From IMG/VR virus record IMGVR_UViG_2711768076_000014, positions 1-22,684 of that record: a stretch of 22,684 bases of DNA; one strand, given 5' to 3'. Below, one piece after another: positions 1 to 22,684 of the stretch. How positions within the stretch are numbered: the stretch's first letter is position 1; the number at the start of each line of letters is the position of its first letter. This DNA is from a virus (taxonomy: Duplodnaviria > Heunggongvirae > Uroviricota > Caudoviricetes). A program made the translations under genes and the position numbers. The notes below the pieces were generated by a model. The model was not told the origin of the DNA and did no database searches. It was given only the letters and a program-made list of their open reading frames with translations.

Positions 1-981
1 ATGAACGCAATAATATCGCCCGATTATTACTATGTTCTTACCGTTGCTGGTCAGTCTAATGCCATGGCGTATGGCGAAGGACTGCCATTACCGGACAGGG
101 AAGATGCGCCTCATCCCAGAATTAAACAATTAGCGAGATTTGCGCATACGCATCCCGGAGGCCCGTCATGTCACTTTAACGACATTATTCCACTGACTCA
201 CTGCCCACACGATGTTCAGGATATGCAGGGTTATCACCATCCTCTGGCAACGAATCATCAAACACAGTACGGCACCGTTGGCCAGGCACTGCATATTGCA
301 CGGAAATTACTACCCTTTATTCCTGATAATGCAGGGGTTCTCATCGTTCCATGTTGCCGTGGCGGATCGGCTTTTACCGCGGGCAGCGAAGGGACATATT
401 CAGAACGGCACGGAGCCAGCCATGATGCTTGTCGTTGGGGAACGGATACTCCGCTGTACCAGGATTTAGTCAGCAGAACGCGAGCCGCACTGGCAAAAAA
501 TCCGCAGAACAAATTCCTCGGCGTATGCTGGATGCAAGGCGAATTTGACTTAATGACCAGTGACTACGCGTCACACCCTCAACACTTTAATCATATGGTT
601 GAAGCCTTTCGTAGGGATCTAAAACAATACCATTCTCAGCTTAATAATATTACTGACGCACCGTGGTTTTGCGGCGATACCACCTGGTACTGGAAAGAAA
701 ATTTCCCTCATGCGTATGAAGTTATTTATGGCAATTATCAAAATAATGTTTTAGCCAATATTATTTTCGTCTACTTCCAGCAACAAGGTGAAAGAGGACT
801 GACGAACGCGCCTGATGAAGATCCGGACGATTTAAGCACGGGATATTACGGTTCAGCGTACCGGTCACCGGAGAACTGGACGACGGCACTGCGAAGCAGT
901 CATTTCAACACGGCAGCCCGTCGGGGGATTATTTCTGACAGGTTTGTAGAAGCAATTTTGCAGTTTTGGCGCGAAAAGTGA
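1..981 (+). CDS. nanS: Sialate O-acetylesterase (SGNH-type), NanS/YjhS-like, 326 aa
   Basis: Full ORF with ATG at position 1; N-terminal GQSNAMAYGEG resembles the SGNH/GDS catalytic serine block; sequence matches my recollection of E. coli YjhS/NanS (326 aa). Likely conserved chromosomal flank. Confidence 0.75.
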   Translation: MNAIISPDYYYVLTVAGQSNAMAYGEGLPLPDREDAPHPRIKQLARFAHTHPGGPSCHFNDIIPLTHCPHDVQDMQGYHHPLATNHQTQYGTVGQALHIARKLLPFIPDNAGVLIVPCCRGGSAFTAGSEGTYSERHGASHDACRWGTDTPLYQDLVSRTRAALAKNPQNKFLGVCWMQGEFDLMTSDYASHPQHFNHMVEAFRRDLKQYHSQLNNITDAPWFCGDTTWYWKENFPHAYEVIYGNYQNNVLANIIFVYFQQQGERGLTNAPDEDPDDLSTGYYGSAYRSPENWTTALRSSHFNTAARRGIISDRFVEAILQFWREK

Positions 982-988
982 GCGTTCA

Positions 989-1639
989 TTAATTTGATTT
1001 ATTCGCATCCATCAACGCTTTTAACTCCTCCGGCGTAAACGGTGGTTTGCGTCGGTGCAGCATCGCATGGCAATTAGGGCACACAGGAAGCAAATCATTA
1101 ACTGGATCCAGCTGGTAATCCTCTTTAATGGCTGAAAGCGGCACCAGGTGATGCACATGGATAAAGCCTTCAGCGATATCACCATAGATCTTCACCAGAT
1201 CAACGCCGCATACGTTGCATTGGCATCCATGATGTTCGACCGCTTTATCTCGGGCCTTTTTATCGCGTTCATAGCGGTTTACTGTCACCTTTATCGCCGC
1301 ACCTTCAACGTAGGTCCCCTGCGACGGCAGCTCATCCGGGAACAGAACGTCGGCTATGGGAGCCGCAGCGGCTTTATCCTGATGAATATGAAATCCCTGC
1401 TCTATGAGTAGCTTGACACATTTAGATTTTATTCCGCCGGTGAAATCCGCAGGGGTAAATTGCGTCCCCGTCATCAATGTCGCTGCGATGCCAGCAATCG
1501 CCTTCGAGGGATAACGTCGGCCATGATATTCAATTTCATACAACCGTGCAGGCTGGAACTGATGAGTTTCTCCCGCATCCCATAAATGAATAGCTTCGAT
1601 GATATACCGCCGCGGAAGATGATCGGGGAGTTTATTCAT
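989..1639 (-). CDS. McrA-like HNH endonuclease with an unassigned N-terminal domain (putative modification-dependent restriction enzyme), 216 aa
   Basis: C-terminal CQCNVCG...HVHHLVPLS...PVCPNCHAMLH resembles the EcoKMcrA HNH/zinc-finger core as I recall it; SD-like AAGGA upstream of ATG; stop lies 7 bp from the nanS stop (convergent). Confidence 0.6.
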   Translation of the reverse strand: MNKLPDHLPRRYIIEAIHLWDAGETHQFQPARLYEIEYHGRRYPSKAIAGIAATLMTGTQFTPADFTGGIKSKCVKLLIEQGFHIHQDKAAAAPIADVLFPDELPSQGTYVEGAAIKVTVNRYERDKKARDKAVEHHGCQCNVCGVDLVKIYGDIAEGFIHVHHLVPLSAIKEDYQLDPVNDLLPVCPNCHAMLHRRKPPFTPEELKALMDANKSN

Positions 1640-1718
1640 AGAGAATGTCCTTATACGTTCTCAGAACAAGCAGCAAAAAAACAAATGAGATCAAAGTAAT
1701 ATATCTTCACTTGCAGGC

Positions 1719-1952
1719 TTGAACAGCAGAAAATTTGCGAGCATGATCGCAATTATTTCACTGCCAGGGATATCAATGGCTTCCAGTAAATCGCTACAGC
1801 AGGCAATTGCCAATATAAAAATCTGGCATAAGGGTGAACAGCGCGCACCGCATAAACCATTGTTATTGCTATACGTATTAGCGGGATACCTGAATGGACA
1901 TCCACGCCTTTTCGATTATTGTAGTGGAACAGTCTACGAGGATGCAGTTTGA
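1719..1952 (+). CDS. Hypothetical small protein (77 aa), possible gene remnant
   Basis: ORF only, in the 640-bp gap between the HNH gene start and abiEii stop; no clear SD; coding status uncertain. Confidence 0.15.
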   Translation: MNSRKFASMIAIISLPGISMASSKSLQQAIANIKIWHKGEQRAPHKPLLLLYVLAGYLNGHPRLFDYCSGTVYEDAV

Positions 1953-2017
1953 AGTGAGTAAGTAAAGGTTGCTGGAAACGATCAATGCCGCCATACAATG
2001 ATATTTGAGGATCAACA

Positions 2018-2203
2018 ATGAGTAATAAAAACTACGAAAGTCACCGCAAAGCGATTGTTAGTAAAGGTATACCACCCGCTCTATTAAATAGGCTCACCAA
2101 TTCGGATGTTCAGGTGATCAATACCTTCTTAACACGAGTGAGCAAACTGGAACTATCTCAACAAGAGAAAGACTGGATCATAAAAATCATCTCTATGGTT
2201 TAG
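2018..2203 (+). CDS. Hypothetical small protein (61 aa)
   Basis: ORF preceded by GAGGA about 6 nt before the ATG; no recognisable motif. Confidence 0.25.
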   Translation: MSNKNYESHRKAIVSKGIPPALLNRLTNSDVQVINTFLTRVSKLELSQQEKDWIIKIISMV

Positions 2204-2282
2204 AGAATTTCAGAATTTCAAGTAAAGACAATGCTGCATATCAAGCATTCAGGATGGCTAGCGCTAAGCTCCTAAACCTGGA

Positions 2283-3188
2283 TTAAGCCTCATCCCATGT
2301 GATCTTTCGCTCTCCATACACCATTGGCGAAACAAACTGCTGATAGCGCATCTCGTAGAGAGGATTGTTCGCCAACTCATCCAGTCCCATTTTTAGCTCA
2401 TCAACTGGAGACGCGCAAAACTGCGGGTACTGGTTGCCGTAACGCTGAATGTCCTGCTCAATAGTTTGTTGAACAAAATCAACGAGCAGACTCATATCAA
2501 CATGACTCGTCTCAACAATACAGTTTGTATCGTAGATATGACGTACCAGCGATGCATCATCAAATCGCTCAACATCTCGCACAACTGCCGCAGTACGACG
2601 TAACATCGCCACCAGCTTTTCTGCCTGTGTGCTAATGATAGTTGCGCATGGAAACGCTGAAACAATAGCCGCTTTTCCCGTGATCCCTGTTACCAGTGAA
2701 TGAATATCCCGTAATTCAGAAGGCTCCAGTAACTTCGCTTCCATCAATTCCAGCCGGATAAAAGGACGCAAACAAGGTGCCTGCACTACTCGCTGTGGAT
2801 AACGAACAGGTATGTCATTATAACGATATTCATCCCGCGTCACTTTTGGGTAATCATCATCAAAATTGAACACACCCGATGAAGCTATTGCACTGGAAAC
2901 TGCCTGAACAATTTCTTTACGGGTATTTTTTCGCTGAGTGCGGGAAAGTGCCTGAAATGCATCCTTAGGCACCAGTTTGATATCCACATCTTCCGACATG
3001 CGATTAAGTGCGACACCTGATTTTGCCAGAGCGGTTCCTCCGGCAAACACCAATTGATGAGTATCGAACACCAGAGGTTTAAGCAATTGCAAAAGCTCAA
3101 CGATATAGTGATCTTTTTCCACAATTGCGACAGACTCAATACCAAGCGCGTCAGCCACTTCAGAAAAAAGAGTGGTTAAATCATCCAT
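2283..3188 (-). CDS. AbiEii/AbiGii-family nucleotidyltransferase toxin (type IV TA / abortive infection), 301 aa
   Basis: N-terminal FAGGTALAKSG...RMSEDVDI fits the GS...D.D nucleotidyltransferase motif of the AbiEii/DUF1814 family; start overlaps the upstream wHTH gene stop by 8 bp. Confidence 0.7.
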   Translation of the reverse strand: MDDLTTLFSEVADALGIESVAIVEKDHYIVELLQLLKPLVFDTHQLVFAGGTALAKSGVALNRMSEDVDIKLVPKDAFQALSRTQRKNTRKEIVQAVSSAIASSGVFNFDDDYPKVTRDEYRYNDIPVRYPQRVVQAPCLRPFIRLELMEAKLLEPSELRDIHSLVTGITGKAAIVSAFPCATIISTQAEKLVAMLRRTAAVVRDVERFDDASLVRHIYDTNCIVETSHVDMSLLVDFVQQTIEQDIQRYGNQYPQFCASPVDELKMGLDELANNPLYEMRYQQFVSPMVYGERKITWDEA

Positions 3189-3576
3189 TTAATCTGCTGT
3201 TCCCTACAGATAATACGCGTTTAAAACGCCGGGGGGTTTTTATCTCGGGTGAAGCTGGGATCTGCGTAGAAGTACCGCTATTGTATGCCTGCGTTGCGCC
3301 AGCAAAACGATAGCGTACTTTCAGGCGTTCCAGCGTTTCGACAATCACCGCTGAAGAGCCTCCGGGAGCCGCTGGCATTACCTTGCCTGTAATACCGTTC
3401 CGCCGTGCTTTGGTATACACGCCATAACCAACCTTCAACAGTTGCCCTTCCCTGACAAGCTCGCGCAATACCCGACCAACCTGATCGTAGCCTGCAATAT
3501 CTTTAAAGTCGTCACGAGTGAATACGTAACGTTTAGAACGTTTCAGTCGTGACTGAATGCGTGCTTTTATCGTCAT
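3181..3576 (-). CDS. AbiEi-like antitoxin / winged-HTH transcriptional regulator (about 131 aa from the ATG with SD)
   Basis: MTIKARIQSRLKRSKRYVFTRDDF...VGRVLRELVREGQLLKVGYGVY resembles the AbiEi N-terminal wHTH; GGAGG sits 5 nt before the ATG ending at 3576; the six-frame ORF extends to 3645 but the upstream in-frame ATGs lack an SD. Confidence 0.6.
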   Translation of the reverse strand: MTIKARIQSRLKRSKRYVFTRDDFKDIAGYDQVGRVLRELVREGQLLKVGYGVYTKARRNGITGKVMPAAPGGSSAVIVETLERLKVRYRFAGATQAYNSGTSTQIPASPEIKTPRRFKRVLSVGNSRLNG

Positions 3577-3603
3577 ATTCGCCTCCAGAGTCATTGCATA
3601 AAG

Positions 3604-3646
3604 AGTAGCAAAAATACGACATTTTAGATAGCAAACATACGACATT
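3604..3646 (-). promoter_or_regulatory. Two tandem 20-bp direct repeats (period 23 bp) upstream of abiEi; putative operator/promoter
   Basis: Plus-strand agtagcaaaaatacgacatt (3604-3623) and gatagcaaacatacgacatt (3627-3646) match at 18 of 20 positions, immediately upstream of the SD-supported abiEi start. Confidence 0.4.
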
Positions 3647-4479
3647 CATTTTGCTGATAACGCTGACGGAAAGTGCTTCGCCACGATATCATTCATCTTA
3701 TCCACCAGATCCAGTCGCTTGAAAGTGATATGCCCACTGCCTTTCTGGTAATAGCGGATGACAAATAAATCGTCATCAAATACCTGTTCATGCGGGTGAG
3801 CACTAACGAAGTCCATAAACCGAATCGCAACATCATGCCGGTTATCGGGAATGGCCTTCCCATCCAGCAGATAGAACATACGCTCCAGATCGGCAAGCTG
3901 ATCTCGCCGCCAGCCCCAGTTCAGGCTGTAGCCCCATCTGTCATGCTTCACCAGATTGTTAACGATAATCTTCTTACCGAAATAACAGGGATTATTGGTT
4001 TTGTAGTCCCAGCTCAATCCCTTAAATACATTGATAACCCCACGTTCGAAAACGTCCTGCTTATTGTGGTGAAGTTGTTCAAAGGTACTCAGAATGTTGG
4101 CTTCGCTAATCGCCGGGAGATCGCCCTCTTCCAGGTTCTTTGCCCACTGACTGCGGGCTTCGGCATCCATCAGAGTCAACATCCCAGACTTCAGCATGAG
4201 ATCGCGCCAGATGCTGCGATCGATATTTCGGGTGATCACCGGCATCGCTTTGTCGGTTGGCTGCATCAGCCAGCAGTCAAAGGCATATCCATTTCGCATT
4301 GCCCAGGTTCCAGCCACATCACCGCCAATACTGGATGTCAGGCTGGAGATATCATCAAGTTTTTGGATTAACGCCGCTATCTGGTTCAGTGCACTATCAC
4401 GTCCTGTGACGATACGCTCGATACTGGTCGAGCAAATTAGTTCGTTATGATCGGTTAAGACTTCAGCTTCTGTCTGCAT
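3646..4479 (-). CDS. Hypothetical protein, 277 aa, no family assignable
   Basis: Long ORF filling the space between the hsdM divergent promoter region and the abiE operator; no catalytic motif recognised. Confidence 0.6.
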   Translation of the reverse strand: MQTEAEVLTDHNELICSTSIERIVTGRDSALNQIAALIQKLDDISSLTSSIGGDVAGTWAMRNGYAFDCWLMQPTDKAMPVITRNIDRSIWRDLMLKSGMLTLMDAEARSQWAKNLEEGDLPAISEANILSTFEQLHHNKQDVFERGVINVFKGLSWDYKTNNPCYFGKKIIVNNLVKHDRWGYSLNWGWRRDQLADLERMFYLLDGKAIPDNRHDVAIRFMDFVSAHPHEQVFDDDLFVIRYYQKGSGHITFKRLDLVDKMNDIVAKHFPSALSAK

Positions 4480-4784
4480 AATCTTTCATCCGTAAAAAAT
4501 ACACTCGCCGTTAGTAGCAGACGAATTATCCACTGGTGAAAGATTGGGTAAATAATGAGATTGAAAATCGGGAAGGTGACTCGCAATAAATTATCTGATC
4601 ACCTACGGATGGGCGATGGGCATATAAAGTAGCCTCCTGACTCAAGCGGTGAATGCTGAGTAAGATGCACTAACAATCTGGTACTGAATCCCCTCCTCAC
4701 CGTCATACAAATCTGAAAAACCAAACAACTTCCGGTAAAATCCCGGCAAAAGCCGACGTTAAAAACACATTCAAAGGATAAAAA

Positions 4785-6337
4785 ATGACCAGTCTTCAGC
4801 AGCGCGCGGAGCTTCATCGCCAAATCTGGCAAATTGCTAACGATGTCAGAGGTTCGGTCGATGGATGGGATTTTAAGCAATACGTTCTGGGCGCGCTTTT
4901 CTACCGTTTTATCAGCGAAAATTTTTCCAGCTATATTGAAGCCGGTGATGACAGTATCTGTTATGCGAAACTGGATGACAGCGTAATTACTGATGACATT
5001 AAAGACGATGCCATCAAAACTAAAGGCTACTTCATCTACCCCAGTCAGCTTTTCTGCAACGTAGCTGCGAAAGCAAATACTAATGACAGACTGAATGCAG
5101 ATTTAAACAGCATCTTCGTTGCTATCGAAAGTTCTGCTTACGGTTATCCTTCAGAAGCTGACATCAAAGGTTTGTTTGCTGATTTCGATACCACCAGTAA
5201 CCGCCTGGGTAACACCGTTAAAGATAAAAATGCCCGCCTGGCTGCGGTTCTGAAAGGGGTTGAAGGGTTAAAACTTGGTGACTTCAACGAACATCAGATT
5301 GACCTGTTCGGTGATGCCTATGAGTTCCTGATTTCTAACTATGCGGCAAATGCCGGTAAGTCAGGCGGTGAGTTCTTTACACCGCAGCACGTCTCCAAGC
5401 TGATTGCACAACTGGCTATGCACGGGCAGACCCACGTTAACAAAATCTACGACCCGGCAGCGGGTTCCGGCTCACTGTTGTTGCAGGCGAAAAAACAGTT
5501 TGATAACCATATCATCGAAGAAGGCTTTTTCGGTCAGGAAATCAACCATACGACCTATAACCTGGCGCGTATGAACATGTTTTTGCACAACATCAACTAC
5601 GACAAGTTTGATATCAAGCTTGGCAATACGCTGACTGAACCGCACTTCAGAGATGAAAAACCGTTTGATGCCATCGTTTCTAACCCGCCGTATTCGGTGA
5701 AATGGATTGGCAGCGATGACCCGACGCTGATTAACGATGAGCGTTTTGCCCCGGCTGGCGTTCTGGCCCCCAAATCCAAAGCTGACTTTGCGTTTGTATT
5801 ACATGCGCTGAACTATCTTTCGGCCAAAGGTCGTGCTGCGATTGTCTGCTTCCCGGGTATTTTTTACCGTGGCGGCGCAGAGCAGAAAATCCGTCAGTAT
5901 CTGGTCGATAATAACTATGTCGAAACCGTAATTTCACTGGCTCCGAACCTGTTCTTTGGCACCACCATTGCCGTAAACATTCTGGTTCTGTCCAAACATA
6001 AAACGGATACCAACGTTCAGTTTATTGATGCCAGCGAACTGTTCAAAAAAGAGACCAACAACAATATCCTGACCGATGCCCATATCGAACAAATTATGCA
6101 GGTATTCACCAGCAAGGAAGATGTTGCTCATCTGGCAAAATCTGTCGCGTTTGAAGCCGTTGTAGCGAATGACTATAACCTGTCGGTGAGCAGCTATGTA
6201 GAATCGAAAGATAACCGCGAAATTATCGATATTGCTGAGCTGAATGCAGAACTGAAAACTACGGTCAGCAAAATCGACCAGTTGCGTAAAGATATCGACT
6301 CAATTGTGGCAGAGATTGAAGGTGACGAGGTGCAGGG

Positions 6338-6341
<4 letters not shown>
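4785..6341 (+). CDS. hsdM: Type I restriction-modification N6-adenine DNA methyltransferase subunit HsdM, 518 aa
   Basis: SAM-binding [10 protein letters not shown] and catalytic NPPY ([12 protein letters not shown]); N-terminal HsdM-type domain; 4-bp ATGA overlap with hsdS. Confidence 0.9.
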
Positions 6342-7543
<1,202 letters not shown>

Positions 7544-7665
7544 TTGACCATTGCTACCGATCGGGCCACCTTAACACCCGGTCAGTATATAGACTATTTT
7601 TTTACGCGCCGGAAGTCACTCTTAACGCCCTTCCGGCTCTTGCCAGGCGGCACAAAGGATGCGCT

Positions 7666-10600
7666 ATGACTCATCAAACACACACCATTGCTGAATCCAA
7701 TAACTTTATCGTCCTTGATAAGTACATCAAAGCTGAGCAAACAAGCGACAGCTACCAGAGCGAATCGGACCTGGAACGTGAACTGATTCAGGACCTGCGG
7801 AATCAGGGTTATGAATTTATTTCGGTAAAATCACAGTCAGCGATGCAGGCCAACGTTCGGGAACAGCTTCAGAGCCTCAATGGTGTGGTGTTTAATGACA
7901 GCGAGTGGCGGCGTTTCACGGAGCAGTATCTGGATAACCCGAGCGATGGCATTCTGGATAAGACCCGTAAAATCCATATCGACTATATTTGCGACTTTAT
8001 TTTTGATGACGAGCGTCTTGAGAACATCTATTTGATAGATAAAAAGAATCTCATGCGCAATAAGGTGCAGATTATCCAGCAGTTTGAGCAGGCGGGTTCT
8101 CATGCTAACCGTTATGACGTCACGATCCTGGTTAATGGCTTACCACTGGTACAAATCGAACTGAAAAAGCGCGGCGTGGCGATTCGTGAGGCTTTCAACC
8201 AGATACATCGTTACAGTAAAGAGAGTTTTAACAGCGAAAATTCCCTGTTTAAGTATCTGCAACTGTTTGTCATTTCTAACGGCACCGATACCCGTTACTT
8301 TGCCAACACCACAAAGCGCGATAAAAACAGTTTTGACTTCACCATGAACTGGGCGAAATCAGACAACACGCTGATTAAAGACCTCAAAGATTTTACCGCT
8401 ACCTTTTTCCAGAAACATACTCTGCTTAATGTTCTGGTGAACTACAGCGTGTTCGATATTAGCCAGACGCTACTGGTGATGCGACCGTACCAGATTGCCG
8501 CTACCGAACGGATCTTATGGAAAATCAACAGTTCCTATAAAGCGAAAAACTGGTCTAACCCCGAAAGCGGTGGCTTTATCTGGCACACTACCGGTTCCGG
8601 TAAAACACTGACCAGCTTTAAAGCCGCGCGCCTGGCAACAGAACTGGACTTTATTGATAAAGTCTTCTTTGTGGTCGACAGGAAAGACCTCGATTACCAG
8701 ACGATGAAGGAATATCAGCGTTTTTCCCCAGACAGCGTCAACGGCTCGGAAAATACCGCAGGCCTTAAACGAAATCTGGATAAGGACGATAACAAAATTA
8801 TCGTCACCACTATTCAGAAACTTAATAACCTGATGAAAGCAGAAAGCGACCTGCCTGTATACAATCAGCAAGTGGTGTTTATATTTGATGAATGTCACCG
8901 CAGCCAGTTTGGAGAAGCGCAGAAAAATCTGAAGAAGAAATTCAAACGCTATTATCAGTTTGGTTTTACCGGCACACCTATTTTCCCGGAAAACGCTTTA
9001 GGCTCAGAAACGACCGCCAGCGTATTTGGTCGTGAATTGCATTCATATGTGATTACCGATGCGATTCGTGATGAAAAAGTGCTCAAATTCAAGGTGGACT
9101 ATAACGATGTGCGGCCCCAGTTTAAATCTTTAGAGACAGAAACCGACGAGAAAAAACTGAGTGCGGCTGAAAATCAGCAGGCGTTTCTTCATCCCATGCG
9201 TATACAGGAAATTACGCAATATATTCTGAATAACTTCCGCCAGAAGACCCACCGTACTTTCCCAGGTTCCAAAGGCTTTAATGCCATGCTGGCAGTGAGT
9301 AGCGTGGATGCCGCGAAAGCCTATTACGCGACGTTTAAACGGTTACAAGAGGAAGCAGCTAATAAATCGGCTACCTATAAACCGCTGCGTGTTGCGACAA
9401 TCTTCTCCTTTGCCGCCAATGAAGAACAAAATGCCATTGGTGAAATTTCCGATGAAACTTTTGATACCAGCGCAATGGACAGCAGTGCTAAAGAGTTTCT
9501 TGACGCTGCAATTCGTGAGTATAACAGCTATTTTAAAACTAACTTCAGCACCGACAGTAACGGTTTTCAGAACTACTATCGTGATTTAGCCCAACGGGTT
9601 AAAAATCAGGATATCGATCTGTTAATTGTCGTTGGGATGTTTTTAACCGGCTTCGACGCTCCAACATTGAACACGCTATTCGTCGATAAAAACTTGCGTT
9701 TTCACGGCCTGATGCAGGCATTCTCCCGCACCAACCGCATTTATAACGCCACTAAAACCTTCGGTAACATCGTCACTTTCCGGGATCTGGAACGCTCAAC
9801 CATTGATGCCATAACGCTGTTTGGTGATAAAAATACCAAAAATGTAGTGTTAGAAAAGAGTTATGCAGAGTATATGGAAGGCTTTACTGATGCTGCCACT
9901 GGTGAAGCTAAACGCGGCTTTATGGCAGTAGTTTCAGAACTGGAACAACGGTTCCCTGACCCTGCCAGTATTGAAAGTGAAAAAGAGAAGAAAGACTTCG
10001 TTAAACTGTTTGGTGAATACCTGCGTGCCGAGAACATCCTGCAAAACTATGATGAATTTGCCACGCTGAAAGCCCTGCAACAAATCGATCTTAGCGATCC
10101 TGTTGCGGTAGAAAAATTCAAAGAAGAACATTATGTGGATGATGAAAAGTTCGCTGAATTACAAACGATTCGTCTCCCTGCTGAACGCAAGATTCAGGAT
10201 TATCGTTCTGCCTATAACGATATTCGTGACTGGCAGCGCCGCGAGAAAGAGGCTGGCAAAAAAGAAAAGTTAACTACTGACTGGGATGACGTGGTTTTTG
10301 AAATCGATTTGCTGAAGTCTCAGGAAATAAACCTGGATTATATCCTTGGACTGATTTTCGAACACAACAGACAAAACAAAGGTAAGGGCGAAATGACCGA
10401 AGAGGTCAAGCGCTTAATTCGTTCGAGCCTTGGGAACCGTGCCAAAGAAGGTCTGGTGGTCGATTTTATTCAACAAACAAACCTGGATGATTTGCCGGAT
10501 AAAGCCAGCATCATTGACGCGTTTTTTACCTTTGCTCAACGCGAACAGCAACGTGAAGCAGAAGCATTGATCAAAGAAGAAAATCTCAATGAAGAGGCGG

Positions 10601-10782
10601 CGAAACGCTATATTCGCACGTCTTTAAAACGCGAATACGCCACCGAAAATGGCACGGAATTAAACGAGACATTGCCAAAACTCAGTCCGTTAAATCCGCA
10701 ATATAAGACGAAAAAACAGACGGTTTTCCAGAAGATCGTCGCGTTTATTGAGAAGTTTAAAGGTGTAGGCGGGCAGATATAA
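7666..10782 (+). CDS. hsdR: Type I R-M restriction subunit HsdR (helicase-nuclease), 1038 aa, EcoR124-like
   Basis: Endonuclease-type D...ELK block ([20 protein letters not shown]), Walker A TGSGKT, DECH box ([10 protein letters not shown]); length and N-terminus [20 protein letters not shown] match my recollection of EcoR124I HsdR; separated from hsdS by 122 bp, suggesting its own promoter. Confidence 0.9.
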
Positions 10783-10964
10783 TGTATTAATCCGAACCTG
10801 ATCTGGCAGATAGCTGTCAGATCAGGACTGAGCTAATACAAATTAATATCGAACCGAAAATACCAACGCCTGTACCAACATTTTTCGTTTGCGATGGGTT
10901 GGAATTGGTTAGCCCTGAGAGAGTTAAAATAGCGAGAAAGATAGGTAACTAACGGATTTCAGAC

Positions 10965-10992
10965 ACAAAAAAAGCCGCTCTTGAGCGGCTCG
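10965..10992 (-). terminator. Rho-independent terminator downstream of the retron RT gene
   Basis: Stem agccgctc / gagcggct with ttga loop, followed on the minus strand by a run of 7 or more U; sits between convergent hsdR and RT genes. Confidence 0.55.
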
Positions 10993-11006
10993 ATTTGCAT
11001 ACGATG

Positions 11007-11022
11007 TGGTGCGAAGGCCGGA
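11007..11022. other. Degenerate att-like copy of the leuX tRNA 3' end (putative distal attachment site of the P4-like element)
   Basis: tggtgcgaaggccgga matches the reverse complement of the leuX 3' end (TGGTGCCGAAGGCCGGA, recalled from memory) with one 1-nt deletion; P4 is known to integrate at leuX. Confidence 0.3.
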
Positions 11023-11262
11023 ATAGAATAACTATATAACTCATTGAACATGATGATAAAAATTTTATAGCTTATGACTTGTGCCCCATTTTGTGCCCCC
11101 AACAAAATCTTATTGTTGCTAACTAGCACAATAAATGAATTAGCAAGATAGAGTTGCCTAGTTAGGTTCCGTCTTACAGAGCCTAACCAGAACAACCAAA
11201 CCTCTGAACCAACCTTGCGCAAGCTAGATAAAGTCATGCTGATTTATTAGGACAACAAGCTA

Positions 11263-12210
11263 TTAAATTTCATATTTTGAAATTTCGCTGATTACATCAT
11301 CCCCATATTTCTTAATCATGGAGGCAAAGAATTTATGTTCAATAAATTTCGCATAGCCTAATTCTCCTTTAAGGGTTAGAATTTCTTTCTCAGATAAAAC
11401 CCCACACACATAATAATGTATTTTACTTCTTAAAAGACGCTTTCTATCACGACCTAAAGACAAATAACCATCAGTCGTAATAGTTACACCAGTTACATGT
11501 CTATTAAACTTCCTTGAGGTAAAAACTGTTTTCTCATGGTTTATTTTAATATTCCTAAGATTTACTACGTTAAGAACTTCCCTTACTAACTTAGGAACAT
11601 CAAATAAAGCTCCTTTGACTTTGGTGCTAAACGTAAGATCATCAGCATACCTTGAGTAGGTAATACCCAAATCCTTGCATCTTTTCGATATTTCCTCATC
11701 GAAGAAATACATTACTGTATTTGAAATAATGGGAGAAGAAGGTGCTCCAACACTTAGGCGTAACGGGCTATTTCTTCTTAACTTCCAGAAGAAAAGATTT
11801 TTAAGAACAAAGATATCAGTATCAGTTAGTTCAACGCCATAATCTTTTAAGACAGATAAAAGATTATGGGGTTTGATACTCATAAAAAAGTTTTTAAAAT
11901 CCATTTTAAGCAAATAATCATTATTACAATGCATTAACGCATTAGATCTAATACTTTTATCGGCTTCATAAGCGAAAGCATTTTCATGAACTTTCAAATT
12001 AGCCAACATATGATTGATTACTACCTTCTGTAAGGCTTTAACTTGCCTAGCTGGTTGTGCAATTAATCTATATCCATTACCATTTCTTTTGGCGATAGGA
12101 TAAATTTTATATCTGCGTGGAATAGTAACAATATACCTTTTAGCCTCTTCTTCGCTAAGAAAAAGACCTTTTGAAATATAACTTAGCAACTCCATTCTAA
12201 GCCCCTCCAC
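11263..12210 (-). CDS. Retron-type reverse transcriptase, 315 aa
   Basis: RT blocks YRLIAQPARQVKALQKVV, LKMDFKNFFMSI, SVGAPSSPIISN, YSRYADDLTFS (YADD catalytic box) and VTGVTIT (retron VTG signature); size as for Ec73/Ec86-class retron RTs. Confidence 0.85.
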   Translation of the reverse strand: MEGLRMELLSYISKGLFLSEEEAKRYIVTIPRRYKIYPIAKRNGNGYRLIAQPARQVKALQKVVINHMLANLKVHENAFAYEADKSIRSNALMHCNNDYLLKMDFKNFFMSIKPHNLLSVLKDYGVELTDTDIFVLKNLFFWKLRRNSPLRLSVGAPSSPIISNTVMYFFDEEISKRCKDLGITYSRYADDLTFSTKVKGALFDVPKLVREVLNVVNLRNIKINHEKTVFTSRKFNRHVTGVTITTDGYLSLGRDRKRLLRSKIHYYVCGVLSEKEILTLKGELGYAKFIEHKFFASMIKKYGDDVISEISKYEI

Positions 12211-13183
12211 GCACGATATTGATTTGATTTAGAGCATTTTTCCTTTTTTTTGCAGTCTCGTCCATATCTTTAGCATCCATACTTAAGTAAGATTGTCGGA
12301 TTGCAACCTTAATATTCATAGAATCCTTTATTTTACCACTAGCACTGATACCAAATTTAAGTTTACTCTCTCTATGCCCTCGGGAATAGAAGTAGTCTGT
12401 ACCACTGTAAGATAATGATGAGGTTAATTTCATCTTTTCAAGCAAATAAAGTAAACGAGTTATTATTTTTTGTGGCACATCTATATCCATACAGTATAGT
12501 GCCCACTCTATTTCGCTTTTCTTGATTGGTTCTGATAAAAGGATTATTTCGTAAATCAATATAGCTAGGTGCCCAGTATTTTCAGGGTTATATCGCTCCG
12601 TTTTTTTTACACGTTTTAATCTAGAATGAATATCATGGTAGATAAGCTCAACCTCATCATATTTCATACGATCCGATTTTGGCCATGGATAAACTGATAC
12701 TGAGGCCTCATCTATTTTTTTAAGATACTCCAAAGGGCCTAAATATATAAAAGAAGATCTAGCAGGAATATTTTTTCGTTCATTTCCCTCAATCTCCTCA
12801 AATGGTGCGACTACATGCAATTTTTGAGCTAGAGACTTCCTATTAACAAATAATCCAAGCTCAACTAACGAACCTGCACTTTCTAAACAGATAACAACTA
12901 ATGTTGAAATATTTGCAATATCATCTTCAAAGCTCATTAGATCTGAATATGCCCCCTCTCTGAAGTAGTCATGGAAGTTCTCAGCTAAAATAAGAGAATC
13001 TGACAATTCAGGTTTGTGGCCTGCTACATAAGTAAATATGTGGTCTCGTACACTCATTGGAGTGGAATTTATCGGCCCACCACAAACAAAAATAATAGGA
13101 GGCATGAACTGAACAGTGAAATTTGAATATTTCAAATCTCCAAACTGCTCTTGTAATGCATTCATATATGCAGAATCACTCAC
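12197..13183 (-). CDS. Retron accessory/effector protein (type II-like, possibly nucleoside deoxyribosyltransferase-like plus DNA-binding), 328 aa
   Basis: Lies between the msd hairpin and the RT gene and overlaps the RT start by 14 bp; AT-rich like the RT gene; family assigned by context only. Start is GTG at 13183 or ATG at 13165. Confidence 0.6.
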   Translation of the reverse strand: MSDSAYMNALQEQFGDLKYSNFTVQFMPPIIFVCGGPINSTPMSVRDHIFTYVAGHKPELSDSLILAENFHDYFREGAYSDLMSFEDDIANISTLVVICLESAGSLVELGLFVNRKSLAQKLHVVAPFEEIEGNERKNIPARSSFIYLGPLEYLKKIDEASVSVYPWPKSDRMKYDEVELIYHDIHSRLKRVKKTERYNPENTGHLAILIYEIILLSEPIKKSEIEWALYCMDIDVPQKIITRLLYLLEKMKLTSSLSYSGTDYFYSRGHRESKLKFGISASGKIKDSMNIKVAIRQSYLSMDAKDMDETAKKRKNALNQINIVRGGA

Positions 13184-13204
13184 CCTTGTGACCCCCTACT
13201 CCAA

Positions 13205-13480
13205 AAGAAAAGGTGGCTAACCAGCCACCTTCGACCCCTTTACCTAAAGGATGCGCTTTAGACTTTCAGCAAGATCCTGAATGGAACGCAGTGGCATGAA
13301 GGATCTTGCTGAAAGTGCTAAAGCGCAACCCTAAATGTCCACAATAAATTAGTGTCTGGCGAAACGCCCGACAAGGATAAACCTGTTATCCCGCGCGTAA
13401 AGGTAGGGTTAGGATAGCAAAAGATGCGAGATTTTCAATAAGTAAGCGTACTGGCTGCCAGCAACCACCTAAACCATTGA
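13205..13480 (-). ncRNA. Retron msr-msd non-coding RNA (approximate bounds)
   Basis: Upstream of the effector gene: short stem-loops (ggataa/ttatcc 13374-13390; ggcg/cgcc about 13354-13364; aacccta/tagggtt) typical of msr, plus a 27-bp near-perfect hairpin at 13254..13325 typical of msd; a1/a2 repeats not found with confidence. Confidence 0.5.
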
Positions 13481-13810
13481 CATTTAAACAAAAATAAATC
13501 TAACAATTGAAAGCAATACCTTATTGAATACAGCATTCTTATATCTCTCTTGATATCGCAACATCACAATTATCACCGTTAGTGCGGGCAGCCCCGCACG
13601 CCTGCCCGCTTCGCTTAACAGACTGGTTTTCATGCACCTCATTAATCGTCTCAGAAGCCAGCACACAAGGGTTTTCTCGTCAAAAATGGTGCATAAGACT
13701 CATGCGTTTTCATGCGCCATAGACATGCACTCATGCGCTCTCATGTCAGCCAGGAAAAGGGGGTAAAAAATCCCGGTACTGGACCGGGATTACGTGGGCG
13801 TTCTTTCTAA

Positions 13811-14083
13811 TCAGACAGGAATCTGCTGACGGCTTGACAGTTTTGACGCGGAGCCATAGCGATTGAGCGTTTTCTGTTGTTTTTCCGGGGATTGTGCTTT
13901 GTCTGATAGCTGTTCATTGCGCCGGGGTTTCATGATTATCTTATCCACACTCTCCAGTGCCGTAAATGTGCAGGAACATTCCAGATTCTGGCACTGATAC
14001 CACGAGCGTTTAACTGACGGAGCTTCATAGGCTGCTGTTCTGGCGTGTGCAACTGTACCGCATTCCGGACATTTAAGTGCCAT
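13811..14083 (-). CDS. Ogr/Delta-family zinc-finger late-gene transcriptional activator, about 90 aa
   Basis: MALKCPECG...YQCQNLECSCTF matches the Cys4 Ogr/Delta pattern; AGGAG sits 8 nt before the ATG at 14083 (the six-frame ORF extends to a GTG at 14092). Confidence 0.8.
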   Translation of the reverse strand: MALKCPECGTVAHARTAAYEAPSVKRSWYQCQNLECSCTFTALESVDKIIMKPRRNEQLSDKAQSPEKQQKTLNRYGSASKLSSRQQIPV

Positions 14084-14088
14084 TAATA

Positions 14089-14640
14089 TCACTCCTGTAT
14101 ATCGTTAATGTCATTCAGGCGTTGCTGAAAACGCAGATGTTGTGCCGGGGTGTAAGAACCCTGGCAATCACGAATCATCCCGGGGTCAGGCATCAAACCG
14201 GATTCATCCAGGATCTCACGATAATCCCCGGCAATTTCAGGCGGTGTTATTGCCAGCTGGCGAACCAGAGCACTGCGTAATATACGGGACGCAACGTCAA
14301 CCCCTCCGCGCCCCTTCAGGAACGGAGCCAGTGCAGATGTCAGGGCTGCCCCATTCGCCTGCATAAAATTGCTGAGAGCGGCTTCTGTGCAGGCCTCCAT
14401 CAGTAAATGCTGCGAGTAAATGCATTCGCGCGCAGCACAGTTAATTTGCCATTTCAGCACATCCAGACGTTCCCGCAGTAATTCGAGCTGTCGGGCATAA
14501 TCTGCTGGTTTTTCTGTGGCAGCGAGGAGAGATGTTATCTGTTGTTCAACGGCTTTTCGGCTCTCATTATGTCCGGCCCACAGAATACGGGCATTCCGAA
14601 AACTGGTAAGTGCCTGGTCAGGCGTGCCTCGGGCCGTCAT
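14089..14640 (-). CDS. psu: Psu-like polarity-suppression / capsid-decoration protein, 183 aa
   Basis: Blocks LKWQINCAAR, FMQANGAALTSALAPFL and YTPAQHL resemble my recollection of P4 Psu (190 aa); ATGA overlap with the upstream gene. Confidence 0.55.
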   Translation of the reverse strand: MTARGTPDQALTSFRNARILWAGHNESRKAVEQQITSLLAATEKPADYARQLELLRERLDVLKWQINCAARECIYSQHLLMEACTEAALSNFMQANGAALTSALAPFLKGRGGVDVASRILRSALVRQLAITPPEIAGDYREILDESGLMPDPGMIRDCQGSYTPAQHLRFQQRLNDINDIQE

Positions 14641-15380
14641 ACTGCTTTCTCCTTCTCAGCAAGTTCCTGACGAACCTTAATTTTATGCATAGCTGCCGGA
14701 GAGAGTTGATTACTGAAATCCAGACGCGCCGCATAATCCGGGGCAACTCCCGCCAGTTTAAACACCGGGTCCTGCTCAGGCATCGCATCGTTAGCCAGAG
14801 CCGGTCTGGTGATATGTTTATGAATAAAGTCTTTCAGCACTGTGTCCGGGTCATTAACTGAATTCACCACACCCACAACGGCACTGGCTTCCCGGCCCAT
14901 TGTGGATTTAAGCAGGCTCAGCGTCTGAATAAGCGCTTTTCCATGCGACTGCATAAAATCCTCCCAGATTTGTTTTGCGCGAATATCCACAAGAATGTTA
15001 TGCGCGTGGATATACTTTCCGGCTAATTCTGCAGCTTTCTGCGGCAAAAGTGCATTTTCGCTTTCCTGAGCCGCCAGCAGCTCATCAAAATCCTCAAGCG
15101 TTTCTCGTCCCAGCGCAATTTCCGTGCGCAGTTTTTTCATTTCCTTTGAGACCACGCCCTGACTTTCACGAAACAGCGTGCGCCACTCCTCATTCAGTGT
15201 GTTCGTCGTGGCTTCCATTTCAGCGCGACGCTGGCGGATTGTCGCAATATTATCCGCTGCCGCTTTCTGCTGACGACGTGCTTCAAGCCATGCGTTTCTG
15301 GCTGTGTTCATGGTTTCCAGTGCCCGCTGCGTTACAGCCGGAAAAGTGGAAAGGTTGTTATTCACTGCGGTGTTGTTCAT
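14637..15380 (-). CDS. Sid-like external scaffold (capsid size determination) protein, 247 aa, tentative
   Basis: Size close to P4 Sid (244 aa), Ala/Glu/Arg-rich helical character, first gene of the operon with Psu and Ogr/Delta, preceded by AGGAG and TGT-N12-ACA dyads; no direct motif match recalled. Confidence 0.4.
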   Translation of the reverse strand: MNNTAVNNNLSTFPAVTQRALETMNTARNAWLEARRQQKAAADNIATIRQRRAEMEATTNTLNEEWRTLFRESQGVVSKEMKKLRTEIALGRETLEDFDELLAAQESENALLPQKAAELAGKYIHAHNILVDIRAKQIWEDFMQSHGKALIQTLSLLKSTMGREASAVVGVVNSVNDPDTVLKDFIHKHITRPALANDAMPEQDPVFKLAGVAPDYAARLDFSNQLSPAAMHKIKVRQELAEKEKAV

Positions 15381-15415
15381 GACTTCTCCTGTCGGGTTGG
15401 TTCGTTACGTCAATT

Positions 15416-15471
15416 GTGTCGTGGCTGACACAAGCACACTATCGGTGCTCAGTGTGTGGTGGCTGGCACAA
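15416..15471 (-). promoter_or_regulatory. Two TGT-N12-ACA dyads (putative Ogr/Delta-dependent late promoter of the sid-psu-delta operon)
   Basis: tgtGTCGTGGCTGACaca at 15416-15433 and tgtGTGGTGGCTGGCaca at 15454-15471, 36 to 82 bp upstream of the sid-like ATG; P2/P4 late promoters carry this element. Confidence 0.5.
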
Positions 15472-15558
15472 CGGACGCTTGCGGTTATTCAGACGTGGCT
15501 ATGAAAGCCAGCCAGATAAAAATGCCCTCTGTTTCAGTCTGCTTTATGTCCCTGATGC

Positions 15559-15747
15559 GGTGGAACAGGTGAAACATGTGTTACAGCTTTGTTTTATAAG
15601 GCATTTATATACACTGCACCGGTGGAACATCGCGGGTAACAAGGTGGAACAGCGGATTGGCTGGCGTTACATCTGTTCCACCTCACTATTTCAGAAGGTG
15701 GAACAGGTTCAGCCCTGTAAAATACGGTTGTTCCACCTGTTTCACCT
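15559..15747. repeat. Iteron array: at least 6 copies of GGTGGAACAG / CTGTTCCACC in both orientations (putative ori or crr)
   Basis: Copies at 15559, 15621 (variant), 15643, 15673 (inverted), 15697, 15728 (inverted), plus tgtttcacc at 15739; immediately downstream of the primase gene; resembles the P4 alpha-binding octamer TGTTCACC (from memory). Confidence 0.5.
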
Positions 15748-15780
15748 GTTACCCTTAATAAATAAGACTCACGCAAAGCC

Positions 15781-18453
15781 TTAACCCGGCACCTCGCTGT
15801 TGAAGACATAGAGCCTGCGGGGATTCATCTCTGGCGGGCGAATGGTTGTCTGGAGTTTGCCATCAGTGGAGGGCAGCAGGTATCCACGATCTGCGCACAG
15901 ACGCGCCACCTTGCGCGGGTCAAATCCCCTGCAGATTTCTTTCCAGCCGGACGGCATGACATAGAACGTAGTGACAGCTTCCGTGCCCTGCGCGGTACTG
16001 CCTTTCTCCACCCTGCGCCAGCCCACCATATTGCCGGGGCGGTTGCGCTCGTCATACCAGTCTGCAAAGCGGCTGTACTGATTCGCGGTAAAGAAACTGC
16101 GAACCTGCTCCAGTGCGGCGATATCTTCCTGATTGGCGGTGTGCCCGCGATCTTTCAGCCATGCGTTCAGGCAGACGCGGGTTGCCCGCAGTGCTTCACC
16201 CTCAGGCCAGCCGGTGATACCCAGACGGGTTGCCAGTTCACCTGCCATCGCCACCAGAGCAAAGCGGTTCACAGCCCGGCCCACCTGATTGCCTGCATCT
16301 TTCGGAGTCAGGGCGGCAGCATATTCCTTCATCAGCGATTTTGCCTGTGCCGTTAGTCCGTTAAGATCAGCGGTCAGTGCTTTCAGCCACTCCCGGAACG
16401 GCGAACCGTAGTAGCAGGACGTGGCCCATTCAAGATGCTCTGCCAGAGCCTTGCCGCTGTCGAAGCCGTGCAGCTCCTCAAAAACGCCAAACTTCCCGGA
16501 ATCGCTGGGGATCTGGATCATCCTGACTTCCATCCCGGCAAAAGTACGCTCACCGGCCTTTGCCGCATGTTCGGTCAGAGACAACTCGCCAGTTGAAAAG
16601 AACAACAGGCGCCAATGCTTACGGGTACGCAGCTCACCGTCCGTACCGGCACGGCCCTTGCCCTGACCGTTTGCCAGCATGTAGGCGATATTGCCTGCCT
16701 CGCGTCCGTCAACTTCCCGGATCTCATCAAGCATCATGGCGGCATCGTTGCGGCGGCTGGCGCATCCCTCCAGCGCGTTGCCGGTGGCCCGCCATGTCTG
16801 CCAGTAGTCAGGCCCGCCGCAGACGGAGGTTGCCGCTTTCATGGTGGTGGTCTTACCGTCTGTCGATTCCCCTTTGAGGTGGTAGCCGCCGCCGTCCATA
16901 CCAACCAGCCGTAACAGTGGTGCAGCAAAGGCCAGGCTGACAGCAAATGCCACGCGGGAGTTGCCGGTACAGTAGCGGGATACATGCTCCCGCCATTCCT
17001 CTGTTGTGCCCGACACGCGGAAATCACGCCCCTGCACGGAAGTGGTCTGGAGAATGACACCCTCTGCACCTTCACCGCTGACCTCATCCTGCAGGACGTA
17101 AACCTGACCATGCCAGCCAGTACGACTGACGCAGGTCACGCGGCGTTCCGGTTTACACAGTGAGATATATTCCATCAGGCGTGCGCGTGCCTCACCGGTG
17201 GTGCTGATATAAGACAGCCCGTTAACCAGCAATACCCGGCGCAGTTCCTCACCACTGCCGCTCAGCATTTCCATCGGCATCGCCCAGCGGCGACACTCAC
17301 CCCACGTATCTTCCCATTCCAGCAGTCGTCCGAAGTTACCGCCATCGGCATCGCAGGTGATTGCCGTCACGCGCAGCGGGCTGCATATTTTGACGTTCTG
17401 GATCTCCGTCTCACCGTTGCGCTGTACCTGCTTTTCATACCAGAGATATTCCTGGGTAAGACGGAACCCGTGCGGCAGTTGCGTGCGGCCCTCCCCGCAC
17501 AGCACCAGACCGTTACGAAAGGCTTCACGGGCGCGGGTAATACCGTGCTCCCGATGGAAGTCATTCCAGTCGGCCTTAATCTCTCCCGGTGGCAGCGTCA
17601 TCCAGCCGCCAACAGCTTTTGCCGCCCGTTCAGCAAAGGCTCTGCCGGGATTCTCACCCCCGTCCTGAAAATCGTTATCACCGGCGATGATAATTTTTAC
17701 CTCAGGCCAGCGTGCCCGCAGCGACTGCGCCACATTGGGCAGGTTGCCCGCAGATATGGCAGCCACTACGCATCCGGCAGTGAGCTGACTTACCGTCAGC
17801 GCCGTAGCGTAACCTTCGGTAATCACCACCTGTACCGGTGGTTCAGACGGTAACGGGCTGAGCGACACAAACGCGCCTTTCATCGTGCTGCCGGGCAGTA
17901 TGCTTTTTTCACCCGTCGGGGCGATAAGCTGTGCACCAGTCACGGCTCCGGTGTTGGTCGTGAGTGGTAACAGCAGGGAACCGGCAGGAAAATCCTTACC
18001 GCTGATATGCTGCACGCTTCCGGTCAGAGAGGCCGGGTATCCGGCGAACCCTTTTCCTGTCAGATAGGCGCTTTCTCCCGTGTGGCTCTCTTTCATCAGC
18101 GCCGCCACGGTAAGACCCATGTCGCGTTTAGGGGCTTTTTTTCTGGCAGGCTTAACAGGCAGTTCCTGCACATCCGGCACATTAAGCACCTGCGCCACCT
18201 CCTGCGCAGCCTTTCTGACGCTGTAACCGGTTACGAGCTTAACCAGATCCAGACCGTCACCATTGCCACACTGGCTGCAGATCCACGTCCCGCGCCCGTC
18301 AAGGTCATCAAGGCGAAAACGATCCTTGCCCCCACATTTCGGGCAGGGACCGTGCCTGCCGTTTTCAGGTACATCAATACGCAGCATCTGGAGAATAACG
18401 GGCCATTTCCCCCGTGCGGCGGCTGAAATCTGCGTAACCGTCTGTATTGTCAT
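15781..18453 (-). CDS. Phage/plasmid primase-helicase (P4 alpha-like), 890 aa
   Basis: N-terminal zinc-binding CPKCGGKDRF...CSQCGNGDG, Toprim-like IIAGDNDFQDGGENPG, P-loop GESTDGKTT; largest ORF of the element. Confidence 0.85.
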   Translation of the reverse strand: MTIQTVTQISAAARGKWPVILQMLRIDVPENGRHGPCPKCGGKDRFRLDDLDGRGTWICSQCGNGDGLDLVKLVTGYSVRKAAQEVAQVLNVPDVQELPVKPARKKAPKRDMGLTVAALMKESHTGESAYLTGKGFAGYPASLTGSVQHISGKDFPAGSLLLPLTTNTGAVTGAQLIAPTGEKSILPGSTMKGAFVSLSPLPSEPPVQVVITEGYATALTVSQLTAGCVVAAISAGNLPNVAQSLRARWPEVKIIIAGDNDFQDGGENPGRAFAERAAKAVGGWMTLPPGEIKADWNDFHREHGITRAREAFRNGLVLCGEGRTQLPHGFRLTQEYLWYEKQVQRNGETEIQNVKICSPLRVTAITCDADGGNFGRLLEWEDTWGECRRWAMPMEMLSGSGEELRRVLLVNGLSYISTTGEARARLMEYISLCKPERRVTCVSRTGWHGQVYVLQDEVSGEGAEGVILQTTSVQGRDFRVSGTTEEWREHVSRYCTGNSRVAFAVSLAFAAPLLRLVGMDGGGYHLKGESTDGKTTTMKAATSVCGGPDYWQTWRATGNALEGCASRRNDAAMMLDEIREVDGREAGNIAYMLANGQGKGRAGTDGELRTRKHWRLLFFSTGELSLTEHAAKAGERTFAGMEVRMIQIPSDSGKFGVFEELHGFDSGKALAEHLEWATSCYYGSPFREWLKALTADLNGLTAQAKSLMKEYAAALTPKDAGNQVGRAVNRFALVAMAGELATRLGITGWPEGEALRATRVCLNAWLKDRGHTANQEDIAALEQVRSFFTANQYSRFADWYDERNRPGNMVGWRRVEKGSTAQGTEAVTTFYVMPSGWKEICRGFDPRKVARLCADRGYLLPSTDGKLQTTIRPPEMNPRRLYVFNSEVPG

Positions 18454-18833
18454 ACTTCCCCCTGATACAACGTCACACCGGTACTGCAGAAGTCATCAAA
18501 GGCCGCCGGAAGCGTGCGGTACATCTCCGCCATCACTTCACAGCCGCGCGCGGTCAGTACCGGCGGCGCGGTCAGCAGTGACGGCTCCAGCATGTCAGTC
18601 AGCAGTGCCAGCGCGGCAGCGGCGCCCTGTGCTTCGCCGTACTCGTTAATCAGTACGCACTCGATATGCAGCGCAATGGCCATTTCAATACGCTCCACCG
18701 TCAGGCTGTGCGGACCATACTGATCACTGCCAGTTTCGTTCAGCATTTTCTGCCGCCATGCTGAAGCAATAGCCCGCCGGTAAAGCGCGGTGGTCATTTC
18801 TGCCGGGAAAATGGAAACCTGCGGCTGGTTCAT
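18450..18833 (-). CDS. Hypothetical P4-like small protein, 127 aa
   Basis: AGGAGG 6 nt upstream of ATG; stop overlaps the primase start (ATGA); start overlaps the upstream ORF stop. Confidence 0.5.
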   Translation of the reverse strand: MNQPQVSIFPAEMTTALYRRAIASAWRQKMLNETGSDQYGPHSLTVERIEMAIALHIECVLINEYGEAQGAAAALALLTDMLEPSLLTAPPVLTARGCEVMAEMYRTLPAAFDDFCSTGVTLYQGEV

Positions 18834-19114
18834 CTGGCACCTCCTTCAATCAGTGCGCAGCTGTGTGCAATATCCGTCAAATCTGCCAGCAGGTACTCCA
18901 TCAGCGCGGCGACACCATGCGCACAGCCAGCGTCCAGTGCTCCGGCCTGAGACGGGTATTCAGAAAAGAGAAGCTGGAGCATGTCGCAGGCATTTCTTGC
19001 GCGGGTCAGTTTTCCGAAACTGTCCTCTGACAACCCATAGGCAAAAGCACCGGTATTGTGTTTTTCAGGCAAAGTGTGGCCCTGAGCACCGTTGTGCCCG
19101 TTTGAAATATTCAT
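18830..19114 (-). CDS. Hypothetical P4-like small protein, 94 aa
   Basis: GGAG 6 nt upstream of ATG; translationally coupled to the downstream gene. Confidence 0.45.
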   Translation of the reverse strand: MNISNGHNGAQGHTLPEKHNTGAFAYGLSEDSFGKLTRARNACDMLQLLFSEYPSQAGALDAGCAHGVAALMEYLLADLTDIAHSCALIEGGAR

Positions 19115-19145
19115 CGTGGATTACTCCGTTTTCAGCGGTATTTTG

Positions 19146-19505
19146 TCAGAGAAACTTTGAATAGTGACCGTCGTCAGGCTCAGCAGAACGCCGTATGCTA
19201 CGCTCCCGCCAGCGGATAAATAGCACAGACGGATGCAGTGTCAGCGGGCCGGAACCACTACCGCCAGCAGGAGCTGGTGCAGGCTTCAAGAGCGGTACAT
19301 CAAACAGGCGCGTATACCGCTGTTCAAACCATGCCAGAGGGCAGGAAGAAAGCTGGTTGTCGCTGTCATGACGTATCAGCACTTCACAGCTGAATTCAGG
19401 ATTAACCAGCGCCACAGAGGGCGAGGCTTCTATTAATCGGATAATCGTGACCGTCCAGCCACGTTCATGCTGCCAGCGTTCGCCGGGGTGCGGATAATTA
19501 CGCAT
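19146..19505 (-). CDS. Hypothetical P4-like small protein, about 119 aa
   Basis: GGAGG 5 nt upstream of the ATG at 19505 (MRNYPHPGERWQ...); the six-frame ORF extends further to 19535. Confidence 0.45.
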   Translation of the reverse strand: MRNYPHPGERWQHERGWTVTIIRLIEASPSVALVNPEFSCEVLIRHDSDNQLSSCPLAWFEQRYTRLFDVPLLKPAPAPAGGSGSGPLTLHPSVLFIRWRERSIRRSAEPDDGHYSKFL

Positions 19506-19674
19506 GTTCACCTCCGCAGGGAATGCGCCCGGCAAAGCTCAGTACATAGTCCGGGGCAAGTCTGCGCCGCGCTGACCGCTCGTTATCTGCGGTGATCCTT
19601 AACATCACAGGACGGGCATTGCGTTGACTGCGGTTGATCGCCGCAAATAACCAGGTACACTTCTGTTTAGCCAT
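19498..19674 (-). CDS. Hypothetical small basic protein, about 58 aa
   Basis: GAGGT 7 nt upstream of the ATG at 19674 (MAKQKCTWLF...); stop overlaps the next gene start; C-terminal part of a longer six-frame ORF that I otherwise reject. Confidence 0.35.
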   Translation of the reverse strand: MAKQKCTWLFAAINRSQRNARPVMLRITADNERSARRRLAPDYVLSFAGRIPCGGEHA

Positions 19675-19750
19675 CTTCGTTACCTCATTTAGCGGATTGG
19701 TCAGAAGCCCGGTTAGTGTTGCTGCACTGTCGGGCTTCGCACTCACAAGG

Positions 19751-19840
19751 TGAATCGCACCTTTAATTTTAAAGCTACCCTTAAGTGAATCGCACTTCAA
19801 GCTTTTTATTATCATTTTTTTTGCATATACTGAATCGCAC
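19751..19840. promoter_or_regulatory. Three direct copies of TGAATCGCAC in the divergent control region
   Basis: Exact 10-mers at 19751-19760, 19786-19795 and 19831-19840, between the leftward small-gene cluster and the rightward 61-aa gene; the last copy overlaps a TATACT -10-like hexamer (19826-19831). Confidence 0.4.
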
Positions 19841-19861
19841 CTAACGCGAGGAGATCCAGTA

Positions 19862-20047
19862 ATGGCAACGAGTTCAACTAACAACAAGTCGCAGCAACTT
19901 AATGCTCGTTTCCCACATGATGTAGTTGCAGAATTAGAAAGCAACCTTGAAGATGGAGAAACGAAAGCGCAATTCATTGTTACGGCTGTAAAAGGCGAGA
20001 TTAAACGCCGACAGCGCAGGAAAAATAAGCCAGAGCAAGGAAGTTGA
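19862..20047 (+). CDS. Small putative DNA-binding regulator, 61 aa, basic C-terminus
   Basis: AGGAG 8 nt before ATG; the only plus-strand gene in the P4-like module, divergent from the small-gene cluster; basic tail KRRQRRKNK. Confidence 0.45.
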   Translation: MATSSTNNKSQQLNARFPHDVVAELESNLEDGETKAQFIVTAVKGEIKRRQRRKNKPEQGS

Positions 20048-20143
20048 ATAGAGAAGCCAACAGACGTTCTCTCTGTTTCCATGTTAATTTCAGTAAGCGA
20101 CAATATTTTTAAGCCCACAAATTCATTATGTCGGGCTTTTTTA

Positions 20144-20374
20144 TTAGTGATTTTCATATCGCTCACCACGAGAGGCATATATTTGCTCTTGAATCCAGTG
20201 ATCCACTTCGCTTTCAACAAATGAAATTGCACGAGTTCCTATTTTCACCGGACGGGGAAATGTATTGTTTGCAAGCTGTTTGTAAAGCCATGCCTTGCTA
20301 CGCTGAACGCGTCTTAAGACCTCTTTTGCTGAGATAAGAGTCTGATTATCTGAAAAGCTGTTTGCATATTCCAT
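20144..20374 (-). CDS. alpA: AlpA-family phage transcriptional regulator / excisionase-like HTH protein, about 76 aa
   Basis: LISAKEVLRRVQRSKAWLYKQLANNTFPRPVKIGTRAISFVESEVDHWI is the classic AlpA HTH; GGAG 7 nt before the ATG at 20374 (the six-frame ORF extends to 20419). Confidence 0.8.
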   Translation of the reverse strand: MEYANSFSDNQTLISAKEVLRRVQRSKAWLYKQLANNTFPRPVKIGTRAISFVESEVDHWIQEQIYASRGERYENH

Positions 20375-20753
20375 CTTGTTACTCCGTGTTCTACTTAAGT
20401 TCACGGTGACTTTAAACACTGGGAAAAAGTGATTCTAGTGATAATGGAATCTATTAAGACAAATATTGATTCTATTGAAAAACAATAATCTCCACTGAAA
20501 AAAGAAGTAATATTCATATGAAAGAACACGGAGAGAAGGAAATGCACAAAAAAAAAAACAAAATCAATAGAATTCATATGGATAGGATGGAAAATCAAAA
20601 AATCATATGTCAAAAGGTATTATTGCATTTTAACGATTCATATTACCTAGGAATTAGCACAGTATTACACCATATTACATCGTATTACCCCCTATAGCCC
20701 GTTAGAGCCTCTTGTGGCCCTTCTATTGAGAGATAGCCAGAAAATTAATAAAT

Positions 20754-21392
20754 TTACTCTCCGTATTTTATAATGTCTTTCCCAAGCTTTATTTTCTTAT
20801 AAAACGTAGCTTTTTTAACCCCTTTCATTAGAATCTCATTCTCATTACAAAAAGAAACAATATCATTATATATAACACTATTATCGCTATAACTTACCTT
20901 TCCATGTCTCTTAAGCAATTCAATTAGTAAATAAATTAATTTACAACTATAATTATCCTCATCATCTTTTCTGTACTGCCCTCTACCATTACTCCTTAAT
21001 TTTTTACCAACTTCATATAATTCACTTCCTCCTAACGTCATTAGAATATCACTCCAATCTTTATTTTTTACCTGTTGTCGTAATGCGTTCTCAATTCTCT
21101 CCTTAATCTCCACAGGTACAATACCTTCCCTCTGAAAGATATAAGCGGCAGTTAATAATAAGTTCGCCTCCACTTTTTGCGTGGCGGATACGTTTTTATA
21201 TTCATTAATTAATTGTAGATTTCTGGTTATTGCCTTTCTTAATCTAATAACCTCTTTTAATTGAACCTCAGTCAATTCATCATTTTCGGTATCATAGTCA
21301 AAACCATTCATAGCAAGCGCCACTTCGTGTGGCGTTATGTAAGTTAACCTATTAAAATAAAACAAATTATTATCAAATTGAGTATTATTCAT
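20754..21392 (-). CDS. Hypothetical AT-rich cargo protein, 212 aa
   Basis: GGAGAG 6 nt before ATG; starts 30 bp downstream of the integrase stop; visibly AT-rich and Lys/Asn/Ile-rich compared with neighbouring P4-like genes; no motif recognised. Confidence 0.6.
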   Translation of the reverse strand: MNNTQFDNNLFYFNRLTYITPHEVALAMNGFDYDTENDELTEVQLKEVIRLRKAITRNLQLINEYKNVSATQKVEANLLLTAAYIFQREGIVPVEIKERIENALRQQVKNKDWSDILMTLGGSELYEVGKKLRSNGRGQYRKDDEDNYSCKLIYLLIELLKRHGKVSYSDNSVIYNDIVSFCNENEILMKGVKKATFYKKIKLGKDIIKYGE

Positions 21393-21421
21393 TTAAATCT
21401 CTCCGCAGCCCCCAATGGTAA

Positions 21422-22684
21422 TTATTTTCCATGCATACGCGCAAAATCATATGGTGTGACAGATCCATTCTTATTAGCATCAATATAATCAGCCCACCAC
21501 TGCAGCATTAATCTTCTTTCTTCAAGATATTCGGAAGTATGCATATATGAACCTTTCACATTTTTTCGTTCAACGTGGCTTAACTGTCTTTCAATGGCAT
21601 CATCATTCCATAGTTTCGACTCACTTAGCGCACCACGCGCCATAGTTCTAAACCCATGACCACATACTTCAGTTTTCGTATCATATCCCATTACACGTAA
21701 GGCGTTATTTACTGTATTTTCACTCATTACTTTTTTAGGATCATGATCGCTGGGAAATATAACCTCACCTTTACCACTCAAGGCATGTAAACGTTTAAAA
21801 ATATCAAATGCTTGTTTGCTAAGCGGAACAATATGTTCAGTTTTCATCTTCATCCCACGCTCAGAGTGTTTTACGCCGGGAATAGGCTTACGAATTCCGG
21901 GTATTGTCCACTCGCTTCGTTCAAAGTTAACCTCACTCCAGCGAGCAAAACGCATCTCACTTGAACGTATAAATGTGAGTAGCGTTAATTCAACGGCAAG
22001 CCGTGTCATTAGTCGCCCTTTATAGCGTGATAGTCTTTCAAGAAGCTCAGGGATTCTTTTTGGGGGTAGTGCTGGGTGGTGGGTTGCTTTAACGCTTAAA
22101 AGCGCTCCAGCCATATCGCATGCAGGATTTGATTCAAGGAGGTCATTCTGCACACCAAAACGCATAATTGCGGTTACGCGCTGCATCAGTCGCTGCGCGA
22201 CATCATGTTTACCCGCCGTATCGACAGCTTTGATTGGATTGAGAAGCTGGCTGGTTCTCAACGTTCTGGCATCGATTTGACCTATCGAGGGGAAAATATA
22301 CTGCTCAAGTGTCAGCAGAACACGACGGCTATGATCTTCGCTCCAAGTAAGGTTACTTGCGTGCCATTGCCTTGCGATAGTTTCAAATAAATATGCCCCC
22401 TCAATTTCAGCTTGTGCCCCCTTTTGCTCAGCTTTGGGGTCAATACCCTGAGACAACAATTTCTTTGCTGCATCGCGCTTACCCCGCGCTTCAGCCAAAG
22501 TGACCGTCGGGTATACACCAAAAGCGAGTCGATCTTCCTTTTTGTCAGAGGGGCGGCGATATTTCATGCGCCAGTACTTAGAACCTTTAGGGGAGACCTC
22601 AAGATACAAACCGCCTCCATCAGCCATTTTATAAGCTTTCTCTTTCGGCTTTGCGGTCTCTATCTGGCGAGCGTTGAGTTTCAT
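21422..22684 (-). CDS. int: P4-type tyrosine integrase, 420 aa
   Basis: N-terminal MKLNARQIETAKPKEKAYKMADGGGLYLEVSPKGSKYWRMKYR is the P4-integrase arm-binding signature; C-terminal catalytic region with HGFRTMARG and a downstream Tyr; start codon at the window edge, tRNA presumably just beyond. Confidence 0.9.
   Translation of the reverse strand: MKLNARQIETAKPKEKAYKMADGGGLYLEVSPKGSKYWRMKYRRPSDKKEDRLAFGVYPTVTLAEARGKRDAAKKLLSQGIDPKAEQKGAQAEIEGAYLFETIARQWHASNLTWSEDHSRRVLLTLEQYIFPSIGQIDARTLRTSQLLNPIKAVDTAGKHDVAQRLMQRVTAIMRFGVQNDLLESNPACDMAGALLSVKATHHPALPPKRIPELLERLSRYKGRLMTRLAVELTLLTFIRSSEMRFARWSEVNFERSEWTIPGIRKPIPGVKHSERGMKMKTEHIVPLSKQAFDIFKRLHALSGKGEVIFPSDHDPKKVMSENTVNNALRVMGYDTKTEVCGHGFRTMARGALSESKLWNDDAIERQLSHVERKNVKGSYMHTSEYLEERRLMLQWWADYIDANKNGSVTPYDFARMHGK

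Follow-up and report, generated by a model that had tools for sequence, protein, structure and literature searches.

Defence genes between nanS and leuX in Escherichia coli: an integrase-less chromosomal block beside a P4-like satellite

The window, that is the whole stretch of 22,684 nucleotides analysed, raises the question of whether the defence genes crowded into about 12.5 kb (982-13500) form one island whose systems have been selected together, as the initial annotation proposed. The systems named there, AbiEi/AbiEii, hsdMSR and the retron, were all solidly identified in the same places by PADLOC, Pfam and NCBIfam (Table 1), and the density is genuine, since defence genes were found at this locus in 97% of isolates in a published hotspot survey (PMC12707154). 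With a probability of about 85%, the interval is the leuX defence hotspot of E. coli (hotspot #37) built up of two layers, a chromosomal block followed by an independently inserted P4-like satellite.

Table 1. Features of the window, in order of position
Feature	Position	Strand	Basis
nanS (sialate O-acetylesterase), conserved chromosomal flank of the hotspot	1-981	+	Pfam SASA
Head-HNH protein, 216 aa, two domains; quasi-fixed hotspot border gene	989-1639	-	Pfam HNH, E=1e-4
Pseudogene of a restriction endonuclease that binds phosphorothioated DNA; first ~48 codons left	1776-1919	+	annotated pseudogene in L003, L004, L007
AbiE cassette, variable slot downstream of DUF4942	2214-3616	-	PADLOC, Pfam, breakpoints 2213 and 3616
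AbiEii nucleotidyltransferase toxin	2283-3188	-	PADLOC E=1e-124; Pfam AbiEii
AbiEi/DUF6088 short antitoxin-regulator	3181-3576 annotated; ORF to 3645	-	PADLOC E=3e-53; Pfam DUF6088, AbiEi_4
DUF4942 protein, 277 aa	3646-4479	-	Pfam E=1.5e-68
Complete EcoR124-type (type IC) hsdMSR operon	4785-10782	+	HsdR and HsdS comparison
hsdM	4785-6341	+	
hsdS	6338-7543	+	three TAEL repeats
hsdR	7666-10782	+	EcoR124I HsdR match
Original DNA downstream of leuX, with leuX terminator (10972-10991)	10783-11007	-	alignment, terminator scan
Satellite attR core TGGTGCGAAGGCCGGA, duplicated leuX 3' end minus one C	11008-11023	.	alignment with intact leuX of AL.H8 and attL of L001
Retron reverse transcriptase (RT), St85/Ec73 family, type II-A1	11263-12210	-	NCBIfam retron_St85_RT 334 bits (cut-off 235); PADLOC RT_II-A E=8e-121
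Retron effector, nucleoside-deoxyribosyltransferase (NDT)-like toxin (RcaT/STM3845 family)	12197-13183	-	NCBIfam STM3845_fam 224 bits (cut-off 100); PADLOC NDT_II-A E=2e-87
Retron ncRNA (msr 13404-13338, msd 13333-13197)	13197-13404	-	Rfam
Conserved stretch separating delta from the cargo; cos inferred here	13584-13810	-	alignment with Dsr2-carrying satellite of AMSHJX01
P4-like satellite core	13811-22684	-	Pfam Ogr_Delta, Psu, DUF927/Toprim/Zn_Ribbon_Prim, Phage_integrase
delta	13811-14092	-	
psu	14089-14640	-	
sid-like	14637-15380	-	
alpha primase-helicase	15781-18453	-	
DUF5375	18450-18833	-	
icd-like	19498-20232	-	
212-aa low-GC ORF	20754-21392	-	
Integrase	21422-22684	-	

Of the 41 hotspots, #37 shows the highest occupancy, type IC systems being present in 4% (EcoSal Plus 2025, PMC12707154), and P4-like satellites integrate there (Hochhauser et al. 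2023, PMC10121019). The window agrees with these descriptions in the position of leuX, with ahr/yjgR to one side and nanS/nanM/nanC/fim to the other (annotated nanS adjoins nanM/nanC/fim in the comparison loci L004 and L006), in the presence of several defence systems that are replaced between strains, and in having a type IC system and a P4-like satellite, both recorded occupants. It shows nothing different in kind, although its block is devoid of an integrase, the usual anchor of the hotspot according to the review (PMC12707154). The stack is an ordinary example of the best-known defence hotspot of E. coli, a phenomenon already published.

Layer 1 (982-11007) is a fixed chromosomal block of about 10 kb, in which the head-HNH gene, a dead phosphorothioate (PT)-dependent restriction gene, AbiE, DUF4942, the type IC restriction-modification (R-M) operon and the leuX-downstream DNA follow in this order. 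Layer 2, the satellite, occupies the leuX 3' end from 11008 to beyond the window end at 22684 (to about 22849). The layers are regarded as separate because the block also occurs beside an empty leuX and because the leuX 3' end is duplicated at attR. Strain AL.H8 (L007) matches window 1-11022 at 100% identity and then runs directly into an intact leuX, and the same arrangement of block and satellite-free leuX was found in ESBL15, 22-245, 15A and 6EVA. The segment 10783-11007 is identical to that of strains with an unoccupied leuX, and the leuX terminator lies left of attR. The attL with leuX lies about 165 bp past the window end; leuX adjoins int in L001 and L002. The retron, which had been placed between nanS and the satellite, is indeed present but lies inside the latter. 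It is hardly credible that all of 982-13500 is satellite cargo in an unusually large satellite hotspot, even though P4-like satellites bear defence cargo by cos and the block directly abuts the satellite, since all sequence left of attR is identical to satellite-free strains and an element of 22 kb would exceed the P4 capsid limit of about 12 kb (PMC9122126). The satellite delimited by its att sites has a computed length of 11.84 kb (22849-11008), which fits this limit.

The satellite resembles P4-like satellites and phiR73 in its int, alpha, sid, psu and delta genes and in its integration into a tRNA gene. Compared to the canonical P4 order, as in AMSHJX01, the sid-psu-delta-cargo module is located downstream of alpha, with attR rather than int as the neighbour of the cargo. 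In P4-like satellites a conserved stretch past delta gives way to a short variable antiviral cargo near cos, of 2.6 kb on average, retrons included (Rousset et al. 2022, PMC9122126). Alignment with the satellite of AMSHJX01 placed the switch from conserved to variable sequence at about 13583, with 88% identity over 13584-14083, so that the cargo hotspot spans 11024-13583 (2.56 kb) and is filled, like the published one, by a single system. A 19-mer of the P2/P4 cos gave no match.

This cargo, as judged from its sequence, is solidly predicted to be a complete type II-A1 (St85/Ec73-family) retron with msr and msd. The RT contains the YADD and VTG motifs, and its likely start is the methionine at codon 6 of the translation. 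The msr (RF00170, 42 bits, E=2.7e-6) and the msd, which matches the Salmonella STnc400 model (RF02058, 55 bits, E=4e-10), both scored under the Rfam gathering score; a promoter scan located a promoter-like site ahead of the ncRNA at 13438-13411. The order of msr-msd, NDT-like effector and RT is that of Retron-Sen2 (St85), and the RT and effector models of that family were matched above their cut-offs (Mestre et al. 2020, PMC7736814; Bobonis et al., bioRxiv 10.1101/2020.06.22.160168). Compared to the Retron-Sen2 tripartite toxin-antitoxin, the predicted retron of the window is satellite-borne. As cited in PMC9122126, Inouye et al. 1991 described the retronphage phiR73 as carrying retron Ec73; the cargo of the window shares the type II-A1 subtype with Ec73, the comparison being one of subtypes. 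The satellite of the window is integrated at leuX. The integration site of phiR73, in contrast, is selC.

The R-M operon of layer 1 is a plasmid-type EcoR124-like operon abutting the leuX-downstream DNA. HsdR is near-identical to the crystallised EcoR124I HsdR (PDB 2w00; 2250 bits across residues 1-1038, all 1038), whereas HsdS matched EcoR124II HsdS (236 bits) in the conserved parts only, the three central TAEL repeats being common to both. The target-recognition domains are unlike those of EcoR124II, and therefore the recognition sequence is presumably different. The cassette 4782-10781, bounded by the start of hsdM and the stop of hsdR, was found on 628 plasmids at about 95% identity; like EcoR124I/II, the close relatives of the operon are plasmid-borne, while the operon of the window is chromosomal.

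The AbiE cassette corresponds to an AbiE type IV toxin-antitoxin, with overlapping antitoxin and toxin genes and AbiEii and AbiEi HMMs that match end to end, but its AbiEi is of the short, DUF6088 type (131-154 aa). In E2348/69 its place is held by McrBC. The adjoining gene, which the initial annotation listed as unknown and credited with an elevated prior of immune function, is present and was identified as DUF4942, a conserved distal backbone gene of CP4/SRL-PAI/KpLE2-type islands, listed as SRL PAI orf56/L0010; in strain 755 it is preceded by CbtA/YeeU/RadC/DUF932. Nothing marks it as a defence gene, and it had no PADLOC match. It is the solo form of a domain fused elsewhere to SAM-dependent (DNA) methyltransferase domains. 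As an island-backbone gene that stays constant while its neighbours change, it gives little ground for guilt by association, and the elevated prior is weakly supported.

The comparison across strains suggested earlier was run, and the region proved highly variable. Raw counts from megablast coverage thresholds, which ignore phylogeny and sampling bias, gave the full 10-kb block in 87 and the retron in 156 of 5,426 complete E. coli genomes, and the contiguous arrangement of AbiE, DUF4942, type IC R-M and retron satellite in none. About 2.5 joint carriers are expected by chance (87 x 156 / 5426), from which the observed absence does not differ significantly; there is no excess of joint carriage, and therefore nothing points to co-selection between the layers. 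A single mobile defence island comprising all five items, moved and selected as a unit, is very improbable. The items are physically adjacent within 12.5 kb, and the block is intact at about 100% identity in at least 14 genomes; against this, the block is seen with an empty leuX or, in AMSHJX01, beside another P4-like satellite with Dsr2 as cargo, the retron satellite occurs at leuX without the block (99.8% identity, e.g. strain 005008), and block modules are exchanged one at a time (E2348/69, strain 755). The swaps comprise AbiE against McrBC, type IC R-M against a CbtA/RadC backbone, and retron against Dsr2. The junctions DUF4942-hsdM and hsdR-leuX flank are each carried by about 300 genomes, against 87 with the full block, which also speaks for modular turnover. 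What had been described as one island is an integrase-less block plus the cargo of a separately inserted satellite, and the stacking has very probably come about by separate acquisitions at a site prone to recombination and integration rather than by joint transfer or selection of the five items.

As to the origin of layer 1, it most likely descended from a CP4/KpLE2-type leuX island, of which only the distal end (DUF4942 and the variable cargo slot) would have been kept, the R-M cassette having replaced the interior and the integrase. The satellite integrated later and site-specifically into the still-intact leuX 3' end. Alternatively, the block could be ancestral chromosome without any decayed leuX island, in which homologous recombination at conserved flanks (HNH/PT-REase, DUF4942, leuX flank) exchanged the individual AbiE and type IC cassettes. 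The sharp breakpoints beside conserved genes (1919, 2213, 3616, 4494, 4782/10781) agree with this, as do the missing integrase, a search of the window in which no second leuX-like att remnant was found, and junctions conserved in about 300 of the 5,426 genomes searched (DUF4942-hsdM in 298, hsdR-leuX flank in 315). This origin is nevertheless unlikely: elsewhere integrase-bearing CP4/SRL-type islands end in the backbone gene DUF4942, in the same orientation to leuX, in other strains the same HNH/PT-REase border lies directly beside CP4-type genes (RadC, ArdB-like antirestriction, DUF932), and the two origins do not exclude each other, as cassettes may be exchanged after an island has decayed.

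AbiE comprises a GTP-binding nucleotidyltransferase toxin restrained by AbiEi, and in the retron an NDT toxin is restrained by RT-msDNA for as long as the msDNA is not disturbed by a phage. From what is known of these families, the type IC enzyme would be expected to cut unmethylated incoming DNA as a first line, and AbiE and the retron to serve as abortive second lines, the retron in addition guarding the satellite, together with its P2-type helper, against rival phages.

The region 982-2282, with the HNH gene and the PT-restriction remnant, was covered to at least 80% in 880 and partly in 3189 of the 5,426 genomes. The HNH domain assigned earlier to a type IV enzyme was recovered, but the type IV label rests on weak matches (PADLOC mREase_IV, E~6e-6). 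As in the type IV HNH enzymes ScoMcrA/EcoKMcrA, the N-terminus is similar to the ScoMcrA head (PDB 5zmm, residues 29-93, E=3e-5) and the C-terminal HNH to McrA/TagI (PDB 6ghc, E=4.5e-4); ScoMcrA was also the best Foldseek match (probability 1.00) of the AF2 model (pLDDT 78.7). The C-terminal nuclease motif (Cys4/HH/N/H) is intact, with catalytic columns invariant in the alignment. In contrast to these enzymes the protein has only 216 aa, in which neither an SBD or SRA nor any other domain that would read modifications was detected. The protein is a possible type IV-like nuclease. The gene sits divergently beside the PT-DNA-binding restriction gene, which is dead in the window and was overlooked in the initial annotation. 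This gene is full length (873 bp) in L001 and E2348/69, and homology stops at window 1919-1923.

The sequence TGGTGCGAAGGCCGGA, located at 11008-11023, corresponds to the 3' end of the tRNA-Leu gene leuX minus one C when compared with intact leuX, and represents the attR core of an integrated element; directly left of this core comes the leuX terminator. Strain AL.H8 matches window 1-11022 with 100% identity, after which its sequence leads into an intact leuX followed by ahr and yjgR, and the same unoccupied arrangement of leuX was found in ESBL 15, 22-245, 15A and 6EVA. These empty sites, together with the leuX-derived attR, showed that the segment 982-11007 is chromosomal DNA without an integrase and that the P4-like satellite to its right is a later insertion into leuX. 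The initial annotation had described a dense defence island between nanS and the satellite core. This was right in outline, and every item listed there was present in the ORF map and HMM scans of the window, but the island is composite and consists of a fixed block plus a separately inserted satellite.

Features of the window, with strand and the supporting match where one was recorded
Feature	Position	Strand	Match or remark
nanS	1-981	+	ORF map and HMM scans
216-aa HNH protein	989-1639	-	
Phosphorothioate (PT)-DNA-binding restriction endonuclease (PT-REase) remnant	1776-1919	+	48 codons
61-aa hypothetical ORF	2018-2203	+	
AbiEii	2283-3188	-	PADLOC, E=1e-124
AbiEi	3181-3645	-	PADLOC, E=3e-53
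DUF4942	3646-4479	-	
hsdM	4785-6341	+	
hsdS	6338-7543	+	
hsdR	7666-10782	+	
Retron RT	11263-12210	-	NCBIfam retron_St85_RT
NDT-like effector	12197-13183	-	NCBIfam STM3845_fam; PADLOC NDT_II-A
Satellite core	up to window end		delta, psu, sid-like, alpha, DUF5375, icd-like, int

Two other arrangements were considered and rejected. The whole stretch is most unlikely to be one large satellite cargo, as attR lies at 11008-11023 and the DNA to the left of it is that of the satellite-free AL.H8. A single co-transferred island is also improbable, as none of the 5,426 complete E. coli genomes carried the contiguous combination and the block was found at unoccupied leuX. An ORF of 92 aa at 10959-11237 (-) spans attR, has no family match and is unannotated in the related loci shown; most likely it is not a gene.

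The length of the satellite, with attL projected from strain 005008 (99.8% identity over 10954-22684), was 11.84 kb, which fits the P4 capsid limit of about 12 kb quoted by Rousset et al. (PMC9122126). Its P4-like nature is borne out by site-specific integration duplicating the tRNA 3' end, by a capsid-compatible size (about 11-12 kb) and by the presence of all the core genes int, alpha, sid, psu and delta, with Pfam matches to Phage_integrase with Arm-DNA-bind_3, Zn_Ribbon_Prim/Toprim_3/DUF927, Psu (twice, one of them sid-like) and Ogr_Delta. No match to the satellite was found by megablast in the INPHARED phage collection. The sequence following delta was conserved up to about 13583 in the alignment with the satellite of strain AMSHJX01 and then became unrelated, the window containing the retron and AMSHJX01 containing Dsr2. 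A switch of this kind from conserved to variable sequence has been published as the hallmark of the P4 hotspot next to cos (PMC9122126). Taken together, the switch at about 13583 and attR at 11008-11023 identify the retron as the satellite cargo, and the other four items, namely the HNH gene, AbiE, the DUF4942 gene and the R-M operon, as no part of it. The cargo measures 2.56 kb; the mean size of P4 cargo is 2.6 kb, and retron cargo in the P4 hotspot has been known since phiR73, as stated by Rousset et al. (PMC9122126). The cos site itself would lie between delta and the cargo, judging only from the conservation shared with the AMSHJX01 satellite; a P2/P4 cos 19-mer gave no match within 3 mismatches.

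The AMSHJX01 satellite (26000-38400 of that locus) has the canonical P4 gene order, whereas the order in window 11008-22684 differs, running int, regulatory genes, alpha, sid, psu, delta, cargo, attR. The cargo in the window is thus next to attR instead of int. The method of Rousset et al., which looks for an integrase downstream of psu, could miss such an arrangement.

The reverse transcriptase of the retron scored 334 bits against retron_St85_RT (NCBIfam cut-off 235), its translation containing the YADD and retron VTG motifs, and the effector scored 224 bits against STM3845_fam (cut-off 100), with a PADLOC NDT_II-A match of E=2e-87. Upstream of the effector, msr (RF00170, E=2.7e-6) and the adjacent STnc400 (E=4e-10), which we take to be the msd region of the Salmonella St85 retron, were found in the expected order, both below the gathering score; Rfam at its gathering threshold gave no match, and the retron RNAs emerged solely when an E-value threshold was used. 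The effector gene has the ncRNA on one side and the RT gene on the other. According to Mestre et al., St85/Sen2, Vc81 and Ec73 belong to type II-A1, which is defined by NDT-like effectors (PMC7736814), and by its RT, effector and predicted ncRNA the present retron is of this type.

In the related loci L001-L012 the interval is flanked by leuX, ahr and yjgR on the right and by nanS, nanM, nanC and fim on the left, and the window itself contains nanS and the leuX-derived attR. This is hotspot #37 of Hochhauser et al., which is anchored by leuX, shows the top occupancy of 41 E. coli defence islands, is occupied in 97% of isolates, and contains among others type IC R-M (4%), BREX, Dnd and DISARM (PMC12707154); P4-like satellites are also known to integrate there, among other hotspots (PMC10121019). 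The systems clustered in the window include AbiE, type I R-M and the retron, all strongly matched by PADLOC or NCBIfam, together with a weak HNH candidate and a dead PT-REase. All components were at least 99% identical to DNA in RefSeq genomes, and the phenomenon is already known.

The carriage of the individual segments was determined by megablast against 5,426 complete E. coli genomes at a threshold of at least 80% coverage. The whole window was found in none of the 5,426 (best coverage 60%). The block 982-10960 was present in 87 genomes, at least 14 of them near-identical, AbiE with DUF4942 in 134, the DUF4942-hsdM junction in 298, the junction of hsdR with the leuX flank in 315, the region of HNH and the PT-REase remnant in 880 (3189 partial), and the retron in 156. 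With 87 carriers of the block and 156 of the retron, about 2.5 joint carriers would be expected by chance, and the contiguous arrangement occurred in 0, which is not a significant deficit and certainly no excess. The proposal that the neighbouring systems are co-selected is therefore unsupported between the two layers. Invariance of the nanS-leuX interval across strains, which would have counted against the initial annotation, was not seen in the strain comparison: the alternative contents of the interval included McrBC, BREX, Dsr2, fec/KpLE2-like genes, and PT-REase with a membrane protein. E2348/69 carries HNH, intact PT-REase, McrBC, DUF4942 and type I R-M; strain 755 carries AbiE and DUF4942 followed by CbtA, YeeU, RadC, DUF932 and more genes up to BREX; EC195 and ETEC4075 carry CP4/KpLE2-like genes and fec; in 2017.15.01CC truncated nanS and HNH genes, an intact PT-REase and a membrane protein stand directly beside the same retron satellite; and in 005008 the satellite is followed by a second, decayed integrase. 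The occurrence of these alternatives at the same positions shows replacement module by module.

Within the block, HsdR matched the crystallised EcoR124I HsdR (2w00) with 2250 bits over all 1038 residues and contained the Pfam EcoR124_C domain, while HsdS showed the central TAEL repeat region typical of type IC enzymes. The hsdM, hsdS and hsdR ORFs are all full length. These matches, together with that of HsdS to EcoR124II HsdS, showed that the type IC assignment is correct and the operon complete. The score of the latter match was only 236 bits, which indicates different recognition domains. HsdS of EcoR124II has three TAEL repeats, as has that of the window, but its target-recognition domains are different. 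The HsdS of EcoR124I has two TAEL repeats. In strains 6EVA and E2348/69 most of the differences from the window fall inside hsdS (about 6390-7410), which suggests specificity switching in an otherwise conserved operon. The R-M operon, bounded by the start of hsdM and the stop of hsdR, was also found on 628 plasmids at about 95% identity, which indicates exchange as a precise cassette. In the AbiE module the two genes overlap by 8 bp, and the PADLOC matches span positions 1-128 of the 131-position profile for AbiEi and 1-294 of the 307-position profile for AbiEii.

The DUF4942 gene, as an unassigned ORF of the island, had been given an elevated prior of immune function, a view that the present data do not favour. 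It gave no PADLOC match, it is kept in place while its neighbours change, and it belongs to the backbone of the Shigella SRL island (SRL PAI), at whose distal end it is listed as orf56/L0010, behind YeeU/YeeV/YeeW. An exhaustive HMMER search yielded 2193 relatives, mostly stand-alone, and in 5/6 long relatives a SAM-dependent methyltransferase domain was present at the C-terminus; DUF4942 was further matched by a PHROG with the annotation DNA methyltransferase. Sequence and profile searches of the PDB gave nothing significant, and an AF2 model built from 23 close homologues was unusable (mean pLDDT 45). DUF4942 is best read as an island backbone gene, a solo form of a methyltransferase-associated domain, and not as variable immune cargo. 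In the relatives P0321, P0344, P0348, P0387 and P0399 (460-559 aa) it is fused, on the N-terminal side, to SAM-dependent (N6-type) methyltransferase domains, and about 300 E. coli genomes have the solo form in divergent orientation to type IC hsdM.

From this status of DUF4942, and from the CP4-type genes that abut the HNH/PT-REase border elsewhere, we infer that a CP4/KpLE2-type leuX island left the block behind as its residue, the interior and integrase of the island having presumably been replaced by the R-M cassette. No second leuX-derived att remnant that would delimit an older island was found within 3 mismatches, so that this origin of the block is deduced rather than read directly from the sequence. 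Formation of the block by cassette exchange through homologous recombination is an alternative compatible with an island origin.

The HNH gene had been proposed to encode a putative type IV restriction enzyme. The invariant Cys4/HH/N/H columns are kept in the window protein, so that its nuclease domain is intact, and residues 24-87 resemble the head domain of ScoMcrA (5zmm, E=3e-5), which is a PT-dependent type IV enzyme; ScoMcrA was also the best Foldseek match (probability 1.00, E=7e-3) of the AF2 model (pLDDT 78.7). The N-terminal domain, however, matches the ScoMcrA head region only and not its SBD or SRA, and Pfam searches of the protein found no modification-reading domain (SBD, SRA, EVE/YTH etc.), which makes type IV a lead and not a finding. 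The PT-REase remnant is annotated as an incomplete pseudogene in related genomes and is full length in 2017.15.01CC and E2348/69. The head-HNH gene and the divergent gene of the PT-DNA-binding restriction enzyme are widespread as a pair where the hotspot borders on nanS (window 989-1952; 3989-5065 in the 2017.15.01CC locus; 8585-10244 in that of E2348/69), of which either member is lost depending on the strain, PT-REase being truncated in the window and HNH in 2017.15.01CC. Taken as a pair, the two look like a ScoMcrA in split form.

By analogy with their families, the type IC enzyme would restrict unmethylated incoming DNA, and AbiE and the retron, as toxin-antitoxin-type abortive systems, would act once restriction had failed. 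The retron would also benefit the satellite, together with its helper, in competition with other phages, a role for which Rousset et al. argue in the case of P4 cargo (PMC9122126). It is tempting to speculate further that the solo DUF4942 could act for the island by modulating or evading R-M, that head-HNH could be half of a split ScoMcrA-like PT-dependent pair with the neighbouring SBD gene, here left as a solo nuclease, or that the retron or AbiE could be a backup that fires once the type IC enzyme has been disabled by anti-restriction proteins of a phage. Jointly, undescribed hotspot-tied roles of DUF4942 and head-HNH, or such a backup, are considered improbable.

The window is of little importance beyond annotation, where it provides a clean, datable case of the build-up of a defence stack at the leuX hotspot: an integrase-less older residue is fixed, the tRNA site has stayed intact, and one further system comes with a satellite whose size is limited by the capsid. 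The exact boundaries of the element follow from comparing the empty with the occupied site and are useful for genome annotation and for cloning of the satellite or the retron. The case also warns that adjacency should not be read as co-selection, and that guilt by association should not be applied to island-backbone genes that are not variable cargo.

Two minor observations concern the outer parts of the window. nanS is an intact ORF of 326 codons in the window; the annotations of EC195 and 6EVA likewise give an intact gene, those of several related genomes (AMSHJX01, AL.H8, E2348/69) a truncated pseudogene. Between the integrase and the satellite regulatory region, an ORF of 212 aa at 20754-21392 (-) has a GC content of about 30-34%, compared with 55-60% in alpha. 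It gave no Pfam or PADLOC match, and it matched phrog_30524 (unknown function) with E=1e-108; its cluster has 1315 members across Enterobacteriaceae, and in strain 2017.15.01CC it is split by IS1. Satellites of this type may have a second accessory slot, marked by this ORF.

Follow-up and report, generated by a model that had tools for sequence, protein, structure and literature searches.

The window (the whole 22,684-nt stretch analyzed here) carries, in order, nanS, a gene for a two-domain protein that we call head-HNH, the stump of an SBD-HNH gene (SBD, sulfur-binding domain), an AbiEii/AbiEi pair, a DUF4942 gene, hsdMSR, a type II-A retron within a P4-like satellite, and an integrase (Table 1). 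The window is a defense island, with dense defense gene content between nanS and the P4-like element (2283–10782). In a strain with an identical head-HNH gene, the island integrase adjoins a tRNA-Leu gene. The head-HNH gene occupies the distal end of the ∼22-kb island that reaches to the P4-type integrase, in agreement with the preliminary description, which had placed it at the island edge and 7 bp from the nanS stop; the two stop codons (nanS TGA at 979–981, head-HNH TAA at 989–991) indeed leave 7 nt between them. A scan of this spacer for a terminator-like site returned none.

The encoded protein, which begins MNKLPDHLPRRYIIEAIHLWDAG..., corresponds to WP_001037970.1 and is publicly annotated as 'HNH endonuclease'. 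It is 100% identical in E. coli AMSHJX01 and other strains, and the exact 216-aa protein is already present on more than 1000 public contigs. With 7084 database relatives and a dN/dS of 0.11 between the window allele and another E. coli allele, WP_001037966.1 (only 18 nucleotide differences), the gene is real and not a chance open reading frame. The window allele is under purifying selection; in the same comparison the head domain alone had a dN/dS of 0.06, with only one nonsynonymous change.

Divergent from the head-HNH gene lies a pseudogene stump that matches positions 1–50 of an HMM made from intact SBDs (E = 3e-23) and that PGAP labels 'phosphorothioated DNA-binding restriction endonuclease, incomplete'. 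These matches identify it as the decayed gene of an EcoWI-like phosphorothioate-dependent nuclease, which the preliminary description had overlooked; enzymes of the EcoWI SBD-HNH type restrict phosphorothioate (PT)-modified DNA (PMC7461809). The same stump occurs in E. coli strains (loci L001, L095, and L096) with entirely different island cargo beyond it, and K-12 retains another SBD fragment, covering positions 32–79. Scans of 850–2300 for promoters, terminators, and repeats gave nothing above chance apart from an 18-nt palindrome, TTGCGAGCATGATCGCAA, in the divergent intergenic region. The palindrome, disrupted in K-12, is preserved nearly base for base in Klebsiella aerogenes amid diverged flanks. 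It may serve the SBD-HNH/head-HNH pair as an operator or a 5′-UTR hairpin.

Table 1. Features of the window and their positions
Feature	Position	Strand	Details
nanS (sialate O-acetylesterase)	1..981	+	Open reading frame; PGAP annotation of the same locus; chromosomal flank of the island
Spacer nanS/head-HNH	982..988		7 nt separating convergent stop codons; from sequence; too short for a terminator
Head-HNH gene	989..1639	-	Complete, 216 aa, ATG start; open reading frame list
McrA-like beta-beta-alpha-Me HNH nuclease with CxxC...CxxC zinc finger	992..1279	-	aa 121-216; Pfam, 6ghc alignment, Foldseek, invariant residues
Key HNH codons	C141 1217-1219; C144 1208-1210; H164 1148-1150; C187 1079-1081; C190 1070-1072	-
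Acidic linker	1280..1369	-	aa 91-120; modeled as disordered; near-invariant P101, E103, E112, G113 ('FPDE...EG')
ScoMcrA_N 'head' domain, PF26345	1370..1639	-	aa 1-90; predicted topology alpha-beta-beta-alpha-alpha-beta
Clade-specific head codons	aa 31 1547-1549; aa 35 1535-1537; aa 45 1505-1507	-
YthB (K-12)	1625-1639 + 979-985		8598-8696 of K-12 MG1655 (L002)
Divergent intergenic region	1640..1775		Expression signals of the head-HNH gene; holds the palindrome
Palindrome	1735-1752		18 nt
SBD-HNH 5′ remnant	1776..1925	+	About 50 codons, HKPLLLL motif; within open reading frame 1719-1952; pseudogene
AbiEii/AbiEi toxin–antitoxin pair	2283-3645
DUF4942 protein	3646-4479
Type I R-M hsdM-hsdS-hsdR	4785-10782		Complete, separate unit
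Retron type II-A	11263-13183	-	Reverse transcriptase 315 aa and NDT effector 328 aa; cargo position of the P4-like satellite
P4-like satellite	psu homologs 14089-15380; primase 15781-18453; integrase 21422-22684

Two domains joined by an acidic linker

A McrA-like zinc-finger/HNH core had been proposed for the C-terminal half, and three approaches agree on it. Pfam HNH (PF01844) covers residues 141–197 (22.9 bits against a cutoff of 21.4), residues 123–198 align with residues 199–269 of EcoKMcrA (6ghc; E = 4.5e-4, phmmer against the PDB), and a Foldseek search with the full model gave 6ghc_A as the best match (probability 0.99). In an alignment of 50 full-length homologs, all 31 invariant columns are kept by the window protein, among them the zinc ligands C141, C144, C187, and C190 together with H163, H164, H191, and H195. 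The zinc ligands and the catalytic histidines are also invariant across 77 homologs of the HNH module.

The full AlphaFold model (pLDDT 84) is confident for residues 1–90 and 121–216 and drops below a pLDDT of 50 at residues 92–120. HNH proteins with other N-domains, unrelated to the head, share the 'FPDE...EG' leader within this stretch, a conserved part of the nuclease module (approximately residues 100–216) that AlphaFold leaves unstructured. The N-domain, given as ∼110 residues in the preliminary description, is shorter, with about 90 residues before the low-confidence linker.

That N-domain belongs to a family known from ScoMcrA of Streptomyces coelicolor. Residues 24–87 match residues 29–93 of the ScoMcrA structure 5zmm (E = 2.9e-5, phmmer against the PDB), a profile made from 29 diverse copies of the domain matches residues 3–94 (E = 3.3e-8), and homologs in a large protein collection bear the precomputed Pfam assignment PF26345, ScoMcrA_N. 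Local Pfam, NCBIfam, PADLOC, and PHROG scans returned nothing for the N-domain, with a local Pfam copy that is older than PF26345; PADLOC gave partial matches to mREase_IV models only, and has no model for the whole head-HNH protein. Neither SRA nor EVE was matched by the window protein in the Pfam scan. The EcoKMcrA N-domain has no counterpart in the window protein, either by sequence (phmmer against the PDB) or by fold, which bears out the suspicion that the N-domain differs from that of McrA. The idea of a different 'reader' domain thus stood in part: the domain is distinct, yet it is already catalogued as PF26345, and 'reader' is a label to be inferred, since the sole structural paper describes the ScoMcrA head as small, flexibly attached, and of unknown function (PMC6224610).

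A sulfur-binding domain was suspected at first because Y43-P-S-K-A47 resembles the Y164-P165-x-x-A168 sulfur cavity of the ScoMcrA SBD. This candidate is ruled out. The PDB match falls on residues 29–93 of ScoMcrA, which are head and not SBD; true SBDs read HKPLLLL...MPFWRL, unlike the head domain; and hhalign of the head profile against SBD, a comparison that the preliminary description had called for, gave a probability of 0.3%.

Modeled alone, the N-domain reaches a pLDDT of 89 and a pTM of 0.81, with helices at residues 10–22, 45–57, and 73–80 and strands at 34–38, 41–44, and 84–87. The fold shows only weak resemblances to winged-helix and helix–turn–helix (HTH) DNA binders and is not PUA-like. 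Conserved residues are H26, F28, Y34, Y43-P-S-K46-A47, D65, F66, G68, and G69. The domain is mildly basic (net charge +2, pI ∼8.8; the wider-family median pI is 6.7), and its conserved residues look more like a pocket than a clamp, which is suggestive only. Near-invariant S31, D35, and P45 of the wider head family are replaced by A31, E35, and S45 in the enterobacterial clade of the window protein. These replacements may reflect a shift of ligand specificity inside the family.

With PF26345 at the N terminus and a zinc-finger HNH at the C terminus, the window protein is by sequence a clear member of a two-domain ScoMcrA_N + HNH family (∼210 aa; range ∼205–230 aa) that occurs in Proteobacteria and other groups and is catalogued and uncharacterized. 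Literature searches with the accession numbers, PF26345, and the ScoMcrA head domain found no characterization of, or experiment on, head-HNH proteins.

Modular reuse and distribution of the gene

We scanned the family alignment against one genome per species and obtained 80 loci. In 75 cases the match was confined to the C-terminal half (46%–62% identity), behind unrelated N-terminal regions of 90–390 residues. Few of the N-domains among HNH-module proteins are recognized by Pfam: EVE, Mrr_N, DUF3427, DUF4268, and DUF6009. The domain swap suggested in the preliminary description is therefore well founded, with one HNH module, including its FPDE...EG leader, joined at 50%–60% identity to many unrelated N-domains. 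The head, too, is reused. A phmmer search with residues 1–100 against 1.84 billion cluster representatives recovered 609 proteins of many lengths, which puts the head in no fewer than 609 protein clusters (50% identity). In the 79 head proteins longer than 290 aa, the partners were HNH (41), HNH_2 (19), EVE (15), NOV_C (6), McrB-like AAA_5 (4), DUF3427 (4), and SAD_SRA (3), with a few fusions to STAND/AAA-type NTPases and NUDIX among the long proteins. Typical orders are head-EVE-HNH, head-...-EVE-AAA_5 (McrB-like), Mrr_N-head-EVE-AAA_5, and head-DUF3427; the head usually forms the extreme N terminus, before EVE and HNH or AAA_5. A rough check with an HMM and motifs showed no SBD in any of the 150 top-scoring head-domain proteins. 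Through this modular reuse, both halves count among the regular building blocks of type IV restriction. Target recognition in the 216-aa protein has no candidate other than the head, which appears to sit where a type IV-like nuclease has its sensor.

The same partner list leaves room for a different role. Since the head often co-occurs with the true readers EVE and SRA, it may be an accessory module, a general binder of DNA structure or sequence context or a regulatory domain, in which case the nuclease would act independently of modification and be restrained otherwise, for example, because it is weakly expressed, autoinhibited via the FPDE...EG linker, or dependent on particular DNA structures. 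The linker, conserved and yet unstructured, and the weak winged-helix/HTH resemblance would suit such a role, and the SBD and SRA of ScoMcrA already account for the specificities of that enzyme. We nevertheless consider a general module somewhat unlikely, because the head is the only non-catalytic domain in a 210-aa family with no conserved immunity or partner gene nearby, because an unrestrained nuclease would be toxic, and because conserved H26, F28, Y34, Y43, D65, and F66, at a charge of +2, look less like a basic DNA clamp than like a pocket.

A pocket-like set of conserved residues on an orphan fold could also belong to an abortive-infection effector whose head senses a phage protein or small molecule and whose HNH domain then degrades DNA indiscriminately. 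AbiE and retron II-A in the same island, as well as the few fusions to STAND/AAA-type NTPases and NUDIX, would be in keeping with this. It is, however, improbable: the main partners of the head are modification readers and the McrB-type GTPase, a hallmark of type IV systems; the nSTAND3 matches overlap AAA_5 on the same McrB-like P-loop region; and ScoMcrA itself depends on DNA modification (PMC6224610, PMC7461809).

At the K. aerogenes locus (L088), an intact gene for a 289-aa SBD-HNH protein (6952–7821) adjoins the head-HNH ortholog divergently; a Mrr_N-HNH gene comes next and a type I system after that. The locus (6260–8636) thus lines up three small HNH nucleases, with Mrr_N, SBD, and head N-domains, beside a type I R-M system, a trio suggestive of a cassette in which type IV-like enzymes complement one another in their sensors. 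The SBD-HNH and Mrr_N-HNH portion is also present in Enterobacter sp. MGH 24. An E. coli paralog, 59% identical and carried in an ICE, has an intact SBD-HNH gene 4 kb away. An SBD gene lay within 10 kb at three of 11 independent head-HNH loci compared with one of 72 loci with other HNH proteins (Fisher's P = 0.007). An obligatory pairing of head-HNH with SBD-HNH was nonetheless rejected, given eight loci with no SBD neighbor (in Pantoea, Shewanella, Raoultella, Pseudescherichia, Marinobacter, Hylemonella, an Elusimicrobia MAG, and an environmental genome). As the positive loci are all from Enterobacteriaceae and possibly derive from one ancestral cassette, we treat the association as a regional cassette, and because loci that do without an SBD neighbor span many genera, the head-HNH gene is autonomous. 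No conserved partner, methyltransferase, or immunity gene was found across the 11 independent loci, which include those of Pantoea, Shewanella, the environmental genome, Klebsiella, and E. coli. Elsewhere, head-HNH genes lie near SIR2, helicase-PLD, GmrSD_N, and NACHT genes; the head-HNH gene shares the type IV trait of a stand-alone nuclease in defense islands.

The head domain had one marginal match in 50,697 phage records and six in 72,556 plasmid records, no match in BFVD, and PHROG matches were limited to the HNH half. A phage homing or packaging HNH endonuclease is ruled out by the near absence of the head from phage records and BFVD, and head-HNH is a cell-side gene.

Within E. coli, some match to the gene was present in 2734 of 5426 complete genomes, and at least 80% of its length in 1239 (∼23%); several deletion forms of the gene occur. 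Such patchy presence, absence, and inactivation is usual for restriction genes. The common allele WP_001037966.1 differs from the window allele at five residues, one of them C187Y. Position 187, an invariant zinc ligand in the CPNC motif, is Cys in the window. Using allele-specific 41-mers, read via the 28-nt seed requirement of megablast, we counted the Tyr187 haplotype in ∼1317 and the Cys187 haplotype in ∼887 of the 5426 genomes. The Tyr187 allele is predicted to be crippled, although many strains keep its full-length open reading frame. The window allele is intact, with a full-length open reading frame and every invariant residue including C187.

In K-12, ∼640 bp (window ∼986–1625) are cleanly deleted at a CG microhomology, which leaves the first five codons fused to antisense nanS. 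The annotated K-12 small protein YthB (b4802, 32 aa, MNKLPAHLSRQ...) starts at the ATG of the HNH gene and has been detected by epitope tagging (bioRxiv 10.1101/511675). With its reading frame running from the surviving start into antisense nanS, YthB has the look of a deletion by-product; because it is made from the start and upstream signals of the HNH gene, these signals are active in E. coli.

Such erosion could mean that the gene no longer has a function in this strain and is, like the adjoining SBD-HNH stump, a decaying relic. The minority of genomes that keep most of the gene, the K-12 deletion, and the excess of Tyr187 over Cys187 haplotypes are what a relic would leave behind. The window allele itself argues against decay, being full length with all invariant residues and with a low dN/dS (from few differences), as do the many contigs with the identical protein and the use of its translation start in K-12, and we regard a relic as very unlikely.

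Proposed function and comparison with known enzymes

The reading that we favor is a stand-alone, type IV-like defense nuclease whose head chooses the substrate that its McrA-like HNH module cuts. This reading rests on the domain architecture, on zinc and catalytic residues that are all intact, on purifying selection, on homology to the ScoMcrA head, on modular reuse of both halves, and on the defense-island context, and we hold it to be about evenly balanced between right and wrong. Most likely, the head, tethered by the flexible acidic linker, would direct the nuclease to foreign DNA bearing a feature absent from host DNA, and the HNH module would then cut the DNA so selected. DNA binding by the head, its discrimination of a modification, and restriction of phages or plasmids by the protein are what we infer. 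Most E. coli carry both Dam (G6mATC) and Dcm (C5mCWGG) marks; with the intact allele widespread in this species, either mark would be an unlikely target.

A more specific proposal, which we put forward tentatively and with more doubt than confidence, is that ScoMcrA_N is a genuine and previously unrecognized modification sensor with a specificity of its own, distinct from the NEco, SRA, EVE, SBD, and winged-helix readers. That would add the 216-aa protein, so far overlooked, to the type IV restriction enzymes of E. coli, and would also explain the head of ScoMcrA and the N-terminal module found in some enzymes of the McrB-like and EVE-HNH kinds. Its target would have to be missing from E. coli itself; examples are hypermodified phage bases, 7-deazaguanines, 5mC or 4mC in non-Dcm contexts, or phosphorothioate outside EcoWI contexts. 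If the head were only a generic DNA anchor, the finding would amount to routine annotation.

In type IV enzymes, sensor and nuclease modules are exchangeable building blocks, and each new sensor has so far revealed how one class of modified foreign DNA is recognized. Sensors also yield tools for mapping modifications, such as EcoWI-seq (PMC9521924). A crystal structure of the ScoMcrA head has existed since 2018, and in common strains of E. coli, Klebsiella, Pantoea, and Shewanella the head occurs alone with HNH. With nothing else in the protein, the 216-aa enzyme is the simplest system for learning what the head does, with the K-12 deletion and the two natural alleles, Cys187 and Tyr187, at hand as controls.

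The plan of the window protein resembles those of EcoKMcrA, EcoWI, and the EVE-HNH enzymes, yet the N-domain that defines each of them is missing. ScoMcrA (Sco4631, PDB 5ZMM), a PT- and 5mC/5hmC-dependent type IV endonuclease, shares the head but has 561 aa, with an SBD and an SRA domain between head and HNH where the window protein has only a 30-residue linker. Its head departs from the family consensus (YDSKA for YPPKA, and Tyr for H26), and its HNH is only a marginal match to that of the window protein.

The EcoWI/SprMcrA-type SBD-HNH enzymes of Enterobacteria (PMC7461809) are likewise small two-domain proteins that combine a sensor with HNH. Their SBD is all-helical, carries HKPxxLL/PFW motifs, and bears no similarity to the head, and their HNH belongs to the subfamily HNH_2 (PF13391). 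On the window protein, NF045808 (PT-DNA_restrict) scored 15.4 bits against a cutoff of 180, and the HKPxxLL/PFW motifs are absent from it; the pseudogene alongside (1776–1925) has them.

EVE-HNH and SRA-HNH enzymes (VcaM4I, TagI, ScoA3IV; PMC6765204, PMC7897488) follow the same modular logic. Some EVE-HNH proteins have a head before EVE, and EVE occurs in two of 77 proteins with the window-type HNH module; the window protein differs from these enzymes in lacking a PUA-superfamily domain. Among solved HNH modules, the closest is that of EcoKMcrA (PDB 6GHC), the 5mC/5hmC enzyme of the E. coli e14 element. Its NEco reader domain is without a counterpart in the window protein in sequence or fold, whereas the CxxC...HH...CxxCH...H layout and the two-domain plan of an N-domain plus HNH are common to both.

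Follow-up and report, generated by a model that had tools for sequence, protein, structure and literature searches.

Introduction

Few defence and toxin-antitoxin modules are as common as AbiE and SanaTA, whose mechanism is under active study, with current work on tRNA nucleotidylation and on the reclassification of AbiE from type IV to type VII, in which the antitoxin induces auto-phosphorylation of the toxin. Such antitoxin-induced phosphorylation has been demonstrated at T65 of AbiEii, S78 of MenT3 and T39 of MenT1. The SanaTA pair of Shewanella sp. ANA-3 reportedly goes back to Sberro and colleagues in 2013. It consists of a 136-aa antitoxin, SanaA, and a 313-aa toxin, SanaT, whose Ser65 has been equated with AbiEii T65, and its phenotypes comprise toxicity, protection against T7 lacking gp4.5 and Lon dependence (bioRxiv 10.64898/2026.01.19.700257). 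The same study found no protection by Streptococcus agalactiae AbiE against 32 coliphages. With regard to regulation, AbiEi and Rv2827c act as repressors of their own promoters, which are covered by the repeats that they bind, and the characterised AbiEi operators are inverted repeats (PMC3985639 for AbiEi). Within Mycobacterium tuberculosis, Rv2827c of MenAT4 (Rv2827c-Rv2826c) shows negative cooperativity in its binding to four inverted repeats, and Rv1044 of MenAT3 (Rv1044-Rv1045) does not bind its own promoter.

The locus described here lies in the window, i.e., the whole 22,684-nucleotide stretch of DNA that was analysed. A literature search retrieved no published binding, repression, toxicity or phage-defence results for this locus or its close homologues.

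The gene pair and its family

The original prediction had placed a winged-helix gene overlapping a nucleotidyltransferase gene at 2283-3646 and had recognised the AbiEi/AbiEii layout. Both statements were borne out: the genes lie on the minus strand with an overlap of 8 nt, the Pfam, PADLOC and RefSeq names agree, and the predicted folds match MenT4/MenT3 for the toxin and AbiEi for the antitoxin. The elements of the pair are given below, the overlap and the Shine-Dalgarno motif being read from the sequence.

3582..3586, minus strand: Shine-Dalgarno motif GGAGG of the antitoxin gene
3181..3576, minus strand: abiEi/sanaA-like antitoxin gene (131 aa, winged-helix, DUF6088)
3181..3188, minus strand: 8-nt overlap ATGGATGA, with the toxin start inside the antitoxin end
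2283..3188, minus strand: abiEii/sanaT-like toxin gene (DUF1814 Pol-beta-type nucleotidyltransferase, 301 aa, TAA at 2285-2283)
2241..2282, minus strand: toxin 3'-end remnant (13 codons and TGA, translated in the full-length 315-aa allele)

Both genes are already recognised by RefSeq, PADLOC and Pfam, and DefenseFinder gives the label SanaTA to pairs that carry the same legacy names. The locus is an ordinary, already annotated E. coli toxin-antitoxin and phage-defence pair of the AbiE/SanaTA family and no new kind of system. We consider it quite probable that it forms a bicistronic AbiE-family toxin-antitoxin/abortive-infection module of the short-antitoxin branch, with the autoregulation and the homology-based toxin mechanism proposed further below.

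The antitoxin start was set to ATG 3576, although the mechanical open reading frame begins earlier (3645), because GGAGG lies 6 nt upstream of this ATG, the homologues are 131 aa long with the N-terminus MTIKAR, the PADLOC AbiEi profile alignment begins only at residue 24 of the open reading frame, and RefSeq calls the same ATG. An AGGAGG-like block occupies the matching position in most homologous loci. At the other end of the gene, the toxin start falls within the antitoxin end, which suggests that toxin translation may be coupled to that of the antitoxin via ATGGATGA; an 8-nt overlap of the ATGnnTGA type is present in most related loci as well.

The antitoxin scored 30.4 bits against Pfam DUF6088 (cut-off 25), 24.2 bits against AbiEi_4, just under the cut-off of 25, and E 3e-53 against the PADLOC AbiEi profile. 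Its AF2 model (pLDDT 86) has the topology H1-S1-H2-H3-wing, and the best near-full-length Foldseek match, second by E-value and highest in probability, was S. agalactiae AbiEi (6Y8Q), a weak match with a probability of 0.98, an E-value of 0.036 and a TM of 0.39. Canonical AbiEi proteins are about 195-290 aa long with a large C-terminal domain; the protein in the window has 131 aa with about 65 residues after the wing, and Pfam places it in DUF6088, not in the canonical AbiEi families (COG5340/DUF4095). The branch is therefore the short-antitoxin, SanaTA-type AbiE rather than the canonical two-domain AbiEi. Compared with the AbiEi of S. agalactiae and Lactococcus lactis (about 195 aa), most of the C-terminal domain is missing, the domain in which the antitoxicity of S. 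agalactiae AbiEi resides (PMC3985639).

For the toxin, the family assignment was clear, with an E-value of 3.3e-29 and 103 bits against Pfam PF08843 AbiEii (cut-off 22.5) and an E-value of 1.1e-124 against the PADLOC AbiEii profile. The AF2 model of the 315-aa allele (pLDDT 91.8) matched MenT4 (6Y56) with E 4e-8 and MenT3/TglT with E 1e-5 in Foldseek, so that PF08843 and the structural matches both show the Pol-beta nucleotidyltransferase fold of AbiE toxins. The toxin retains G50, G51, R63, S65, D67, D69, K191, R198 and D211, each of them invariant or almost so among 41 homologues. The toxin motif had originally been read as GS...D.D; its DxD part stands, whereas glycine and serine are not adjacent, the actual motif I being A-G50-G51-x15-D67-V-D69, which fits the published hG[G/S]x15DhD. 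Motif III, of the KLxAxxxR type, is K191-LVAML-R197-R198, and the motif IV aspartate is D211 (motif definitions for AbiEii from PMC3985639). All motifs that mutagenesis defined in S. agalactiae AbiEii (G49/G50, R63, D67, D69, K173, R180 and D192; PMC3985639) have counterparts here. S65 (RMS-EDVD), the putative phospho-acceptor, lies two residues before D67, the first catalytic aspartate, and is invariant in the family.

Comparison with described systems

One of the closest described relatives is the DUF6088/AbiEii pair on the plasmid of Shewanella sp. ANA-3 (NC_008573, 21935-23283). Its 136-aa antitoxin is 45% identical to that in the window over 124 aa (E 3e-38), its toxin 45% over 299 aa (E 1e-95), in both cases close to the entire protein, and the two toxins align at S65. 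This pair is very probably SanaA/SanaT, as judged from the 136-aa length and the S65 match, not from an accession. Like SanaTA, the locus in the window is an operon of overlapping genes for a short DUF6088 antitoxin (about 131-136 aa) and, after it, a DUF1814 toxin (about 313-315 aa) with Ser65 before EDVD, and it lies on a mobile element beside type I restriction-modification genes. Unlike in SanaTA, the toxin in the window is truncated, and the Shewanella/Vibrio box upstream of the antitoxin reads TGCCGTATTTATTC, with one clear copy there and a second, distal one that is at best degenerate, too much so for the repeat finder.

With the AbiE systems of S. agalactiae and L. lactis, the locus shares a winged-helix antitoxin as the first gene of a bicistronic operon, repeats that cover the promoter, and toxin motifs I-IV with nearly unchanged residue numbering (G50/G51 in place of G49/G50 of S. 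agalactiae AbiEii, identical R63, D67 and D69, and S65 in place of T65). Identity to them is too low for a phmmer match among PDB sequences. Neither protein gave a useful phmmer hit there, and the AbiEi/MenT link comes from fold comparison only. In structure, the toxin model best matched entries from MenAT3 and MenAT4 (6Y56, 6J7O and 6Y5U), systems that give mechanistic precedent for nucleotidylation of tRNA 3' ends and for antitoxin-induced auto-phosphorylation; however, sequence identity is only 13-22%, and the Mycobacterium antitoxins are larger, two-domain proteins.

Functional data from a further relative were considered as well. Prodigiosinella confusarubida, which we take to be the same organism as Serratia sp. 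ATCC 39006, encodes an antitoxin (P0095) that is 76% identical to the one described here. Its identification with the validated AbiE-A3 was rejected, as the AbiE-A3 sequence differs (MQTTAIQLSELDQQGRYVF..., supplementary alignment), and therefore the functional data of the AbiE-A3 paper do not transfer.

A truncated toxin allele

Codon 302 of the toxin is TAA in the window, where the locus from Shigella (L002) and protein P0121 have TAC (Tyr302). This nonsense change removes the last 14 residues, including the nearly invariant F305 and most of the terminal helix modelled at 298-314 with a pLDDT of about 96. It is the minority form: the exact 33-mer matched 16 complete E. coli genomes in its TAA version and 136 in its TAC version. 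Toxin decay is common in the family to judge from the sequences, since the toxin gene is clearly broken in about 20 of the 62 related loci; pseudogenes stand beside intact antitoxins, and in the commonest E. coli paralogue, P0235, the toxin C-terminus is frameshifted. It is thus possible, albeit in our estimation the less probable course, that the nonsense change has killed the toxin and that the locus persists only as the gene of an autoregulated DNA-binding protein with a dead partner. Against such decay speak the intact catalytic motifs, the 96% of the protein that is retained, the identity of the TAA allele across isolates from varied hosts and sources, and the RefSeq annotation as a normal gene. 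We favour a toxin-antitoxin module over a decayed one, but as the toxin is truncated, the toxicity of this 301-aa allele is uncertain.

Tandem boxes at the predicted promoter

The region upstream of the antitoxin gene contains the following elements.

3629..3646, minus strand: distal candidate operator box AATGTCGTATGTTTGCTA (core 3644-3629), abutting the DUF4942 stop codon and covering the -35 position
3606..3623, minus strand: proximal candidate operator box AATGTCGTATTTTTGCTA (core 3621-3606)
3602..3610, minus strand: TGc-TACTCT as predicted extended -10 element, which overlaps the proximal box at its 3' end

Two direct repeats of 20 bp with a 23-bp period had been predicted directly upstream of the pair. 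Their number, direct orientation and period were confirmed, as was their position, with the proximal repeat ending 29 nt before the antitoxin ATG; their length is 18 nt instead, with 17 of 18 positions identical and a start-to-start distance of 23 nt. No third site in the window matches the repeat pattern, and none of 100 dinucleotide-preserving shuffles contained two matches. Single box-like sites lie within hsdR (7736-7750, minus strand, 2 mismatches) and hsdM (3 mismatches), both intragenic and near chance expectation.

Across related loci, the box TGTCGTATnTTTGCTA was found at the same position upstream of the antitoxin in 58 of 63 cases, with two head-to-tail copies in 48, one in 10 and none in 5, the last five also being without a toxin. 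The spacing in the 48 two-copy loci was 23 bp in 38, 24 bp in 9 and 22 bp in 1. Allowing up to 3 mismatches, 108 occurrences were counted within 150 nt upstream of an antitoxin start and 7 elsewhere in 387 kb. Each position of the 16-nt box carries about 2 bits of information, compared with less than 1 bit in the flanks. The box stays nearly invariant even though the neighbouring DNA is unrelated and the proteins drop to 52% identity, and homology between loci begins exactly at the distal box. Boxed loci span several gammaproteobacterial orders, with almost identical sequences in Enterobacterales, Moraxellaceae, Alteromonadales, Aeromonas and Legionella, in the latter two on plasmids.

The Sinorhizobium box is altered in sequence, its two copies still being direct and 24 bp apart. 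A tandem operator as a general trait of DUF6088 was rejected. Bradyrhizobium has palindromes, only short, unrelated repeats were seen in Nostoc, Ralstonia and Synechocystis, and no clear repeats in Komagataeibacter, Sulfitobacter or a small Acinetobacter wuhouensis plasmid.

A repressor-binding operator is strongly supported as the probable role of the two repeats. A register fixed at 23 bp and boxes that are retained in unrelated hosts and replicons suggest that the binding factor is encoded within the module, and the view that the repeats act like the operator of a factor travelling with the module is likewise supported by these comparisons. Whereas the AbiE operators of S. agalactiae and L. 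lactis are two 23-bp inverted repeats 3 bp apart, the boxes here are direct, with a 23-bp period and neither the 23-3-23 arrangement nor inverted pairs. Because the characterised AbiEi operators are inverted repeats, a tandem direct layout of this type appears to be previously undescribed. As the geometry is unlike that of every characterised AbiEi operator, binding stoichiometry and cooperativity are guesses.

A simple consensus promoter scan made no call at the proposed promoter, and the -35 element, TATCTA, is poor. Within the TGn-TAnnnT element, the letters TG, TA and the closing T do not vary in the 38 distinct loci with the 23-bp period, out of 47 distinct two-copy loci. We infer a transcription start near 3595, downstream of both boxes.

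Genomic context and alternative explanations

The module sits in a defence-gene cluster beside a type I restriction-modification system and a P4-like satellite. The context of the best E. coli match, AMSHJX01 (Dsr2, leuX), was rejected for the window, which is collinear with it only from about 989 to 10782; to the right of this part, the window has another P4-like satellite, with a retron.

Directly upstream of the pair and on the same strand lies the DUF4942 gene, whose stop codon abuts the distal box with no terminator between. This arrangement recurs in about 20 enterobacterial loci from several genera and would suit a three-gene system, in which a functional DUF4942 is co-transcribed with abiEi-abiEii and the repeats are an internal regulatory site. 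We regard this as very unlikely. DUF4942 is absent from all non-enterobacterial and many enterobacterial loci, while the boxes and the gene pair remain, and homology between loci starts at the distal box, not inside DUF4942; it was for these reasons judged not to be a core component. Next to the common E. coli paralogue, a degraded DUF4942 gene closes an island of the CbeA-CbtA type, which suggests that an insertion site, rather than a function, is shared.

That the repeats are no protein operator at all, but derive from promoter duplication, mark a past recombination event or are transcribed as an RNA repeat (a type III antitoxin, for instance), is very unlikely: TTTGCTA in each repeat does resemble part of a promoter, the single-copy variants L013, L022 and L047 differ by exactly one repeat unit, and the RNA fold has a weak z-score of -1.98, yet TGTCGTAT, the half with the strongest conservation, is invariant across orders without any promoter-like role, the fixed register persists across unrelated hosts and replicons, and transcription is predicted to start downstream of both boxes. 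Type III systems of the ToxIN/AbiQ kind differ further, as only two units are present here, a protein antitoxin gene follows, and the partner toxin is a nucleotidyltransferase where those systems have an endoribonuclease; Rfam searches of 1900-4900 gave no match up to E 1, and of the whole window none at the gathering score.

Proposed mechanism

For an operator bound by the antitoxin, the following course is proposed. A sigma-70 promoter with an extended -10 (TGcTACTCT, 3610-3602), predicted from the sequence, would give a single mRNA, from which the antitoxin would be translated from ATG 3576 and the toxin coupled to it through ATGGATGA. One 131-aa antitoxin molecule may bind each 16-nt box, with the two boxes head-to-tail and 23 bp apart; as they span the extended -10 and the -35 region, their occupancy would block RNA polymerase and result in negative autoregulation, a step for which we draw on comparative footprinting and on experiments with homologues.

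By homology to MenT1, MenT3, MenT4 and S. agalactiae AbiEii, the toxin nucleotidyltransferase would extend tRNA 3' ends, whereby aminoacylation and translation would be blocked. Docking of the antitoxin on the toxin would lead to auto-phosphorylation of Ser65 in the manner of type VII systems, again by homology and as predicted for SanaA/SanaT. Upon phage shut-off of host expression, a labile antitoxin might be lost, possibly via Lon, and the toxin would then arrest the cell, in analogy to SanaTA. The truncated toxin may be weakened or dead, in which case the locus would mainly be an autoregulated antitoxin.

Implications

Whether short SanaA-type antitoxins in general bind head-to-tail, one monomer per box in a 23-bp register, with the 3' end of the proximal box forming the extended -10, we consider evenly balanced. 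If this is true, the antitoxins of different mobile elements could cross-repress each other's promoters through their near-identical boxes, and the natural one-, two- and three-box variants would set different expression levels. The E. coli allele in the window may not be toxic, which matters when a homologue is chosen for cloning. For the little-studied DUF6088 branch, the comparison reveals natural variants in box copy number and frequent toxin decay beside intact antitoxins, and it yields a testable operator model of a 16-nt box, arranged in tandem head-to-tail and overlapping an extended -10.

AbiE-type gene pair

The gene pair and the repeats preceding it were located as follows:

3188-2283, minus strand: toxin ORF, 301 aa; Pfam PF08843 'AbiEii', 103 bits (cut-off 22.5); PADLOC AbiEii, E 1.1e-124
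ATG at 3576, minus strand: antitoxin gene; Pfam DUF6088, 30.4 bits (cut-off 25); PADLOC AbiEi model (131 positions), E 3e-53
3623-3606, minus strand: proximal repeat, AATGTCGTATTTTTGCTA, at a 23-nt period from the distal repeat
3646-3629, minus strand: distal repeat, AATGTCGTATGTTTGCTA, 17/18 identical to the proximal repeat

The original prediction had described a winged-helix gene overlapping a nucleotidyltransferase gene in the AbiEi/AbiEii arrangement. This was confirmed as an observation and supported as an interpretation: the small upstream ORF, the antitoxin gene, lies 5' of the 3188-2283 ORF and overlaps it by 8 nt (ATGGATGA, minus strand), and the identity of the pair is backed by the PF08843 and DUF6088 matches, both PADLOC models and the RefSeq names. 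In Pfam, the AbiEi_4 score of the antitoxin was just under the threshold (24.2 versus a cut-off of 25). The window is of E. coli origin, and many complete E. coli genomes match its region 2100-4600 at 100% identity. Of 5426 genomes, 134 contain 80% or more of these 2.5 kb, and the identical genomes carry the annotations 'nucleotidyl transferase AbiEii/AbiGii toxin family protein', 'DUF6088 family protein' and 'DUF4942 domain-containing protein'. The AbiE-type pair is thus one that standard annotation picks up.

The true antitoxin start is the ATG at 3576 and not the mechanical ORF start at 3645, since the PADLOC profile alignment begins at ORF residue 24, homologues are 131 aa long with the N-terminus MTIKAR, a GGAGG lies 6 nt upstream of this ATG, and RefSeq makes the same gene call. 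The 23 additional 'codons' of the mechanical small ORF come from the repeats, as there is an ATG in each of them.

For the toxin, the 315-aa allele was modelled from an input of 41 sequences (pLDDT 91.8, pTM 0.90), and the model matched MenT4 (6Y56, E 4e-8) and MenT3/TglT (6J7O, 6Y5U). For the S. agalactiae AbiEii, whose motif is hG[G/S]x15DhD, mutagenesis showed that toxicity requires G49, R63, D67, D69, K173, R180 and D192 (PMC3985639). Exact counterparts are found in the window toxin (G50/G51, R63, D67, D69, K191, R198, D211), and the catalytic residues are invariant or nearly so in the 41 homologues; the 'GS...D.D' of the original prediction is a loose writing of the motif. In the antitoxin model (pLDDT 86), a winged helix (H1-S1-H2-H3-wing topology) precedes a small alpha/beta part. 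Its best match over most of the chain is a weak one to the S. agalactiae AbiEi (6Y8Q; probability 0.98, E 0.036, TM 0.39), and further matches are winged helices of the Fur, GntR and CRP type. Compared with canonical AbiEi, the window antitoxin is without most of the C-terminal domain.

Conservation of the tandem boxes

Two direct repeats with a 23-bp period were found where they had been predicted, although their length is 18 nt instead of 20. The repeat pattern matched these two sites only in the whole window, and two matches were obtained in 0 of 100 shuffles. For comparison, 62 loci with antitoxin relatives were collected (one genome per species, 99-52% protein identity), and the box TGTCGTATGTTTGCT, the conserved core of each repeat, was searched with up to 3 mismatches on both strands of 387 kb. 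Within 150 nt upstream of an antitoxin start, 108 matches were found versus 7 elsewhere. With the window included, 48 of the 63 loci have two direct copies, 10 have one and 5 have none; the copies are spaced by 23 bp in 38, by 24 bp in nine and by 22 bp in one of the two-copy loci. In three loci (L013, L022, L047), the difference from related loci is precisely one unit of 23 bp, and two others have a third, inverted box upstream of the two direct copies (L004, a perfect copy at position -99; L065, at about -100 from the antitoxin start).

In both copies, almost all positions of TGTCGTATnTTTGCTA carry about 2 bits of information, whereas most flanking positions carry less than 1 bit. In DNA alignments, similarity between loci begins exactly at the distal box, and the DNA upstream is unrelated. 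As identity in Alteromonadales drops to 52-56% for the antitoxin and 45-48% for the toxin, the box is better conserved than the proteins. It also occurs on Aeromonas and Legionella plasmids, and on a Sinorhizobium plasmid it has drifted to CGTGTCGGnTnTTTG with two direct copies kept, 24 bp apart.

The five loci without a box (L032-L036, from Pectobacterium and Photorhabdus luminescens) also have no toxin gene. Their antitoxin homologues are intact (76-78% identity), in L033, L035 and L036 directly after an ORF end of RelE/ParE-like appearance, and may be orphan or re-used. Within the window, a single box-like site inside hsdR (TGTCGCTTGTTTGCT, 7736-7750, minus strand; 2 mismatches) is probably a coincidence, with an estimated 0.04 such sites expected by chance per window.

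Predicted operator and promoter

Immediately 3' of each proximal box, TG-n-TA-n-n-n-T is invariant, which we read as an extended -10. In the window, this gives:

3610-3602, minus strand: predicted extended -10, TGc-TACTCT, matching the invariant TG-n-TA-n-n-n-T
3630-3625, minus strand: -35 position, TATCTA, within the 3' end of the distal box

Transcription would start at about 3595. The -35 is poor in enterics and good in Acinetobacter (TCGACA). No promoter was called at this site by a simple consensus scanner, as expected for a promoter depending on an extended -10. With these positions, both boxes would sit on promoter elements, as the proposed negative autoregulation requires. Because the site is constant in sequence, position and register across hosts, chromosomes and plasmids, its reader must move with it. 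For this predicted box-binding factor, the antitoxin is the obvious candidate; all loci with the TGTCGTAT box share its recognition helix YDQ[VI]GR and its wing GYG.YTKAR without variation.

Truncation of the toxin

Homologous toxins comprise 313-327 aa. The window allele has TAA where a 99%-identical Shigella locus and protein P0121 have TAC (Tyr302), which removes 14 residues and with them the greater part of a terminal helix that was modelled with confidence. As an exact 33-mer, the TAA form is present in 16 complete E. coli genomes and the TAC form in 136. This truncation lowers the confidence that the window copy is active. In approximately 20 of the 62 related loci, the toxin gene is plainly broken beside an intact antitoxin, and the commonest E. 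coli toxin paralogue (P0235), the usual toxin form of L078-L080, has a frameshift near the C-terminus. The latter loci represent a common E. coli paralogue (P0087) with a 75%-identical antitoxin in hundreds of E. coli contigs, located after CbeA-CbtA-DUF5983 and a degraded DUF4942, and with only one box, TGCCGTATTGTTGCTA, to which TGcTATCAT is adjacent on the 3' side.

Genomic neighbourhood

The pair is surrounded by the following features:

1-981: nanS, first gene in window order
989-1639: HNH endonuclease gene, 216 aa, between nanS and the abiE pair
about 1776-1925: fragment adjoining the HNH gene (RefSeq: truncated phosphorothioate-DNA-dependent restriction endonuclease)
3646-4479, minus strand: DUF4942 gene upstream of the boxes, its stop codon touching the distal box
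4785-10782: EcoR124-like type I R-M system, after DUF4942 in window order
6338-7543: hsdS, with a 12-bp perfect tandem repeat (3.3 copies) at 6836-6875
11263-13183, minus strand: retron reverse transcriptase gene (PF00078, E 1.5e-27) and overlapping 328-aa gene
14089-22684, minus strand: P4-like satellite backbone with Psu, a Psu-like/Sid gene, a TOPRIM/DUF927 primase (890 aa) and a tyrosine integrase

The HNH gene and the restriction-endonuclease fragment have the appearance of leftovers from other defence genes. The DUF4942 protein matches the N-terminal part of the phage DNA methyltransferase family phrog_6263 (E 1e-14). Among the related loci, about 20, all enterobacterial, have DUF4942 immediately upstream of the boxes, and the CbeA-CbtA island of the common E. 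coli paralogue ends with a degraded DUF4942; we read DUF4942 as a frequent neighbour and not as a component of the pair. HsdR carries an EcoR124_C domain, and in the central region of HsdS, the 12-bp repeat encodes TAEL three times; the TAEL copy number sets the recognition-site spacer length in EcoR124I and EcoR124II. The retron adjoins hsdR at the end of the satellite, and the final base of the window is the first of the satellite's integrase gene. The 328-aa gene had no Pfam match, and the best E. coli matches annotate the two genes as retron St85 family RT and effector. Rfam returned no RNA family at gathering score in the whole window, and in no complete E. coli genome did a single site cover over 60% of the window.

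Relation to SanaTA and to known operators

A tblastn search of plasmids revealed a DUF6088 (136 aa) and AbiEii (313 aa) pair on a Shewanella sp. ANA-3 plasmid, each protein 45% identical to its window counterpart. SanaA of ANA-3 has 136 aa, and S65 of SanaT is the equivalent of the AbiEii phospho-acceptor T65 (bioRxiv 10.64898/2026.01.19.700257). As the antitoxin length and S65, which the ANA-3 and window toxins share in RMS-EDVD, agree with this preprint, we take the plasmid pair to be SanaTA, an identification by length and residue number and not by accession. Many homologues carry the legacy names 'S-adenosylhomocysteine hydrolase' and 'pyrophosphatase', and a Vibrio study labelled pairs bearing these names SanaTA-SanaA and SanaT. 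A short-antitoxin profile search returned 946 clusters, formed at 50% identity and mostly of 130-145 aa, of which 412 matched at E <=1e-10, which indicates an established, moderately large family.

In three Shewanella and Vibrio plasmid loci (L064, L066, L070), the toxin stop is followed at a distance of about 8 nt by the start of a type I R-M hsdM on the same strand, and the two genes may form a single operon; in the window, a type I system is also near, 1.2 kb off, but divergent. On the Sinorhizobium fredii GR64 plasmid p64a (L068), a 43%-identical antitoxin homologue lies between traH and traM in the conjugal transfer region and was annotated by the depositors as 'conjugative transfer positive regulator protein'.

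MenT toxins are reported to nucleotidylate tRNA 3' ends (PMC7450476). Binding of AbiEi leads to auto-phosphorylation of AbiEii at T65, which abolishes its activity, and AbiE was reclassified as type VII on this antitoxin-induced auto-phosphorylation. For SanaA/SanaT the mechanism is a prediction; as the same preprint relates from Sberro et al., SanaTA gives protection from T7 lacking gp4.5, and Lon is thought to remove the antitoxin (bioRxiv 10.64898/2026.01.19.700257). By homology, nucleotidylation, auto-phosphorylation and phage protection may be carried over to the window locus.

The operator of the S. agalactiae AbiEi consists of two 23-bp inverted repeats with 3 bp between them (PMC3985639), and Rv2827c binds four inverted repeats, whereas the window boxes are direct; Rv1044 does not bind its own promoter. 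More distant DUF6088 members have palindromes or nothing obvious, and the tandem layout is a trait of the clade of the window pair and not of all DUF6088. A literature search returned no paper on a direct-repeat AbiEi operator and no functional work on DUF6088. The conserved head-to-tail predicted operator is a modest, apparently unreported detail.

Follow-up and report, generated by a model that had tools for sequence, protein, structure and literature searches.

Positions 11007–11022 of the window (the whole stretch of DNA analyzed here, 22,684 nt) are very probably the core of attR, the distal attachment site of a P4-like satellite prophage 11.8 kb long, which carries a retron St85 cargo and is integrated in the 3′ end of the tRNA gene leuX; the block of restriction–modification (R-M), AbiE, and HNH genes to the left would have abutted leuX beforehand. 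This arrangement is of an ordinary, already known kind, that is, a P4-like satellite attR at leuX beside an older defense block. Coordinates of all features are collected in Table 1.

The site reads TGGTGCGAAGGCCGGA. The window holds no tRNA gene, its own leuX being placed beyond the window end, and the leuX reference was taken from Escherichia coli loci that share window sequence (L002, 26668–26752; L004; and K-12, L006). In these comparator genomes leuX is an 85-nt gene, the 3′ end of which, on the + strand of the window, reads TGGTGCCGAAGGCCGGACTCGAACC. Taken in reverse complement, the final 17 nt of leuX yield the 16-mer once one C of a CC pair is dropped (16 of 17 positions, one gap), and the 16-nt match with one deletion described in an earlier note on this DNA is thus borne out against the real gene. 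Window and leuX diverge after GGA, where the former continues with ATAG and the latter with CTCG. The orientation is that of a direct repeat, as expected if leuX is situated to the right and encoded on the − strand. An edit-distance search of the window gave 11007–11022 as the sole match with three or fewer edits in this orientation; the other three-edit match to the leuX end lies on the − strand at 4152–4169 (two substitutions and one insertion), and the window contains no second leuX remnant. An exact leuX 25-mer with up to three mismatches matched nowhere in the window, the mismatch-only search being blank because the difference is an indel.

Comparison with satellite-free genomes shows what this site separates. 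A chimeric query, composed of the hsdR 3′ end, the spacer, intact leuX, and ahr, recovered 203 complete E. coli genomes in which these parts are continuous and the satellite is absent. The predicted empty site is thus present, and the satellite boundary coincides with a presence/absence polymorphism. A 51-nt flank query was rejected as an empty-site test; it gave K-12-type loci, which have another integrase beside leuX and are not true empty sites. In L004 (strain ESBL 15), the empty junction reads ...gcatacgatgTGGTGCCGAAGGCCGGACTCGAACC. Window positions 1–11006 differ from L004, and equally from L001 (strain AMSHJX01), by 0 substitutions and 0 indels, and the missing C is the sole change at the junction besides the insertion. 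L001 has the identical nanS–HNH–AbiE–hsdMSR block and the same shortened core, followed on the right by a different P4-like satellite with a Dsr2 cargo, then an integrase and leuX. L002 (2017.15.01CC) carries the retron-bearing satellite of the window with the same core, plus an IS1, and its left neighbors are a membrane-protein gene and a gene for a phosphorothioate-DNA-binding restriction endonuclease.

Identity to the comparators switches at 11022/11023. With a 2-kb query across the site, left-half matches end near 11101–11104 and right-half matches start at 10954–10956; both window halves together were found in 0 of the 5,426 complete E. coli genomes searched. Because 1–11006 is identical to L004 and L001, the window is best described as an L004-type chromosome with an L002-type satellite. 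The flank is identical to that of satellite-free strains, and the insertion is therefore very recent. Taken with the P4-type arm described below, the 203 empty sites and the switch in identity uphold the proposed role of the 16-mer as distal att of the P4-like element.

Table 1. Features of the window and the basis on which each was assigned
Feature	Position	Strand	Basis
nanS, conserved chromosomal neighbor on the far side	1–981	+	98.3% identical to K-12 nanS
Older block without integrase	982–10782	.	Identical to L004 and L001; RefSeq annotation transferred
HNH endonuclease	989–1639	−	L004/L001 annotation
AbiEii	2283–3188	−	L004/L001 annotation
DUF6088-family ORF	3181–3645 (L004 RefSeq CDS maps to 3181–3576)	−	
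DUF4942	3646–4479	−	L004/L001 annotation
Type I R-M hsdM	4785–6341	+	L004/L001 annotation
Type I R-M hsdS	6338–7543	+	L004/L001 annotation
Type I R-M hsdR	7666–10782	+	L004/L001 annotation; EcoR124-family label
Spacer, 75% identical to K-12 and W2-5 intB–leuX spacer	10847–11006	.	Sequence comparison
Intrinsic terminator (stem 10991–10972, then T run)	10962–10991	−	Identical directly downstream of intact leuX in L004
attR core (last 17 nt of leuX minus one G/C pair)	11007–11022	− (tRNA sense)	leuX comparison; unique in window; 0/300 randomizations
P4-like satellite prophage	11007–22684, and ~165 nt beyond window end to leuX	.	99.6–99.9% identical to L002 14052–26667 apart from IS1 in L002
Satellite contents: retron, delta/psu/sid homologues, primase, integrase	Primase 15781–18453		RefSeq annotation of L002
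Satellite-side arm of att (P′ arm)	11023–11105	.	Motif pair and P4 comparison
Arm-type integrase repeat TGTGCCCC	11080–11087	.	P′ arm
Arm-type integrase repeat TGTGCCCCC	11092–11100	.	P′ arm
Retron St85-family cargo beside att	11263–13183	−	RefSeq annotation of near-identical L002; GC 33.6%
Retron reverse transcriptase	11263–12195 (mechanical ORF to 12210)	−	L002 RefSeq annotation
Retron effector	12197–13183	−	L002 RefSeq annotation
P4-family tyrosine integrase, 420 aa	21422–22684	−	Window ends at start codon; ~72% identical to P4 Int (tblastn)

The satellite combines P4 core genes with a P4-like size. The window contains neither attL nor leuX, and the direct repeat is deduced from L002, where leuX starts 165 nt past the integrase start of an element 99.6–99.9% identical to that of the window. 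With leuX placed in this way, the satellite would measure 11,842 bp from core to core, compared with 11,624 bp for P4; the size of about 11.7 kb given earlier thus stands as to P4-like length and is slightly revised in its value. An Icd-like gene is also present in the annotation of the L002 satellite. To the right of the core, TGCCCC motifs start at 11082 and 11094, that is, 60 and 72 nt after the core GGA (11022), which is the spacing found in the P4 attP (L005, 4154 and 4166 relative to 4094), so that the arm repeats are spaced from the core as in P4. In IMG/VR, this pair of motifs was also seen after 41 sites of the deletion type.

The retron-carrying satellite is present in about 205 complete E. 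coli genomes. Its retron St85-family module (11263–13800) has a GC content of 33.6%, compared with 46.9% for the whole satellite, and no Rfam family, the retron msr families included, reached the gathering score anywhere in the window. An IMG/VR contig (L067, UViG_2617271340_000008; site at 14–29) encodes an integrase protein 100% identical to that of the window, and its arm right of the core reads ctcgaacattt... where the window has atagaataac...; it appears from this pair that att arms are exchanged independently of the integrase.

Compared with P4 itself (X05947, NC_001609), which has a 20-bp core in the 3′ end of the gene for tRNA-Leu(CAA), annotated as TGGTGCCGAAGGCCGGACTC, the window site has the same target gene and core sequence and the same xTGCCCCC arm-repeat pair at identical distance from the core, and the element lies in the P4 packaging range in size. 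The two differ in that the identity between window and leuX ends after 17 nt instead of 20 and that the window core is one base shorter. They also differ in gene order: the window att lies beside the retron cargo, whereas that of P4 lies between int and the primase gene, and in the window the sid/psu/delta homologues (13811–15380) come after the primase and share its strand. P4-like satellites with anti-phage cargo are routinely delimited by attL and attR (NAR 2026, PMC13586616), and the element studied here, with its core P4 genes, retron St85 defense cargo, and att-defined ends, shows no essential difference from them.

The terminator next to the site had been ascribed to the retron in the earlier note, and this assignment has to be reversed. 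The hairpin at 10972–10991 is present and identical in satellite-free genomes, including L004, directly after intact leuX, and the intB–leuX spacer of K-12 and L003 has a homologous hairpin whose stem is compensated. The hairpin of the window is thus the old leuX trailer terminator of the pre-existing flank, outside the satellite. It may now also halt read-through from the retron operon.

These observations are consistent with the following course of events. The pre-insertion chromosome would have had the R-M/AbiE/HNH block abutting leuX via a 224-bp spacer that holds the leuX trailer terminator. Site-specific recombination by the tyrosine integrase would insert the satellite into the leuX 3′ end and thereby place it between this spacer and leuX. 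The resulting attR would link the spacer and terminator with a duplicate of the leuX end and with the satellite arm that bears the integrase arm-binding repeats, and an intact leuX would be kept beside the integrase gene, just past the window end. Strand exchange would fall in the last six bases of the tRNA gene (GCACCA; TGGTGC on the window strand), and we infer that the exact position lies within this hexamer. To the right of the exchange point, attR would be satellite DNA, and the regenerated tRNA gene would be bacterial except for the few bases at its end. The exchange region proposed here, of six bases and with a left half-site that is not conserved, would be unusual, which speaks against this reading. 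Williams (2002), writing on sublocations within tRNA genes, reportedly distinguished a 3′-end class.

The left block is a unit separate from the satellite and older, as had been claimed. It abuts leuX when the satellite is absent (L004 and 202 other genomes), stands next to another satellite in L001, and gives way to different genes in L002, L003, and K-12. The P4-like satellite and the R-M/AbiE block are two independent units. The block also proved to have no integrase of its own: tblastn with both integrases against window positions 1–11300 gave a best E-value of 0.1. Likewise, no distal leuX repeat for the block was found in the window (no second match within three to four edits). Its limits, earlier set at 982–11006, need correction. 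Relative to L002, the exchangeable cassette is about 1920–10955, with no repeats at its ends, and 982–1919 (~940 bp) belongs to a backbone also found in L002 and, in part, in K-12.

Several smaller observations concern the nanS side of this interval. The match with K-12 breaks off at 984, three bases beyond the nanS stop, and starts again at 1611; the gap at 985–1610 indicates that the HNH endonuclease gene (~626 bp) was cleanly inserted or deleted immediately behind nanS. In L002, 1095–1665 is missing. At ~1776–1925, the window has a 150-nt fragment of the phosphorothioate-DNA-binding restriction endonuclease gene that is complete in L002 (11795–12667), and the AbiE/DUF4942/R-M cassette (1920–10955) replaces the rest of that gene and the membrane-protein gene of L002.

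How the left block came to lie at leuX is a separate question. Tandem accretion at the tRNA gene, as suggested in the earlier note, finds a trace in what looks like a relic of an integrase-to-leuX spacer, and lacks the integrase and the distal repeat that would complete the picture. The homology of 10847–11006 to the intB–leuX spacer reaches within about 25 nt of the integrase start codon and includes a TACCAAC-type motif, and the segment is probably the integrase-proximal arm of an older island. Of 69 genomes with an 85-nt, enterobacterial-type leuX, 45 have spacer families of this kind separating leuX from an integrase gene; L002 shares only 10956–11006 of the spacer. Partial evidence thus supports descent of the left block from an integrase-bearing leuX island that would have lost its integrase.

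It is also possible, though less likely than not, that the block never integrated via leuX and is instead a cassette in a hypervariable nanS–leuX interval, swapped by homologous recombination, with the spacer being the native downstream region of leuX. Such an origin would fit a block without integrase remnant or distal repeat, the flanks that window and L002 share around different cargo (1–1919 in part, and 10956–11006), the left-flank scraps that K-12 keeps next to nanS, and the gccgc...gcgac-type terminators that follow leuX without an adjacent integrase in several genera. It is harder to reconcile with the alignment of 10847–11006 to the intB–leuX spacer of K-12 and W2-5 near the integrase start codon, since DNA between an island integrase and the tRNA gene is island DNA by construction. 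Related terminator flanks adjoin integrases in L157, L166, L111, and L199, and the GC content of the block (43.7–45.8%) is below that of nanS, both of which also argue for an island. Exchange by homologous recombination is in any case compatible with an island origin, and the two are not exclusive.

Two known systems provide a frame for the island origin. The K-12 cryptic element at leuX (PR-Y/KpLE2, intB) has the 75% identical spacer and an equivalent terminator hairpin; unlike K-12, the window lacks intB, and hsdR with its own hairpin abuts the spacer. A distal leuX repeat is not recognizable in K-12 either. In the Islander approach, which builds on tandem islands at tRNA genes, the ends of an island are marked by a regenerated tRNA gene and a displaced fragment, with older islands lying farther from the tRNA gene (PMC4383910); compared with such tandem islands, the left block keeps just the tRNA-proximal mark. 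In four IMG/VR contigs (L020, L086, L081, and L083), a P4-type integrase-side arm adjoins a leuX 3′ end of only 31, 43, or 66 nt, beyond which the DNA is unrelated, and these displaced leuX fragments indicate further islands inserted elsewhere within leuX.

The base missing from the core is not peculiar to the window. The one-base-shorter core is common to the window, L001, and L002 despite their differing flanks or satellites, and 41 IMG/VR contigs, which represent ~17 left-flank families, contain the exact 16-mer with a P4-type arm after it. In ~18 of these contigs, the left flank is the spacer of another integrase gene, which starts ~150–325 nt left of the site (mostly ~190–200 nt); the neighboring integrases share 44–76% identity with the two query integrases, and one truncated copy shares 88%. 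These ~18 contigs are tandem arrays in which the P4-like element entered a then-functional leuX. Sites recovered via the integrase-side arm, and hence not selected on the deletion, have the short form in 9 of 9 cases. The same holds for the middle att (flanked by a P4 integrase-side arm to its left and a P4 arm to its right) of P4–P4 tandem arrays in four metagenome contigs, which is short in 4 of 4. The CTCAAA arm follows a short core 29 times and a full-length (CC) core once, in the prophage L077; with this one natural CC-type distal site, the short core is common but not universal. In two further metagenome contigs (L234 and L259), a short-type core joins a P4 integrase-side arm to an arm with TACCAAC-type repeats, which resemble those in intB-type spacers, and the shorter core thus extends beyond elements whose arm repeats are TGCCCCC. 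The wording of the earlier note, a remnant with one deletion, implied decay and is not retained, the one-base-shorter core being the normal form in P4-like elements.

The short core is probably part of the satellite's own attP rather than a mutation of this copy. In this element-borne model, attP would read ...GTGTTAA-TGGTGC-GAAGGCCGGA-ATAGAA, with the short core, and attB would be intact. The middle sites and the sites beside older integrases are short, which excludes a full-length element core combined with exchange to the right of the CC pair. On the same model, attR is probably functional for excision.

Free circles of such elements were sought in several collections. No free attP of the retron type was found with a chimeric query in E. 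coli genomes, phages, or IMG/VR; no free P4-type attP was found in complete E. coli genomes, and the phage collection gave only P4 itself. Small P4-like plasmids with a free attP were not found, and a free attP circle of a natural P4-like element was absent from the phage, plasmid, IMG/VR, and complete-genome collections, which counts against the element-borne model. Candidate free P4-like genomes from metagenomes, with a P4 left arm, short core, and P4 right arm, proved to be tandem arrays on longer contigs; one of these metagenome contigs (L288) is colinear with the circular P4 map.

Alternatively, the deletion could be chromosomal. The displaced host leuX end would then be defective, exchange would take place to the right of the missing base, and the satellite would supply the only functional 3′ end, so that its loss would leave a broken tRNA in an addiction-like manner; attP would be full length, and an 84-nt leuX should exist. 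The full CC core of the P4 reference attP (X05947/NC_001609) fits this prediction, and so does strain 15A (E. coli O111:H21), in which an unoccupied leuX carries exactly this deletion. We nevertheless regard a chromosomal deletion as unlikely, because the identical deletion would be needed independently in ~17 flank families, and the functional leuX beside older integrases would have had to be defective before each P4 insertion. Moreover, the middle sites of P4–P4 arrays would be full length, the window flank is identical to the type with intact leuX seen in 203 genomes, and the unoccupied sites, 203 in all, include one known to be short. The 15A gene (L207, 12034–12117) is 84 nt long and lies beside the same R-M flank; the strain also has an 8-bp deletion in hsdM. 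It requires that exchange took place at least once on the right side of the missing base, and may be an excision scar that leaves a defective tRNA-Leu(CAA), or an assembly error. As general evidence for a right-hand crossover, this scar was set aside as a single exception.

Even less probable is that the 16-mer is a decayed, non-functional att fossil, in which a private deletion prevents the satellite from leaving or is the mark of a junction that died long ago. The indel that sets the core apart from leuX and the failure to find the excised form of this satellite in any collection would suit a fossil. Against this, dozens of P4-like elements whose flanks are unrelated carry the shortened core at their distal end, tandem arrays contain it as well, and the same deletion is seen in pheV islands; in the window itself, the arm repeats are intact and correctly spaced, and the flank, which does not differ from that of satellite-free strains, implies that the insertion is very recent. 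A chance resemblance to a tRNA end, for which only the short match of 16 nt speaks, is refuted by the absence of any match with one or fewer edits in 300 first-order Markov randomizations of the window and by the exact coincidence of the 16-mer boundary with a presence/absence polymorphism in hundreds of genomes.

The element-borne short core has a parallel at another tRNA gene. In pheV islands with a P4 integrase, the attR carries the same one-G deletion just 5′ of CACCA (PLoS Genet 2024, PMC11537424, Table 1), that is, the distal repeat is the tRNA 3′ end minus one G, as in the window. In tRNA sense, the pheV islands have TTCGATTCCGAGTCCGG-CACCA and the P4-type arm GAGTCCGGCCTTCG-CACCA, and the window match starts one base into the latter string, at TCCGG. 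The systems differ in the tRNA gene used and in scale, the pheV elements being large pathogenicity islands and the window element an 11.8-kb satellite. The deletion is tabulated in that study without an explanation.

An attempt to map the crossover from leuX acceptor-stem variants across genera gave no such map, the 3′ strand CTTCGGC being nearly invariant with or without an island. In Enterobacterales whose leuX has the 5′ acceptor strand GCCGGAG (L087 to L206, one genome per species), the 3′ strand is almost always CTTCGGC, which gives a G5.U68 wobble; the compensated 3′ strand CTCCGGC was seen only in L157 and L202. The wobble could stem from repeated replacement of the 3′ end by island copies or from simple conservation.

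For the window, the left boundary of the satellite is now fixed to the base, the ownership of the terminator is corrected, and two mobile or defense units that evolve independently are told apart. Delimiting att sites in this manner is routine for P4-like satellites and already known; only the combination of this satellite with this left R-M block is unrepresented in the 5,426 complete genomes searched. The single point of wider interest is the distal core, which natural P4-like elements and pheV islands with a P4 integrase have as a rule in a form shorter by one base. If the element encodes the short core, att-finding pipelines that need exact repeats would clip such sites, and the exchange point of a large integrase family would map to the CCA end of the tRNA gene. 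In the broadest form of this idea, which we consider evenly balanced, the missing base would be a conserved, element-encoded attP feature of P4-family integrases at leuX and pheV, exchange would be confined to GCACCA, the tRNA body would never be replaced, and the textbook 20-bp P4 core would be an atypical laboratory variant. Were this true, the one-base offset of the exchange region relative to the right-hand core site might add to the asymmetry between integration and excision.

Follow-up and report, generated by a model that had tools for sequence, protein, structure and literature searches.

A reverse transcriptase (RT) gene encoded in the window analysed here (22,684 nt; positions 1 to 22,684 of IMG/VR virus record IMGVR_UViG_2711768076_000014) raises the question of which retron it belongs to and in what setting that retron lies. 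A preliminary description, made from the sequence without database searches, proposed a complete type II retron at the distal end of a P4-like satellite and suggested that it might be Ec73 (Retron-Eco3) of retronphage phiR73, a close relative of Ec73, or a new variant with a different effector. [quoted passage not shown] We conclude, with a probability of roughly 0.92, that this is Retron-Eco9 in intact form: a type II-A1 retron of the Sen2/St85 family that makes up the sole cargo in the hotspot of a P4-like satellite at leuX.

Table 1. Features of the retron and of the satellite that carries it, in window coordinates.
Feature	Position	Strand	Basis
attR TGGTGCGAAGGCCGGA	11007..11022	.	16/17 first nt of leuX 3' end and P4 attP core
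Retron RT (rrtT/RT-Eco9), 310 aa	11263..12195	-	PADLOC, NCBIfam, motifs, Eco9 primers JB391/JB392 at its two ends
Effector/toxin RcaT, 328 aa	12197..13183	-	PADLOC, NCBIfam, phmmer, AlphaFold/Foldseek, primers JB368, JB369, JB390
Intrinsic-terminator-like hairpin and U-run, between a2 and effector start codon	13203..13232	-	Terminator scan
a2 inverted repeat GTAAAGG	13237..13243	-	Repeat and covariation
msd, 74-nt imperfect hairpin, predicted msDNA stem-loop template	13253..13326	-	Centroid and MFE folds, Rfam STnc400
msr, not reverse-transcribed; stem-loops 13392-13375 and 13373-13353	13338..13404	-	Rfam msr RF00170, fold
GCG directly following a1, with predicted branching guanosine	13394..13396	-	Conservation and Sen2 homology
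a1 inverted repeat CCTTTAC, pairs with a2	13397..13403	-	Repeat and covariation
Promoter-like site, -35 TTGAAA, 16-nt spacer, TG-extended -10 TATCCT	13411..13438	-	Consensus scan
cos-like site (GCGAAGCGGGCA/GGCGTGCGGGGCTGCCCGCAC junction), cargo directly after	13582..13614	-	Alignment with P4 right end
Ogr/Delta-like late activator	13811..14092	-	PF04606 E 1e-15; phrog_603
psu (14089-14640) and sid-like Psu paralogue (14637-15380)	14089..15380	-	PF07455 E 1e-44, 1.8e-9; phrog_6366, phrog_6165
Alpha-type primase/helicase	15781..18453	-	DUF927, Toprim_3, Zn_Ribbon_Prim; phrog_1139 E 1e-183
Tyrosine integrase, adjoins leuX just beyond window	21422..22684	-	phrog_1

The RT and its family

The RT reading frame spans 11263..12210 (-), and its likely start is the ATG at 12195, which gives a 310-aa protein and agrees with both the PGAP annotation and the Eco9 primer JB391. 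Retron RTs are defined by the retron-specific NAXXH and VTG motifs together with the catalytic YADD (PMC12475279). All three are present here (NALMH at residue 85, YADD at 183 and VTG at 234 in 310-aa numbering), the latter two as the preliminary description had read them. The protein matched the PADLOC model RT_II-A at 7.9e-121 (401 bits), with RT_I-A a close second at 374 bits, and the best 25 of 71 PADLOC matches were all retron RT models. Grouping with group II intron RTs had been named in advance as an outcome that would overturn the retron reading; in the NCBIfam scan, the RT scored 45.4 bits against the group II intron RT model (cut-off 300) compared to 333.8 bits against retron_St85_RT (cut-off 235). 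The solved RTs nearest to it were of type I-A (9N69, Ec78, Ec83), far ahead of Ec86. Together, the model scores and nearest structures point to a clade 1 RT with the ncRNA–RT module that is common to type I-A retrons, as is characteristic of type II-A1.

The effector

The accessory gene ahead of the RT encodes 328 aa from its GTG start, the length originally reported, or 322 aa from the alternative start M7, and its reading frame stops 1 nt ahead of the RT start. The protein matched PADLOC NDT_II-A over its full length (1.8e-87) and NCBIfam STM3845_fam at 223.7 bits (cut-off 100); RT and effector both exceed the curated cut-offs for the type II-A/St85 retron family in PADLOC and NCBIfam. Judged by these profile matches, the effector belongs over its full length to the STM3845/RcaT family, which disposes of the suggestion of a new variant with a different effector.

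The N-terminal NDT-like domain carries the invariant LESxGSxVELG and E108. An alignment to known retron proteins, proposed at the outset, was productive for this protein, which phmmer matched to the Ec86 effector (E 2e-6) with E108 aligned to Eco1 E106 and the catalytic-site Glu conserved; for the RT it failed to support Ec73, as discussed below. An AlphaFold model of the effector (pLDDT 86) matched the Retron-Eco1 effector 8qbk_E over its full length in Foldseek (316 columns, E 5e-10, TM ~0.5). The C-terminal region probably resembles winged-helix DNA-binding domains; the matches of the model to winged-helix regulators were weaker and partial, with high probability but E ≥0.09. The NDT_II-A and STM3845_fam matches and the Eco1 effector fold are the marks of a type II-A1 effector.

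A genome scan with effector peptide patterns returned 22 loci. Salmonella Sen2 was absent from these 22, and no protein starting with MFEELL, the N-terminus of Sen2 RcaT, was retrieved by the scan; the retrieved match nearest to Sen2 RcaT by N-terminus was P0107 (MFEE..., 42% identical).

The non-coding RNA

The region upstream of the effector had been described as structured, with an msd-type hairpin, and it folds at -99.3 kcal/mol (z = -6.4, with none of 200 shuffles folding as well) with a 74-nt hairpin at 13326-13253. An equivalent long msd hairpin, differing in sequence, occurs at every related locus, and the msr stem-loop GTCGGGCGTTTCGCCAGAC is nearly invariant across these loci. Searching the region with retron ncRNA models, as had been advised, gave a divided result: no Rfam family matched at gathering score, but a permissive Rfam search returned sub-threshold matches to msr RF00170 (13338-13404; 42.2 bits, E 4.8e-6, gathering score 52) and to STnc400 RF02058 (13197-13333; 55.4 bits, E 7e-10). 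STnc400 maps between STM3844 and STM3845, where the Sen2 ncRNA is encoded, and the Rfam family represents the stretch of Sen2-type retron ncRNAs that holds the msd, a2 and the terminator.

An a1/a2 repeat of 6–11 bp was present in 22 of 22 related ncRNA sequences. For the covariation analysis, a1 and a2 sequences were extracted by anchoring on the conserved TTTA and TAAA cores, and a whole-ncRNA MAFFT alignment was set aside because it misregistered a1 between the TTTAC and TTTA classes. Across 20 distant loci, 85.5% of cells were paired and 6 of 10 pairs had changes on both sides; the covariation score was 0.274 compared to 0.119 for shuffles, with 0 of 500 shuffles as high and all slid controls beaten. 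The G directly 5' of a2 is invariant among related loci, and every one of the 22 sequences has G[C/T]G after a1. A Sen2 primer that changes the branching G to T puts the branch G in the homologous TTTAGCG, and from this homology we infer that the priming guanosine here is one of two residues, 13396 or 13394. The locus has the parts expected of a retron ncRNA, namely an a1/a2 pair, a guanosine by a1, msr stem-loops and an msd hairpin.

Two candidate control elements flank these parts. The promoter-like site, ~7 nt upstream of a1, has 9 of 12 consensus matches plus the TG extension and may be the promoter for the ncRNA or operon; promoter-like sites in the region were no commoner than in shuffles. 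The terminator-like hairpin consists of a 10-bp stem followed by a T-run and lines up with the second stem in the Rfam STnc400 family. A hairpin and T-run occupy the same place in 16 of the 22 sequences, without sequence conservation.

The satellite and its cargo slot

The retron is alone in the cos-proximal hotspot (~11023-13580) of a P4-like satellite of ~11.8 kb integrated at leuX, and the GC content is 35% in the cargo versus 50% in the satellite core. The P4-like core genes int, alpha primase, sid, psu and delta are all present by Pfam and PHROG matches. Neither the satellite core nor the retron had a blastn match in a phage collection, and P4 was reached from the core at the protein level only. 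Integration in a tRNA gene is indicated by the duplicated att core, by an intact leuX (tRNA-Leu) that directly follows int in strain M217, and by the empty integration site seen in strain 22-250. A 92-aa reading frame at 10959-11237 spans attR, had no family match and is unannotated by PGAP; we treated it as spurious.

As the preliminary description had noted, an Ogr/Delta gene and a cos-like site adjoin the retron. We aligned the cos-like site with the right end of P4, which ends at GCAAAGCGGGCG; in three other E. coli satellites, conservation of the region reaches the predicted cohesive end and stops there. The site is assigned as a P2/P4-type cos by positional homology in a multiple alignment with other satellites. 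When the P4 cos junction was instead aligned blind and locally to the whole window, the best score was 20, inside the alpha gene, which is not significant against a shuffle maximum of 19. The proposal that the cos-proximal slot is a position for variable cargo was borne out: the block common to 847 genomes ends at 13576-13592, just past cos, and the slot is filled in other satellites by Hachiman, an ABC-three-component system or an AAA ATPase pair.

Compared to P4 (NC_001609), the satellite has homologues of int, alpha, sid, psu and delta and a cos homologous to the P4 right end, and its cargo adjoins cos where P4 has gop-beta-cII, the P4-like defence hotspot in which other satellites carry other defence systems (Rousset et al., 2022). 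It differs from P4 in having no nucleotide-level match, in its Psu (29.5% identical) and in gene order, with sid-psu-delta running in the direction of alpha and int at the alpha end rather than by the cargo.

Relation to Retron-Eco9 and other characterised retrons

Very probably, this retron is the Retron-Eco9 known from E. coli NILS-16, an identity that we judged from primers and residue numbering rather than from the NILS-16 reference sequence. Seven of seven published Eco9 cloning primers (JB368-371 and JB390-392) map to the locus in the expected order and orientation, at the msr start, at the start, end and +107 of rcaT, at the RT start and end, and downstream of the RT. The primer named for +107 of rcaT (JB390) maps at +107 of the effector gene, and the positions published for RcaT-Eco9 (Ser155/181/254/292) correspond to effector S161/187/260/298, four of four fitting at a constant offset of +6. 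The msr-msd, rcaT, RT order also agrees with that of Eco9, as does the NDT-like effector class (Palka 2022). Beyond 1–3 single-base gaps per published primer, we found no demonstrable difference from Eco9.

With Retron-Sen2 (St85) of Salmonella Typhimurium (STM3845/STM3846), the locus shares the family models, whose cut-offs it exceeds, the operon order and a homologous ncRNA, with the STnc400 match including a2 and the terminator stem. In the Bobonis preprints, Sen2 follows the same tripartite toxin–antitoxin logic with a cross-usable ncRNA, whereas Eco9 and Sen2 are 49% identical in RT and 43% in RcaT and their RT–toxin pairs are not interchangeable; the Eco9 msr is reported to be 85% identical to that of Sen2. 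Unlike in Sen2, the a1/a2 helix here has one extra C-G pair (TTTAC...GTAAAG vs TTTA...TAAAG) and the retron is carried on a P4-like satellite. Retron-Eco1 (Ec86; type II-A3; structures 7V9X/7XJG/8QBK) shares the two-domain effector fold and catalytic Glu motif but has an effector only ~18% identical and an RT in a different clade. By analogy, it is the best structural model for the way in which RT–msDNA would sequester an NDT-like toxin.

The locus is common. PGAP assigns the same protein names in 156 complete E. coli genomes, and in 154 of these the identity is ≥99%; the locus DNA is thus present at that level in 154 of 5,426 complete E. coli genomes, with many copies 100% identical. The exact RT and the exact effector each occur on at least 1000 contigs of a public collection, as the dominant alleles, and both proteins are widespread across E. 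coli, Salmonella and Klebsiella records.

Alternative readings

The proposed identity with Ec73 or a close relative draws on real likenesses: Ec73 has the same ncRNA–effector–RT gene order, an RT of similar length (316 aa, compared to 310 aa here), RTs covered by the same NCBI 'St85 family' name, and a place beside cos as cargo of a P4-like satellite. The RT here, however, was just 31% identical to RT73_ECOLX over 288 residues (BLASTP E 5e-35, with a query confirmed as the exact database entry), the Ec73 RT was absent from the best 120 RT homologues, and the msd differs. The element studied here lies at leuX with the P4 att core, whereas phiR73 is integrated in selC. At the level of RT sequence, identity with Ec73 is refuted, and we give this reading virtually no weight. 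What survives of it is the subtype, since II-A1 includes Ec73, Sen2 and this retron (Mestre et al., 2020).

A closer competitor, though still an improbable one, is a distinct and uncharacterised II-A1 allele of the St85 family that resembles Retron-Eco9, in which case the primer mismatches would be real. As text, each of the seven primers shows small gaps relative to the window, and 2 of the 156 genomes carry a variant of the retron at 90–95% identity, so alleles do exist. The differences are nevertheless all single-base gaps, several of them in the coding regions of functional genes, whose reading frames would be broken, and at most one substitution occurs over 188 primer bases (one mismatch column in JB392, possibly a shifted gap). 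We assume that the gaps arose in text extraction, because a real gap in JB391 would frameshift a demonstrably active RT. The exact fit of the +107 landmark and of the four phosphoserine positions and the dominance of the window's exact proteins likewise argue against a separate allele. We consider it more improbable again that the locus is a decayed or silent remnant that makes no msDNA and provides no defence. The Rfam matches below gathering thresholds could be read in this way, but both reading frames are intact with all catalytic motifs and the invariant effector residues, a1/a2, GCG, the msr stem-loops and the msd hairpin are all preserved, many genomes carry 100% identical DNA, and a toxin without its antitoxin would be selected against. 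An intact Retron-Eco9 is the reading that we carry forward.

Proposed mechanism and implications

In the mechanism that we propose, one promoter (~13438-13411) would drive the ncRNA and then, by read-through of the terminator-like hairpin, rcaT and the RT. The RT would bind the msr stem-loops, prime from the 2'-OH of a G in the GCG after a1 and copy the msd hairpin to give branched msDNA with a predicted length of ~83–97 nt, which, according to the literature, host RNase H and ExoVII would mature. Branched msDNA of Eco9 has been reported by gel and by sequencing (Bobonis preprints; Palka 2022). If the retron is Eco9, RT–msDNA should bind and neutralise RcaT to form a tripartite toxin–antitoxin system, as the Bobonis preprints show for Eco9 and Sen2. 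RcaT is most likely an NDT-like and winged-helix toxin related to the NAD+-hydrolysing effector of Retron-Eco1. Phage functions that modify or degrade msDNA (Dam methylation, RecE-type exonucleases) would release RcaT, and the released toxin would stop growth and abort the infection. Defence by Eco9 is reported for the phages T2 and T7; the kinase of T7 reportedly counteracts it by phosphorylating RcaT (T7 kinase paper).

We also offer, tentatively and at somewhat short of even odds, the proposal that the terminator-like hairpin is a built-in attenuator, that STnc400 is the 3' half of a retron ncRNA, and that the retron is the first cargo into a transduced cell. In the Rfam alignment, the hairpin forms the 3' stem of STnc400, a Salmonella 'sRNA'. 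As an attenuator, the hairpin, which lies between a2 and the toxin start, would make the ncRNA far more abundant than the rcaT–RT message. Because the retron is the first DNA after cos, it may be the first of the satellite's cargo to reach a newly transduced cell. In the literature consulted, neither the attenuator role nor the first-entry point is stated.

The retron family, Retron-Eco9, its toxin–antitoxin mechanism and the P4-like defence hotspot are all already published; the discovery value of the locus is small, and it is of some use for annotation. The experimentally studied Retron-Eco9 is now tied to a concrete mobile context, a P4-like satellite at leuX. If the attenuator proposal is true, the hairpin would set the safety margin of the toxin–antitoxin system by keeping the ncRNA, the precursor of the antitoxin, in excess.

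Identity of the retron

[quoted passage not shown] The RT ORF specifies 315 aa from a GTG at 12210 or 310 aa from the first ATG at 12195, the latter being both PGAP's choice in identical genomes and the start in published primer JB391, and it contains the motifs NALMH (85), YADD (183), and VTG (234) and matches Pfam RVT_1. The best PADLOC model was RT_II-A (7.9e-121), with RT_I-A close behind. The RT scored 333.8 bits against NCBIfam retron_St85_RT (cut-off 235), whereas the NCBIfam group II intron RT model gave 45 bits, well below its cut-off of 300; thus, the group II intron affiliation named in the preliminary description as evidence against a retron was not found. Among solved RTs, the nearest are those of type I-A retrons (9N69, Ec78, and Ec83; 9N69 is typed in PMC12475279), consistent with the ncRNA–RT module common to types I-A and II-A1 (Mestre et al., 2020).

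The effector ORF (12197-13183, minus strand; 328 aa) has its stop 1 nt ahead of the RT start. The effector had no match in a local Pfam copy, was matched over its full length by PADLOC NDT_II-A (1.8e-87), and scored 223.7 bits against NCBIfam STM3845_fam (cut-off 100), and the earlier suggestion of a new variant with a different effector is rejected. Its only solved relative by sequence is the effector of Ec86 (Retron-Eco1; E 2e-6), with invariant E108 (LESAGSLVELG) aligning with the Glu that is changed to Ala in the inactive E106A structure. The AlphaFold model, for which 20 homologues were used (pLDDT 86.3, pTM 0.87), likewise matched the Retron-Eco1 effector (E 5e-10, 316 columns), with partial, weaker matches of the predicted fold to winged-helix regulators. 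Databases annotate two effector starts, the GTG giving 328 aa and M7 giving 322 aa (13165-13183, minus strand). The MSDSAY extension is kept in Klebsiella, Pantoea, Dickeya, and Providencia homologues, and we therefore favor the longer form; the T7 kinase study numbers RcaT from the shorter one.

The preliminary description had proposed Ec73 (Retron-Eco3 of phiR73) or a close relative. This identity was ruled out, as the RT is only 31% identical to the exact database entry for the Ec73 RT, RT73_ECOLX. All seven Retron-Eco9 cloning primers map to the locus in order (see table). Each aligns with 1–3 single-base gaps and at most one mismatch, possibly a shifted gap, and a primer for the branching-G mutant of Sen2 (the Salmonella Typhimurium retron) is likewise one base short. 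The primer sequences come from the text of Supplementary Table 5 of bioRxiv 10.1101/2020.06.22.160168, which seems to have lost characters and is not to be relied on base for base. Because several of the gaps would shift the reading frame in genes that are active, we assume that they stem from this text. Independently, four RcaT-Eco9 serines named in the T7 kinase study (Ser155, Ser181, Ser254, and Ser292) all coincide with serines of the window effector at a constant offset of +6, which corresponds to numbering from M7. The retron is very probably Retron-Eco9, something already known, correctly found and well delimited.

By this identity, we carry the mechanism described for Eco9 and Sen2 over to the window copy. 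In the Bobonis preprints, RcaT is a toxin whose antitoxin is the RT–msDNA complex, with specificity supplied by the RT, neutralization requiring msDNA, and msDNA maturation depending on RNase H and ExoVII. The same preprints list Dam methylation and RecE as triggers of Sen2, RecE and RT-Eco1 as triggers of Eco9, and RacC as a blocker of both toxins. Eco9 defends against T2 and not T5 according to Palka (2022). According to the T7 kinase study, it also protects against T7, provided that RcaT is not phosphorylated by the T7 kinase. The Eco1 effector, which is related to RcaT, hydrolyzes NAD+ (PMC12475279).

The retron ncRNA

The region 5′ of the effector folds at −99.3 kcal/mol (z = −6.4 versus dinucleotide shuffles) and includes a 74-nt hairpin; this structure, the two ORFs, and the YADD and VTG motifs were all confirmed as previously described. 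Rfam found no family over the ncRNA at the gathering threshold, and a permissive scan gave sub-threshold matches to msr (RF00170; 13338-13404, 42.2 bits, E 4.8e-6) and STnc400 (RF02058; 13197-13333, minus strand, 55.4 bits, E 7e-10). STnc400 was reported as a Salmonella sRNA that has a 190-nt precursor and maps between STM3844 and STM3845. As this is the Sen2 ncRNA locus, the match reflects homology to the msd, a2, and terminator of Sen2, and the Rfam family ("Gammaproteobacterial sRNA") thus seems to represent the 3′ half of a retron ncRNA.

For comparison, we fetched 22 loci with effectors 29–51% identical to that of the window, and analyzed 22 ncRNA sequences, window included. Every one had a flanking inverted repeat of 6–11 bp (a1/a2), G[C/T]G directly after a1, G just 5′ of a2, and a long hairpin of variable sequence between the repeats. 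Across 20 loci, once the sequences had been anchored at the conserved cores TTTA and TAAA, the a1/a2 helix had a standard pair in 85.5% of cells and both-side changes at 6 of 10 pairs; its covariation score was 0.274, compared to a shuffled mean of 0.119 (0/500 shuffles as high) and 0.113 for the best slid control. Two helix classes were seen, TTTA/GCG...AG/TAAAG and TTTAC/GCG...AGG/TAAAG, differing by one whole C–G pair inserted at the inner end; the window (13394-13403 and 13237-13244) and seven other loci have the latter. In 16 of 22 Sen2-type sequences, a2 and the toxin start are separated by a terminator-like hairpin with a U-run, unconserved in sequence, which may act as an attenuator that keeps toxin and RT expression low compared with the ncRNA.

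The cargo slot and its flanks

On its right, the retron is followed by delta/ogr, psu, a sid-like paralogue, the alpha primase, DUF5375, small genes, and int, which adjoins tRNA-Leu in strain M217. Three other satellites and the right end of P4 are conserved up to GCGAAGCGGGCA/GGCGTGCGGGGCTGCCCGCAC at cos and then diverge completely, and the other satellites carry at this place an AAA ATPase pair, an ABC-three-component system, or Hachiman, bearing out the earlier placement of the retron beside Ogr/Delta and cos at a P4-like variable cargo position. The block common to 847 E. coli genomes ends at 13576-13592, with only 156 continuing into the retron. At the other end, attR (TGGTGCGAAGGCCGGA, 11007-11022) matches the leuX 3′ end and P4 attP core at 16/17 nt; strain 22-250 has the unoccupied site, hsdR-leuX-ahr. 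These cos and attR boundaries therefore delimit the cargo as 11023-13580, the retron alone, with 35% GC versus 50% in the rest of the satellite. This slot is the hotspot reported by Rousset et al. Compared to P4, the satellite differs in gene order (sid-psu-delta versus sid-delta-psu; 13811-22684). Its sid-psu-delta genes and alpha share one orientation, and its int lies at the alpha end beside leuX, whereas int adjoins the cargo in P4 and the satellites of strains 10671 and AZ147.

A terminator-like hairpin directly beyond the 3′ fragment of leuX (GAGCCGCTCAAGAGCGGCTTTTTTT, 10972-10991, minus strand) is probably the native leuX terminator. A 92-aa ORF (10959-11237, minus strand) spanning this hairpin and attR had no family match and is probably not a gene. 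Most complete genomes with the retron cease to resemble the window at 10954, 53 bp beyond attR. At that point M217 carries a second, degraded integrase along with IS3 fragments and a group II intron, a pattern suggestive of tandem or decayed leuX islands in such strains. A defense-type cluster (989-10782) lies outside the satellite, and its hsdR directly adjoins the unoccupied leuX in 22-250.

Positions of retron features, Retron-Eco9 primers, and genes left of attR
Feature	Position	Strand	Description
Promoter-like −35/−10	13438-13411	−	predicted
a1	13403-13397	−	CCTTTAC
GCG	13396-13394	−	with predicted branching G
msr stem-loop 1	13392-13375	−	
msr stem-loop 2	13373-13353	−	
msd hairpin	13326-13253	−	74 nt
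a2	13243-13237	−	GTAAAGG
Terminator-like hairpin	13232-13203	−	strong, with U-run
Effector start codon	13183	−	GTG
JB370	13432		start of msr
JB368	13183		start of rcaT
JB390	13077		"+107 nts of rcaT"; exactly +107
JB369	12192-12209		end of rcaT
JB391	12195		start of RT
JB392	11263		end of RT
JB371	11217-11240		downstream of RT
HNH protein	989-1639		left of attR
AbiEii/AbiEi	2283-3645		left of attR
DUF4942	3646-4479		left of attR
Type I R-M	4785-10782		left of attR; hsdM-hsdS-hsdR, EcoR124-like

Distribution

The retron DNA (2.36 kb) is present at ≥99% identity in 154 of 5,426 complete E. coli genomes and at 90–95% in two more. The exact RT and effector each occur in at least 1000 contigs under the name "MULTISPECIES retron St85 family", and the entries for both include Salmonella enterica and Klebsiella names besides E. 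coli. This pattern is consistent with recent spread of the retron between genera, plausibly on the satellite.

Follow-up and report, generated by a model that had tools for sequence, protein, structure and literature searches.

The locus and its genes

The DNA analysed here (the window) is the whole stretch of 22,684 nucleotides of the IMG/VR virus record IMGVR_UViG_2711768076_000014. An intergenic region of the window contains a long hairpin, and the two genes that lie 3' of it on the minus strand, with overlapping open reading frames, encode an NDT-like effector (RcaT) and a retron reverse transcriptase (RT). A preliminary description of the sequence had placed the hairpin directly upstream of a retron operon, which agrees with the effector and RT genes found next to it. 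On the other side of the hairpin are genes of a P4-like satellite, including those for an Ogr/Delta zinc finger protein, Psu, a Sid-like protein and a primase (Toprim and DUF927). The main genes are as follows.

989-1639, minus strand, HNH protein, left of the retron
2283-3645, minus strand, AbiEii/AbiEi pair, left of the retron
3646-4479, minus strand, DUF4942 protein, left of the retron
4785-10782, plus strand, type I restriction-modification (R-M) genes hsdM/hsdS/hsdR, left of the retron
11263-12210, minus strand, retron reverse transcriptase (Pfam RVT_1, 97 bits; PADLOC RT_II-A, 401 bits; 310 aa from ATG 12195)
12197-13183, minus strand, effector gene rcaT, NDT-like (PADLOC NDT_II-A, 291 bits; 328 aa from GTG 13183)
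13811-14092, minus strand, ogr/delta-like gene, with the hairpin in the intergenic region downstream
21422-22684, strand not given, integrase, among the P4-like satellite genes

The RT carries the motifs NAxxH (as NALMH) at residue 85, YADD at residue 183 and VTG at residue 234. Its closest counterparts of solved structure (PDB 9n69, 9l7p and 9e8z; E 4e-84 to 3e-65) belong to type I-A, Ec78/Ec83-like retrons, in which the effector is an ATPase plus an HNH nuclease, whereas an NDT-like RcaT is encoded here. The effector, encoded between the non-coding RNA and the RT gene, has its PADLOC NDT_II-A match over residues 9-321 and also resembles, though weakly, the Ec86 effector structure 7v9x_C (E 2e-6). 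Judged by these protein matches, the retron belongs to type II-A of the Mestre classification, as implemented in PADLOC. RefSeq names the two products "retron St85 family effector protein" and "retron St85 family RNA-directed DNA polymerase", and its annotation contains identical copies of the genes in 154-156 complete E. coli genomes; no annotation covers the hairpin in those RefSeq genomes. The start of rcaT is ambiguous, with GTG 13183 (328 aa) used by RefSeq and by the Eco9 cloning primer, and ATG 13165 (322 aa) by the published phosphosite numbering.

With regard to the neighbourhood, a cluster of defence genes (989-10782) adjoins the retron. The left flank with type I R-M and AbiE was found beside this retron in 0 complete E. 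coli genomes of the collection, the best of which covers 58% of the window, so that the junction between the defence cluster and the retron is unusual. In the phages collection, neither the retron RNA nor the neighbouring satellite genes had a match at the DNA level. Between the promoter region of the retron and the ogr/delta-like gene, at 13618-13745, there are four direct repeats of ~17 nt, ACTCATGCGTTTTCATG-like and spaced by 31-45 nt, which may serve the satellite in regulation or packaging.

A stable 27-bp hairpin

The arms of the hairpin are located at 13252-13278 and 13300-13327, and pair through 10 bp (13252-13261 with 13318-13327) followed by 17 bp (13262-13278 with 13300-13316), with a single bulged base at 13317 and an apical region of 21 nt at 13279-13299. 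Past one mismatch, the stem is extended by two G-C pairs (13249-13250 with 13329-13330). The preliminary description of a near-perfect 27-bp hairpin with one bulge thus stands in its two arm sequences, its number of base pairs and its bulge; its coordinates have to be moved 2 nt outward on each arm, and the whole element measures 76 nt instead of 72. Within the DNA stem there is a perfect GATC duplex, formed by 13273-13276 and 13302-13305.

The hairpin is real and far beyond chance. The DNA of the interval given in the preliminary description folds with -26.4 kcal/mol, against -7.3 +/- 2.0 kcal/mol for 200 dinucleotide-preserving shuffles (z = -9.5), and 0 of the 200 shuffles were as stable. 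Folding of the minus-strand transcript, which had been suggested as a check, bears out the hairpin as well, with a z of -6.4 for the 257-nt RNA over the intergenic region.

Anatomy of the non-coding RNA

The minus strand of this region contains the parts expected of a retron msr-msd RNA, in the order in which they would be transcribed.

13411-13438, minus strand, promoter-like site (-35 TTGAAA at 13438-13433, a 16-nt spacer and a TG-extended -10 TATCCT at 13416-13411)
13397-13403, minus strand, inverted repeat a1, CCUUUAC, complementary to a2
13396, minus strand, candidate branching (priming) G, immediately 3' of a1; in the Rfam msr model it aligns to the G within a conserved UUAGCG
13338-13404, minus strand, msr (Rfam RF00170) with two stem-loops at 13392-13374 and 13373-13353, taken from the centroid fold
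13248-13331, minus strand, msd hairpin (folding, match to Rfam RF02058 STnc400, covariation)
13237-13243, minus strand, inverted repeat a2, GUAAAGG, complementary to a1
13199-13232, minus strand, terminator-like element between the non-coding RNA and the effector gene, consisting of a 10-bp hairpin GAAGGUGGCU/AGCCACCUUU at 13232-13209 and a following UCUUUU

The promoter-like site matches the consensus at 9 of 12 positions and, with one site in the region against ~1.1 expected from the consensus scan, is weak when taken alone. Its position agrees with the Rfam msr match, which starts at 13404, and with a branching G at approximately RNA position 12, as in retron-Vmi1 (PMC11701397), and the transcript would start at ~13403-13407. 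The preliminary description had proposed locating the branching G and the a1/a2 repeats by alignment to known retrons, and candidates for all three could be placed, the G through the Rfam msr model and the repeats through their complementarity. The G at 13396 is invariant among the relatives described below and is the likely branching residue. Relatives with a1 ending in UUUA-G have an a2 with AG-UAAA, and those with UUUAC-G, as here, have GG-UAAA; this matching of a1 and a2 types keeps a G opposite the candidate priming G. The a1/a2 helix has only 7 bp in the window. A longer pairing that includes the upstream CCUAACCCUA was discarded, as this segment is a poor pairing partner for the a2 side and the transcript probably starts downstream of it. 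The long outer helix between AUCUUUUGC and GUAGGGGGU in the minimum free energy fold was also set aside, as it consists mostly of G-U pairs and is missing in the centroid. The second msr stem-loop, GUCGGGCGUUUCGCCAGAC, is kept in all relatives, and the literature on msr recognition describes the msr stem-loops as the binding site of the RT (PMC6868368).

The terminator-like hairpin is located 16 nt downstream of the msd hairpin, after a2 and within the STnc400 model match. An equivalent hairpin with a T-run and a different sequence is found just 3' of a2 in 14 of 15 relatives (among L122-L139). This suggests that the non-coding RNA is produced as a transcript of its own, and that the effector and the RT depend on read-through or on another promoter for their expression.

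The same element bears on another interpretation, in which the 27-bp hairpin is an intrinsic terminator or attenuator of an upstream satellite transcript or of a plus-strand transcript and does not serve as a template for the RT. The hairpin is strong, contains G-C pairs and is intergenic, downstream of the ogr/delta-like gene on the same strand, all of which would suit a terminator. However, the 27-bp stem is followed by a run of U or T on neither strand and is not among the hits of the terminator scan, and its length, together with the 21-nt apex, is atypical for terminators; a separate canonical terminator-like hairpin with its U-run is present at 13232-13209. Moreover, the long hairpin is enclosed by a1 and a2, which covary, and in relatives from unrelated contexts it is always linked to a retron RT. 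A role as terminator, which the preliminary description had named as a finding that would overturn its own proposal, is therefore extremely improbable.

Conservation of structure in relatives

A pattern built from the conserved msr stem-loop GTCGGGCNTTTNGCCAGACNCTAA identified 19 loci that share the msr core, 2 viral and 17 metagenomic. The covariation alignment (A1) comprised 14 distinct complete copies, all of which present the same layout, with a long msd hairpin of lineage-specific stem sequence. The flanks GGGUUGCG...CGCxUCCUxUAG are conserved in these 14 copies and enclose a hairpin of 25-32 bp. In A1, 90.6% of the cells form a standard pair, as opposed to 38-47% when the partners are slid by 1-3 columns; the same displacement gives 8-16 pairs with changes on both sides against 22 observed, and a covariation score of 0.065-0.12 against 0.427. 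None of 500 column shuffles reached any of the observed measures. The upper msd stem covaries in 12 of its 12 pairs. The a1/a2 helix is 96% paired in the 14 relatives, with changes on both sides in three of eight pairs, as exemplified by CCUUUAC/GUAAAGG, CUCUUUA/UAAAGAG and GUUCUUUAC/GUAAAGAAC. The msr stem-loop is invariant because the alignment was selected via the msr pattern, so that the msr stem is uninformative in this comparison. The non-coding RNA is also found at 99% identity or more in 156 complete E. coli genomes, whose copies are clonal and thus of no use for covariation. A contig scan of genomes with the degenerate pattern GTCGGGCNNNNNGCCAGAC returned only chance matches in GC-rich genomes.

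In every case where the contig is long enough, the RNA is followed by an RT homologue (41-75% identity), and a homologue of RcaT (31-90% identity) is most often located between the two. In four loci (L124, L126, L128 and L133) with the same msr/msd architecture, the RT directly follows the non-coding RNA and there is no RcaT homologue; a single lineage of non-coding RNA and RT thus seems to have been paired with more than one effector module. In three loci (L123, L134 and L133), the msd hairpin is truncated or almost deleted, with the msr, a2, the terminator and the RT homologue kept and, in L123 and L134, the RcaT homologue too. These may be decayed elements or variants with a short msDNA.

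Two features of the msd vary among the relatives. The GATC duplex is also perfect in L122, L125 and L128, and in the two closest relatives (L139 and L130) GATC stands opposite GAGC, so that it is present in one arm only and the site is broken. The motif TCGTNCCTC (RNA sense) occurs at the apex in 7 of 15 relatives (L122, L124, L126, L129, L135, L137 and L138), the stems of which are unrelated; the apical loop of the window (13279-13299) contains only a degenerate version, UUCAUGCCAC.

Relationship to the STnc400 RNA

No match was obtained with Rfam at gathering thresholds anywhere in the window. With E-value reporting, two adjoining sub-threshold matches appear on the minus strand. The Retron msr RNA model (RF00170) matches 13404-13338 over the full model with 42.2 bits (E 4e-6), short of its gathering score of 52. 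The STnc400 model (RF02058) matches 13333-13197 over its full length with 55.4 bits (E 6e-10), short of its gathering score of 80, and spans the hairpin and the downstream terminator-like stem. The scores below gathering reflect the narrow seed alignments of both models rather than biology; in the case of STnc400, the lower score arises because the stem sequence differs from that of Sen2 and the apex is ~12 nt longer.

In Salmonella, STnc400 was described as an sRNA that is encoded between STM3844 and STM3845, in the orientation of STM3845, with bands of ~190 nt and ~55 nt (PMC2515195). STM3845 and STM3846 are the effector and the RT of retron-Sen2/St85 (10.1101/2020.06.22.160168), and the position of STnc400 thus identifies it as the msr-msd transcript of Sen2. 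The hairpin of the window is a structural homologue of STnc400, and a terminator after a2 agrees with the ~190-nt band. Retron-Sen2/St85 of Salmonella Typhimurium shares with the window the short a1/a2 helix, the branching G after UUUA(C), the two msr stem-loops, the long msd hairpin, whose base carries GGGUUGCG...CGCxUCC, a GATC duplex in the DNA stem, and the terminator followed by rcaT and the RT. The two differ in the stem sequence and in the apex, which is longer in the window element, as stated above.

Two observations could also be read in favour of a stand-alone regulatory RNA: the Salmonella homologue was initially listed as an expressed sRNA, with two bands, and the non-coding RNA is set apart as a discrete transcript by the conserved terminator. 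Similarly, the hairpin could be a DNA site of the satellite (cos or att); in either form of this explanation it would act mainly without reverse transcription. Against these readings, STnc400 maps exactly to the msr-msd locus of Sen2, and the stems are freely replaced with pairing kept, which fits a structural template or DNA hairpin and not a base-pairing seed. In addition, published genetics assign the antitoxin function to the msDNA and not to the RNA (10.1101/2020.06.22.160168). The element also travels with the RT and not with the satellite genes. Both forms of this explanation are very unlikely.

Identity of the retron

The most probable reading, to which we assign a probability of about 0.93, is that the hairpin is the msd of the msr-msd RNA of retron-Eco9, which belongs to type II-A and to the St85/Sen2 family and resides here in a P4-like satellite prophage. 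The proposal of a putative msd in the preliminary description is upheld by the downstream RT and effector genes, the Rfam msr and STnc400 matches, the covariation and the Eco9 primers. Retron-Eco9 was described in E. coli NILS-16 by Bobonis et al. (10.1101/2020.06.22.160168), with the same operon order as in the window. All seven published Eco9 primers from that work map to the window, each with no more than one substitution and in the order and orientation to be expected, at the following positions.

13432-13406, minus strand, msr start
13182-13153, minus strand, rcaT start (JB368/JB369 being the rcaT ends)
13077-13105, plus strand, msd reverse, "+107 nt of rcaT"
12192-12209, plus strand, rcaT end (JB368/JB369 being the rcaT ends)
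12195-12165, minus strand, RT start (JB391/JB392 being the RT ends)
11263-11302, plus strand, RT end (JB391/JB392 being the RT ends)
11217-11240, plus strand, RT downstream

The primers were machine-read from a PDF, with single-letter dropouts, and the gaps in the matches are confined to letters lost within short repeats, as can be expected of such a reading. Furthermore, the four serines of RcaT-Eco9 that have been studied as phosphosites of the T7 kinase, Ser155, Ser181, Ser254 and Ser292 (PMC13645617), are all serines here when counted from ATG 13165. In the primer paper rcaT starts at a GTG six codons upstream of this ATG, so the two sources number RcaT differently. Based on these seven primers of 17-37 nt and four residue positions, rather than on a full-length alignment, identity with retron-Eco9 is very likely. 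Eco9 and Sen2 have been reported to share 49% identity in the RT, 43% in RcaT, 85% in the msr and 58% in the msd (10.1101/2020.06.22.160168). The hairpin sequence was not found in the supplements of PMC8989520 and PMC8563936, and a literature search for the RefSeq protein accessions gave no result.

The preliminary description had linked the hairpin to a different retron, Ec73 (Retron-Eco3), which is carried by the retronphage phiR73 and makes a 73-nt msDNA. The contexts are indeed similar, with a P4-like satellite (Ogr/Delta, Psu, primase, integrase), the same gene order of non-coding RNA, NDT-type effector and RT, a function in phage defence, and a hairpin length near 73 nt. Nevertheless, the flanks of the Ec73 msd, TATTTTAGCTATGCCCGTCGTT and ATCGACGTGCTCAAGTAGGTTT, known from published primers (PMC8563936 supplement), have no match in the window with up to three mismatches, and the terminal peptides of the Ec73 RT (RIYSLID... 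and ...NLHNKGE, also from published primers) are missing from all six frames of the window. The msd, msr and RT sequences of the two are unrelated at the level tested. RefSeq and PADLOC put the genes in the St85/II-A family, and the primers that match are those of Eco9. The agreement in size, between an element of ~72 nt and a msDNA of 73 nt, does not hold either: it is a coincidence, since the hairpin measures 76 nt and a msDNA also includes single-stranded tails outside the hairpin, for a predicted length of ~95 nt here. The Ec73 assignment is refuted at the level of sequence and can be given almost no weight.

Another known retron, retron-Vmi1/Vm85 of Vibrio mimicus (PMC11701397), resembles the window in its Sen2-like operon of msr-msd, ~320-aa effector and RT, in the branching G at RNA position 12, in the two RNA stem-loops and in an imperfection of the DNA stem. 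It differs in host, in insertion site (dusA) and in its msDNA, which was measured at 85 nt against the ~95 nt predicted here.

Predicted msDNA

By homology, transferred by way of the Rfam models, the retron-Eco9 element of the window would give rise to the following product.

13245-13339, plus strand, predicted primary msDNA of ~95 nt, ends possibly off by a few nucleotides

In Ec86, the first base of the msDNA is one past the G opposite the branching G, and the same rule would put the start at 13245. By analogy with the stop of the Ec86 msDNA, synthesis would end near 13339, just after a conserved UUAUUGxx. The msDNA of St85, to which this retron owes its name, is 85 nt long. In the Rfam alignment, the Sen2-type hairpin is ~12 nt shorter than the one of the window, which agrees with msDNAs of 85 nt there and ~95 nt here; the length of the homologous msDNAs and their shorter hairpins are consistent with a stop near 13339. 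Exo VII takes off four 5' nucleotides of the Sen2 msDNA and is also needed for msDNA production by Eco9 (10.1101/2020.06.22.160168), and the mature msDNA of the window is probably 4 nt shorter at its 5' end after cleavage by this enzyme.

Proposed mechanism and function

What was established for the window is its sequence anatomy, homology and covariation, together with a very likely identity with Eco9, and the biochemical steps that follow are taken from published work on Eco9 and Sen2. Minus-strand transcription would begin at ~13404, and pairing of a1 (13403-13397) with a2 (13243-13237) would bring the 2'-OH of the G at 13396 beside the 3' end of the msd. The RT (11263-12195) would bind the msr stem-loops, prime from this G and copy the msd towards the msr from 13245, with removal of the template RNA by RNase H. 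The product would be a single-stranded DNA of ~95 nt with the sequence of the plus strand, which would fold into the 27-bp hairpin and be trimmed at its 5' end by Exo VII. The complex of msDNA and RT would keep the RcaT toxin (12197-13183) inactive, and phage functions that modify or degrade the DNA hairpin would release RcaT and abort the infection.

In published work, Eco9 makes msDNA, needs RNase H and Exo VII, and acts as a toxin/antitoxin system, in which a block of msDNA synthesis, through mutation of the branching G or loss of rnhA or xseAB, releases the toxin (10.1101/2020.06.22.160168). The RT together with mature msDNA neutralises the RcaT toxin, according to the published studies of Eco9 and Sen2. 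Several triggers have been published: Dam methylates the GATC duplex in msDNA-Sen2, which is the known trigger site there; RecE, which acts on Eco9 as well, breaks down the msDNA; and RT-Eco1, another trigger of Eco9, acts in the case of Sen2 by sequestering the msDNA. Eco9 defends against T7, whose kinase counteracts it (PMC13645617).

Implications

The outcome of this analysis is a corrected annotation, with retron-Eco9 of the St85/Sen2 family in place of Ec73, in a P4-like satellite that has a type I R-M system and an AbiE pair as neighbours. The system is an already known and characterised retron, and its presence implies no new biology. Engineering or mapping of the msDNA can start directly from the coordinates given for a1, a2, the priming G, the msr, the msd and the terminator. 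At the level of the RNA families, the STnc400 sRNA family of Rfam corresponds to the msd-plus-terminator half of Sen2-type retron RNAs, and both RF02058 and RF00170 miss a well-characterised E. coli retron, Eco9, at their gathering thresholds.

It is also conceivable, if rather doubtful, that details of the msd in the St85/Sen2 family encode unrecognised regulation and sensing, through gating by the terminator, a site composed of the GATC duplex and TCGTNCCTC, and lineage-specific sensing of phages. If this were the case, the terminator after a2 would set the non-coding RNA apart as its own transcript, made in excess, with the effector and the RT gated by read-through. The GATC duplex and the semi-conserved TCGTNCCTC could then be a tuned site for phage Dam-type methylases or for RcaT, and the lineages of this family would differ in the phages that they sense.

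Follow-up and report, generated by a model that had tools for sequence, protein, structure and literature searches.

A predicted P2-family cos region separates the backbone of a P4-like satellite from its retron cargo in Escherichia coli

We analysed a stretch of 22,684 nt, referred to here as the window, and conclude that positions 13582-13745 on the minus strand are very probably the cos packaging region of a P4-like satellite integrated at a tRNA-Leu gene (leuX). A preliminary description had suggested that a packaging site might lie between delta and a retron, on the grounds of a GC-rich dyad and a cluster of short repeats. Formal homology, position and conservation all support this interpretation and point to a predicted cos function. 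The same site marks the end of the sequence that this satellite shares with relatives carrying other cargo.

The window is an E. coli chromosomal island that contains a P4-like satellite at leuX. Homologues of the integrase, the alpha-type primase, Sid, Psu and Delta are present in a single minus-strand block adjoining tRNA-Leu, the adjacency being read from the annotation of an identical locus. The integrase (21422-22684, with Pfam integrase domains) is followed, by ORF order, by small regulators and then by a primase of the P4 alpha type (15781-18453; zinc ribbon, Toprim and DUF927). Next come a Psu-family protein in the sid position (14637-15380; a weak family match, E = 1.8e-9), psu (14089-14640; Pfam Psu, E = 1e-44) and a delta/ogr-like zinc-finger late-gene activator (13811-14092; Pfam Ogr_Delta, E = 1e-15, and RefSeq annotation of identical copies). 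Full-length ORFs are present for sid, psu, delta, the primase and the integrase. Delta is the final gene of the sid-psu-delta block ahead of cos, and its operon is closed by a terminator-like hairpin on the minus strand (13763-13791), a perfect 9-nt inverted repeat (AATCCCGGT / ACCGGGATT) with a run of six T residues. This hairpin has a mean conservation of 0.885 among 28 satellites and received no call in a consensus terminator scan. P4 has the gene order sid-delta-psu and a 166-aa delta, whereas the window has sid-psu-delta and a single-domain delta of 93 aa. Also in contrast to P4, all modules of the window are co-directional, and the integrase is found on the same side of the element as the primase.

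Beyond the retron module, positions 1-10956 hold a type I restriction-modification system in the order M-S-R (4785-10782), a DUF4942 protein, an AbiEi/AbiEii pair (2283-3645), an HNH protein and the chromosomal nanS gene (1-981). Another genome that has this satellite and retron loses homology at window position 10956 and instead carries a membrane protein and a phosphorothioate-dependent restriction enzyme there.

To relate the region downstream of delta to known packaging sites, we compared it with phage sequences at several levels of sensitivity. At the default E-value, blastn of positions 13200-15800 against the phage collection gave no matches. A permissive search with positions 13550-13680 (E <= 10) gave weak matches in P2-like phages, namely Fels-2, RE2010, Escherichia phage 500465-1, SopEPhi and Klebsiella and Yersinia peduoviruses. 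In Fels-2, RE2010 and 500465-1 the matching stretch has the replication/tum (DinI) genes on one side and the portal gene on the other, which is the position of cos in P2 and 186, whose records start and end at the annotated cohesive ends. We then searched the window with a profile HMM built from 130 distinct cos regions of P2-like helpers and from no satellites, the helpers being defined by a portal, terminase or gpA gene nearby and by the absence of psu, sid and delta. This helper-only profile matched the window once, at 13735-13570 on the minus strand (60.1 bits, E = 2.2e-18), and the match spans both the repeats and the GC-rich segment. Alignment to the P2/P4 cos regions was therefore successful, and the partial similarity to the P2/P4 cohesive end that the preliminary description had proposed was seen both against the P2, P4 and 186 records and in the profile search.

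The homologous segment can be delimited by an ungapped register, TGCAT-[T/G]AAAACC-N37-right box, that is common to P2, P4, 186, Fels-2, RE2010 and 31 P4-like satellites from E. coli genomes and IMG/VR. A 55-bp cos core of P2 and P4 was reportedly defined by Ziermann and Calendar in 1990. The concept of this core is cited in two later papers (PMC5694545, PMC3931495). In the window the 55-bp core occupies 13582-13636 on the minus strand, as supported by the register, by conservation and by the helper-only HMM. It consists of TGCAT (13636-13632), GAAAACC (13631-13625), the N37 interval (13624-13588) and the right box CCGCAC (13587-13582). The left box reads TGCATGAAAACC at 13636-13625, without variation among 28 satellites and with the identical sequence in the Fels-2-type helpers. 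The best-conserved recognition box, GGTGCATGAAAACC at 13625-13638, had been missed at first reading. The G-rich motif GGCG(A/T)GGCGGGG, expected after AAGCGGGC(A/G), is present as AAGCGGGCAGGCGTG-CGGGG with one G fewer. The distance of 37 nt between the AAAACC box and the right box is kept despite a pair of +5/-5 indels. The core is located at the end of the satellite gene block, with variable cargo next to it. An ORF of 60 aa (13484-13666, minus strand) that overlaps cos had no family match and was treated as spurious.

The cos core is the most conserved segment of the region, with a mean column conservation of 0.949 in 28 distinct satellites. The GCAT cluster upstream of it reaches 0.919, the spacer between cluster and core 0.875 and the delta coding sequence 0.854, and conservation drops to 0.51 just past the right box.

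Comparison with the cos regions of P4 (NC_001609) and P2 (NC_001895) revealed a shared organization and differences in detail. The position of cos is shared, behind the final late gene of the sid/psu/delta block and ahead of non-essential cargo, and all three have the TGCAT-[T/G]AAAACC-N37-right box register, the G-rich GGCG.G.CGGGG motif and an upstream GCAT triplet. The window differs in that identity over the core is only 60%, in that it carries a second copy of AAGCG and has CTG in place of AAAGCAC, the A-rich part of the 19-nt end, in that the right box is CCGCAC rather than GCGCGC, and in that the triplet is 2 nt nearer to the core. The closest helper match is the cos of Fels-2, RE2010 and Escherichia phage 500465-1 (186-like Peduoviridae). 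With these the window shares an identical GGTGCATGAAAACCA, a nearly identical AAGCGGGCAGGCGTG(G)CGGGG, a triplet region with 74% identity and the presence of variable cargo past the right box. The helpers have ATACGAG where the window has CTG, lack the AAGCG duplication, keep GCGCGC and have a hairpin between triplet and core, whereas the spacer of the window is unrelated. A Fels-2-type cos occurs in 855 of the 5426 complete E. coli genomes, so plausible helpers are common, their specificity for this satellite being putative. At least one genome, that of strain 504211, carries a Fels-2-type prophage together with a satellite of the window's clade.

The differences from the Fels-2-type helpers define a variant that characterizes the satellite clade. 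AAGCG is duplicated (AAGCGAAGCGGGCA), which adds 5 nt, and the cohesive-end segment loses one G and four further bases (GGCGTG-CGGGG-CTG versus GGCGTGGCGGGGATACGAG), so that the total of 37 nt remains exact. Such exact compensation argues for selection on the geometry between the two boxes and thereby suggests that the site is used. Because of the duplication and the 5-nt loss, the cut positions are not transferable by analogy. The P2 cutting register, together with the annotated P2 and 186 cos ends, predicts a 19-nt cohesive end, 5'-GGGCAGGCGTGCGGGGCTG, at 13589-13607 on the minus strand, while in an alternative register based on similarity the predicted end would begin at GGCGTGCGGGG (13602). 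A gapped alignment would point to a shortened cohesive end, whereas the ungapped N37 register predicts otherwise. The right box is relaxed in this clade. CCGCAC in the window matches GCGCGC in 4 of 6 positions; of 104 helpers, 93 keep GCGCGC and 103 keep GCGCG, and other members of the satellite clade have GCACGC, TCGCGC or GCGTGC. In IMG/VR all 26 instances of the clade's cos type adjoin satellite genes, about 207 nt downstream of delta, and none has a plain helper context. No helper with the AAGCG-duplicated type was seen, the listed helper cores being only of the P2, 186 and Fels-2 types. In phage 500465-1 (positions 3055-3075 of the locus analysed) cos reads GGCGTGCGGGG, with one G fewer than in Fels-2 and 186; this phage thus shares the 1-nt deletion of the satellite clade in the G-rich motif, either as a real variant or through a homopolymer sequencing error.

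The elements on which the original proposal had been based could now be placed relative to the core. The nested GC-rich dyad exists, but not at 13573-13599, where it had been placed: the 28-nt sequence gtgcgggcagccccgcacgcctgcccgc is located at 13582-13609, a shift of 9-10 nt. It comprises two overlapping perfect inverted repeats, GCGGGCAG/CTGCCCGC (arms 13584-13591 and 13602-13609, 10 nt apart) and GTGCGGG/CCCGCAC (arms 13582-13588 and 13593-13599, 4 nt apart). The dyad overlaps the G-rich cos segment and the right box, and thus accounts for no more than the right third of the core. Its fold in single-stranded form is only moderately more stable than those of shuffled sequences (z = -2.3 and -1.9). 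In relatives it is not conserved as a dyad, being absent or weaker (z = -0.06 at one related locus, L008). It is perfect in the window because the two substitutions in the right box (CCGCAC) create the complementarity.

The repeats are likewise present. TCATGCG occurs exactly as described at 13700, 13710 and 13731 on the plus strand, all within 38 bp, and these are three of the seven copies in the 22.7 kb; the related copies at 13723 (ACATGCA) and 13741 (TCATGTC) were also found. The proposed 10-bp phasing is roughly correct for four of the five copies (0, 10, 31, 41), and the copy at 13723 is off phase. Since the start-to-start spacings are 10, 13, 8 and 10, the helical phasing is approximate only. 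Read on the minus strand, the copies at 13700, 13710 and 13723 correspond to a GCAT(G) triplet (13701-13728) with GCATG at 13728-13724, 13715-13711 and 13705-13701. The pattern GCATG-N8-GCATG-N5-GCATG (13728-13701) occurs once in the window and in none of 100 shuffles. The triplet lies at -97/-84/-74 relative to the GAAAACC box, compared to -98/-86/-76 in P2 and -99/-86/-76 in P4, 186, Fels-2 and Escherichia phage 500465-1. In 137 distinct upstream regions of P2-family cos sites, GCAT is found at -99, -86 and -76 in 73, 82 and 87%, respectively, and no other GCAT offset reaches 10%. Family-wide conservation is thus limited to three of the five repeat copies. The triplet is nearly invariant across 28 satellites, and the spacer between triplet and core shows 25-48% identity between reference groups. 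The additional CATGA/CGCATGA copies (13731-13747, minus strand), which correspond to the repeats at 13731 and 13741, are clade-specific and less conserved, and GCAT at -105 is present in part of the satellites only. The repeat unit of the triplet is the TGCAT of the core, with GCATGAAAAC present at both places in the window, and an inverted copy of the GGTGCAT box is found at 13688-13694 on the plus strand, forming an inverted repeat with 13632-13638. The genes upstream of the triplet vary, being old in P2, orf97 in 186, psu in P4 and delta in the window. That its offset is nonetheless fixed indicates that the triplet belongs to cos and not to the neighbouring gene. By analogy, the triplet is most likely an accessory binding array for the small subunit of terminase, resembling cosB. 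The likeness to cosN/cosB of lambda is one of functional analogy only, consisting in a nicking site with a one-sided array of short repeated sites; there is no sequence relationship, and no IHF site was identified. The searchable literature yielded no footprint or mutational evidence for the triplet and no paper on cosB-type sites in P2-like phages.

Both the dyad and the repeats could in principle serve functions unrelated to packaging. With its two perfect inverted repeats, its moderately stable fold and its position between two transcription units, the dyad might be taken for a hairpin that terminates transcription or insulates the retron from the delta operon, its role in cos being incidental. 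This can be rejected for an intrinsic (Rho-independent) terminator, because neither strand has a T-run after the stem and the terminator scan makes no call. The delta operon, moreover, is already closed by the separate hairpin and T6 run described above, and the dyad depends on the window's own right-box variant and is lost in relatives in which the underlying sequence is kept as the cos core, so that we regard a terminator or insulator role as highly improbable. Somewhat better placed, yet still improbable in our judgement, is the idea that the CATGCG/GCAT repeats are operators controlling the late operon or the retron, or else a replication element. Operators and iterons typically consist of short direct repeats with helical spacing, and in P2 the first copy of the triplet lies near the promoter region of old, where transcript starts are annotated at 33424/33426. 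Against such a role, the distance between triplet and core is fixed in helpers and satellites that differ in upstream genes and in downstream cargo, the repeat unit is the core's own TGCAT box, and the ori/crr repeats of P4 are annotated elsewhere in P4 and form a different repeat set. At about 33453-33480 of P2, the first GCAT of the triplet is found just upstream of the annotated old-tin transcript starts on the minus strand and may therefore overlap the old promoter.

The preliminary description had further reasoned that a packaging site at this position would place the retron in the post-cos cargo, and this is what we found. A megablast search with positions 13400-13900 matched 847 of 5426 complete E. 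coli genomes, 156 of them over the whole stretch. In the remaining approximately 690 genomes, which have different downstream genes, the match extends from the delta side and ends at 13569-13592. As identity with these satellites ends at the right box, the retron is the first cargo after cos. We fetched four of the other loci (L008-L011), which include the canonical P4 arrangement as well as the co-directional one, and found unrelated cargo past the boundary in each. The alternative cargo comprises ABC-three-component proteins, SIR2 with an ATPase, an AAA ATPase and hypothetical proteins.

On the window's side of this boundary the cargo starts with an AT-rich segment without similarity to other satellites (13439-13581; conservation 0.51). 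The retron module follows on the minus strand, with a promoter-like site at 13438-13411 and a candidate msr-msd ncRNA at 13200-13412, the predicted fold of which (-90.6 kcal/mol, z = -7.4) has a closing helix, two small hairpins and one long perfect hairpin. A search of the whole window, including the retron RNA, against Rfam at gathering thresholds returned no family. The protein-coding part (11263-13183) consists of a retron St85-family effector (12197-13183) and a reverse transcriptase (11263-12210; also Pfam RVT_1), and its matches to NF038232 (E = 3.5e-66) and NF038233 (E = 7.9e-100) are both past the NCBIfam cut-offs.

A defence hotspot in P4-like satellites was reportedly described in 2022 by Rousset and co-workers and by de Sousa and Rocha. 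The P4 hotspot directly adjoins cos and contains retrons (PMC9122126). The retronphage phiR73 is packaged with the help of P2, and the retrons Ec67 and Ec86 adjoin 186-like cos sites; retrons beside cos have been known since phiR73 and Dodd and Egan 1996 (PMC6868368). Cos-adjacent defence hotspots and retrons beside cos are thus already published, and the window is an ordinary case. It shares with the P4 hotspot that the cargo starts directly at cos and that related elements carry many alternative systems in its place, but its cargo occupies the stretch from cos to the far end of the island instead of that between cos and int, and further defence genes (type I restriction-modification, AbiE) follow up to nanS. 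With phiR73 (retron Ec73, a P4-like satellite) and with Ec67 and Ec86 (in 186-related prophages) it shares retron cargo beside a P2/P4-family cos. It differs from phiR73, which we compared by its published description, in the retron family (St85 in the window) and in the integration site, leuX instead of selC.

Continued mobility of the window copy is uncertain. With at most 4 mismatches allowed, a search of the window and of the identical NZ_AP021890.1 locus gave no further copy of the 20-nt att core that leuX and P4 share, nor did either contain an exact repeat of at least 12 nt that could represent attR. As no attR is recognisable, this copy may be fixed and unable to excise. It is therefore conceivable, if rather doubtful, that the site is a relic which descended from cos but is nonfunctional in this copy, within a fixed and decaying leuX island whose cos is kept only through recent common descent. 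Such a view would fit the lack of an attR copy of the att core over the approximately 22 kb up to the chromosomal nanS, the two substitutions in the right box, the interruption of the element by IS1 in one genome with an identical locus and the identity of at least 99% among the 156 genomes with the exact arrangement, which would agree with clonal inheritance. However, this copy follows the clade consensus in the left box, the G-rich segment and the triplet, all of which are intact, and the sid, psu, delta, primase and integrase genes, as noted, show no truncation. The right box also varies in other members of the clade, which makes its degeneracy a trait of the clade rather than a decay of this copy.

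If the site works as those of P2 and P4 do, packaging would begin with late-gene expression by a P2-family helper, most likely one of the Fels-2/186 type. The helper terminase (small subunit gpM and large subunit gpP) would recognise the TGCAT-GAAAACC box and the G-rich core segment and introduce staggered nicks that leave 5' cohesive ends, and the satellite genome would be packaged into Sid-remodelled capsids. The upstream GCAT triplet, in which TGCAT is repeated at a fixed distance, would most likely provide extra sites for the small subunit of terminase, as cosB does in lambda. Everything beyond the right box, beginning with the retron, would be carried along as exchangeable cargo. The identity of the binding protein, the positions of the cuts and continued cleavage of this particular copy are what we infer from this analogy, while homology, register, position, conservation and the homology break can be read directly from the alignments. 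The boundary at about 13582 marks off the satellite backbone from exchangeable defence cargo and explains the position of the retron. It also provides testable coordinates of a packaging signal for a satellite clade that is very common in E. coli (about 850 of 5426 complete genomes).

The fixed offset of the GCAT triplet and the compensated cos variant found only in satellites are minor leads. We tentatively put forward, as a possibility that we hold to be the less probable one, that the variant is a cos allele private to the satellite clade and the triplet, found at fixed offsets in essentially all enterobacterial P2-family cos regions, an as yet uncharacterised, cosB-like array for terminase loading. 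If this were true and the helper terminase cut the site, the nick positions, the sequence and perhaps the length of the cohesive end would differ from those of the helper. The P2-family terminase would then measure from the flanking boxes without reading the sequence at the nicks. Triplet and variant could also aid the design of P2/P4-based cosmid delivery vectors and the prediction of compatibility between satellites and helpers.

Lastly, two IMG/VR records (IMGVR_UViG_2912071112_000001, L038, and IMGVR_UViG_2721755834_000006, L039) have satellite sid and delta genes upstream of a satellite-type cos core and, approximately 1.8-2.8 kb downstream of the core on the opposite strand, an ORF resembling the P2 portal gpQ (63% identity). 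This layout of cos, cargo and portal is that of helpers, and the two records may represent recombinants between satellite and helper that were joined at cos.

Follow-up and report, generated by a model that had tools for sequence, protein, structure and literature searches.

The late promoters of phage P2 and its relatives are activated by zinc-finger proteins of the Ogr, Delta, Pag or B type, and this activation needs the alpha subunit of RNA polymerase (the phenotype of rpoA109, alpha L290H). In the late promoters of P4, Delta reportedly footprints both a site at -55 and a second site near -18, and the work on P4 is said to give the proximal site no other role than that of a further site for Delta. 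The Ogr-dependent late promoters of P2 share the consensus TGT-N12-ACA (PMC3931495); the delta, psu and sid genes of P4 are trans-activated by P2 Ogr (PMC7552001); and Delta is a homologue of Ogr, both proteins promoting the expression of P2 and P4 late genes (PMC8628076). The P2 and P4 records were retrieved by accession for comparison (P4 = NC_001609). In the P4 record two perfect dyads, at 9493-9510 and 9531-9548, precede the sid ATG at 9583. The activator sites annotated in P2 have the form TGT-N12-CCA and are centred at -55.5 (PO, PP) or about -57 (PF) from the annotated starts.

The window considered here is the whole stretch of DNA that was analysed, 22,684 nucleotides of a viral sequence record. 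The initial annotation had seen in it a pair of TGT-N12-ACA dyads just upstream of a sid-psu-delta operon and had taken them for a late promoter responsive to Ogr/Delta-type activators. Our analysis leads to much the same reading: the pair is very probably the late promoter of sid-psu-delta in a P4-like satellite prophage, the counterpart of the P4 sid promoter, and would be activated by Ogr or Delta. The copy is new, but the regulatory element, with its layout of the P4 Psid type, is of a kind already known, and in this sense the finding is an ordinary one.

An exact-pattern search found four perfect matches to TGT-N12-ACA in the whole window, two of which are adjacent and make up the pair:

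15415-15432, minus strand: proximal dyad TGT-N12-ACA, exact match; TGTGTCGTGGCTGACACA, which on the minus strand reads TGTGTCAGCCACGACACA
15453-15470, minus strand: distal dyad TGT-N12-ACA, exact match; TGTGTGGTGGCTGGCACA, which on the minus strand reads TGTGCCAGCCACCACACA

The two perfect dyads of the initial annotation are therefore present, although the coordinates given there (15416-15471) were one base too high at both ends and the pair occupies 15415-15470. Both dyads contain GTGGCT in the spacer, at 15421-15426 and 15459-15464, as had been noted. A third, partial GTGGCT copy at 15487-15500 (ATTCAGACGTGGCT), 36 bp past the distal dyad, is not of the TGT-N12-ACA form.

As a bare motif the dyad is at chance level in the window, with 4 perfect matches against 5.2 expected and, when one mismatch is allowed, 113 matches against 107 expected. 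Enrichment of bare TGT-N12-ACA was accordingly dropped as an argument, the counts being near expectation. The remaining two perfect matches are coding coincidences inside genes, and one of them, at 14054-14071, corresponds to the codons for the CPECGT zinc-finger residues of delta. These counts, and the 89% identity of the two 19-nt copies that span the dyads, are what would be expected had the pair arisen by chance or as a neutral local duplication without function. The spacing argues otherwise. Among Markov-1 random windows of equal size, 4.4% contain a dyad pair with a spacing of 18-60 bp and 0.1% a pair spaced by exactly 38 bp; nowhere else in the window do two dyads stand 38 bp apart with a combined total of one mismatch or none.

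The genes behind the dyads are sid, psu and delta, all on the minus strand, for which Pfam, BLASTP and the RefSeq gene calls agree. They are followed by a terminator:

14637-15380, minus strand: sid-like gene, 247 aa, first of the operon; BLASTP and a weak Pfam Psu match
14089-14640, minus strand: psu gene, 183 aa; Pfam Psu, E 1e-44
13811-14083 or 13811-14092, minus strand: delta gene, with a single Ogr/Delta zinc finger; Pfam Ogr_Delta, E 1e-15
13763-13791, minus strand: intrinsic terminator, a hairpin (GC-rich 9-bp stem, 5-nt loop) followed by a U run, immediately past the delta stop

With all three genes encoded on the minus strand, the dyads come before sid, the proximal one 34-35 bp from the sid ATG (15380, minus strand), and the location just upstream of the operon that had been claimed for the pair is borne out. 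RefSeq annotates the identical sid start (15380) and names the three products, in the order sid, psu, delta, "septation initiation protein", "phage polarity suppression protein" and "ogr/Delta-like zinc finger protein". The sid-like product shares 24% identity with P4 Sid over 226 aa (BLASTP, E 1e-12). Delta (WP_001185344) has 90 aa if translation begins at the ATG at 14083, as in RefSeq, or 93 aa if it begins at the GTG at 14092. It shares 47% identity with P2 Ogr (E 6e-17), and the zinc finger CX2CX22CX4C is seen in the alignment. Delta is an intact Ogr homologue, and sid and psu are intact too.

The terminator after delta was missed by a simple terminator scan and was found by RNA folding (-13.8 kcal/mol, z = -2.5); Rfam gave no match on 13100-15900. 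A primase operon lies upstream of the sid promoter on the same strand, and as there is no clear terminator between the two, read-through from it could give some activator-independent expression of sid.

Around the dyads, the elements of a promoter can be placed as follows:

15436-15441 (read 15441-15436), minus strand: -35-like hexamer TAGTGT, weak, 17 nt upstream of CACAAT
15413-15418 (read 15418-15413), minus strand: -10-like hexamer CACAAT, with 4/6 consensus positions
15405-15408, most likely A15406, minus strand: predicted transcription start, 7 nt after the -10 hexamer
15386-15390, minus strand: Shine-Dalgarno sequence AGGAG, read from the sequence, 5 nt before the sid ATG

The -10-like hexamer is made up of the final four bases of the proximal dyad plus AT, and TAGTGT agrees with TTGACA at 2/6 positions. 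A sigma-70 scan of 15381-15520 reported no promoter. This result and the weak core fit what is expected of an activator-dependent promoter, and on its own the core promoter should be nearly silent. Taking CACAAT as the -10 places the predicted start at about 15406 and so the centre of the distal dyad at -55.5 and that of the proximal dyad at -17.5. A start at A15406 implies a 26-nt leader, and the proximal dyad then spans -26 to -9, overlapping the promoter spacer and the -10 hexamer. The two dyads are not equivalent: an activating position would be held by the distal one alone, and the proximal one lies across the -10 and the spacer. A divergent plus-strand promoter sharing the dyads, as at PP/PO of P2, was also considered and rejected, there being no plus-strand gene and no -10 at the right distance.

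From this geometry we infer that an activator of the Ogr/Delta zinc-finger family binds the predicted distal site, at about -55.5 from a start near 15406. This activator might be an Ogr-type protein supplied by a P2-like helper, whether infecting or induced, or else the 90-aa Delta that the element itself encodes. Once bound, it would recruit RNA polymerase to the weak core, by analogy with the P2 late promoters. Transcription would then proceed through sid (capsid size determination), psu and delta and end at the 13763-13791 hairpin. Since delta is one of the genes transcribed, activation would reinforce itself by positive feedback. On this reading the pair marks the switch by which a helper phage, or the element's own activator, turns on the capsid-hijacking genes.

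The conservation of the pair was examined in loci gathered by Sid homology, without use of the dyad motif. A scan of genome contigs with a single Sid gave close relatives only, every one of which has both perfect dyads; diverged lineages were reached via protein search and contig look-ups. Fourteen diverged sid lineages were examined, with Sid identities of 21-100%. Of these, 13 have a perfect distal dyad at 88-92 nt from the sid ATG, on its upstream side, and they are all the lineages that have sid directly behind the promoter; the exception, L128, has an extra ORF before sid and no dyad pair. In each of the 13 a second dyad lies exactly 38 bp downstream of the distal one (perfect in 11, TGT-N12-AGA in two), and when these lineages are anchored on the distal dyad +38 is the sole populated offset. 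Over 322 nt per lineage, perfect dyads are confined to -92 to -88 and -54 to -50 from the sid ATG, with two exceptions that derive from replication-origin iterons.

Other parts of the region are far less constrained. The N12 interiors and the 20-nt spacer vary freely between lineages, and the conserved core of the dyads is TGT-N11-CACA. In the spacer between the dyads the only bases invariant in the 13 lineages are a T and a G, at positions 1 and 3 of the -35-like hexamer (TnGnnn). The -10 hexamer keeps a constant register and reads CACAAT in 11/13 lineages and CAGAAT in 2/13. The latter are L125 and L129, which have the gene order sid-delta-psu and an 81-aa Delta; their proximal dyads are the two that read TGT-N12-AGA, the only natural variation in the dyad arms among the lineages compared. 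GTGGCT, which the initial annotation had offered as a core of the signature, is missing from P4 and from most lineages; it is lineage-specific and lies outside the signature. Within the window's own lineage the N12 segments are variable at 2/24 positions, against 29/60 in the 60 nt upstream. The sequences of this lineage were chosen through their dyads, which makes conservation of the arms circular, and only the N12 and flank figures are used.

Searching the whole collection for the architecture alone gave 82 matches, 38 of which lie about 33 nt before a Sid homologue; the others, about half and on viral contigs, are unrelated chance hits. The paired layout accompanies both single-finger Deltas of 81-96 aa and the 166-aa double-finger Delta of P4, and it is therefore not an adaptation to a duplicated protein. 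Chance is excluded as the origin of the pair because its position is conserved across lineages in which the intervening sequence has diverged completely; that the pair is a fortuitous or functionless duplication is a prospect we regard as negligible. The attribution of an Ogr/Delta-type signature is upheld by the positional homologue in P4, by conservation in 13 lineages and by the delta gene itself, provided that GTGGCT is left out of it and the two dyads are not treated as equivalent. The features of the satellite subtype are all found in the window: a second dyad at +38 over the -10, sid directly downstream and a cognate Ogr/Delta gene.

Two further observations concern the flanks of the promoter. 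In L010 (3563-4420; E. coli strain 155, O157-type) homology to the window ends within the first ~25 codons of sid, and the promoter has the same two dyads, with N12 and spacer sequences wholly unlike those of the window. A recombination breakpoint in the 5' part of sid may account for this. In P4 and most lineages a motif, CTTTTCCTGGCT, often within the palindrome CTGGCTnGCCAG, lies 15-36 bp upstream of the distal dyad; in L001 it is at 9458-9469. The window carries an exact copy of CTTTTCCTGGCT at 13748-13759 (minus strand), just after the delta terminator, and upstream of the window promoter only a degenerate TCTGGCTGGCT is left of a motif of this type.

The dyads might instead be sites for a host regulator such as CRP, rather than for Ogr or Delta. 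A CRP site has the form TGTGA-N6-TCACA and is centred at -41.5, at -61.5 or further upstream in helical register. Both dyads of the window read TGTG-N10-CACA and so resemble a CRP site with an 8-bp spacer, but the canonical spacing differs from TGTG-N10-CACA, and centres at -55.5 and -17.5 from the predicted start correspond to neither class I nor class II. Moreover, different lineages have different bases at position four of the left arm (TGTG, TGTC, TGTA, TGTT), and the same architecture occurs only before the sid genes of Delta-encoding elements. Spacing, positions and the variable left arm exclude a CRP site, and we consider control by any such host regulator through these dyads very improbable.

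A role in replication deserves mention because of what lies next to the promoter. Between the primase stop and the sid promoter, at 15559-15746, GGTGRAACA occurs eight times, counting both orientations, where 0.22 copies would be expected; these repeats are similar to the type 1 origin repeats of P4 (GGTGAACA). The dyads might accordingly be parts of the replication origin, bound by the primase/helicase or by an origin factor: these eight iterons are only 90-280 bp away, and the rep_origin feature of the P4 record spans the homologous region. Yet the distance from the dyads to the sid ATG is fixed (32-36 nt) while that to the iterons is variable, and it is on this ground that an origin element is judged unlikely. 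The dyad sequence is also unrelated to the iterons, and the motif is annotated in P2 as an activator site, where it stands equally far from mapped starts. An origin function for the dyads therefore seems to us highly improbable, and activation of the operon by Ogr or Delta remains the preferred reading.

The role of the proximal dyad can be read in more than one way. The dyad is fixed at -17.5 in essentially all the P4-like lineages compared, whether Delta has one finger or two. Spanning -26 to -9, it is a second site of the same type, specific to satellites, which most likely also binds the activator and modulates output. One form that this could take is that the distal dyad alone activates while the proximal dyad is an operator, occupied by Delta or Ogr at high concentration and limiting transcription. 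The negative feedback would then cap the positive loop that arises from having delta inside the operon. Several features lend themselves to this idea. The proximal dyad covers part of the spacer and of the -10 hexamer, and a protein bound there would usually keep RNA polymerase out; it is strictly conserved in satellites; the P2 late promoters, without an activator gene of their own, have no dyad at -17.5; and the 38-bp spacing is ~3.6 helical turns, which would put the sites on different faces of the helix. On the other side, the conservation of the proximal dyad is partly explained by its forming the -10 hexamer, and a change from ACA to AGA is tolerated in two lineages. We regard an operator as possible although unlikely on this evidence; it refines the main model of activation from the distal dyad and does not replace it. 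More broadly, the proximal dyad may be a satellite-specific device, either such an operator or a means of discriminating between the helper's Ogr and the element's own Delta, that shapes the expression pulse of sid-psu-delta. This proposal, drawn from the conserved position of the dyad, is rather doubtful; if true, the device would shape the pulse of expression rather than simply add to activation.

The element that carries the operon is at home in E. coli. The segment 13400-15800 is 100% identical to several E. coli chromosomes. Among 5,426 complete E. coli genomes, 851 contain matches to DNA of the sid-psu-delta region, and 302 carry 80% or more of that DNA. In E. coli M217 the element adjoins tRNA-Leu and comprises an integrase, an alpA-like HTH gene, Icd-like and DUF5375 genes, an 890-aa TOPRIM/DUF927 primase, sid-psu-delta and a retron of the St85 family. 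M217 is identical to the window across the sid region and has different genes at the position of the 2283-10782 cargo.

In the window the St85-family retron occupies the region 11263-13480, with its reverse transcriptase at 11263-12210 and effector at 12197-13183; long inverted repeats at ~13250-13340, upstream of the retron, look like msr/msd. The position of the retron is a known defence hotspot of P4-like satellites (PMC9122126). Past the retron lies a type I restriction-modification system (hsdM 4785-6341, hsdS 6338-7543, hsdR 7666-10782), and other defence cargo includes a DUF4942 protein (3646-4479) and an AbiEii toxin (2283-3188).

As for packaging, the cos 19-mer of the P2/P4 type (GGCGAGGCGGGGAAAGCAC) is absent from the window at up to three mismatches, and blastn of the window against the P2 or P4 cos regions gave no match. 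The helper, and with it the cognate Ogr, may therefore belong to a relative of P2 rather than to P2 itself. A diverged GC-rich, cos-like stretch (GGCGTGCGGGGCTGCCCGCAC) lies downstream of delta near 13585-13608 and is preceded by GCATGA repeats; the cos-like region 13585-13760 is shared with an O157-type element up to the start of the cargo genes.

The pair is useful for annotation and for predicting which prophages remain inducible. Beyond annotation its interest is low and it opens no new question; what it adds to the known systems is best seen by setting it beside them.

The retronphage phiR73 is another P4-like element integrated in a tRNA gene. Its Delta is short and Ogr-like, with a single domain, and a retron lies beside its sid/psu/delta region. 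A search of the phage collection gave no match to a phiR73 record. The window, for its part, has a single-finger Delta, a retron of the St85 family and attachment at tRNA-Leu. Retrons are cited as cargo of P4-like elements (PMC9122126).

P4 offers the most direct counterpart. In both P4 and the window the series is an 18-nt dyad, 20 nt, an 18-nt dyad, 34 nt and the sid ATG, and in both the proximal dyad ends in CACAAT. Both have iterons directly upstream, both follow the order origin, promoter, sid, and in both the promoter precedes, and in the window would drive, an operon for helper exploitation. The DNA of the two has otherwise diverged: blastn in distant mode of 13400-15800 against the phage collection gave no match although P4 was included, tblastn of Sid against the same collection likewise gave none, and the Sid proteins are 24% identical. 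Gene order is sid-psu-delta in the window and sid-delta-psu in P4, a swap seen in about 20% of P4-like elements (PMC8628076). The Delta of the window is a 90-aa protein with a single finger, that of P4 a 166-aa protein with two. The window operon follows the primase on the same strand, whereas the late operon of P4 diverges from the early operon; throughout 13811-22684 integrase, alpA-like gene, primase, origin and sid-psu-delta lie on one strand, and the 890-aa TOPRIM/DUF927 primase is not of the D5_N/Pox_D5 type of P4. The same one-strand layout is seen in L124, a Logan assembly contig whose Sid NCBI names for Pantoea dispersa, and in L130. The window has no counterpart that we could find to the second late promoter of P4 (dyad 9133-9150), and in front of the alpA-like gene (20144-20374) there is neither a pair nor any single dyad that convinces.

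In the late promoters of P2 (PP/PO, PV, PF) the -35 is poor, as in the promoter of the window, and a dyad of the TGT-N12-ACA type precedes the start by ~55 nt; the P2 activator is of the same zinc-finger family as the window Delta. If the window promoter starts at ~15406, as predicted, its distal dyad at -55.5 would stand at exactly the distance found at PO and PP from the mapped starts. PO and the proximal dyad of the window have the same left half-site, TGTGTCAG. Each P2 promoter has one site only, which is imperfect (TGT-N12-CCA), and lacks a second dyad at -17.5, whereas the window has two perfect dyads; those of P2 drive structural genes of the helper, that of the window precedes the genes of a satellite. 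What can be said for the P4-like family generally is that the two-dyad layout, its rigid 38-bp spacing and the TGT-N11-CACA core have been kept whatever the domain structure of Delta.

Follow-up and report, generated by a model that had tools for sequence, protein, structure and literature searches.

A putative single iteron-type replication origin next to the primase-helicase gene of a P4-like satellite in Escherichia coli

Background

The Reps of the staphylococcal islands (SaPIs) are self-loading initiator-helicases whose C-terminal winged helix binds iterons (PMC9371898). SaPI origins consist of 6–12 iterons situated directly downstream of rep and flanking an AT-rich region, with at least two iterons on each side in opposite directions (PMC9371898). 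Origins of the same layout occur in the PICIs of E. coli, and in EcCICFT073 a fragment containing pri-rep-ori maintained a plasmid, whereas the rep-mutant control did not (PMC6092414, Fillol-Salom et al. 2018).

Phage P4 is organised differently. Its alpha protein, which has a D5/SF3-type helicase and an origin-binding domain of its own, binds type 1 iterons (TGTTCACC) at two places 4.5 kb apart, ori1 directly upstream of Psid and crr directly downstream of the primase gene. The P4 Cnr protein acts via the C-terminal winged helix of alpha.

Here we compare these systems with a locus in a stretch of 22,684 nucleotides, referred to as the window. A preliminary description of this DNA had reported a repeat cluster downstream of a primase gene, likened the repeats to the octamer iterons of P4 alpha, and taken the region as likely to be the replication origin or its cis-acting partner. 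A literature search that covered few subscription-journal papers retrieved no description of this origin or replicase in P4-like elements.

Results and discussion

The element and its gene order

The DNA of the window comes from an E. coli chromosome, and positions 13700–18900 are 100% identical to strain M217 and other strains. The element is a P4-like satellite integrated at tRNA-Leu in E. coli; in M217 it adjoins this tRNA gene, the site used by phage P4. The 420-bp intergenic region was present in 331 of 5426 complete E. coli genomes (about 6%), while a DNA search of this region against phage records gave no match, the element being absent from deposited phage genomes. The gene order on the minus strand runs from the integrase through genes for a hypothetical, an AlpA-like HTH and an Icd-like protein to DUF5375, the primase-helicase, the repeats, Sid, Psu and Ogr/Delta. 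The main genes are:

21422–22684, minus strand: integrase
18450–18833, minus strand: DUF5375 (Cnr-family) gene, directly upstream of the primase
15781–18453, minus strand: primase-helicase of 890 aa, the proposed initiator
14637–15380, minus strand: Sid homologue (E value of 1e-12 to P4 Sid)
14089–14640, minus strand: Psu
13811–14092, minus strand: Ogr/Delta zinc-finger protein

The sid-psu-delta block is located after the replicase gene and co-oriented with it, whereas in P4 it is divergent from the early operon.

The repeat cluster

Scanning of the whole window revealed six exact copies of GGTGGAACA, starting at 15559 (+), 15621 (+), 15643 (+), 15674 (-), 15697 (+) and 15729 (-). Two copies of GGTGAAACA, a one-base variant of GGTGGAACA, were found at 15568 (+) and 15738 (-), each abutting one GGTGGAACA. 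Comparison with relatives disclosed a decayed ninth site at 15665–15673, which reads CGTTACATC in the window and CGTTCCACC in the relatives. The cluster spans 15559–15746 (188 bp), and its eight strong sites and one decayed site are found in both orientations, the 9-bp sequence GGTG[G/A]AACA forming three tandems of abutting copies and three sites that stand singly. The preliminary count of at least six repeats in both orientations within about 190 bp downstream of the primase gene was accordingly confirmed, and the coordinates given for them were accurate. The elements of the cluster and its primase-side border are:

15559–15576, plus strand: iterons 1–2, GGTGGAACA abutted by GGTGAAACA in tandem (period 9 bp) on the sid-promoter side; positions conserved in relatives
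15579–15641, no strand assigned: two GTAACA-type sites, TGTTAC (15579–15584) and GGGTAACA (15634–15641), both invariant
15585–15615, no strand assigned: AT-rich spacer (26% G+C), a candidate DNA-unwinding element between two iteron sets
15621–15629, plus strand: iteron 3, GGTGGAACA, an exact match whose position is conserved in relatives
15643–15651, plus strand: iteron 4, GGTGGAACA, 22 bp past iteron 3, its position conserved in relatives
15665–15682, minus strand: abutting tandem of the decayed copy (15665–15673; intact GGTGGAACG in relatives) and iteron 5, GGTGGAACA (15674–15682)
15697–15705, plus strand: iteron 6, GGTGGAACA, an exact match whose position is conserved in relatives
15729–15746, minus strand: iterons 7–8, GGTGGAACA and GGTGAAACA, an abutting tandem on the primase side, opposite in direction to iterons 1–2
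15741–15783, minus strand: stretch from stop codon to iteron, including a GGGTAACA site (15747–15754) and the AT block TCTTATTTATTAAGG; 15747–15783 is nearly invariant in relatives

The nearest iteron lies 35 bp past the stop codon of the primase-helicase gene (15781–15783). The spacer at 15585–15615, with 26% G+C as against 47% for the whole cluster, separates sites 1–2 from the remaining sites and is off-centre, having two sites on one side and six to seven on the other. The outer tandems are opposed in direction (15559–15576 on the plus strand and 15729–15746 on the minus strand).

With regard to occurrence elsewhere, GGTGRAACA was not found outside the cluster in the 22,684 bases of the window, and 35 kb of M217, comprising the identical element and its flanks, contained only one other copy, which is isolated and outside the element. 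The second iteron cluster that the preliminary description proposed looking for elsewhere in the element was found neither in the window nor in these 35 kb, and the two-part ori/crr layout of P4 therefore does not apply. In 200 first-order Markov versions of the window, the maximum count of a 9-mer (on either strand) per 200 bp was 2–4 in 199 runs and 6 in one. The observed repeat count is far above these simulations, and the cluster is real.

It is extremely improbable that the repeats are incidental, be it as a coding part of ORF 15416–15784 or of ORF 15594–15809 (minus strand), or as a chance cluster. A 122-codon ORF is indeed open across the region in the window, but it is broken in relatives having a 98%-identical primase, where the longest open stretch is 62–71 codons compared to 132 in the window. 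RefSeq annotates no CDS here, no Pfam match was obtained, and 48 of 49 related loci have kept the array (see below). The earlier assessment of ORF 15416–15784 as probably non-coding is supported by these results.

A reading of the region as a structured RNA was dropped, as Rfam at gathering thresholds gave no RNA family in the whole window, C4/isrK (P4 CI RNA-type) included.

The adjacent primase-helicase

The 890-aa protein, for which the present annotation is no more than 'TOPRIM and DUF927 domain-containing protein', carries the Pfam domains primase Zn ribbon, TOPRIM and DUF927, and no D5 domains. Its BLASTP similarity to P4 alpha is confined to aa 1–316 (Zn ribbon and TOPRIM; 38% identity). 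The helicase matched SaPIbov1 Rep (8TCH, E value 8e-15) and SCCmec Cch (5DGK, E value 2e-13), and the helicase together with the C-terminal domain is homologous to SaPIbov1 Rep (8TCH) both by sequence and by fold. The C-terminal winged helix extends from about aa 795 to 885, with a putative specificity hot-spot at about 860–870. For aa 701–890 the AlphaFold2 model had a pLDDT of 89; the full-length model was poor in the ATPase core (pLDDT 22–30, aa 520–660), and the fold searches made use of the C-terminal model only. The P4 alpha domain was absent among the matches listed in these searches (best 50 and best 60). On sequence, homology of the C-terminal domain with the origin-binding domain of P4 alpha was rejected (BLASTP; hhalign against alpha aa 601–777, probability 0.1%). 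Only aa 1–316 are alpha-like, and the likely binding domain is of the SaPIbov1 Rep/Cch type. With its C-terminal winged helix, the protein fits the Rep type of self-loading helicase.

In P4 the target of Cnr is the winged helix of alpha; here the C-terminal domain is SaPI Rep-like and hence of a different type. The DUF5375 gene (P4 ORF106/Cnr family) overlaps the start codon of the primase gene in an ATGA sequence (18450–18453).

One alternative is that the cluster is a crr-like auxiliary, required in cis, through looping or handcuffing, for replication or the control of copy number, with replication starting at another site of the element. Proteins of the SaPIbov1 Rep/Cch type, to which the helicase and C-terminal domain can be assigned, have their single origin at precisely this place, however, even though it is also just past the primase gene that P4 keeps its crr, with iterons likewise in both orientations. 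Directly upstream of the primase gene there is moreover a member of the Cnr (DUF5375) family, the P4 copy-number regulator family. Set against this are the lack of a second cluster in the window and in the 35 kb around the identical M217 element, the AT-rich stretch inside the cluster itself, and the missing 120-bp direct-repeat structure of crr. We regard such an auxiliary role as improbable. Of the two roles offered in the preliminary description, that of a single origin is favoured over that of a crr-like partner by the lack of a second cluster.

Conservation and concerted change of the repeats in related loci

One genome per species was scanned for relatives, which yielded 55 loci encoding proteins 57–100% identical to that of the window, 49 of them with usable downstream sequence. 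They belong to Escherichia/Shigella, Citrobacter, Enterobacter, Pantoea, Yersinia, Serratia, Pectobacterium, Xenorhabdus, Proteus, Rahnella and other genera. An array was present in 48 of the 49 loci across Enterobacterales. In 45 of the 49 it consists of 6–12 short repeats within about 330 bp past the stop codon, and in these 45 loci the site positions are nearly superimposable, at about +26–45, +78, +100/109, +126–160 and +190–220 after the stop. Three loci have instead a GTGGGAACA cluster about 1.15 kb downstream of the stop, which suggests an insertion between gene and origin; the clusters are at L039 7826–8029, L047 7799–8020 and L056 7845–8046, with 10–13 copies of GTGGGAACA (Klebsiella spallanzanii, Scandinavium sp. 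and Apirhabdus apintestini). The remaining locus (L054) has no repeat cluster after the primase gene, and its primase frame is interrupted near the 3' end.

The core of the repeat is specific to the lineage, the forms being GGTGGAACA, GGTGTAACA, GGGGTAACA, TGGGTAACA, xTGGTAACA, GCGGTTACA, GTGGATACA, GTGGGAACA and TACTACATGTA. In the Pantoea elements, whose protein is about 90% identical, every aligned copy has T for G at the fifth base, and the spacers between the sites are largely unalignable with those of the window. The spacer corresponding to 15585–15615 has kept its AT-richness in the GGTGTAACA-type relatives but not its sequence. The opposite pattern was observed between two Pectobacterium loci (L030 and L019), in which almost all iterons have one core base changed, although there is hardly any difference in the spacers or in either flank. 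Since positions are conserved while the sequence has changed concertedly, this is what would be expected of sites read by one co-evolving protein, and in the comparative analysis the cluster behaves like a set of initiator-binding sites.

Three GTAACA-type sites were invariant in the comparison with relatives (15579–15584, 15636–15641 and 15747–15752). These sites (GGGTAACA or TGTTAC; 15579–15584, 15634–15641 and 15747–15754) were unchanged where the main iteron had switched from GGTGGAACA to GGTGTAACA, and they may represent a second repeat class or weak (ancestral) sites.

One of the relatives (L017, NZ_JBQPOM010000063.1) is titled Vagococcus sp. WN89Y, a Firmicute. Its element is of the Enterobacterales type and has GGTAACA iterons and a primase-helicase with 66% identity; the record is probably a contaminated or mislabelled assembly.

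Co-variation of the protein with the repeats

When identity to the window protein was binned along its length, no region tracking the iteron class was revealed; only contrasts between close protein pairs with different repeats did so. In these contrasts, non-synonymous (N) and synonymous (S) differences were counted over the last 300 codons:

L030/L019 (Pectobacterium), 98% identity: N:S of 8:5 for the last 40 codons and of 1:31 for the 260 codons before them (p = 5e-5)
L023/L024 (Xenorhabdus), 96% identity: 5:8 in the last 40–50 codons against 5:50 in the rest (p = 0.018)
L025/L028 (Proteus), 97.6% identity: 4:7 in the last 40–50 codons against 2:35 in the rest (p = 0.019)
Window/L006 (Pantoea), 90.6% identity: 5:15 in the last 40–50 codons against 14:85 in the rest (p = 0.31)

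L030 and L019 differ by 17 amino acids, eight of which are within aa 843–885, a segment that held 0–3% of the differences in same-repeat pairs of similar divergence. Pooling of the contrasts, which were chosen post hoc and are not fully independent, gave an odds ratio of 7.3 (p = 6e-9). In the window's own clade (GGTGGAACA versus GGTGTAACA) the C-terminal non-synonymous excess was not significant (p = 0.31), but the changes between the window and Pantoea are still found at recurrent positions, namely 860, 861, 863 and 870. The full set of recurrent positions is 860, 861, 863, 866, 867 and 870 (window numbering). Residue 866 goes together with the iteron base located four positions 5' of AACA, lysine being found with G and arginine with T. 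In three independent near-identical pairs with different repeats, the changes thus cluster at about 860–870 of the predicted winged helix. The type of origin is ordinary, yet this is an unusually clear case of a protein and its putative sites changing together.

It should be underlined that the coding sequence for the winged helix is at most 130 bp from the iterons, and linkage through a short recombination tract might look like co-evolution. In L030/L019 this explanation is made less likely by spacers and flanks that have not changed. Other satellite genes also differ in the close pairs, such as a 242-aa ORF that is 72% identical in L030/L019, and taken alone the covariation may still be compatible with a binding protein other than the primase-helicase.

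The flank toward sid

The cluster is followed on the sid side by a neighbouring feature outside the putative origin:

15415–15470, minus strand: Psid-type late promoter with two TGT-N12-ACA boxes of Ogr/Delta type

Measured to their centres, the two boxes (15415–15432 and 15453–15470; TGTGTCGTGGCTGACACA and TGTGTGGTGGCTGGCACA) precede the sid-like ATG at 15380 by 43.5 and 81.5 bp. This geometry is identical to that of P4 (dyads at 9493–9510 and 9531–9548, sid ATG at 9583). Of the 18 positions in the distal box, 15 agree with the P4 box, and both dyads are conserved in the relatives. The segment is probably a Delta/Ogr-activated late promoter that drives sid-psu-delta. A consensus scan of 15300–15900 found neither a sigma-70 promoter nor an intrinsic terminator; the repeats are therefore no terminator, and the late promoter presumably depends on an activator. 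The iterons begin 88 bp beyond the distal box, compared to 79 bp in P4 (annotated ori type 1 repeats at 9310–9413). As in P4, the candidate origin is located directly upstream of the Delta-dependent sid promoter, and the cluster occupies two P4 positions at once, the ori1 place upstream of Psid and the crr place just past the primase gene.

This proximity bears on another alternative, in which the repeats are operator sites for a transcription regulator, controlling the sid late promoter or read-through from the primase gene, and not an origin. In its favour, the distance from the end of the cluster to the Delta boxes downstream is 88 bp, the primase gene and sid have no intrinsic terminator between them, and pairs with different repeats differ in other satellite genes too. 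The known activator sites (TGT-N12-ACA) are, however, separate from the iterons and have been conserved where the iterons have changed. Where another gene follows (delta-like or other), as in Xenorhabdus, Pectobacterium, Klebsiella and other loci, the primase gene is still accompanied by the array, and the amino-acid changes track the repeats specifically in the winged helix of the primase-helicase. We therefore consider a purely regulatory role quite improbable. A dual role, in which an origin also affects transcription from the adjacent late promoter, may exist.

Comparison with the P4 origin

The likeness to the P4 alpha iterons that was claimed in the preliminary description exists at the DNA level, but the octamer itself is absent from the cluster. 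The P4 iteron GGTGAACAG and GGTG[G/A]AACAG of the window are one inserted base apart, the window repeat being a 9-mer and one base longer than the type 1 iteron that alpha binds at ori1 and crr. With regard to the type 1 octamer (TGTTCACC / GGTGAACA), no GGTGAACA was found in the cluster, and the window has two isolated copies, at 1833 and 19505. Positions 15741–15768 (TCTTATTTATTAAGG followed by iterons) aligned with P4 ori1 9382–9411 in the same orientation relative to sid, with a score of 31 that was reached in 0 of 500 shuffles. The aligned junction is a 28-bp AT-block/iteron segment within the nearly invariant block. The alignment may reflect common descent of the origin DNA or convergence; kinship to P4 ori1 would have as its basis the common location upstream of Psid, the AT-block/iteron junction found in both, and iterons that are nearly identical.

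Further similarities to P4 are iterons in both orientations, the positions directly upstream of Psid (as ori1) and directly downstream of the primase gene (as crr), the alpha-like aa 1–316 of the primase and the Cnr-family gene upstream of it. In contrast to P4 with its separate ori and crr, the window has one cluster, without the 120-bp crr duplication, type 2 repeats and alpha terminator, and neither the helicase nor the binding domain is alpha-like.

Comparison with SaPI and PICI origins

As in SaPIbov1, SaPI1 and SaPI5, the iterons are located directly 3' of the initiator-helicase gene (at 35 bp; in 45 of the 49 related loci they likewise directly follow the gene) and form two sets with opposed outer sites, and the initiator has a C-terminal winged helix; a primase-helicase fusion is found in SaPI5 as well. 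Also in agreement with the SaPI and PICI layout, the number of iterons lies within 6–12 and the two opposed sets surround AT-rich DNA, although they are unequal. Differences concern the length of the iterons (5–6 bp in SaPIs, 9 bp here), the layout (roughly symmetric in SaPIs, sets of two and six to seven here), and the fused primase, which in the window has a Zn-ribbon/TOPRIM of P4-alpha type. The surroundings also differ, a staphylococcal island in the one case and an Enterobacterales P4-like satellite with sid, psu and delta in the other.

EcCICFT073 shares with the element the host species, the unidirectional order int-alpA-...-primase-ori, and iterons straight after the replicase gene. 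In its origin (L059 9997–10284, E. coli CFT073) we observed CTGTCTACC/GGTAGAYAG iterons in both orientations and 9-bp abutting tandems. It differs from the window in the iteron (CTGTCTACC) and in having PICI capsid/PerC genes where the window has sid, psu and delta. Homology to the EcCICFT073 Pri-Rep (584 aa) was rejected, as it has no significant sequence similarity to the window protein.

Every feature of SaPI/PICI origins that could be tested was found at this locus, whereas it lacks three features that define the P4 ori/crr system: the octameric repeat, a layout in two parts and a binding domain of alpha type.

A proposed origin of replication

Taken together, the cluster most probably constitutes the single SaPI/PICI-style iteron replication origin of the P4-like satellite at tRNA-Leu. 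The C-terminal winged helix of the adjacent 890-aa protein would recognise the 9-bp iterons GGTG[G/A]AACA, of which two sets face each other across the AT-rich stretch. On the model of SaPI Rep, these iterons would be the assembly site for hexamers of the DUF927 helicase (MCM-like, self-loading). We infer that these hexamers would melt the AT-rich DNA and that the fused Zn-ribbon/TOPRIM primase would lay down primers, with the locus thereby serving as origin. The architecture would then be that of SaPIs and Gram-negative PICIs, with iterons directly 3' of pri-rep, set in a P4-type genome at the place of P4 ori1.

More tentatively, and with some doubt, one may imagine that a widespread branch of P4-like satellites swapped the helicase/origin-binding part of alpha for a module of SaPIbov1-Rep/Cch type while keeping the P4 primase domain, the Cnr partner and an ori1-related origin. 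The two-part ori/crr would have collapsed to one site, and a handful of exchanges at about residues 860–870 of the winged helix, along with concerted single-base changes in all iterons, would repeatedly have re-programmed the origin specificity. If true, satellites with common hosts and helpers would come to have replicons that are incompatible with one another.

The proposed reading assigns a concrete, testable origin to a satellite family spread across Enterobacterales. It would mean that P4-like satellites are not uniform in replication, one branch using a SaPI/PICI-style initiator and a single origin; current understanding is not overturned. The natural iteron variants, along with few changes in the winged helix, provide a ready map for the evolution of initiator specificity. 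The same map bears on how co-resident satellites avoid sharing replication machinery, and it could guide the design of orthogonal mini-replicons.

Other features of the element

At the nucleotide level, the integrase gene (21479–22684) has 68.6% identity to P4 int over 1.2 kb, and the only other substantial similarity to P4 in the window is one 108-bp stretch of the primase gene. A search of the window for the P4 cos junction gave insignificant matches only. Within the region 18830–20232, an ORF of 244 codons (19498–20232) has no Pfam match and is unannotated in the identical M217 element, for which RefSeq instead has a 119-aa hypothetical protein and a 58-aa Icd-like protein.

Past delta, defence genes occupy 2283–13183 (retron, type I R-M, AbiE and DUF4942), and an HNH gene lies further to the left:

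11263–13183: retron RT (11263–12210) and second retron gene; the identical M217 genes are annotated as retron St85 family RT and effector
4785–10782: type I R-M hsdM/S/R
3646–4479: DUF4942
2283–3645: AbiEi/AbiEii
989–1639: HNH protein

The retron adjoins delta in M217 also, and the M217 genes further left differ; the gene content left of the retron seems to be variable.

Follow-up and report, generated by a model that had tools for sequence, protein, structure and literature searches.

Three operator-like boxes at the divergent promoters of a P4-like satellite and their predicted recognition by an adjacent 61-aa protein

A stretch of 22,684 nucleotides (positions 1 to 22,684 of IMG/VR record IMGVR_UViG_2711768076_000014; here called the window) carries the same 10-mer three times between two divergently transcribed gene groups, which raises the question of what these repeats are for and which protein reads them. 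The window represents an E. coli chromosomal island, a satellite of the P4-like kind inserted at a tRNA-Leu gene; the island region tested is 100% identical to the chromosome of E. coli strain EC11, and this allele is present in 333 of 5,426 complete E. coli genomes. Its genes include int (21422-22684, -) at one end, a 212-aa ORF, and an AlpA/Vis-like gene (20144-20374, -). The gene to the right of the repeats (19862-20047, +; start 19862) encodes a 61-aa protein of the YlcI/YnfO family that is predicted to be a repressor of the ribbon-helix-helix (RHH; Arc/MetJ/CopG) superfamily, and is followed by an intrinsic terminator (20111-20147, +; hairpin 20111-20138, then UUUUUUAUU) with a fold z-score of only -1.7. 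To the left, an icd-like gene of 58 aa (19498-19674, -; NF033153, 84 bits) is the first of the P_L operon, which continues with three small ORFs and a TOPRIM-DUF927 primase gene (15781-18453, -). The satellite also encodes homologues of sid, psu and delta, a retron, and a type I R-M system.

The last two of these call for brief description. The retron region, which is defence cargo of the satellite, occupies 13197-13404 (-) and 11263-13183 (-) of the window. Its Rfam matches are below threshold (msr, 42 bits, E 7.8e-5; STnc400, 55 bits) and adjoin two genes: one that RefSeq annotates as 'retron St85 family effector', and an ORF of 315 aa that is presumably the reverse transcriptase. Between ORFs of 518 aa and 1038 aa, read as hsdM and hsdR, there is an ORF of 401 aa (6338-7543), which would be hsdS from its size and position. 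This ORF contains three in-frame tandem copies (6836-6871, +) of CTTACCGCTGAG, encoding Leu-Thr-Ala-Glu, a repeat of the TAEL type, whose copy number sets the length of the recognition spacer in type IC R-M systems such as EcoR124I/II.

The original prediction, made from the sequence of the window, was that three exact 10-mers lie between the leftward small-gene/primase cluster and the 61-aa gene, one of them overlapping a -10-like hexamer, and each of these statements is borne out. The 10-mer TGAATCGCAC occurs without mismatch at 19751-19760, 19786-19795, and 19831-19840, always on the + strand and with spacings of 35 and 45 bp; there is no further exact copy in the 22.7-kb window, and the sole copy with one mismatch is within hsdM. 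When the 187-bp intergenic region was shuffled with dinucleotides preserved, any 10-mer was present three times in only 17 of 20,000 shuffles. The flanking gene starts are 19674 (icd-like gene, -) and 19862 (61-aa gene, +), and the hexamer is TATACT (19826-19831), the last base of which is the first T of copy 3. The true unit is an 11-bp box, GTG-N5-CAC, which here is GTG-AATCG-CAC; copies 1 and 2 are GTGAATCGCAC, while copy 3 is CTGAATCGCAC. Copies 1 and 2 are surrounded by the palindromes AAGGTG-AATCG-CACCTT (19747-19763) and AAGTG-AATCG-CACTT (19783-19797). A CRP-type site was considered and rejected by eye, the arm spacing being wrong and the centre co-varying with the element's own protein.

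For comparison, 25 loci encoding relatives of the 61-aa protein were collected from GTDB genomes and by exact-protein look-ups, in Escherichia, Citrobacter, Morganella, Proteus, Dickeya, Pectobacterium, Xenorhabdus, Cedecea, Siccibacter, and Atlantibacter; since the loci were sampled through the protein, elements with the boxes and without the protein would be missed. All 25, from at least 10 genera, have the same layout upstream of the gene at the same offsets from the ATG, and the DNA between boxes and promoter hexamers diverges freely from Escherichia to Xenorhabdus. Box 1 is at about -113 to -101 (-111 in most loci) and is followed by a leftward -10 hexamer, TA[AG]nnT, at -90 to -85. Box 2 is at -78 to -66 (about -77 in 25 of 25), inside a 17-bp spacer that ends at a leftward -35 hexamer, TTGA[AGC]G, at -67 to -62. 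The rightward -35 is at about -59 to -54 (TTTACA in subfamily 2, T-rich in the window) and the rightward -10 (TATACT, CATAAT, or TATAAT) at -36 to -31, its last T being the first base of the 10-mer of box 3 (offset -31). A GGAG Shine-Dalgarno sequence follows box 3 in all loci. The boxes are confined to the control region of each element, with none elsewhere.

In the window, the predicted leftward promoter P_L (19772-19800, -) consists of a -35 TTGAAG (19800-19795), the 17-bp spacer, and a -10 TAGCTT (19777-19772); it would initiate near 19764 and is predicted to drive the icd-like gene, the three small ORFs, and the primase gene. The predicted rightward promoter P_R (19803-19831, +) has a weak T-rich -35 (19803-19808) and the -10 TATACT (19826-19831), would initiate near 19838, and precedes the Shine-Dalgarno sequence GAGGAG of the 61-aa gene (19848-19853, +). 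Both match the sigma-70 consensus weakly (P_L in 4/6 and 3/6 positions; P_R with a poor -35), and a generic promoter/terminator scan called neither of them, P_L because its score is under the cut-off of that tool. Positions T1, T2, G3, A4, and G6 of the P_L -35 and T1, A2, and T6 of its -10 are invariant in the 25 loci, and the same hexamer pattern is present in L027 and L028. Conservation of the repeats in related elements had been proposed as one of the points on which the original prediction should stand or fall, and the repeats are kept; the wider description, operator-like repeats at a divergent promoter acting as a control switch, is supported by the fixed offsets to two promoters throughout the 25 loci. 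The leftward promoter, and a candidate antisense RNA over the icd start, are additional to that first reading.

The positions of the boxes relative to these promoters suggest how they could act. Box 1 (O_L1, 19750-19760; GTGAATCGCAC at the centre of a palindrome) would correspond to about +2 to +18 in a transcript from the predicted P_L, box 2 (O_L2, 19785-19795; GTGAATCGCAC) is inside the 17-bp P_L spacer, and box 3 (O_R, 19830-19840; CTGAATCGCAC) takes in the final two bases of the P_R -10 and reaches about +2/+3. The boxes therefore overlap core elements of both predicted promoters, and P_R would drive the repressor gene, as in an autoregulated switch. The left arm of box 3 reads CTG and not GTG because the -10 sequence constrains its bases, and box 3 is also deviant in subfamily 2 (ATGACTCCCAC). 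Neither 35 nor 45 bp, the distances between the boxes, is a whole number of helical turns, and the spacing thus gives no sign of cooperative binding. Box 1 is inverted in L013, L015, L016, L017, L021, L023, L025, and L029, and is about 10 bp closer, placed on the P_L -10 in a mirror image of box 3 at P_R, in L013, L015, and L017 (all Xenorhabdus) and in L027. The ability of box 1 to flip without loss of the site favours a DNA site read by a symmetric protein, such as a dimer. Box 3 or box 2 is degenerate in a few loci (L023, L017, L021, L031), which fits weak autoregulation and equally neutral decay. The control region of L028 (Enterobacter) has four boxes, the extra one being an inverted copy between box 2 and the P_R -10.

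Palindromes in a transcribed region could instead be RNA hairpins that act in the transcripts and not as DNA sites. Boxes 1 and 2 can form stems of 5-6 bp, and box 1 folds in the P_L leader and, together with its T-rich tail, was flagged as terminator-like on the + strand; that flag was attributed to a palindromic operator beside the A/T-rich -10 region, and box 1 was rejected as a terminator. The remaining evidence makes hairpins a very improbable explanation. Box 2, in a promoter spacer, would be transcribed from neither predicted promoter, box 3 is unable to form a stem, and flips of box orientation are tolerated. Moreover, the GTG/CAC 'stem' is invariant, while the 'loop' is the same among the three copies of one element and different between elements, which is what recognition by a protein, rather than folding into a stem-loop, would produce.

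The box centre varies, in about eight classes, in step with the strand by which the 61-aa protein is predicted to read DNA, while the GTG/CAC arms of the box and R16 of the protein are constant. The strand QQLNARFP is found with GTGAATCGCAC in the window and in 14 loci (L002-L015), and RQKTAR[IV]P with GTGACT[CT][CG]CAC in nine loci (L016 and L019-L026). Single loci provide the other pairs: QFMTARVP with GTGATACACAC (L017), KKLEARVP with three copies of GTGTCAGCCAC (L027), QQRTVRIP with three copies of GTGAATCCCAC (L029), QMTTIRVP with GTGATATACA[CT] (L030), QQIGARFP with boxes of the GTGAACCGCA type (L028), and LQVSVRLP with two copies of GTGAACACCAC (L031). P0084, an example of a subfamily-2 protein, has QKTARVP and would be expected to act at GTGACTCCCAC promoters and not at those with GTGAATCGCAC. 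When all other proteins of the window were searched by tblastn, only the 61-aa protein proved common to the loci that have identical boxes; for the remaining products, AlpA, primase, and integrase among them, these loci gave either no detectable match or less than 50% identity.

The original prediction had named two candidate binders, the 61-aa protein and AlpA, and the co-variation of the boxes with the N-terminal strand of the former, together with its predicted RHH fold, supports only the first. Recognition by the AlpA/Vis-like protein (20144-20374) would have a precedent in P4, where Vis binds near P_LL and is a DNA-binding regulator of the late promoters. The AlpA gene is adjacent in the window, and AlpA activates PICI genes (PMC6092414). 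The same three boxes are present, however, with no AlpA detectable within 4-8 kb in L002, L004-L008, and L010-L014, Pectobacterium included; AlpA went undetected in 11 of 14 sampled loci of the TGAATCGCAC type, and the Pectobacterium locus lacks it over 8 kb. Where other loci do have an AlpA, its identity is only 36-56% and it lies behind other genes at a distance of 1-2 kb, and it is the 61-aa protein and not AlpA that the box sequence follows. AlpA is thus hardly credible as the protein for which these sites exist, and the binder of the boxes would be the 61-aa protein.

That protein scores 65.7 bits with NCBIfam NF041551 (YlcI_YnfO_N), well above the curated cut-off of 30 (E 2.8e-18; residues 9-50), and its RefSeq annotation is likewise YlcI/YnfO family. 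The family is small, an exhaustive profile search having found only 92 cluster representatives, and Pfam assigns no family, including RHH, to the window protein at threshold. An AlphaFold2 model of the monomer, built from an alignment of 60 of the 92 representatives, has a pLDDT of 86.6 (94-96 for residues 11-50) and the beta-alpha-alpha topology of an RHH protein: an extended N-terminal segment followed by helices 19-27 and 35-55. The strand comprises about residues 11-18, QQLNARFP, in which R16 and P18 (of Q-L-N-A-R-F-P) are invariant; polar and hydrophobic residues alternate along it, as in RHH proteins. The turn is G32-E33-T34, with E33 invariant, which fits the G-x-[ST] turn that N-caps the second RHH helix, and a basic tail follows helix 35-55. 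Remote members of the family match RHH families in Pfam below cut-offs (Arc, 3.2e-4; CopG_antitoxin, 4.6e-4; RHH_1, 2.9e-3; RHH_5, 5e-3). Alignment of the family to Arc by hhalign (probability 32%, E 4.8e-4) pairs QQLNARFPHDVV with PQFNLRWPREVL of Arc, the sequence of which was verified against 1arq, in a register that puts Q12, N14, and R16 on Q9, N11, and R13, the Arc residues that contact bases in the Arc-operator complex. Searches of PDB sequences with the protein and the family profile (phmmer and hmmsearch) returned matches at chance level only (phi29 p16.7; 3no7, E 0.16), and hhalign against an unverified CopG sequence was uninformative (probability 5%). The sequence links to RHH families are individually weak; taken with the AlphaFold2 model, the sub-threshold matches and the alignment to Arc make the RHH assignment well supported at the level of the predicted fold. 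Dimerisation is presumed, and DNA binding would follow from the co-variation of box and protein.

Several relatives extend the description of this family. Variants of 103 aa in L028 (Enterobacter) and P0080 (Yersinia) have a C-terminal helical extension of about 45 aa. In a PICI-like island of E. coli (L021/L022, 4679-5041), a 120-aa homologue of the Terminase_2 small subunit has a weak N-terminal match to DUF3950 (YlcI/YnfO-type), and the same small DNA-binding domain may therefore serve small terminase subunits; in K-12, ylcI is presumably upstream of nohD. Literature searches for YlcI/YnfO/DUF3950, for P4-like elements with RHH, and for PICIs with RHH found no functional study, and no paper was found that describes the RHH/three-box cassette. 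A '75-aa protein absent from P4' (PMC8628076) was considered as the same gene and rejected, as it lies between epsilon and alpha.

The boxes adjoin the replication operon, and a second possibility is that they are replication-origin iterons bound by the primase/helicase in the manner of P4 alpha. The P4 ori/crr does have short repeated motifs, among them three tandem 10-mers, and alpha binds type-1 repeats in both ori and crr. Against this, the same box types are found alongside unrelated primases or none: the primases at box loci are TOPRIM-DUF927, DUF927 only, or D5_N/Pox_D5, and the elements themselves are P4-like, PICI-like, cf-PICI-like with a D5 primase (Proteus), or a Pectobacterium remnant beside fis. 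The positions of the boxes are also locked to promoter hexamers. The window has, in addition, a separate and better iteron candidate in GGTGGAACAG, of which seven copies with at most one mismatch, in both orientations, are clustered at 15559-15746, when 0.9 copies would be expected in the entire window. They are in the gap between the end of the primase gene and sid, just downstream of the former, where P4 has crr, and they resemble the type-1 iteron bound by P4 alpha (GGTGAACA; TGTTCACC). By this likeness and this placement the cluster is likely to be the ori/crr of the satellite. As a reading of the three boxes, iterons are highly unlikely.

The explanation that best accommodates these observations, to which a probability of about 0.78 was assigned, is that the three boxes would be operators for dimers of the adjacent 61-aa RHH protein, which would thereby silence the replication operon and limit its own synthesis. 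With repressor on box 2 in the P_L spacer and on box 1 over the start site, RNA polymerase would be kept off P_L, so that the icd-like gene, the small ORFs, and the primase gene would be silent and the integrated satellite quiescent. Binding to box 3, at the -10 and start of P_R, would provide negative autoregulation. Box 3 is probably a weaker site, since its left arm is imperfect and must also spell the -10, and it would be occupied once P_L is already shut. Transcripts that leak from P_L could be mopped up by the candidate antisense RNA over the icd ribosome-binding site. Derepression by a helper phage might occur through an anti-repressor or through AlpA-dependent read-through from upstream. 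Functionally, the region would then be a classical autoregulated repressor/operator switch, and its portable core would comprise the RHH gene, the three boxes at back-to-back promoters, the antisense RNA candidate, and icd.

Three operators between divergent promoters also resemble the arrangement in lambda, and a second, Cro-like factor encoded in the P_L operon might share the operators, or even be their main user, in a two-protein bistable switch. There are several small uncharacterised ORFs after icd that could encode one, but they are not conserved where the boxes are identical. Conservation among the P_L products is limited to the Icd-like one, and Icd is a cell-division inhibitor, not a DNA binder. 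A second protein of this kind is unlikely, if somewhat less so than hairpins, AlpA sites, or iterons.

The operator switch may be accompanied by control at the RNA level. A candidate cis-antisense RNA of about 77 nt (19669-19745, +) lies over the Shine-Dalgarno sequence and start codon of icd, with counterparts at the corresponding position in loci L002-L031. Its hairpin 1 (19670-19701, +), predicted by RNAalifold, has an anti-Shine-Dalgarno CCUC in the loop, and hairpin 2 (19704-19738, +) is between box 1 and the icd start; a putative promoter on the same strand consists of TTGATC (19634-19639), a 16-bp spacer, and TACACT (19656-19661). In the RNAalifold consensus of both hairpins 13 of 22 pairs are compensatory. 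Hairpin 2 is conserved, with 96.8% of cells paired, a value reached by 0 of 500 shuffles, and six pairs with double changes. Of its pairs, 23 are G.T and would form only in a + strand RNA, versus one A.C, which assigns the structure to an RNA that runs rightward, antisense to the P_L leader. In 24 of 25 loci a TAnnnT hexamer begins 41-44 nt before a TGGT that is invariant, regardless of the gene family encoded opposite; the exception is L020, which has lost the leftward operon. This -10-like hexamer is the only part of the putative antisense promoter that is positionally conserved, and a universal -35 was not established. A U-run follows hairpin 2 in many loci and is absent in the window. In eight of eight further loci tested, the first P_L gene is Icd-like.

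The antisense candidate matches no Rfam family; a match of its hairpin to symR was at chance level (E 0.36, 24.6 bits versus a gathering score of 61) and was rejected as evidence of membership. The RNAs of P4-type immunity were searched for in the same way. Neither C4 (RF01695) nor isrK (RF01394) has a match at E<=1 in window positions 13000-22684, and neither reaches its gathering score in L004, L013, L019, or L021, whereas P4 as a positive control gave 74.9 bits for C4 and 60.8 bits for isrK. Because no CI RNA was found in the window or in the four sampled loci, the elements with the RHH cassette are regarded as a family without P4 RNA immunity.

Comparison with P4, the textbook satellite with RNA-based immunity, shows how far the two control regions correspond. 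As in the P4 immunity region, the leftward early operon is downstream of vis/alpA and has icd first and primase last; Icd is 54% identical to that of P4 and int 72%, and DUF5375 is present. However, P4 has neither the 61-aa gene nor the boxes, and it relies on a processed CI RNA and premature termination, where the satellite studied here is predicted to have a protein repressor and has a candidate cis-antisense RNA. The cassette takes the place of the P_LE-CI RNA-icd region of P4 and is not homologous to it.

Closer parallels for the regulatory logic are found outside P4. In immI of P22, the RHH repressors Arc and Mnt act at the divergent promoters P_ant and P_mnt, but there is no significant homology by HMMER, P22 has one 21-bp operator bound by a tetramer where here there are three separate 11-bp GTG-N5-CAC boxes, and the controlled gene is an antirepressor instead of a satellite replication/icd operon. 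Plasmid pMV158, in which copy control combines the RHH protein CopG with an antisense RNAII acting on repB, offers an analogy for an RHH repressor together with an antisense RNA on a replication operon. CopG and repB share a transcript, made from the very promoter that CopG represses, while the present repressor is divergently transcribed; the antisense target is an initiator in pMV158 and an icd-like gene here, and CopG has no sequence homology to the cassette. The Stl and Rpr proteins of SaPIs and PICIs are larger, unrelated helix-turn-helix repressors, and their removal by helper-phage proteins has been shown. Like them, the 61-aa repressor is predicted to keep its island silent. The Stl/Rpr module, with its divergent str-xis-pri-rep operon (PMC6092414), is also alike in layout, both it and the cassette being divergent regulatory pairs that separate the int side of a satellite from its replication module. 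For Gram-negative PICIs, the global repressor was described in 2018 as 'unclear', with AlpA as activator (PMC6092414).

The cassette also exists apart from any recognisable satellite. In eight Pectobacterium species and one Dickeya species it lies beside dusB-fis as an isolated remnant (L032/L033, 7442-8186; L004-L012), with the boxes unchanged except for a single base in box 3 of L011. The Pectobacterium remnant has two small leftward ORFs, and a Ser/Thr kinase and PP2C phosphatase pair follows the cassette; integrase, primase, and AlpA are all absent over 8 kb. Such persistence suggests independent maintenance of the remnant cassette, possibly in the manner of an addiction module. A broader and tentative proposal, which may well not hold in full, is that the RHH gene, three-box promoter, antisense RNA, and icd-like gene could form a portable master repressor/immunity module of many Gram-negative satellites, namely P4-like elements without CI RNA, PICI-like islands, and capsid-forming PICI-like islands. 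Its specificity classes, about eight or more, would then be immunity groups, helpers would induce by neutralising the repressor, and the module might also provide addiction of a toxin-antitoxin-like kind around Icd.

With respect to satellite biology, these results indicate that, in a large group of P4-like elements, RNA immunity has given way to a small protein repressor with three operators, and the same cassette would also serve PICI-like islands with unrelated primases. The 61-aa protein is a concrete candidate for the global repressor of Gram-negative PICIs, and its predicted role would give a function to the uncharacterised YlcI/YnfO family. The matched variants of strand and operator centre constitute a data set from which rules of RHH recognition, and orthogonal repressor/promoter pairs, may be derived, and the RNA predicted over the toxic icd gene is a new candidate antisense RNA.

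Follow-up and report, generated by a model that had tools for sequence, protein, structure and literature searches.

A 10-bp-phased repeat array upstream of alpA in a P4-like satellite prophage: a candidate helper-sensing switch element

For P4-like elements, a central question is how the satellite recognizes the right helper phage. These elements are present in a large proportion of Enterobacterales genomes, where they account for much of the anti-phage defence cargo. To our knowledge, such recognition is known for P4 in one pair only, that of P2 Cox on PLL. The DNA analyzed here (the window, a stretch of 22,684 nucleotides) raises this question in the spacer upstream of its alpA gene. A sequence-only reading had noted helically phased short repeats in this spacer and proposed a protein-binding array, for a nucleoid protein or a regulator, that would control alpA or silence a foreign cargo gene. 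Which kind of protein would such an array serve, and what would it do to alpA? Our analysis points to a switch element for helper sensing as the most likely role of the array, in preference to nucleoid silencing, because the array lies at the position of the P2-responsive sites of P4.

The spacer and its phased array

The gene content of the window is that of a P4-like satellite prophage at tRNA-Leu, with int, orf212, alpA, primase, Sid-like, Psu and Ogr/Delta genes beside this tRNA gene (Table 1). The cargo beyond the satellite core includes a type I restriction-modification system and a reverse transcriptase. A near-identical element in Escherichia coli 005008 adjoins tRNA-Leu. The same alpA coding sequence is annotated in RefSeq, and the AlpA of the window and the Vis protein of P4 are homologues (26% identity, E=1e-7). 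The spacer between alpA and orf212 was found in 205 of 5426 complete E. coli genomes, in which it is unannotated.

Table 1. Genes and spacer features of the window (positions within the 22,684 nucleotides)
Feature	Coordinates	Strand	Remarks
P4-type integrase (int)	21422-22684	-	satellite gene
orf212, 212 aa	20754-21392	-	phrog_30524; in this family always between int and array
alpA-orf212 spacer, 379 bp	20375-20753	-	proposed alpA control region
Distal phased array, eight units of ~10 bp each, 83 bp	20638-20720	-	from repeat spacing and relatives
ATTCATATG copies	20512-20520 and 20572-20580	+	chance-level repeat
Degenerate IHF-like core AATCAATAGAATT, preceded by A-rich tract	20562-20574	+	overlaps second ATTCATATG copy
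A11 homopolymer (T11 on alpA strand)	20548-20558	+	length varies between isolates
Proximal boxes (A/C)TAGA(A/T)T(C), three to four, ~21 bp apart	20431-20497	-	conserved in relatives
Proximal box 1	20488-20497	-	degenerate in window
Proximal box 2	20468-20477	-	
Proximal box 3	20445-20456	-	
Proximal box 4	20431-20440	-	holds the only -10-like hexamer, TAGAAT (20432-20437)
Conserved alpA leader	20375-20430	-	RBS GGAG 20382-20385; cox-box match 20407-20415
alpA, 76 aa, AlpA/Vis-family winged-helix regulator and excisionase	20144-20374	-	PF05930, E=1e-11
Icd-like gene and several small genes	beyond alpA in gene order	-	satellite genes
TOPRIM/DUF927 primase	15781-18453	-	satellite gene
Sid-like gene	14637-15380	-	satellite gene
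psu	14089-14640	-	satellite gene
Ogr/Delta gene	13811-14092	-	satellite gene

The spacer is AT-rich, as had been stated, with 32% GC over its whole length. On its plus strand TATTAC occurs at 20663, 20673 and 20683, exactly 10 bp apart, with a fourth copy at 20641 and an inverted copy at 20507; 5 of the 20 copies in the 22.7-kb window fall within 182 bp. TRF called a repeat of period 10 at 20663-20688. When the spacer was shuffled 20,000 times with its dinucleotides preserved, three identical hexamers spaced by 10 bp were generated in 2 shuffles, and in 11 when any spacing of 9-12 bp was accepted. The count and the spacing of TATTAC in the sequence-only reading are thus borne out as non-random, while the coordinates that it gave (20662, 20672 and 20682) are one base low. 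The three copies correspond to units 4-6 (20660-20689) of a longer array, whose units on the alpA strand, from 20720 down to 20638, read GGGCCACAAGA, GGCTCTAACG, GGCTATAGGG, GGTAATACGA, TGTAATATGG, TGTAATACTG, TGCTAATTCCT and AGGTAATATGA. The [G/C]TAAT boxes within it are spaced by 10, 10, 11 and 11 bp. The array has the arrangement that defines RDF operators of the Cox/Apl/Xis type, namely at least three adjacent direct repeats about one helical turn apart.

Over the whole spacer, AA/TT periodicity at 10-11 bp was not significant (p ~0.3). Helical phasing therefore holds for the array only, and the earlier description of phased repeats is retained for 20638-20720 and withdrawn for the rest of the spacer. 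The second repeat that had been described, ATTCATATG, does exist, with copies starting at 20512 and 20572 and one-mismatch variants at 20601 and 20636 (not 20511, 20571 and 20635 as first given). However, a repeated complex 9-mer was present in 35% of first-order Markov simulations of the spacer, and window-wide counts of ATTCATATG at up to one mismatch were within expectation. The exact sequence is lineage specific; it is replaced by CTATATGAATTT and CGTATGATTT in close relatives and is absent from distant ones. We therefore no longer regard it as a meaningful repeat.

These properties bear on the proposal that the spacer is a target of nucleoid proteins (H-NS, with or without IHF) that silence alpA or the AT-rich orf212. 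H-NS generally coats AT-rich DNA of this kind, and orf212 and the spacer together span about 1 kb with a GC content of 30-32%, compared with about 50% in the host. However, no part of the spacer is richer in GC than the repeats (42% GC in the array, 27% in the middle of the spacer), and H-NS binding neither needs nor explains direct repeats of 10 bp. The H-NS high-affinity motif TCGATAAATT was not enriched: the window holds 31 matches (30.6 expected), and two of these fall inside the bounds of the spacer. Intrinsic curvature from phased A-tracts was rejected on the AA/TT periodicity and the GC content of the array. Of the properties expected of an H-NS or curvature site, the spacer displays general AT-richness only. 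Direct repeats one helical turn apart are the signature of winged-helix proteins of the Cox/Apl/Xis type and not of H-NS.

The evidence for IHF is divided between the window and its relatives. A perfect IHF consensus, WATCAANNNNTTR, lies on the matching strand at -206 to -216 from the alpA ATG in five of nine relatives, with a chance expectation of 6.5% per spacer, and this conservation speaks for a nucleoid protein. No such consensus is present in the spacer of the window, where the IHF-like core AATCAATAGAATT fails the TTR part. An IHF-type bend about 100 bp downstream of the array may assist in the relatives, where, lying midway, it could bring the distal array to the promoter; for the window we only infer such a bend. 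Taken together, these data do not support the nucleoid-protein array and silencing part of the earlier proposal, which we consider quite unlikely as an account of the spacer. Generic coating of the block of orf212 and spacer by H-NS may nevertheless occur, and the two readings can coexist, with H-NS providing background silencing and the array acting as a specific relief element.

Period and position of the array in relatives

As close relatives, 14 copies of the spacer were aligned, taken from E. coli, Enterobacter and IMG/VR contigs. Of these, 6 have two copies of the unit GTAATACNNT, another 6, the window among them, have three, and one has six perfect copies, which makes the unit a variable-number tandem repeat. 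The fourteenth copy, from E. coli NCTC11023, instead has GGCTATAAGG three to four times at the position of the array. In this isolate the type of array changes together with the orf212 allele, and alpA and the proximal promoter are unchanged. Across the close relatives, the last ~95 bp before the alpA start codon are almost invariant.

Homologues of ORF212 formed 23 clusters, all of them from Enterobacterales. Seven distant loci (44-66% ORF212 identity) keep the order of int, orf212, a spacer of 340-510 bp and an AlpA of 76-84 aa, and their spacers are unalignable with that of the window except near alpA. Autocorrelation was analyzed in nine family spacers covering 44-100% ORF212 identity. Among lags of 5-15, lag 10 was the best in eight of the nine, always at the orf212 end, and the observed value was reached by 0 of 500 shuffles in seven spacers and by 2 of 500 in one. 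The units themselves differ: L235 has three perfect copies of GCTATAAGGA, L227 and L229 have units of the GTGATAACGG type, and L233 has three perfect copies of AGATTGCCAC. The period and the position of the array are therefore conserved and the sequence of its unit is not.

Variation of this kind could also be expected of a neutral minisatellite, that is, of a 10-bp duplication that arose in non-coding DNA by replication slippage and has no binder. Elements that are otherwise 90-99% identical differ in having two, three or six copies, perfect tandem copies are found in L009, L233 and L235, and no cognate protein for the units of the window was found among phage collections and the 15 switch regions described below. 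However, a 10-bp period has been kept at a fixed position despite unrelated unit sequences, and neutral slippage would not hold a one-turn period across such units. The equivalent repeats in P4 are known protein-binding sites, and seven arrays align with helper switch operators, as shown in the next section. We therefore consider a neutral origin rather unlikely.

Counterparts in P4 and in helper phage switches

In the GenBank record of P4, the region upstream of vis (orf88; 8764-9030) contains three 10-bp tandem copies labelled 'ori type 2 repeats' (9176-9205); 8-bp type 1 repeats, TGTTCACC, are annotated in the record as well. On the plus strand, the type 2 repeats read TTAAAGTCA, TTAAAGCCA and TTAAAGCAA, matching the cox-box consensus at 9, 9 and 8 of 9 positions. 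This consensus is TTAAAG/CNCA, and the boxes are spaced by 10-11 bp in a P2 Cox-bound region of at least 70 bp upstream of PLL, the site at which P2 derepresses the P4 prophage (PMC3936717). From the published consensus and our scan with it, we take the type 2 repeats to be Cox boxes. As these likewise lie upstream of vis, the array of the window is their positional counterpart. The original Cox footprint on P4 is reportedly that of Saha et al. 1989.

P2 Cox arrays were defined as at least three (typically six) boxes in direct or mixed orientation, spaced by 10-11 bp over ~70 bp and following TTAAA(G/C)NC(A/C). The array of the window resembles that of P4 in having at least three direct repeats at 10-bp spacing, upstream of an AlpA/Vis-family gene and on the matching strand relative to the gene, and units 1 to 3 are similar to cox-type boxes, with agreement at 7 of 9 positions. 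It differs in its core unit, GTAATAC against TTAAAG/CNCA in P4, and no box in the array of the window reaches 8 of 9 positions of the consensus. In NCTC11023, three boxes with units TTATAGCC(C/A) each match the consensus at 8 of 9 positions, with orientation and spacing as in P4. The copy number of the array is polymorphic, whereas the P4-type segment is almost without length variation in the 985 E. coli genomes that have most of it (of 1069 with any match). The distance from array to start codon is also greater, ~260-345 bp in the window and ~150-175 bp in P4. In addition, the array lies ~200-280 bp upstream of the only -10-like element, whereas in P4 just a few tens of bp separate the Cox boxes from the TGT-N12-ACA box of PLL downstream of them. 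This Ogr/Delta box of late promoters (at ~-55) is absent from the spacer; its sites in the window are at 14054, 15415, 15453 and 21813 only. Finally, the upstream neighbour is orf212 in the window and the divergent sid operon in P4, and the alpha iterons are located elsewhere in the element of the window. The array would, in this comparison, be a variant of the PLL Cox boxes of P4 with a new unit sequence and copy-number polymorphism.

The P4 record also raises the possibility that the repeats are iterons of a replication origin, as it places the three 10-bp repeats inside rep_origin, beside an AT-rich stretch. However, the P4 type 2 repeats fit the cox-box consensus, and the P4 alpha protein is said to bind the type 1 octamer TGTTCACC instead, reportedly from the work of Ziegelin et al. 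1993. Repeats of the TGTTCCACC type, close to this octamer, are present in eight copies in both orientations at 15559-15746, between the primase and sid-like genes, and nowhere in the alpA spacer, which is 5 kb away. Two TGT-N12-ACA boxes, 38 bp apart, adjoin them (15415-15470). The region 15415-15746 is probably an origin/crr merged with a sid-type late promoter in one intergenic region, unlike the arrangement in P4. With iterons and Ogr/Delta boxes located there, we conclude that the spacer is not the origin and is without a late promoter of the Ogr/Delta type; an origin role for the array is very improbable.

In E. coli genomes with P4-type vis upstream regions, the type 2 repeat segment behaves as a replaceable cassette. 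E. coli 980-2 (L145) and GPEC60 (L146) have TTTGCCA three to four times at its position. Local alignment with 3000 shuffles was used to compare 14 satellite arrays with the Cox/Apl switch regions of P2-like phages, 15 in all (from P2, W-phi and 186, from four further IMG/VR types and from eight GenBank phages). The known pair, the P4 array and the P2 Pe-Pc region, served as a positive control, and its score was reached by 0-3 shuffles. The array of 980-2 matched the 186 Apl operators at 30 of 37 positions (0 shuffles), and that of GPEC60 matched the same operators (2-15 shuffles). Matches were also found between L235 and an L150-type P2-like prophage (1-3 shuffles), L232 and PhiR44_2 (1-2), L233 and Klebsiella phage ST16-OXA48phi5.4 (11-21), and L234 and ESSI2 (17-26). 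Arrays of seven satellites other than the window thus match helper switches, each array matching one switch type only. In every helper, the matched segment consists of 10-bp-phased boxes immediately upstream of cox or apl; such segments are, as we understand it, established as Cox operators for P2 and 186 only. Among ~195 array-by-switch comparisons, 4-5 pairs had p<=0.001 where ~0.2 were expected. Because only one pair survives strict Bonferroni correction, the case rests on this excess of low p values. The near copies of the 186 Apl operators in 980-2 and GPEC60 suggest satellites that are tuned to 186-like helpers.

The GTAATAC array of the window matched none of the 15 helper switches (best p=0.04, uncorrected). 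Its first three units agree with the L150-type boxes at 18 of 24 positions, which is not significant. BLAST of the array against 50,697 GenBank phage records returned chance-level matches only, and no phased TATTAC array was found in 80 P2-type early regions from IMG/VR. Two pattern scans of IMG/VR for GTAATA arrays returned unrelated contigs, with no P2-like or satellite-like one among the matches listed.

Known operators resemble the array in architecture rather than in sequence. Cox, Apl and Xis bind direct repeats one turn apart in at least three adjacent sites (PMC7498355, PMC3936717), and Apl combines weak single sites, a need for at least three adjacent ones, cooperative spreading and DNA bending (PMC7498355). 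Phage 186 has seven Apl operators at pR-pL and five at attP; these consist of 6-bp direct repeats spaced by 10-11 bp and are like the array of the window in architecture and presumed binding mode. They differ in that the units of the window are unlike TGGCAA (p=0.04, uncorrected) and in that the Apl operators lie between two face-to-face phage promoters, which they repress. The X1-X1.5-X2 sites of lambda Xis and other excisionase sites share the head-to-tail arrangement, one-turn spacing and small winged-helix binders; the lambda sites lie within an att arm and act in recombination, whereas the array of the window is ~2 kb from att. In Gram-negative phage-inducible chromosomal islands, alpA is reportedly the first regulator, switched on in response to the helper phage. 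The window is like these islands in having alpA as a presumed helper-responsive first regulator, and differs from them in being P4-like, with sid, psu and delta. We found no cis element of this kind in the literature searched. Nor did this literature contain a description of cassette variation upstream of alpA or vis, and Cox is nowhere mentioned in the main comparative paper on P4-like satellites.

Candidate binders and the alpA control region

The array might alternatively be bound by a protein of the satellite itself, either by AlpA in autoregulation, as P4 Vis at PLL, or by ORF212. Proteins of the AlpA/Vis family are recombination-directionality factors; they bind direct repeats that are in phase, and they regulate promoters located outside att as well (PMC7498355). 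A satellite-encoded binder would also fit NCTC11023, in which the array type and the orf212 allele change jointly and both alpA and the proximal promoter are constant. However, AlpA residues 13-61, the DNA-binding core, are nearly invariant across elements whose arrays are quite different, which makes AlpA an unlikely binder. The att-side array of the satellite itself is also made of GGTCT and not of GTAATA. This second 10-bp-phased array, TGGTCT three to four times, is located upstream of int and is flanked by the tRNA-Leu att core and by the Int arm-type sites GGGGGCAT. It is family-wide, being found in L001 at 8360-8400 (just outside the window) and at the matching position in L002, L227, L229 and L231-L235. 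It probably serves as the site of the excisionase (AlpA) and would overlap the int promoter, an arrangement shared with P4. Its GGTCT motif is absent from the alpA spacer.

ORF212 is the other candidate. It has no Pfam match and no detectable DNA-binding domain, a sequence search of the PDB gave no support, and its AlphaFold2 model is all-helical with a mean pLDDT of 64 and matched no PDB fold in Foldseek. On these grounds it was rejected as a DNA-binding protein. In addition, P4 has the array and lacks orf212. We consider binding of the array by either satellite protein unlikely. As a separate observation, the C-terminal GVKKATFYKKIK of ORF212 looks like the recognition helix of a helix-turn-helix.

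The reading that we favour is that of a helper-derived switch protein, and on balance we judge it somewhat probable that a cooperative filament of the Cox/Apl type forms on the array and switches alpA in response to a helper. The spacer would control alpA, which encodes the Vis homologue of a P4-like satellite, and the array would nucleate a cooperative filament of a small winged-helix recombination-directionality or switch protein, most likely supplied by a P2-like helper phage. When the helper enters lytic growth, its Cox-like protein would bind the array and bend or wrap the DNA, turning on alpA and thereby the satellite, as the P4 Cox boxes do upstream of PLL-vis. The array would in effect be a copy of the switch operator of the helper itself, different copies being held by different satellite lineages, and slippage of the 10-bp unit (from two to six copies) would tune cooperativity. 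For the GTAATAC array of the window, we infer from sequence that it binds a protein, which protein this is, and in which direction it acts on alpA. The protein-binding array controlling alpA that was proposed at the outset thus gains plausibility, given a period-10 array kept at a fixed position in otherwise unalignable spacers and its counterpart in the P4 Cox sites, but not as an array of the nucleoid-protein type.

A broader generalization is possible, though we hold it more tentatively and would stop short of calling it probable. P4-like satellites may carry, upstream of alpA or vis, a cassette that can be exchanged and that reproduces the Cox/Apl operator array in the lysis-lysogeny switch of one P2-like helper, so wiring the satellite to one helper immunity type; swapping and slippage of the cassette would re-target and tune it, and GTAATAC would represent an undescribed Cox specificity. 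If the cassette generally copies a helper operator, the helper range of a satellite could be read from its sequence, the cassette would be a compact and swappable determinant of specificity, and the copy-number variants would provide a natural series for cooperative filament formation. For such questions, the window yields a defined fragment of 83 bp and a defined class of candidate proteins.

No full sigma-70 consensus facing alpA was found in the spacer of the window or in those of three relatives, which fits an activator-dependent promoter. The proximal boxes are nearly invariant in relatives but change to TGGAATT in L231, whose AlpA is the most divergent one. A repressor of the helper or of the satellite may act at these boxes. 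Their TAGAA/TAGAT core bears a weak likeness to the layout of the P2 C-repressor operator (GTTTAGAT twice, 22 bp apart, flanking the -10). The sole 9/9 match to the cox-box consensus in the spacer is a single box, TTAAAGTCA, on the minus strand of the alpA leader at 20407-20415. It sits between the -10-like hexamer and the RBS, and distant relatives have TTACAGTCA there.

Several minor features of the spacer were also considered. Two small open reading frames (59 aa on the plus strand and 70 aa on the minus strand) were rejected because the array and homopolymer indels break both frames in relatives, and an RNA element was rejected because no Rfam family matched in or near the spacer. A perfect inverted repeat of 11 nt joins 20382-20392 to 20523-20533, with its downstream arm covering the alpA RBS, and could sequester the RBS in read-through transcripts; this hairpin was set aside, as the complement at 20523-20533 is kept only in the closest relatives. 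The homopolymer at 20548-20558 is A11 in the window, A10 in L001 and A8 in L142 among near-identical isolates and is replaced in other variants. The variation in its length may be sequencing noise or may reflect a hypermutable tract beside the IHF-like core.

Further observations concern the neighbouring parts of the element. The RVT_1 reverse transcriptase at 11263-12210 overlaps a 328-aa gene at 12197-13183 without a Pfam match, and nested inverted repeats lie upstream at 13249-13330. The layout of 11263-13330 looks like a retron or a related cargo defence module; Rfam gave no match in this region. In the divergent region between the Icd-like and ylcI/ynfO-like genes (19751-19842), TGAATCGCACCT occurs three times (19751, 19786 and 19831) and may represent a set of operators or an element of RNA immunity. 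The region of these repeats is overlapped by a weak SymR-like match in Rfam, below threshold, at 19669-19741. Finally, the interval that separates alpA from the convergent ylcI-like gene holds a GC-rich hairpin with a T-run on the plus strand (20111-20142). This hairpin probably acts as a bidirectional terminator, in which case alpA would be a short transcription unit apart from the primase operon.
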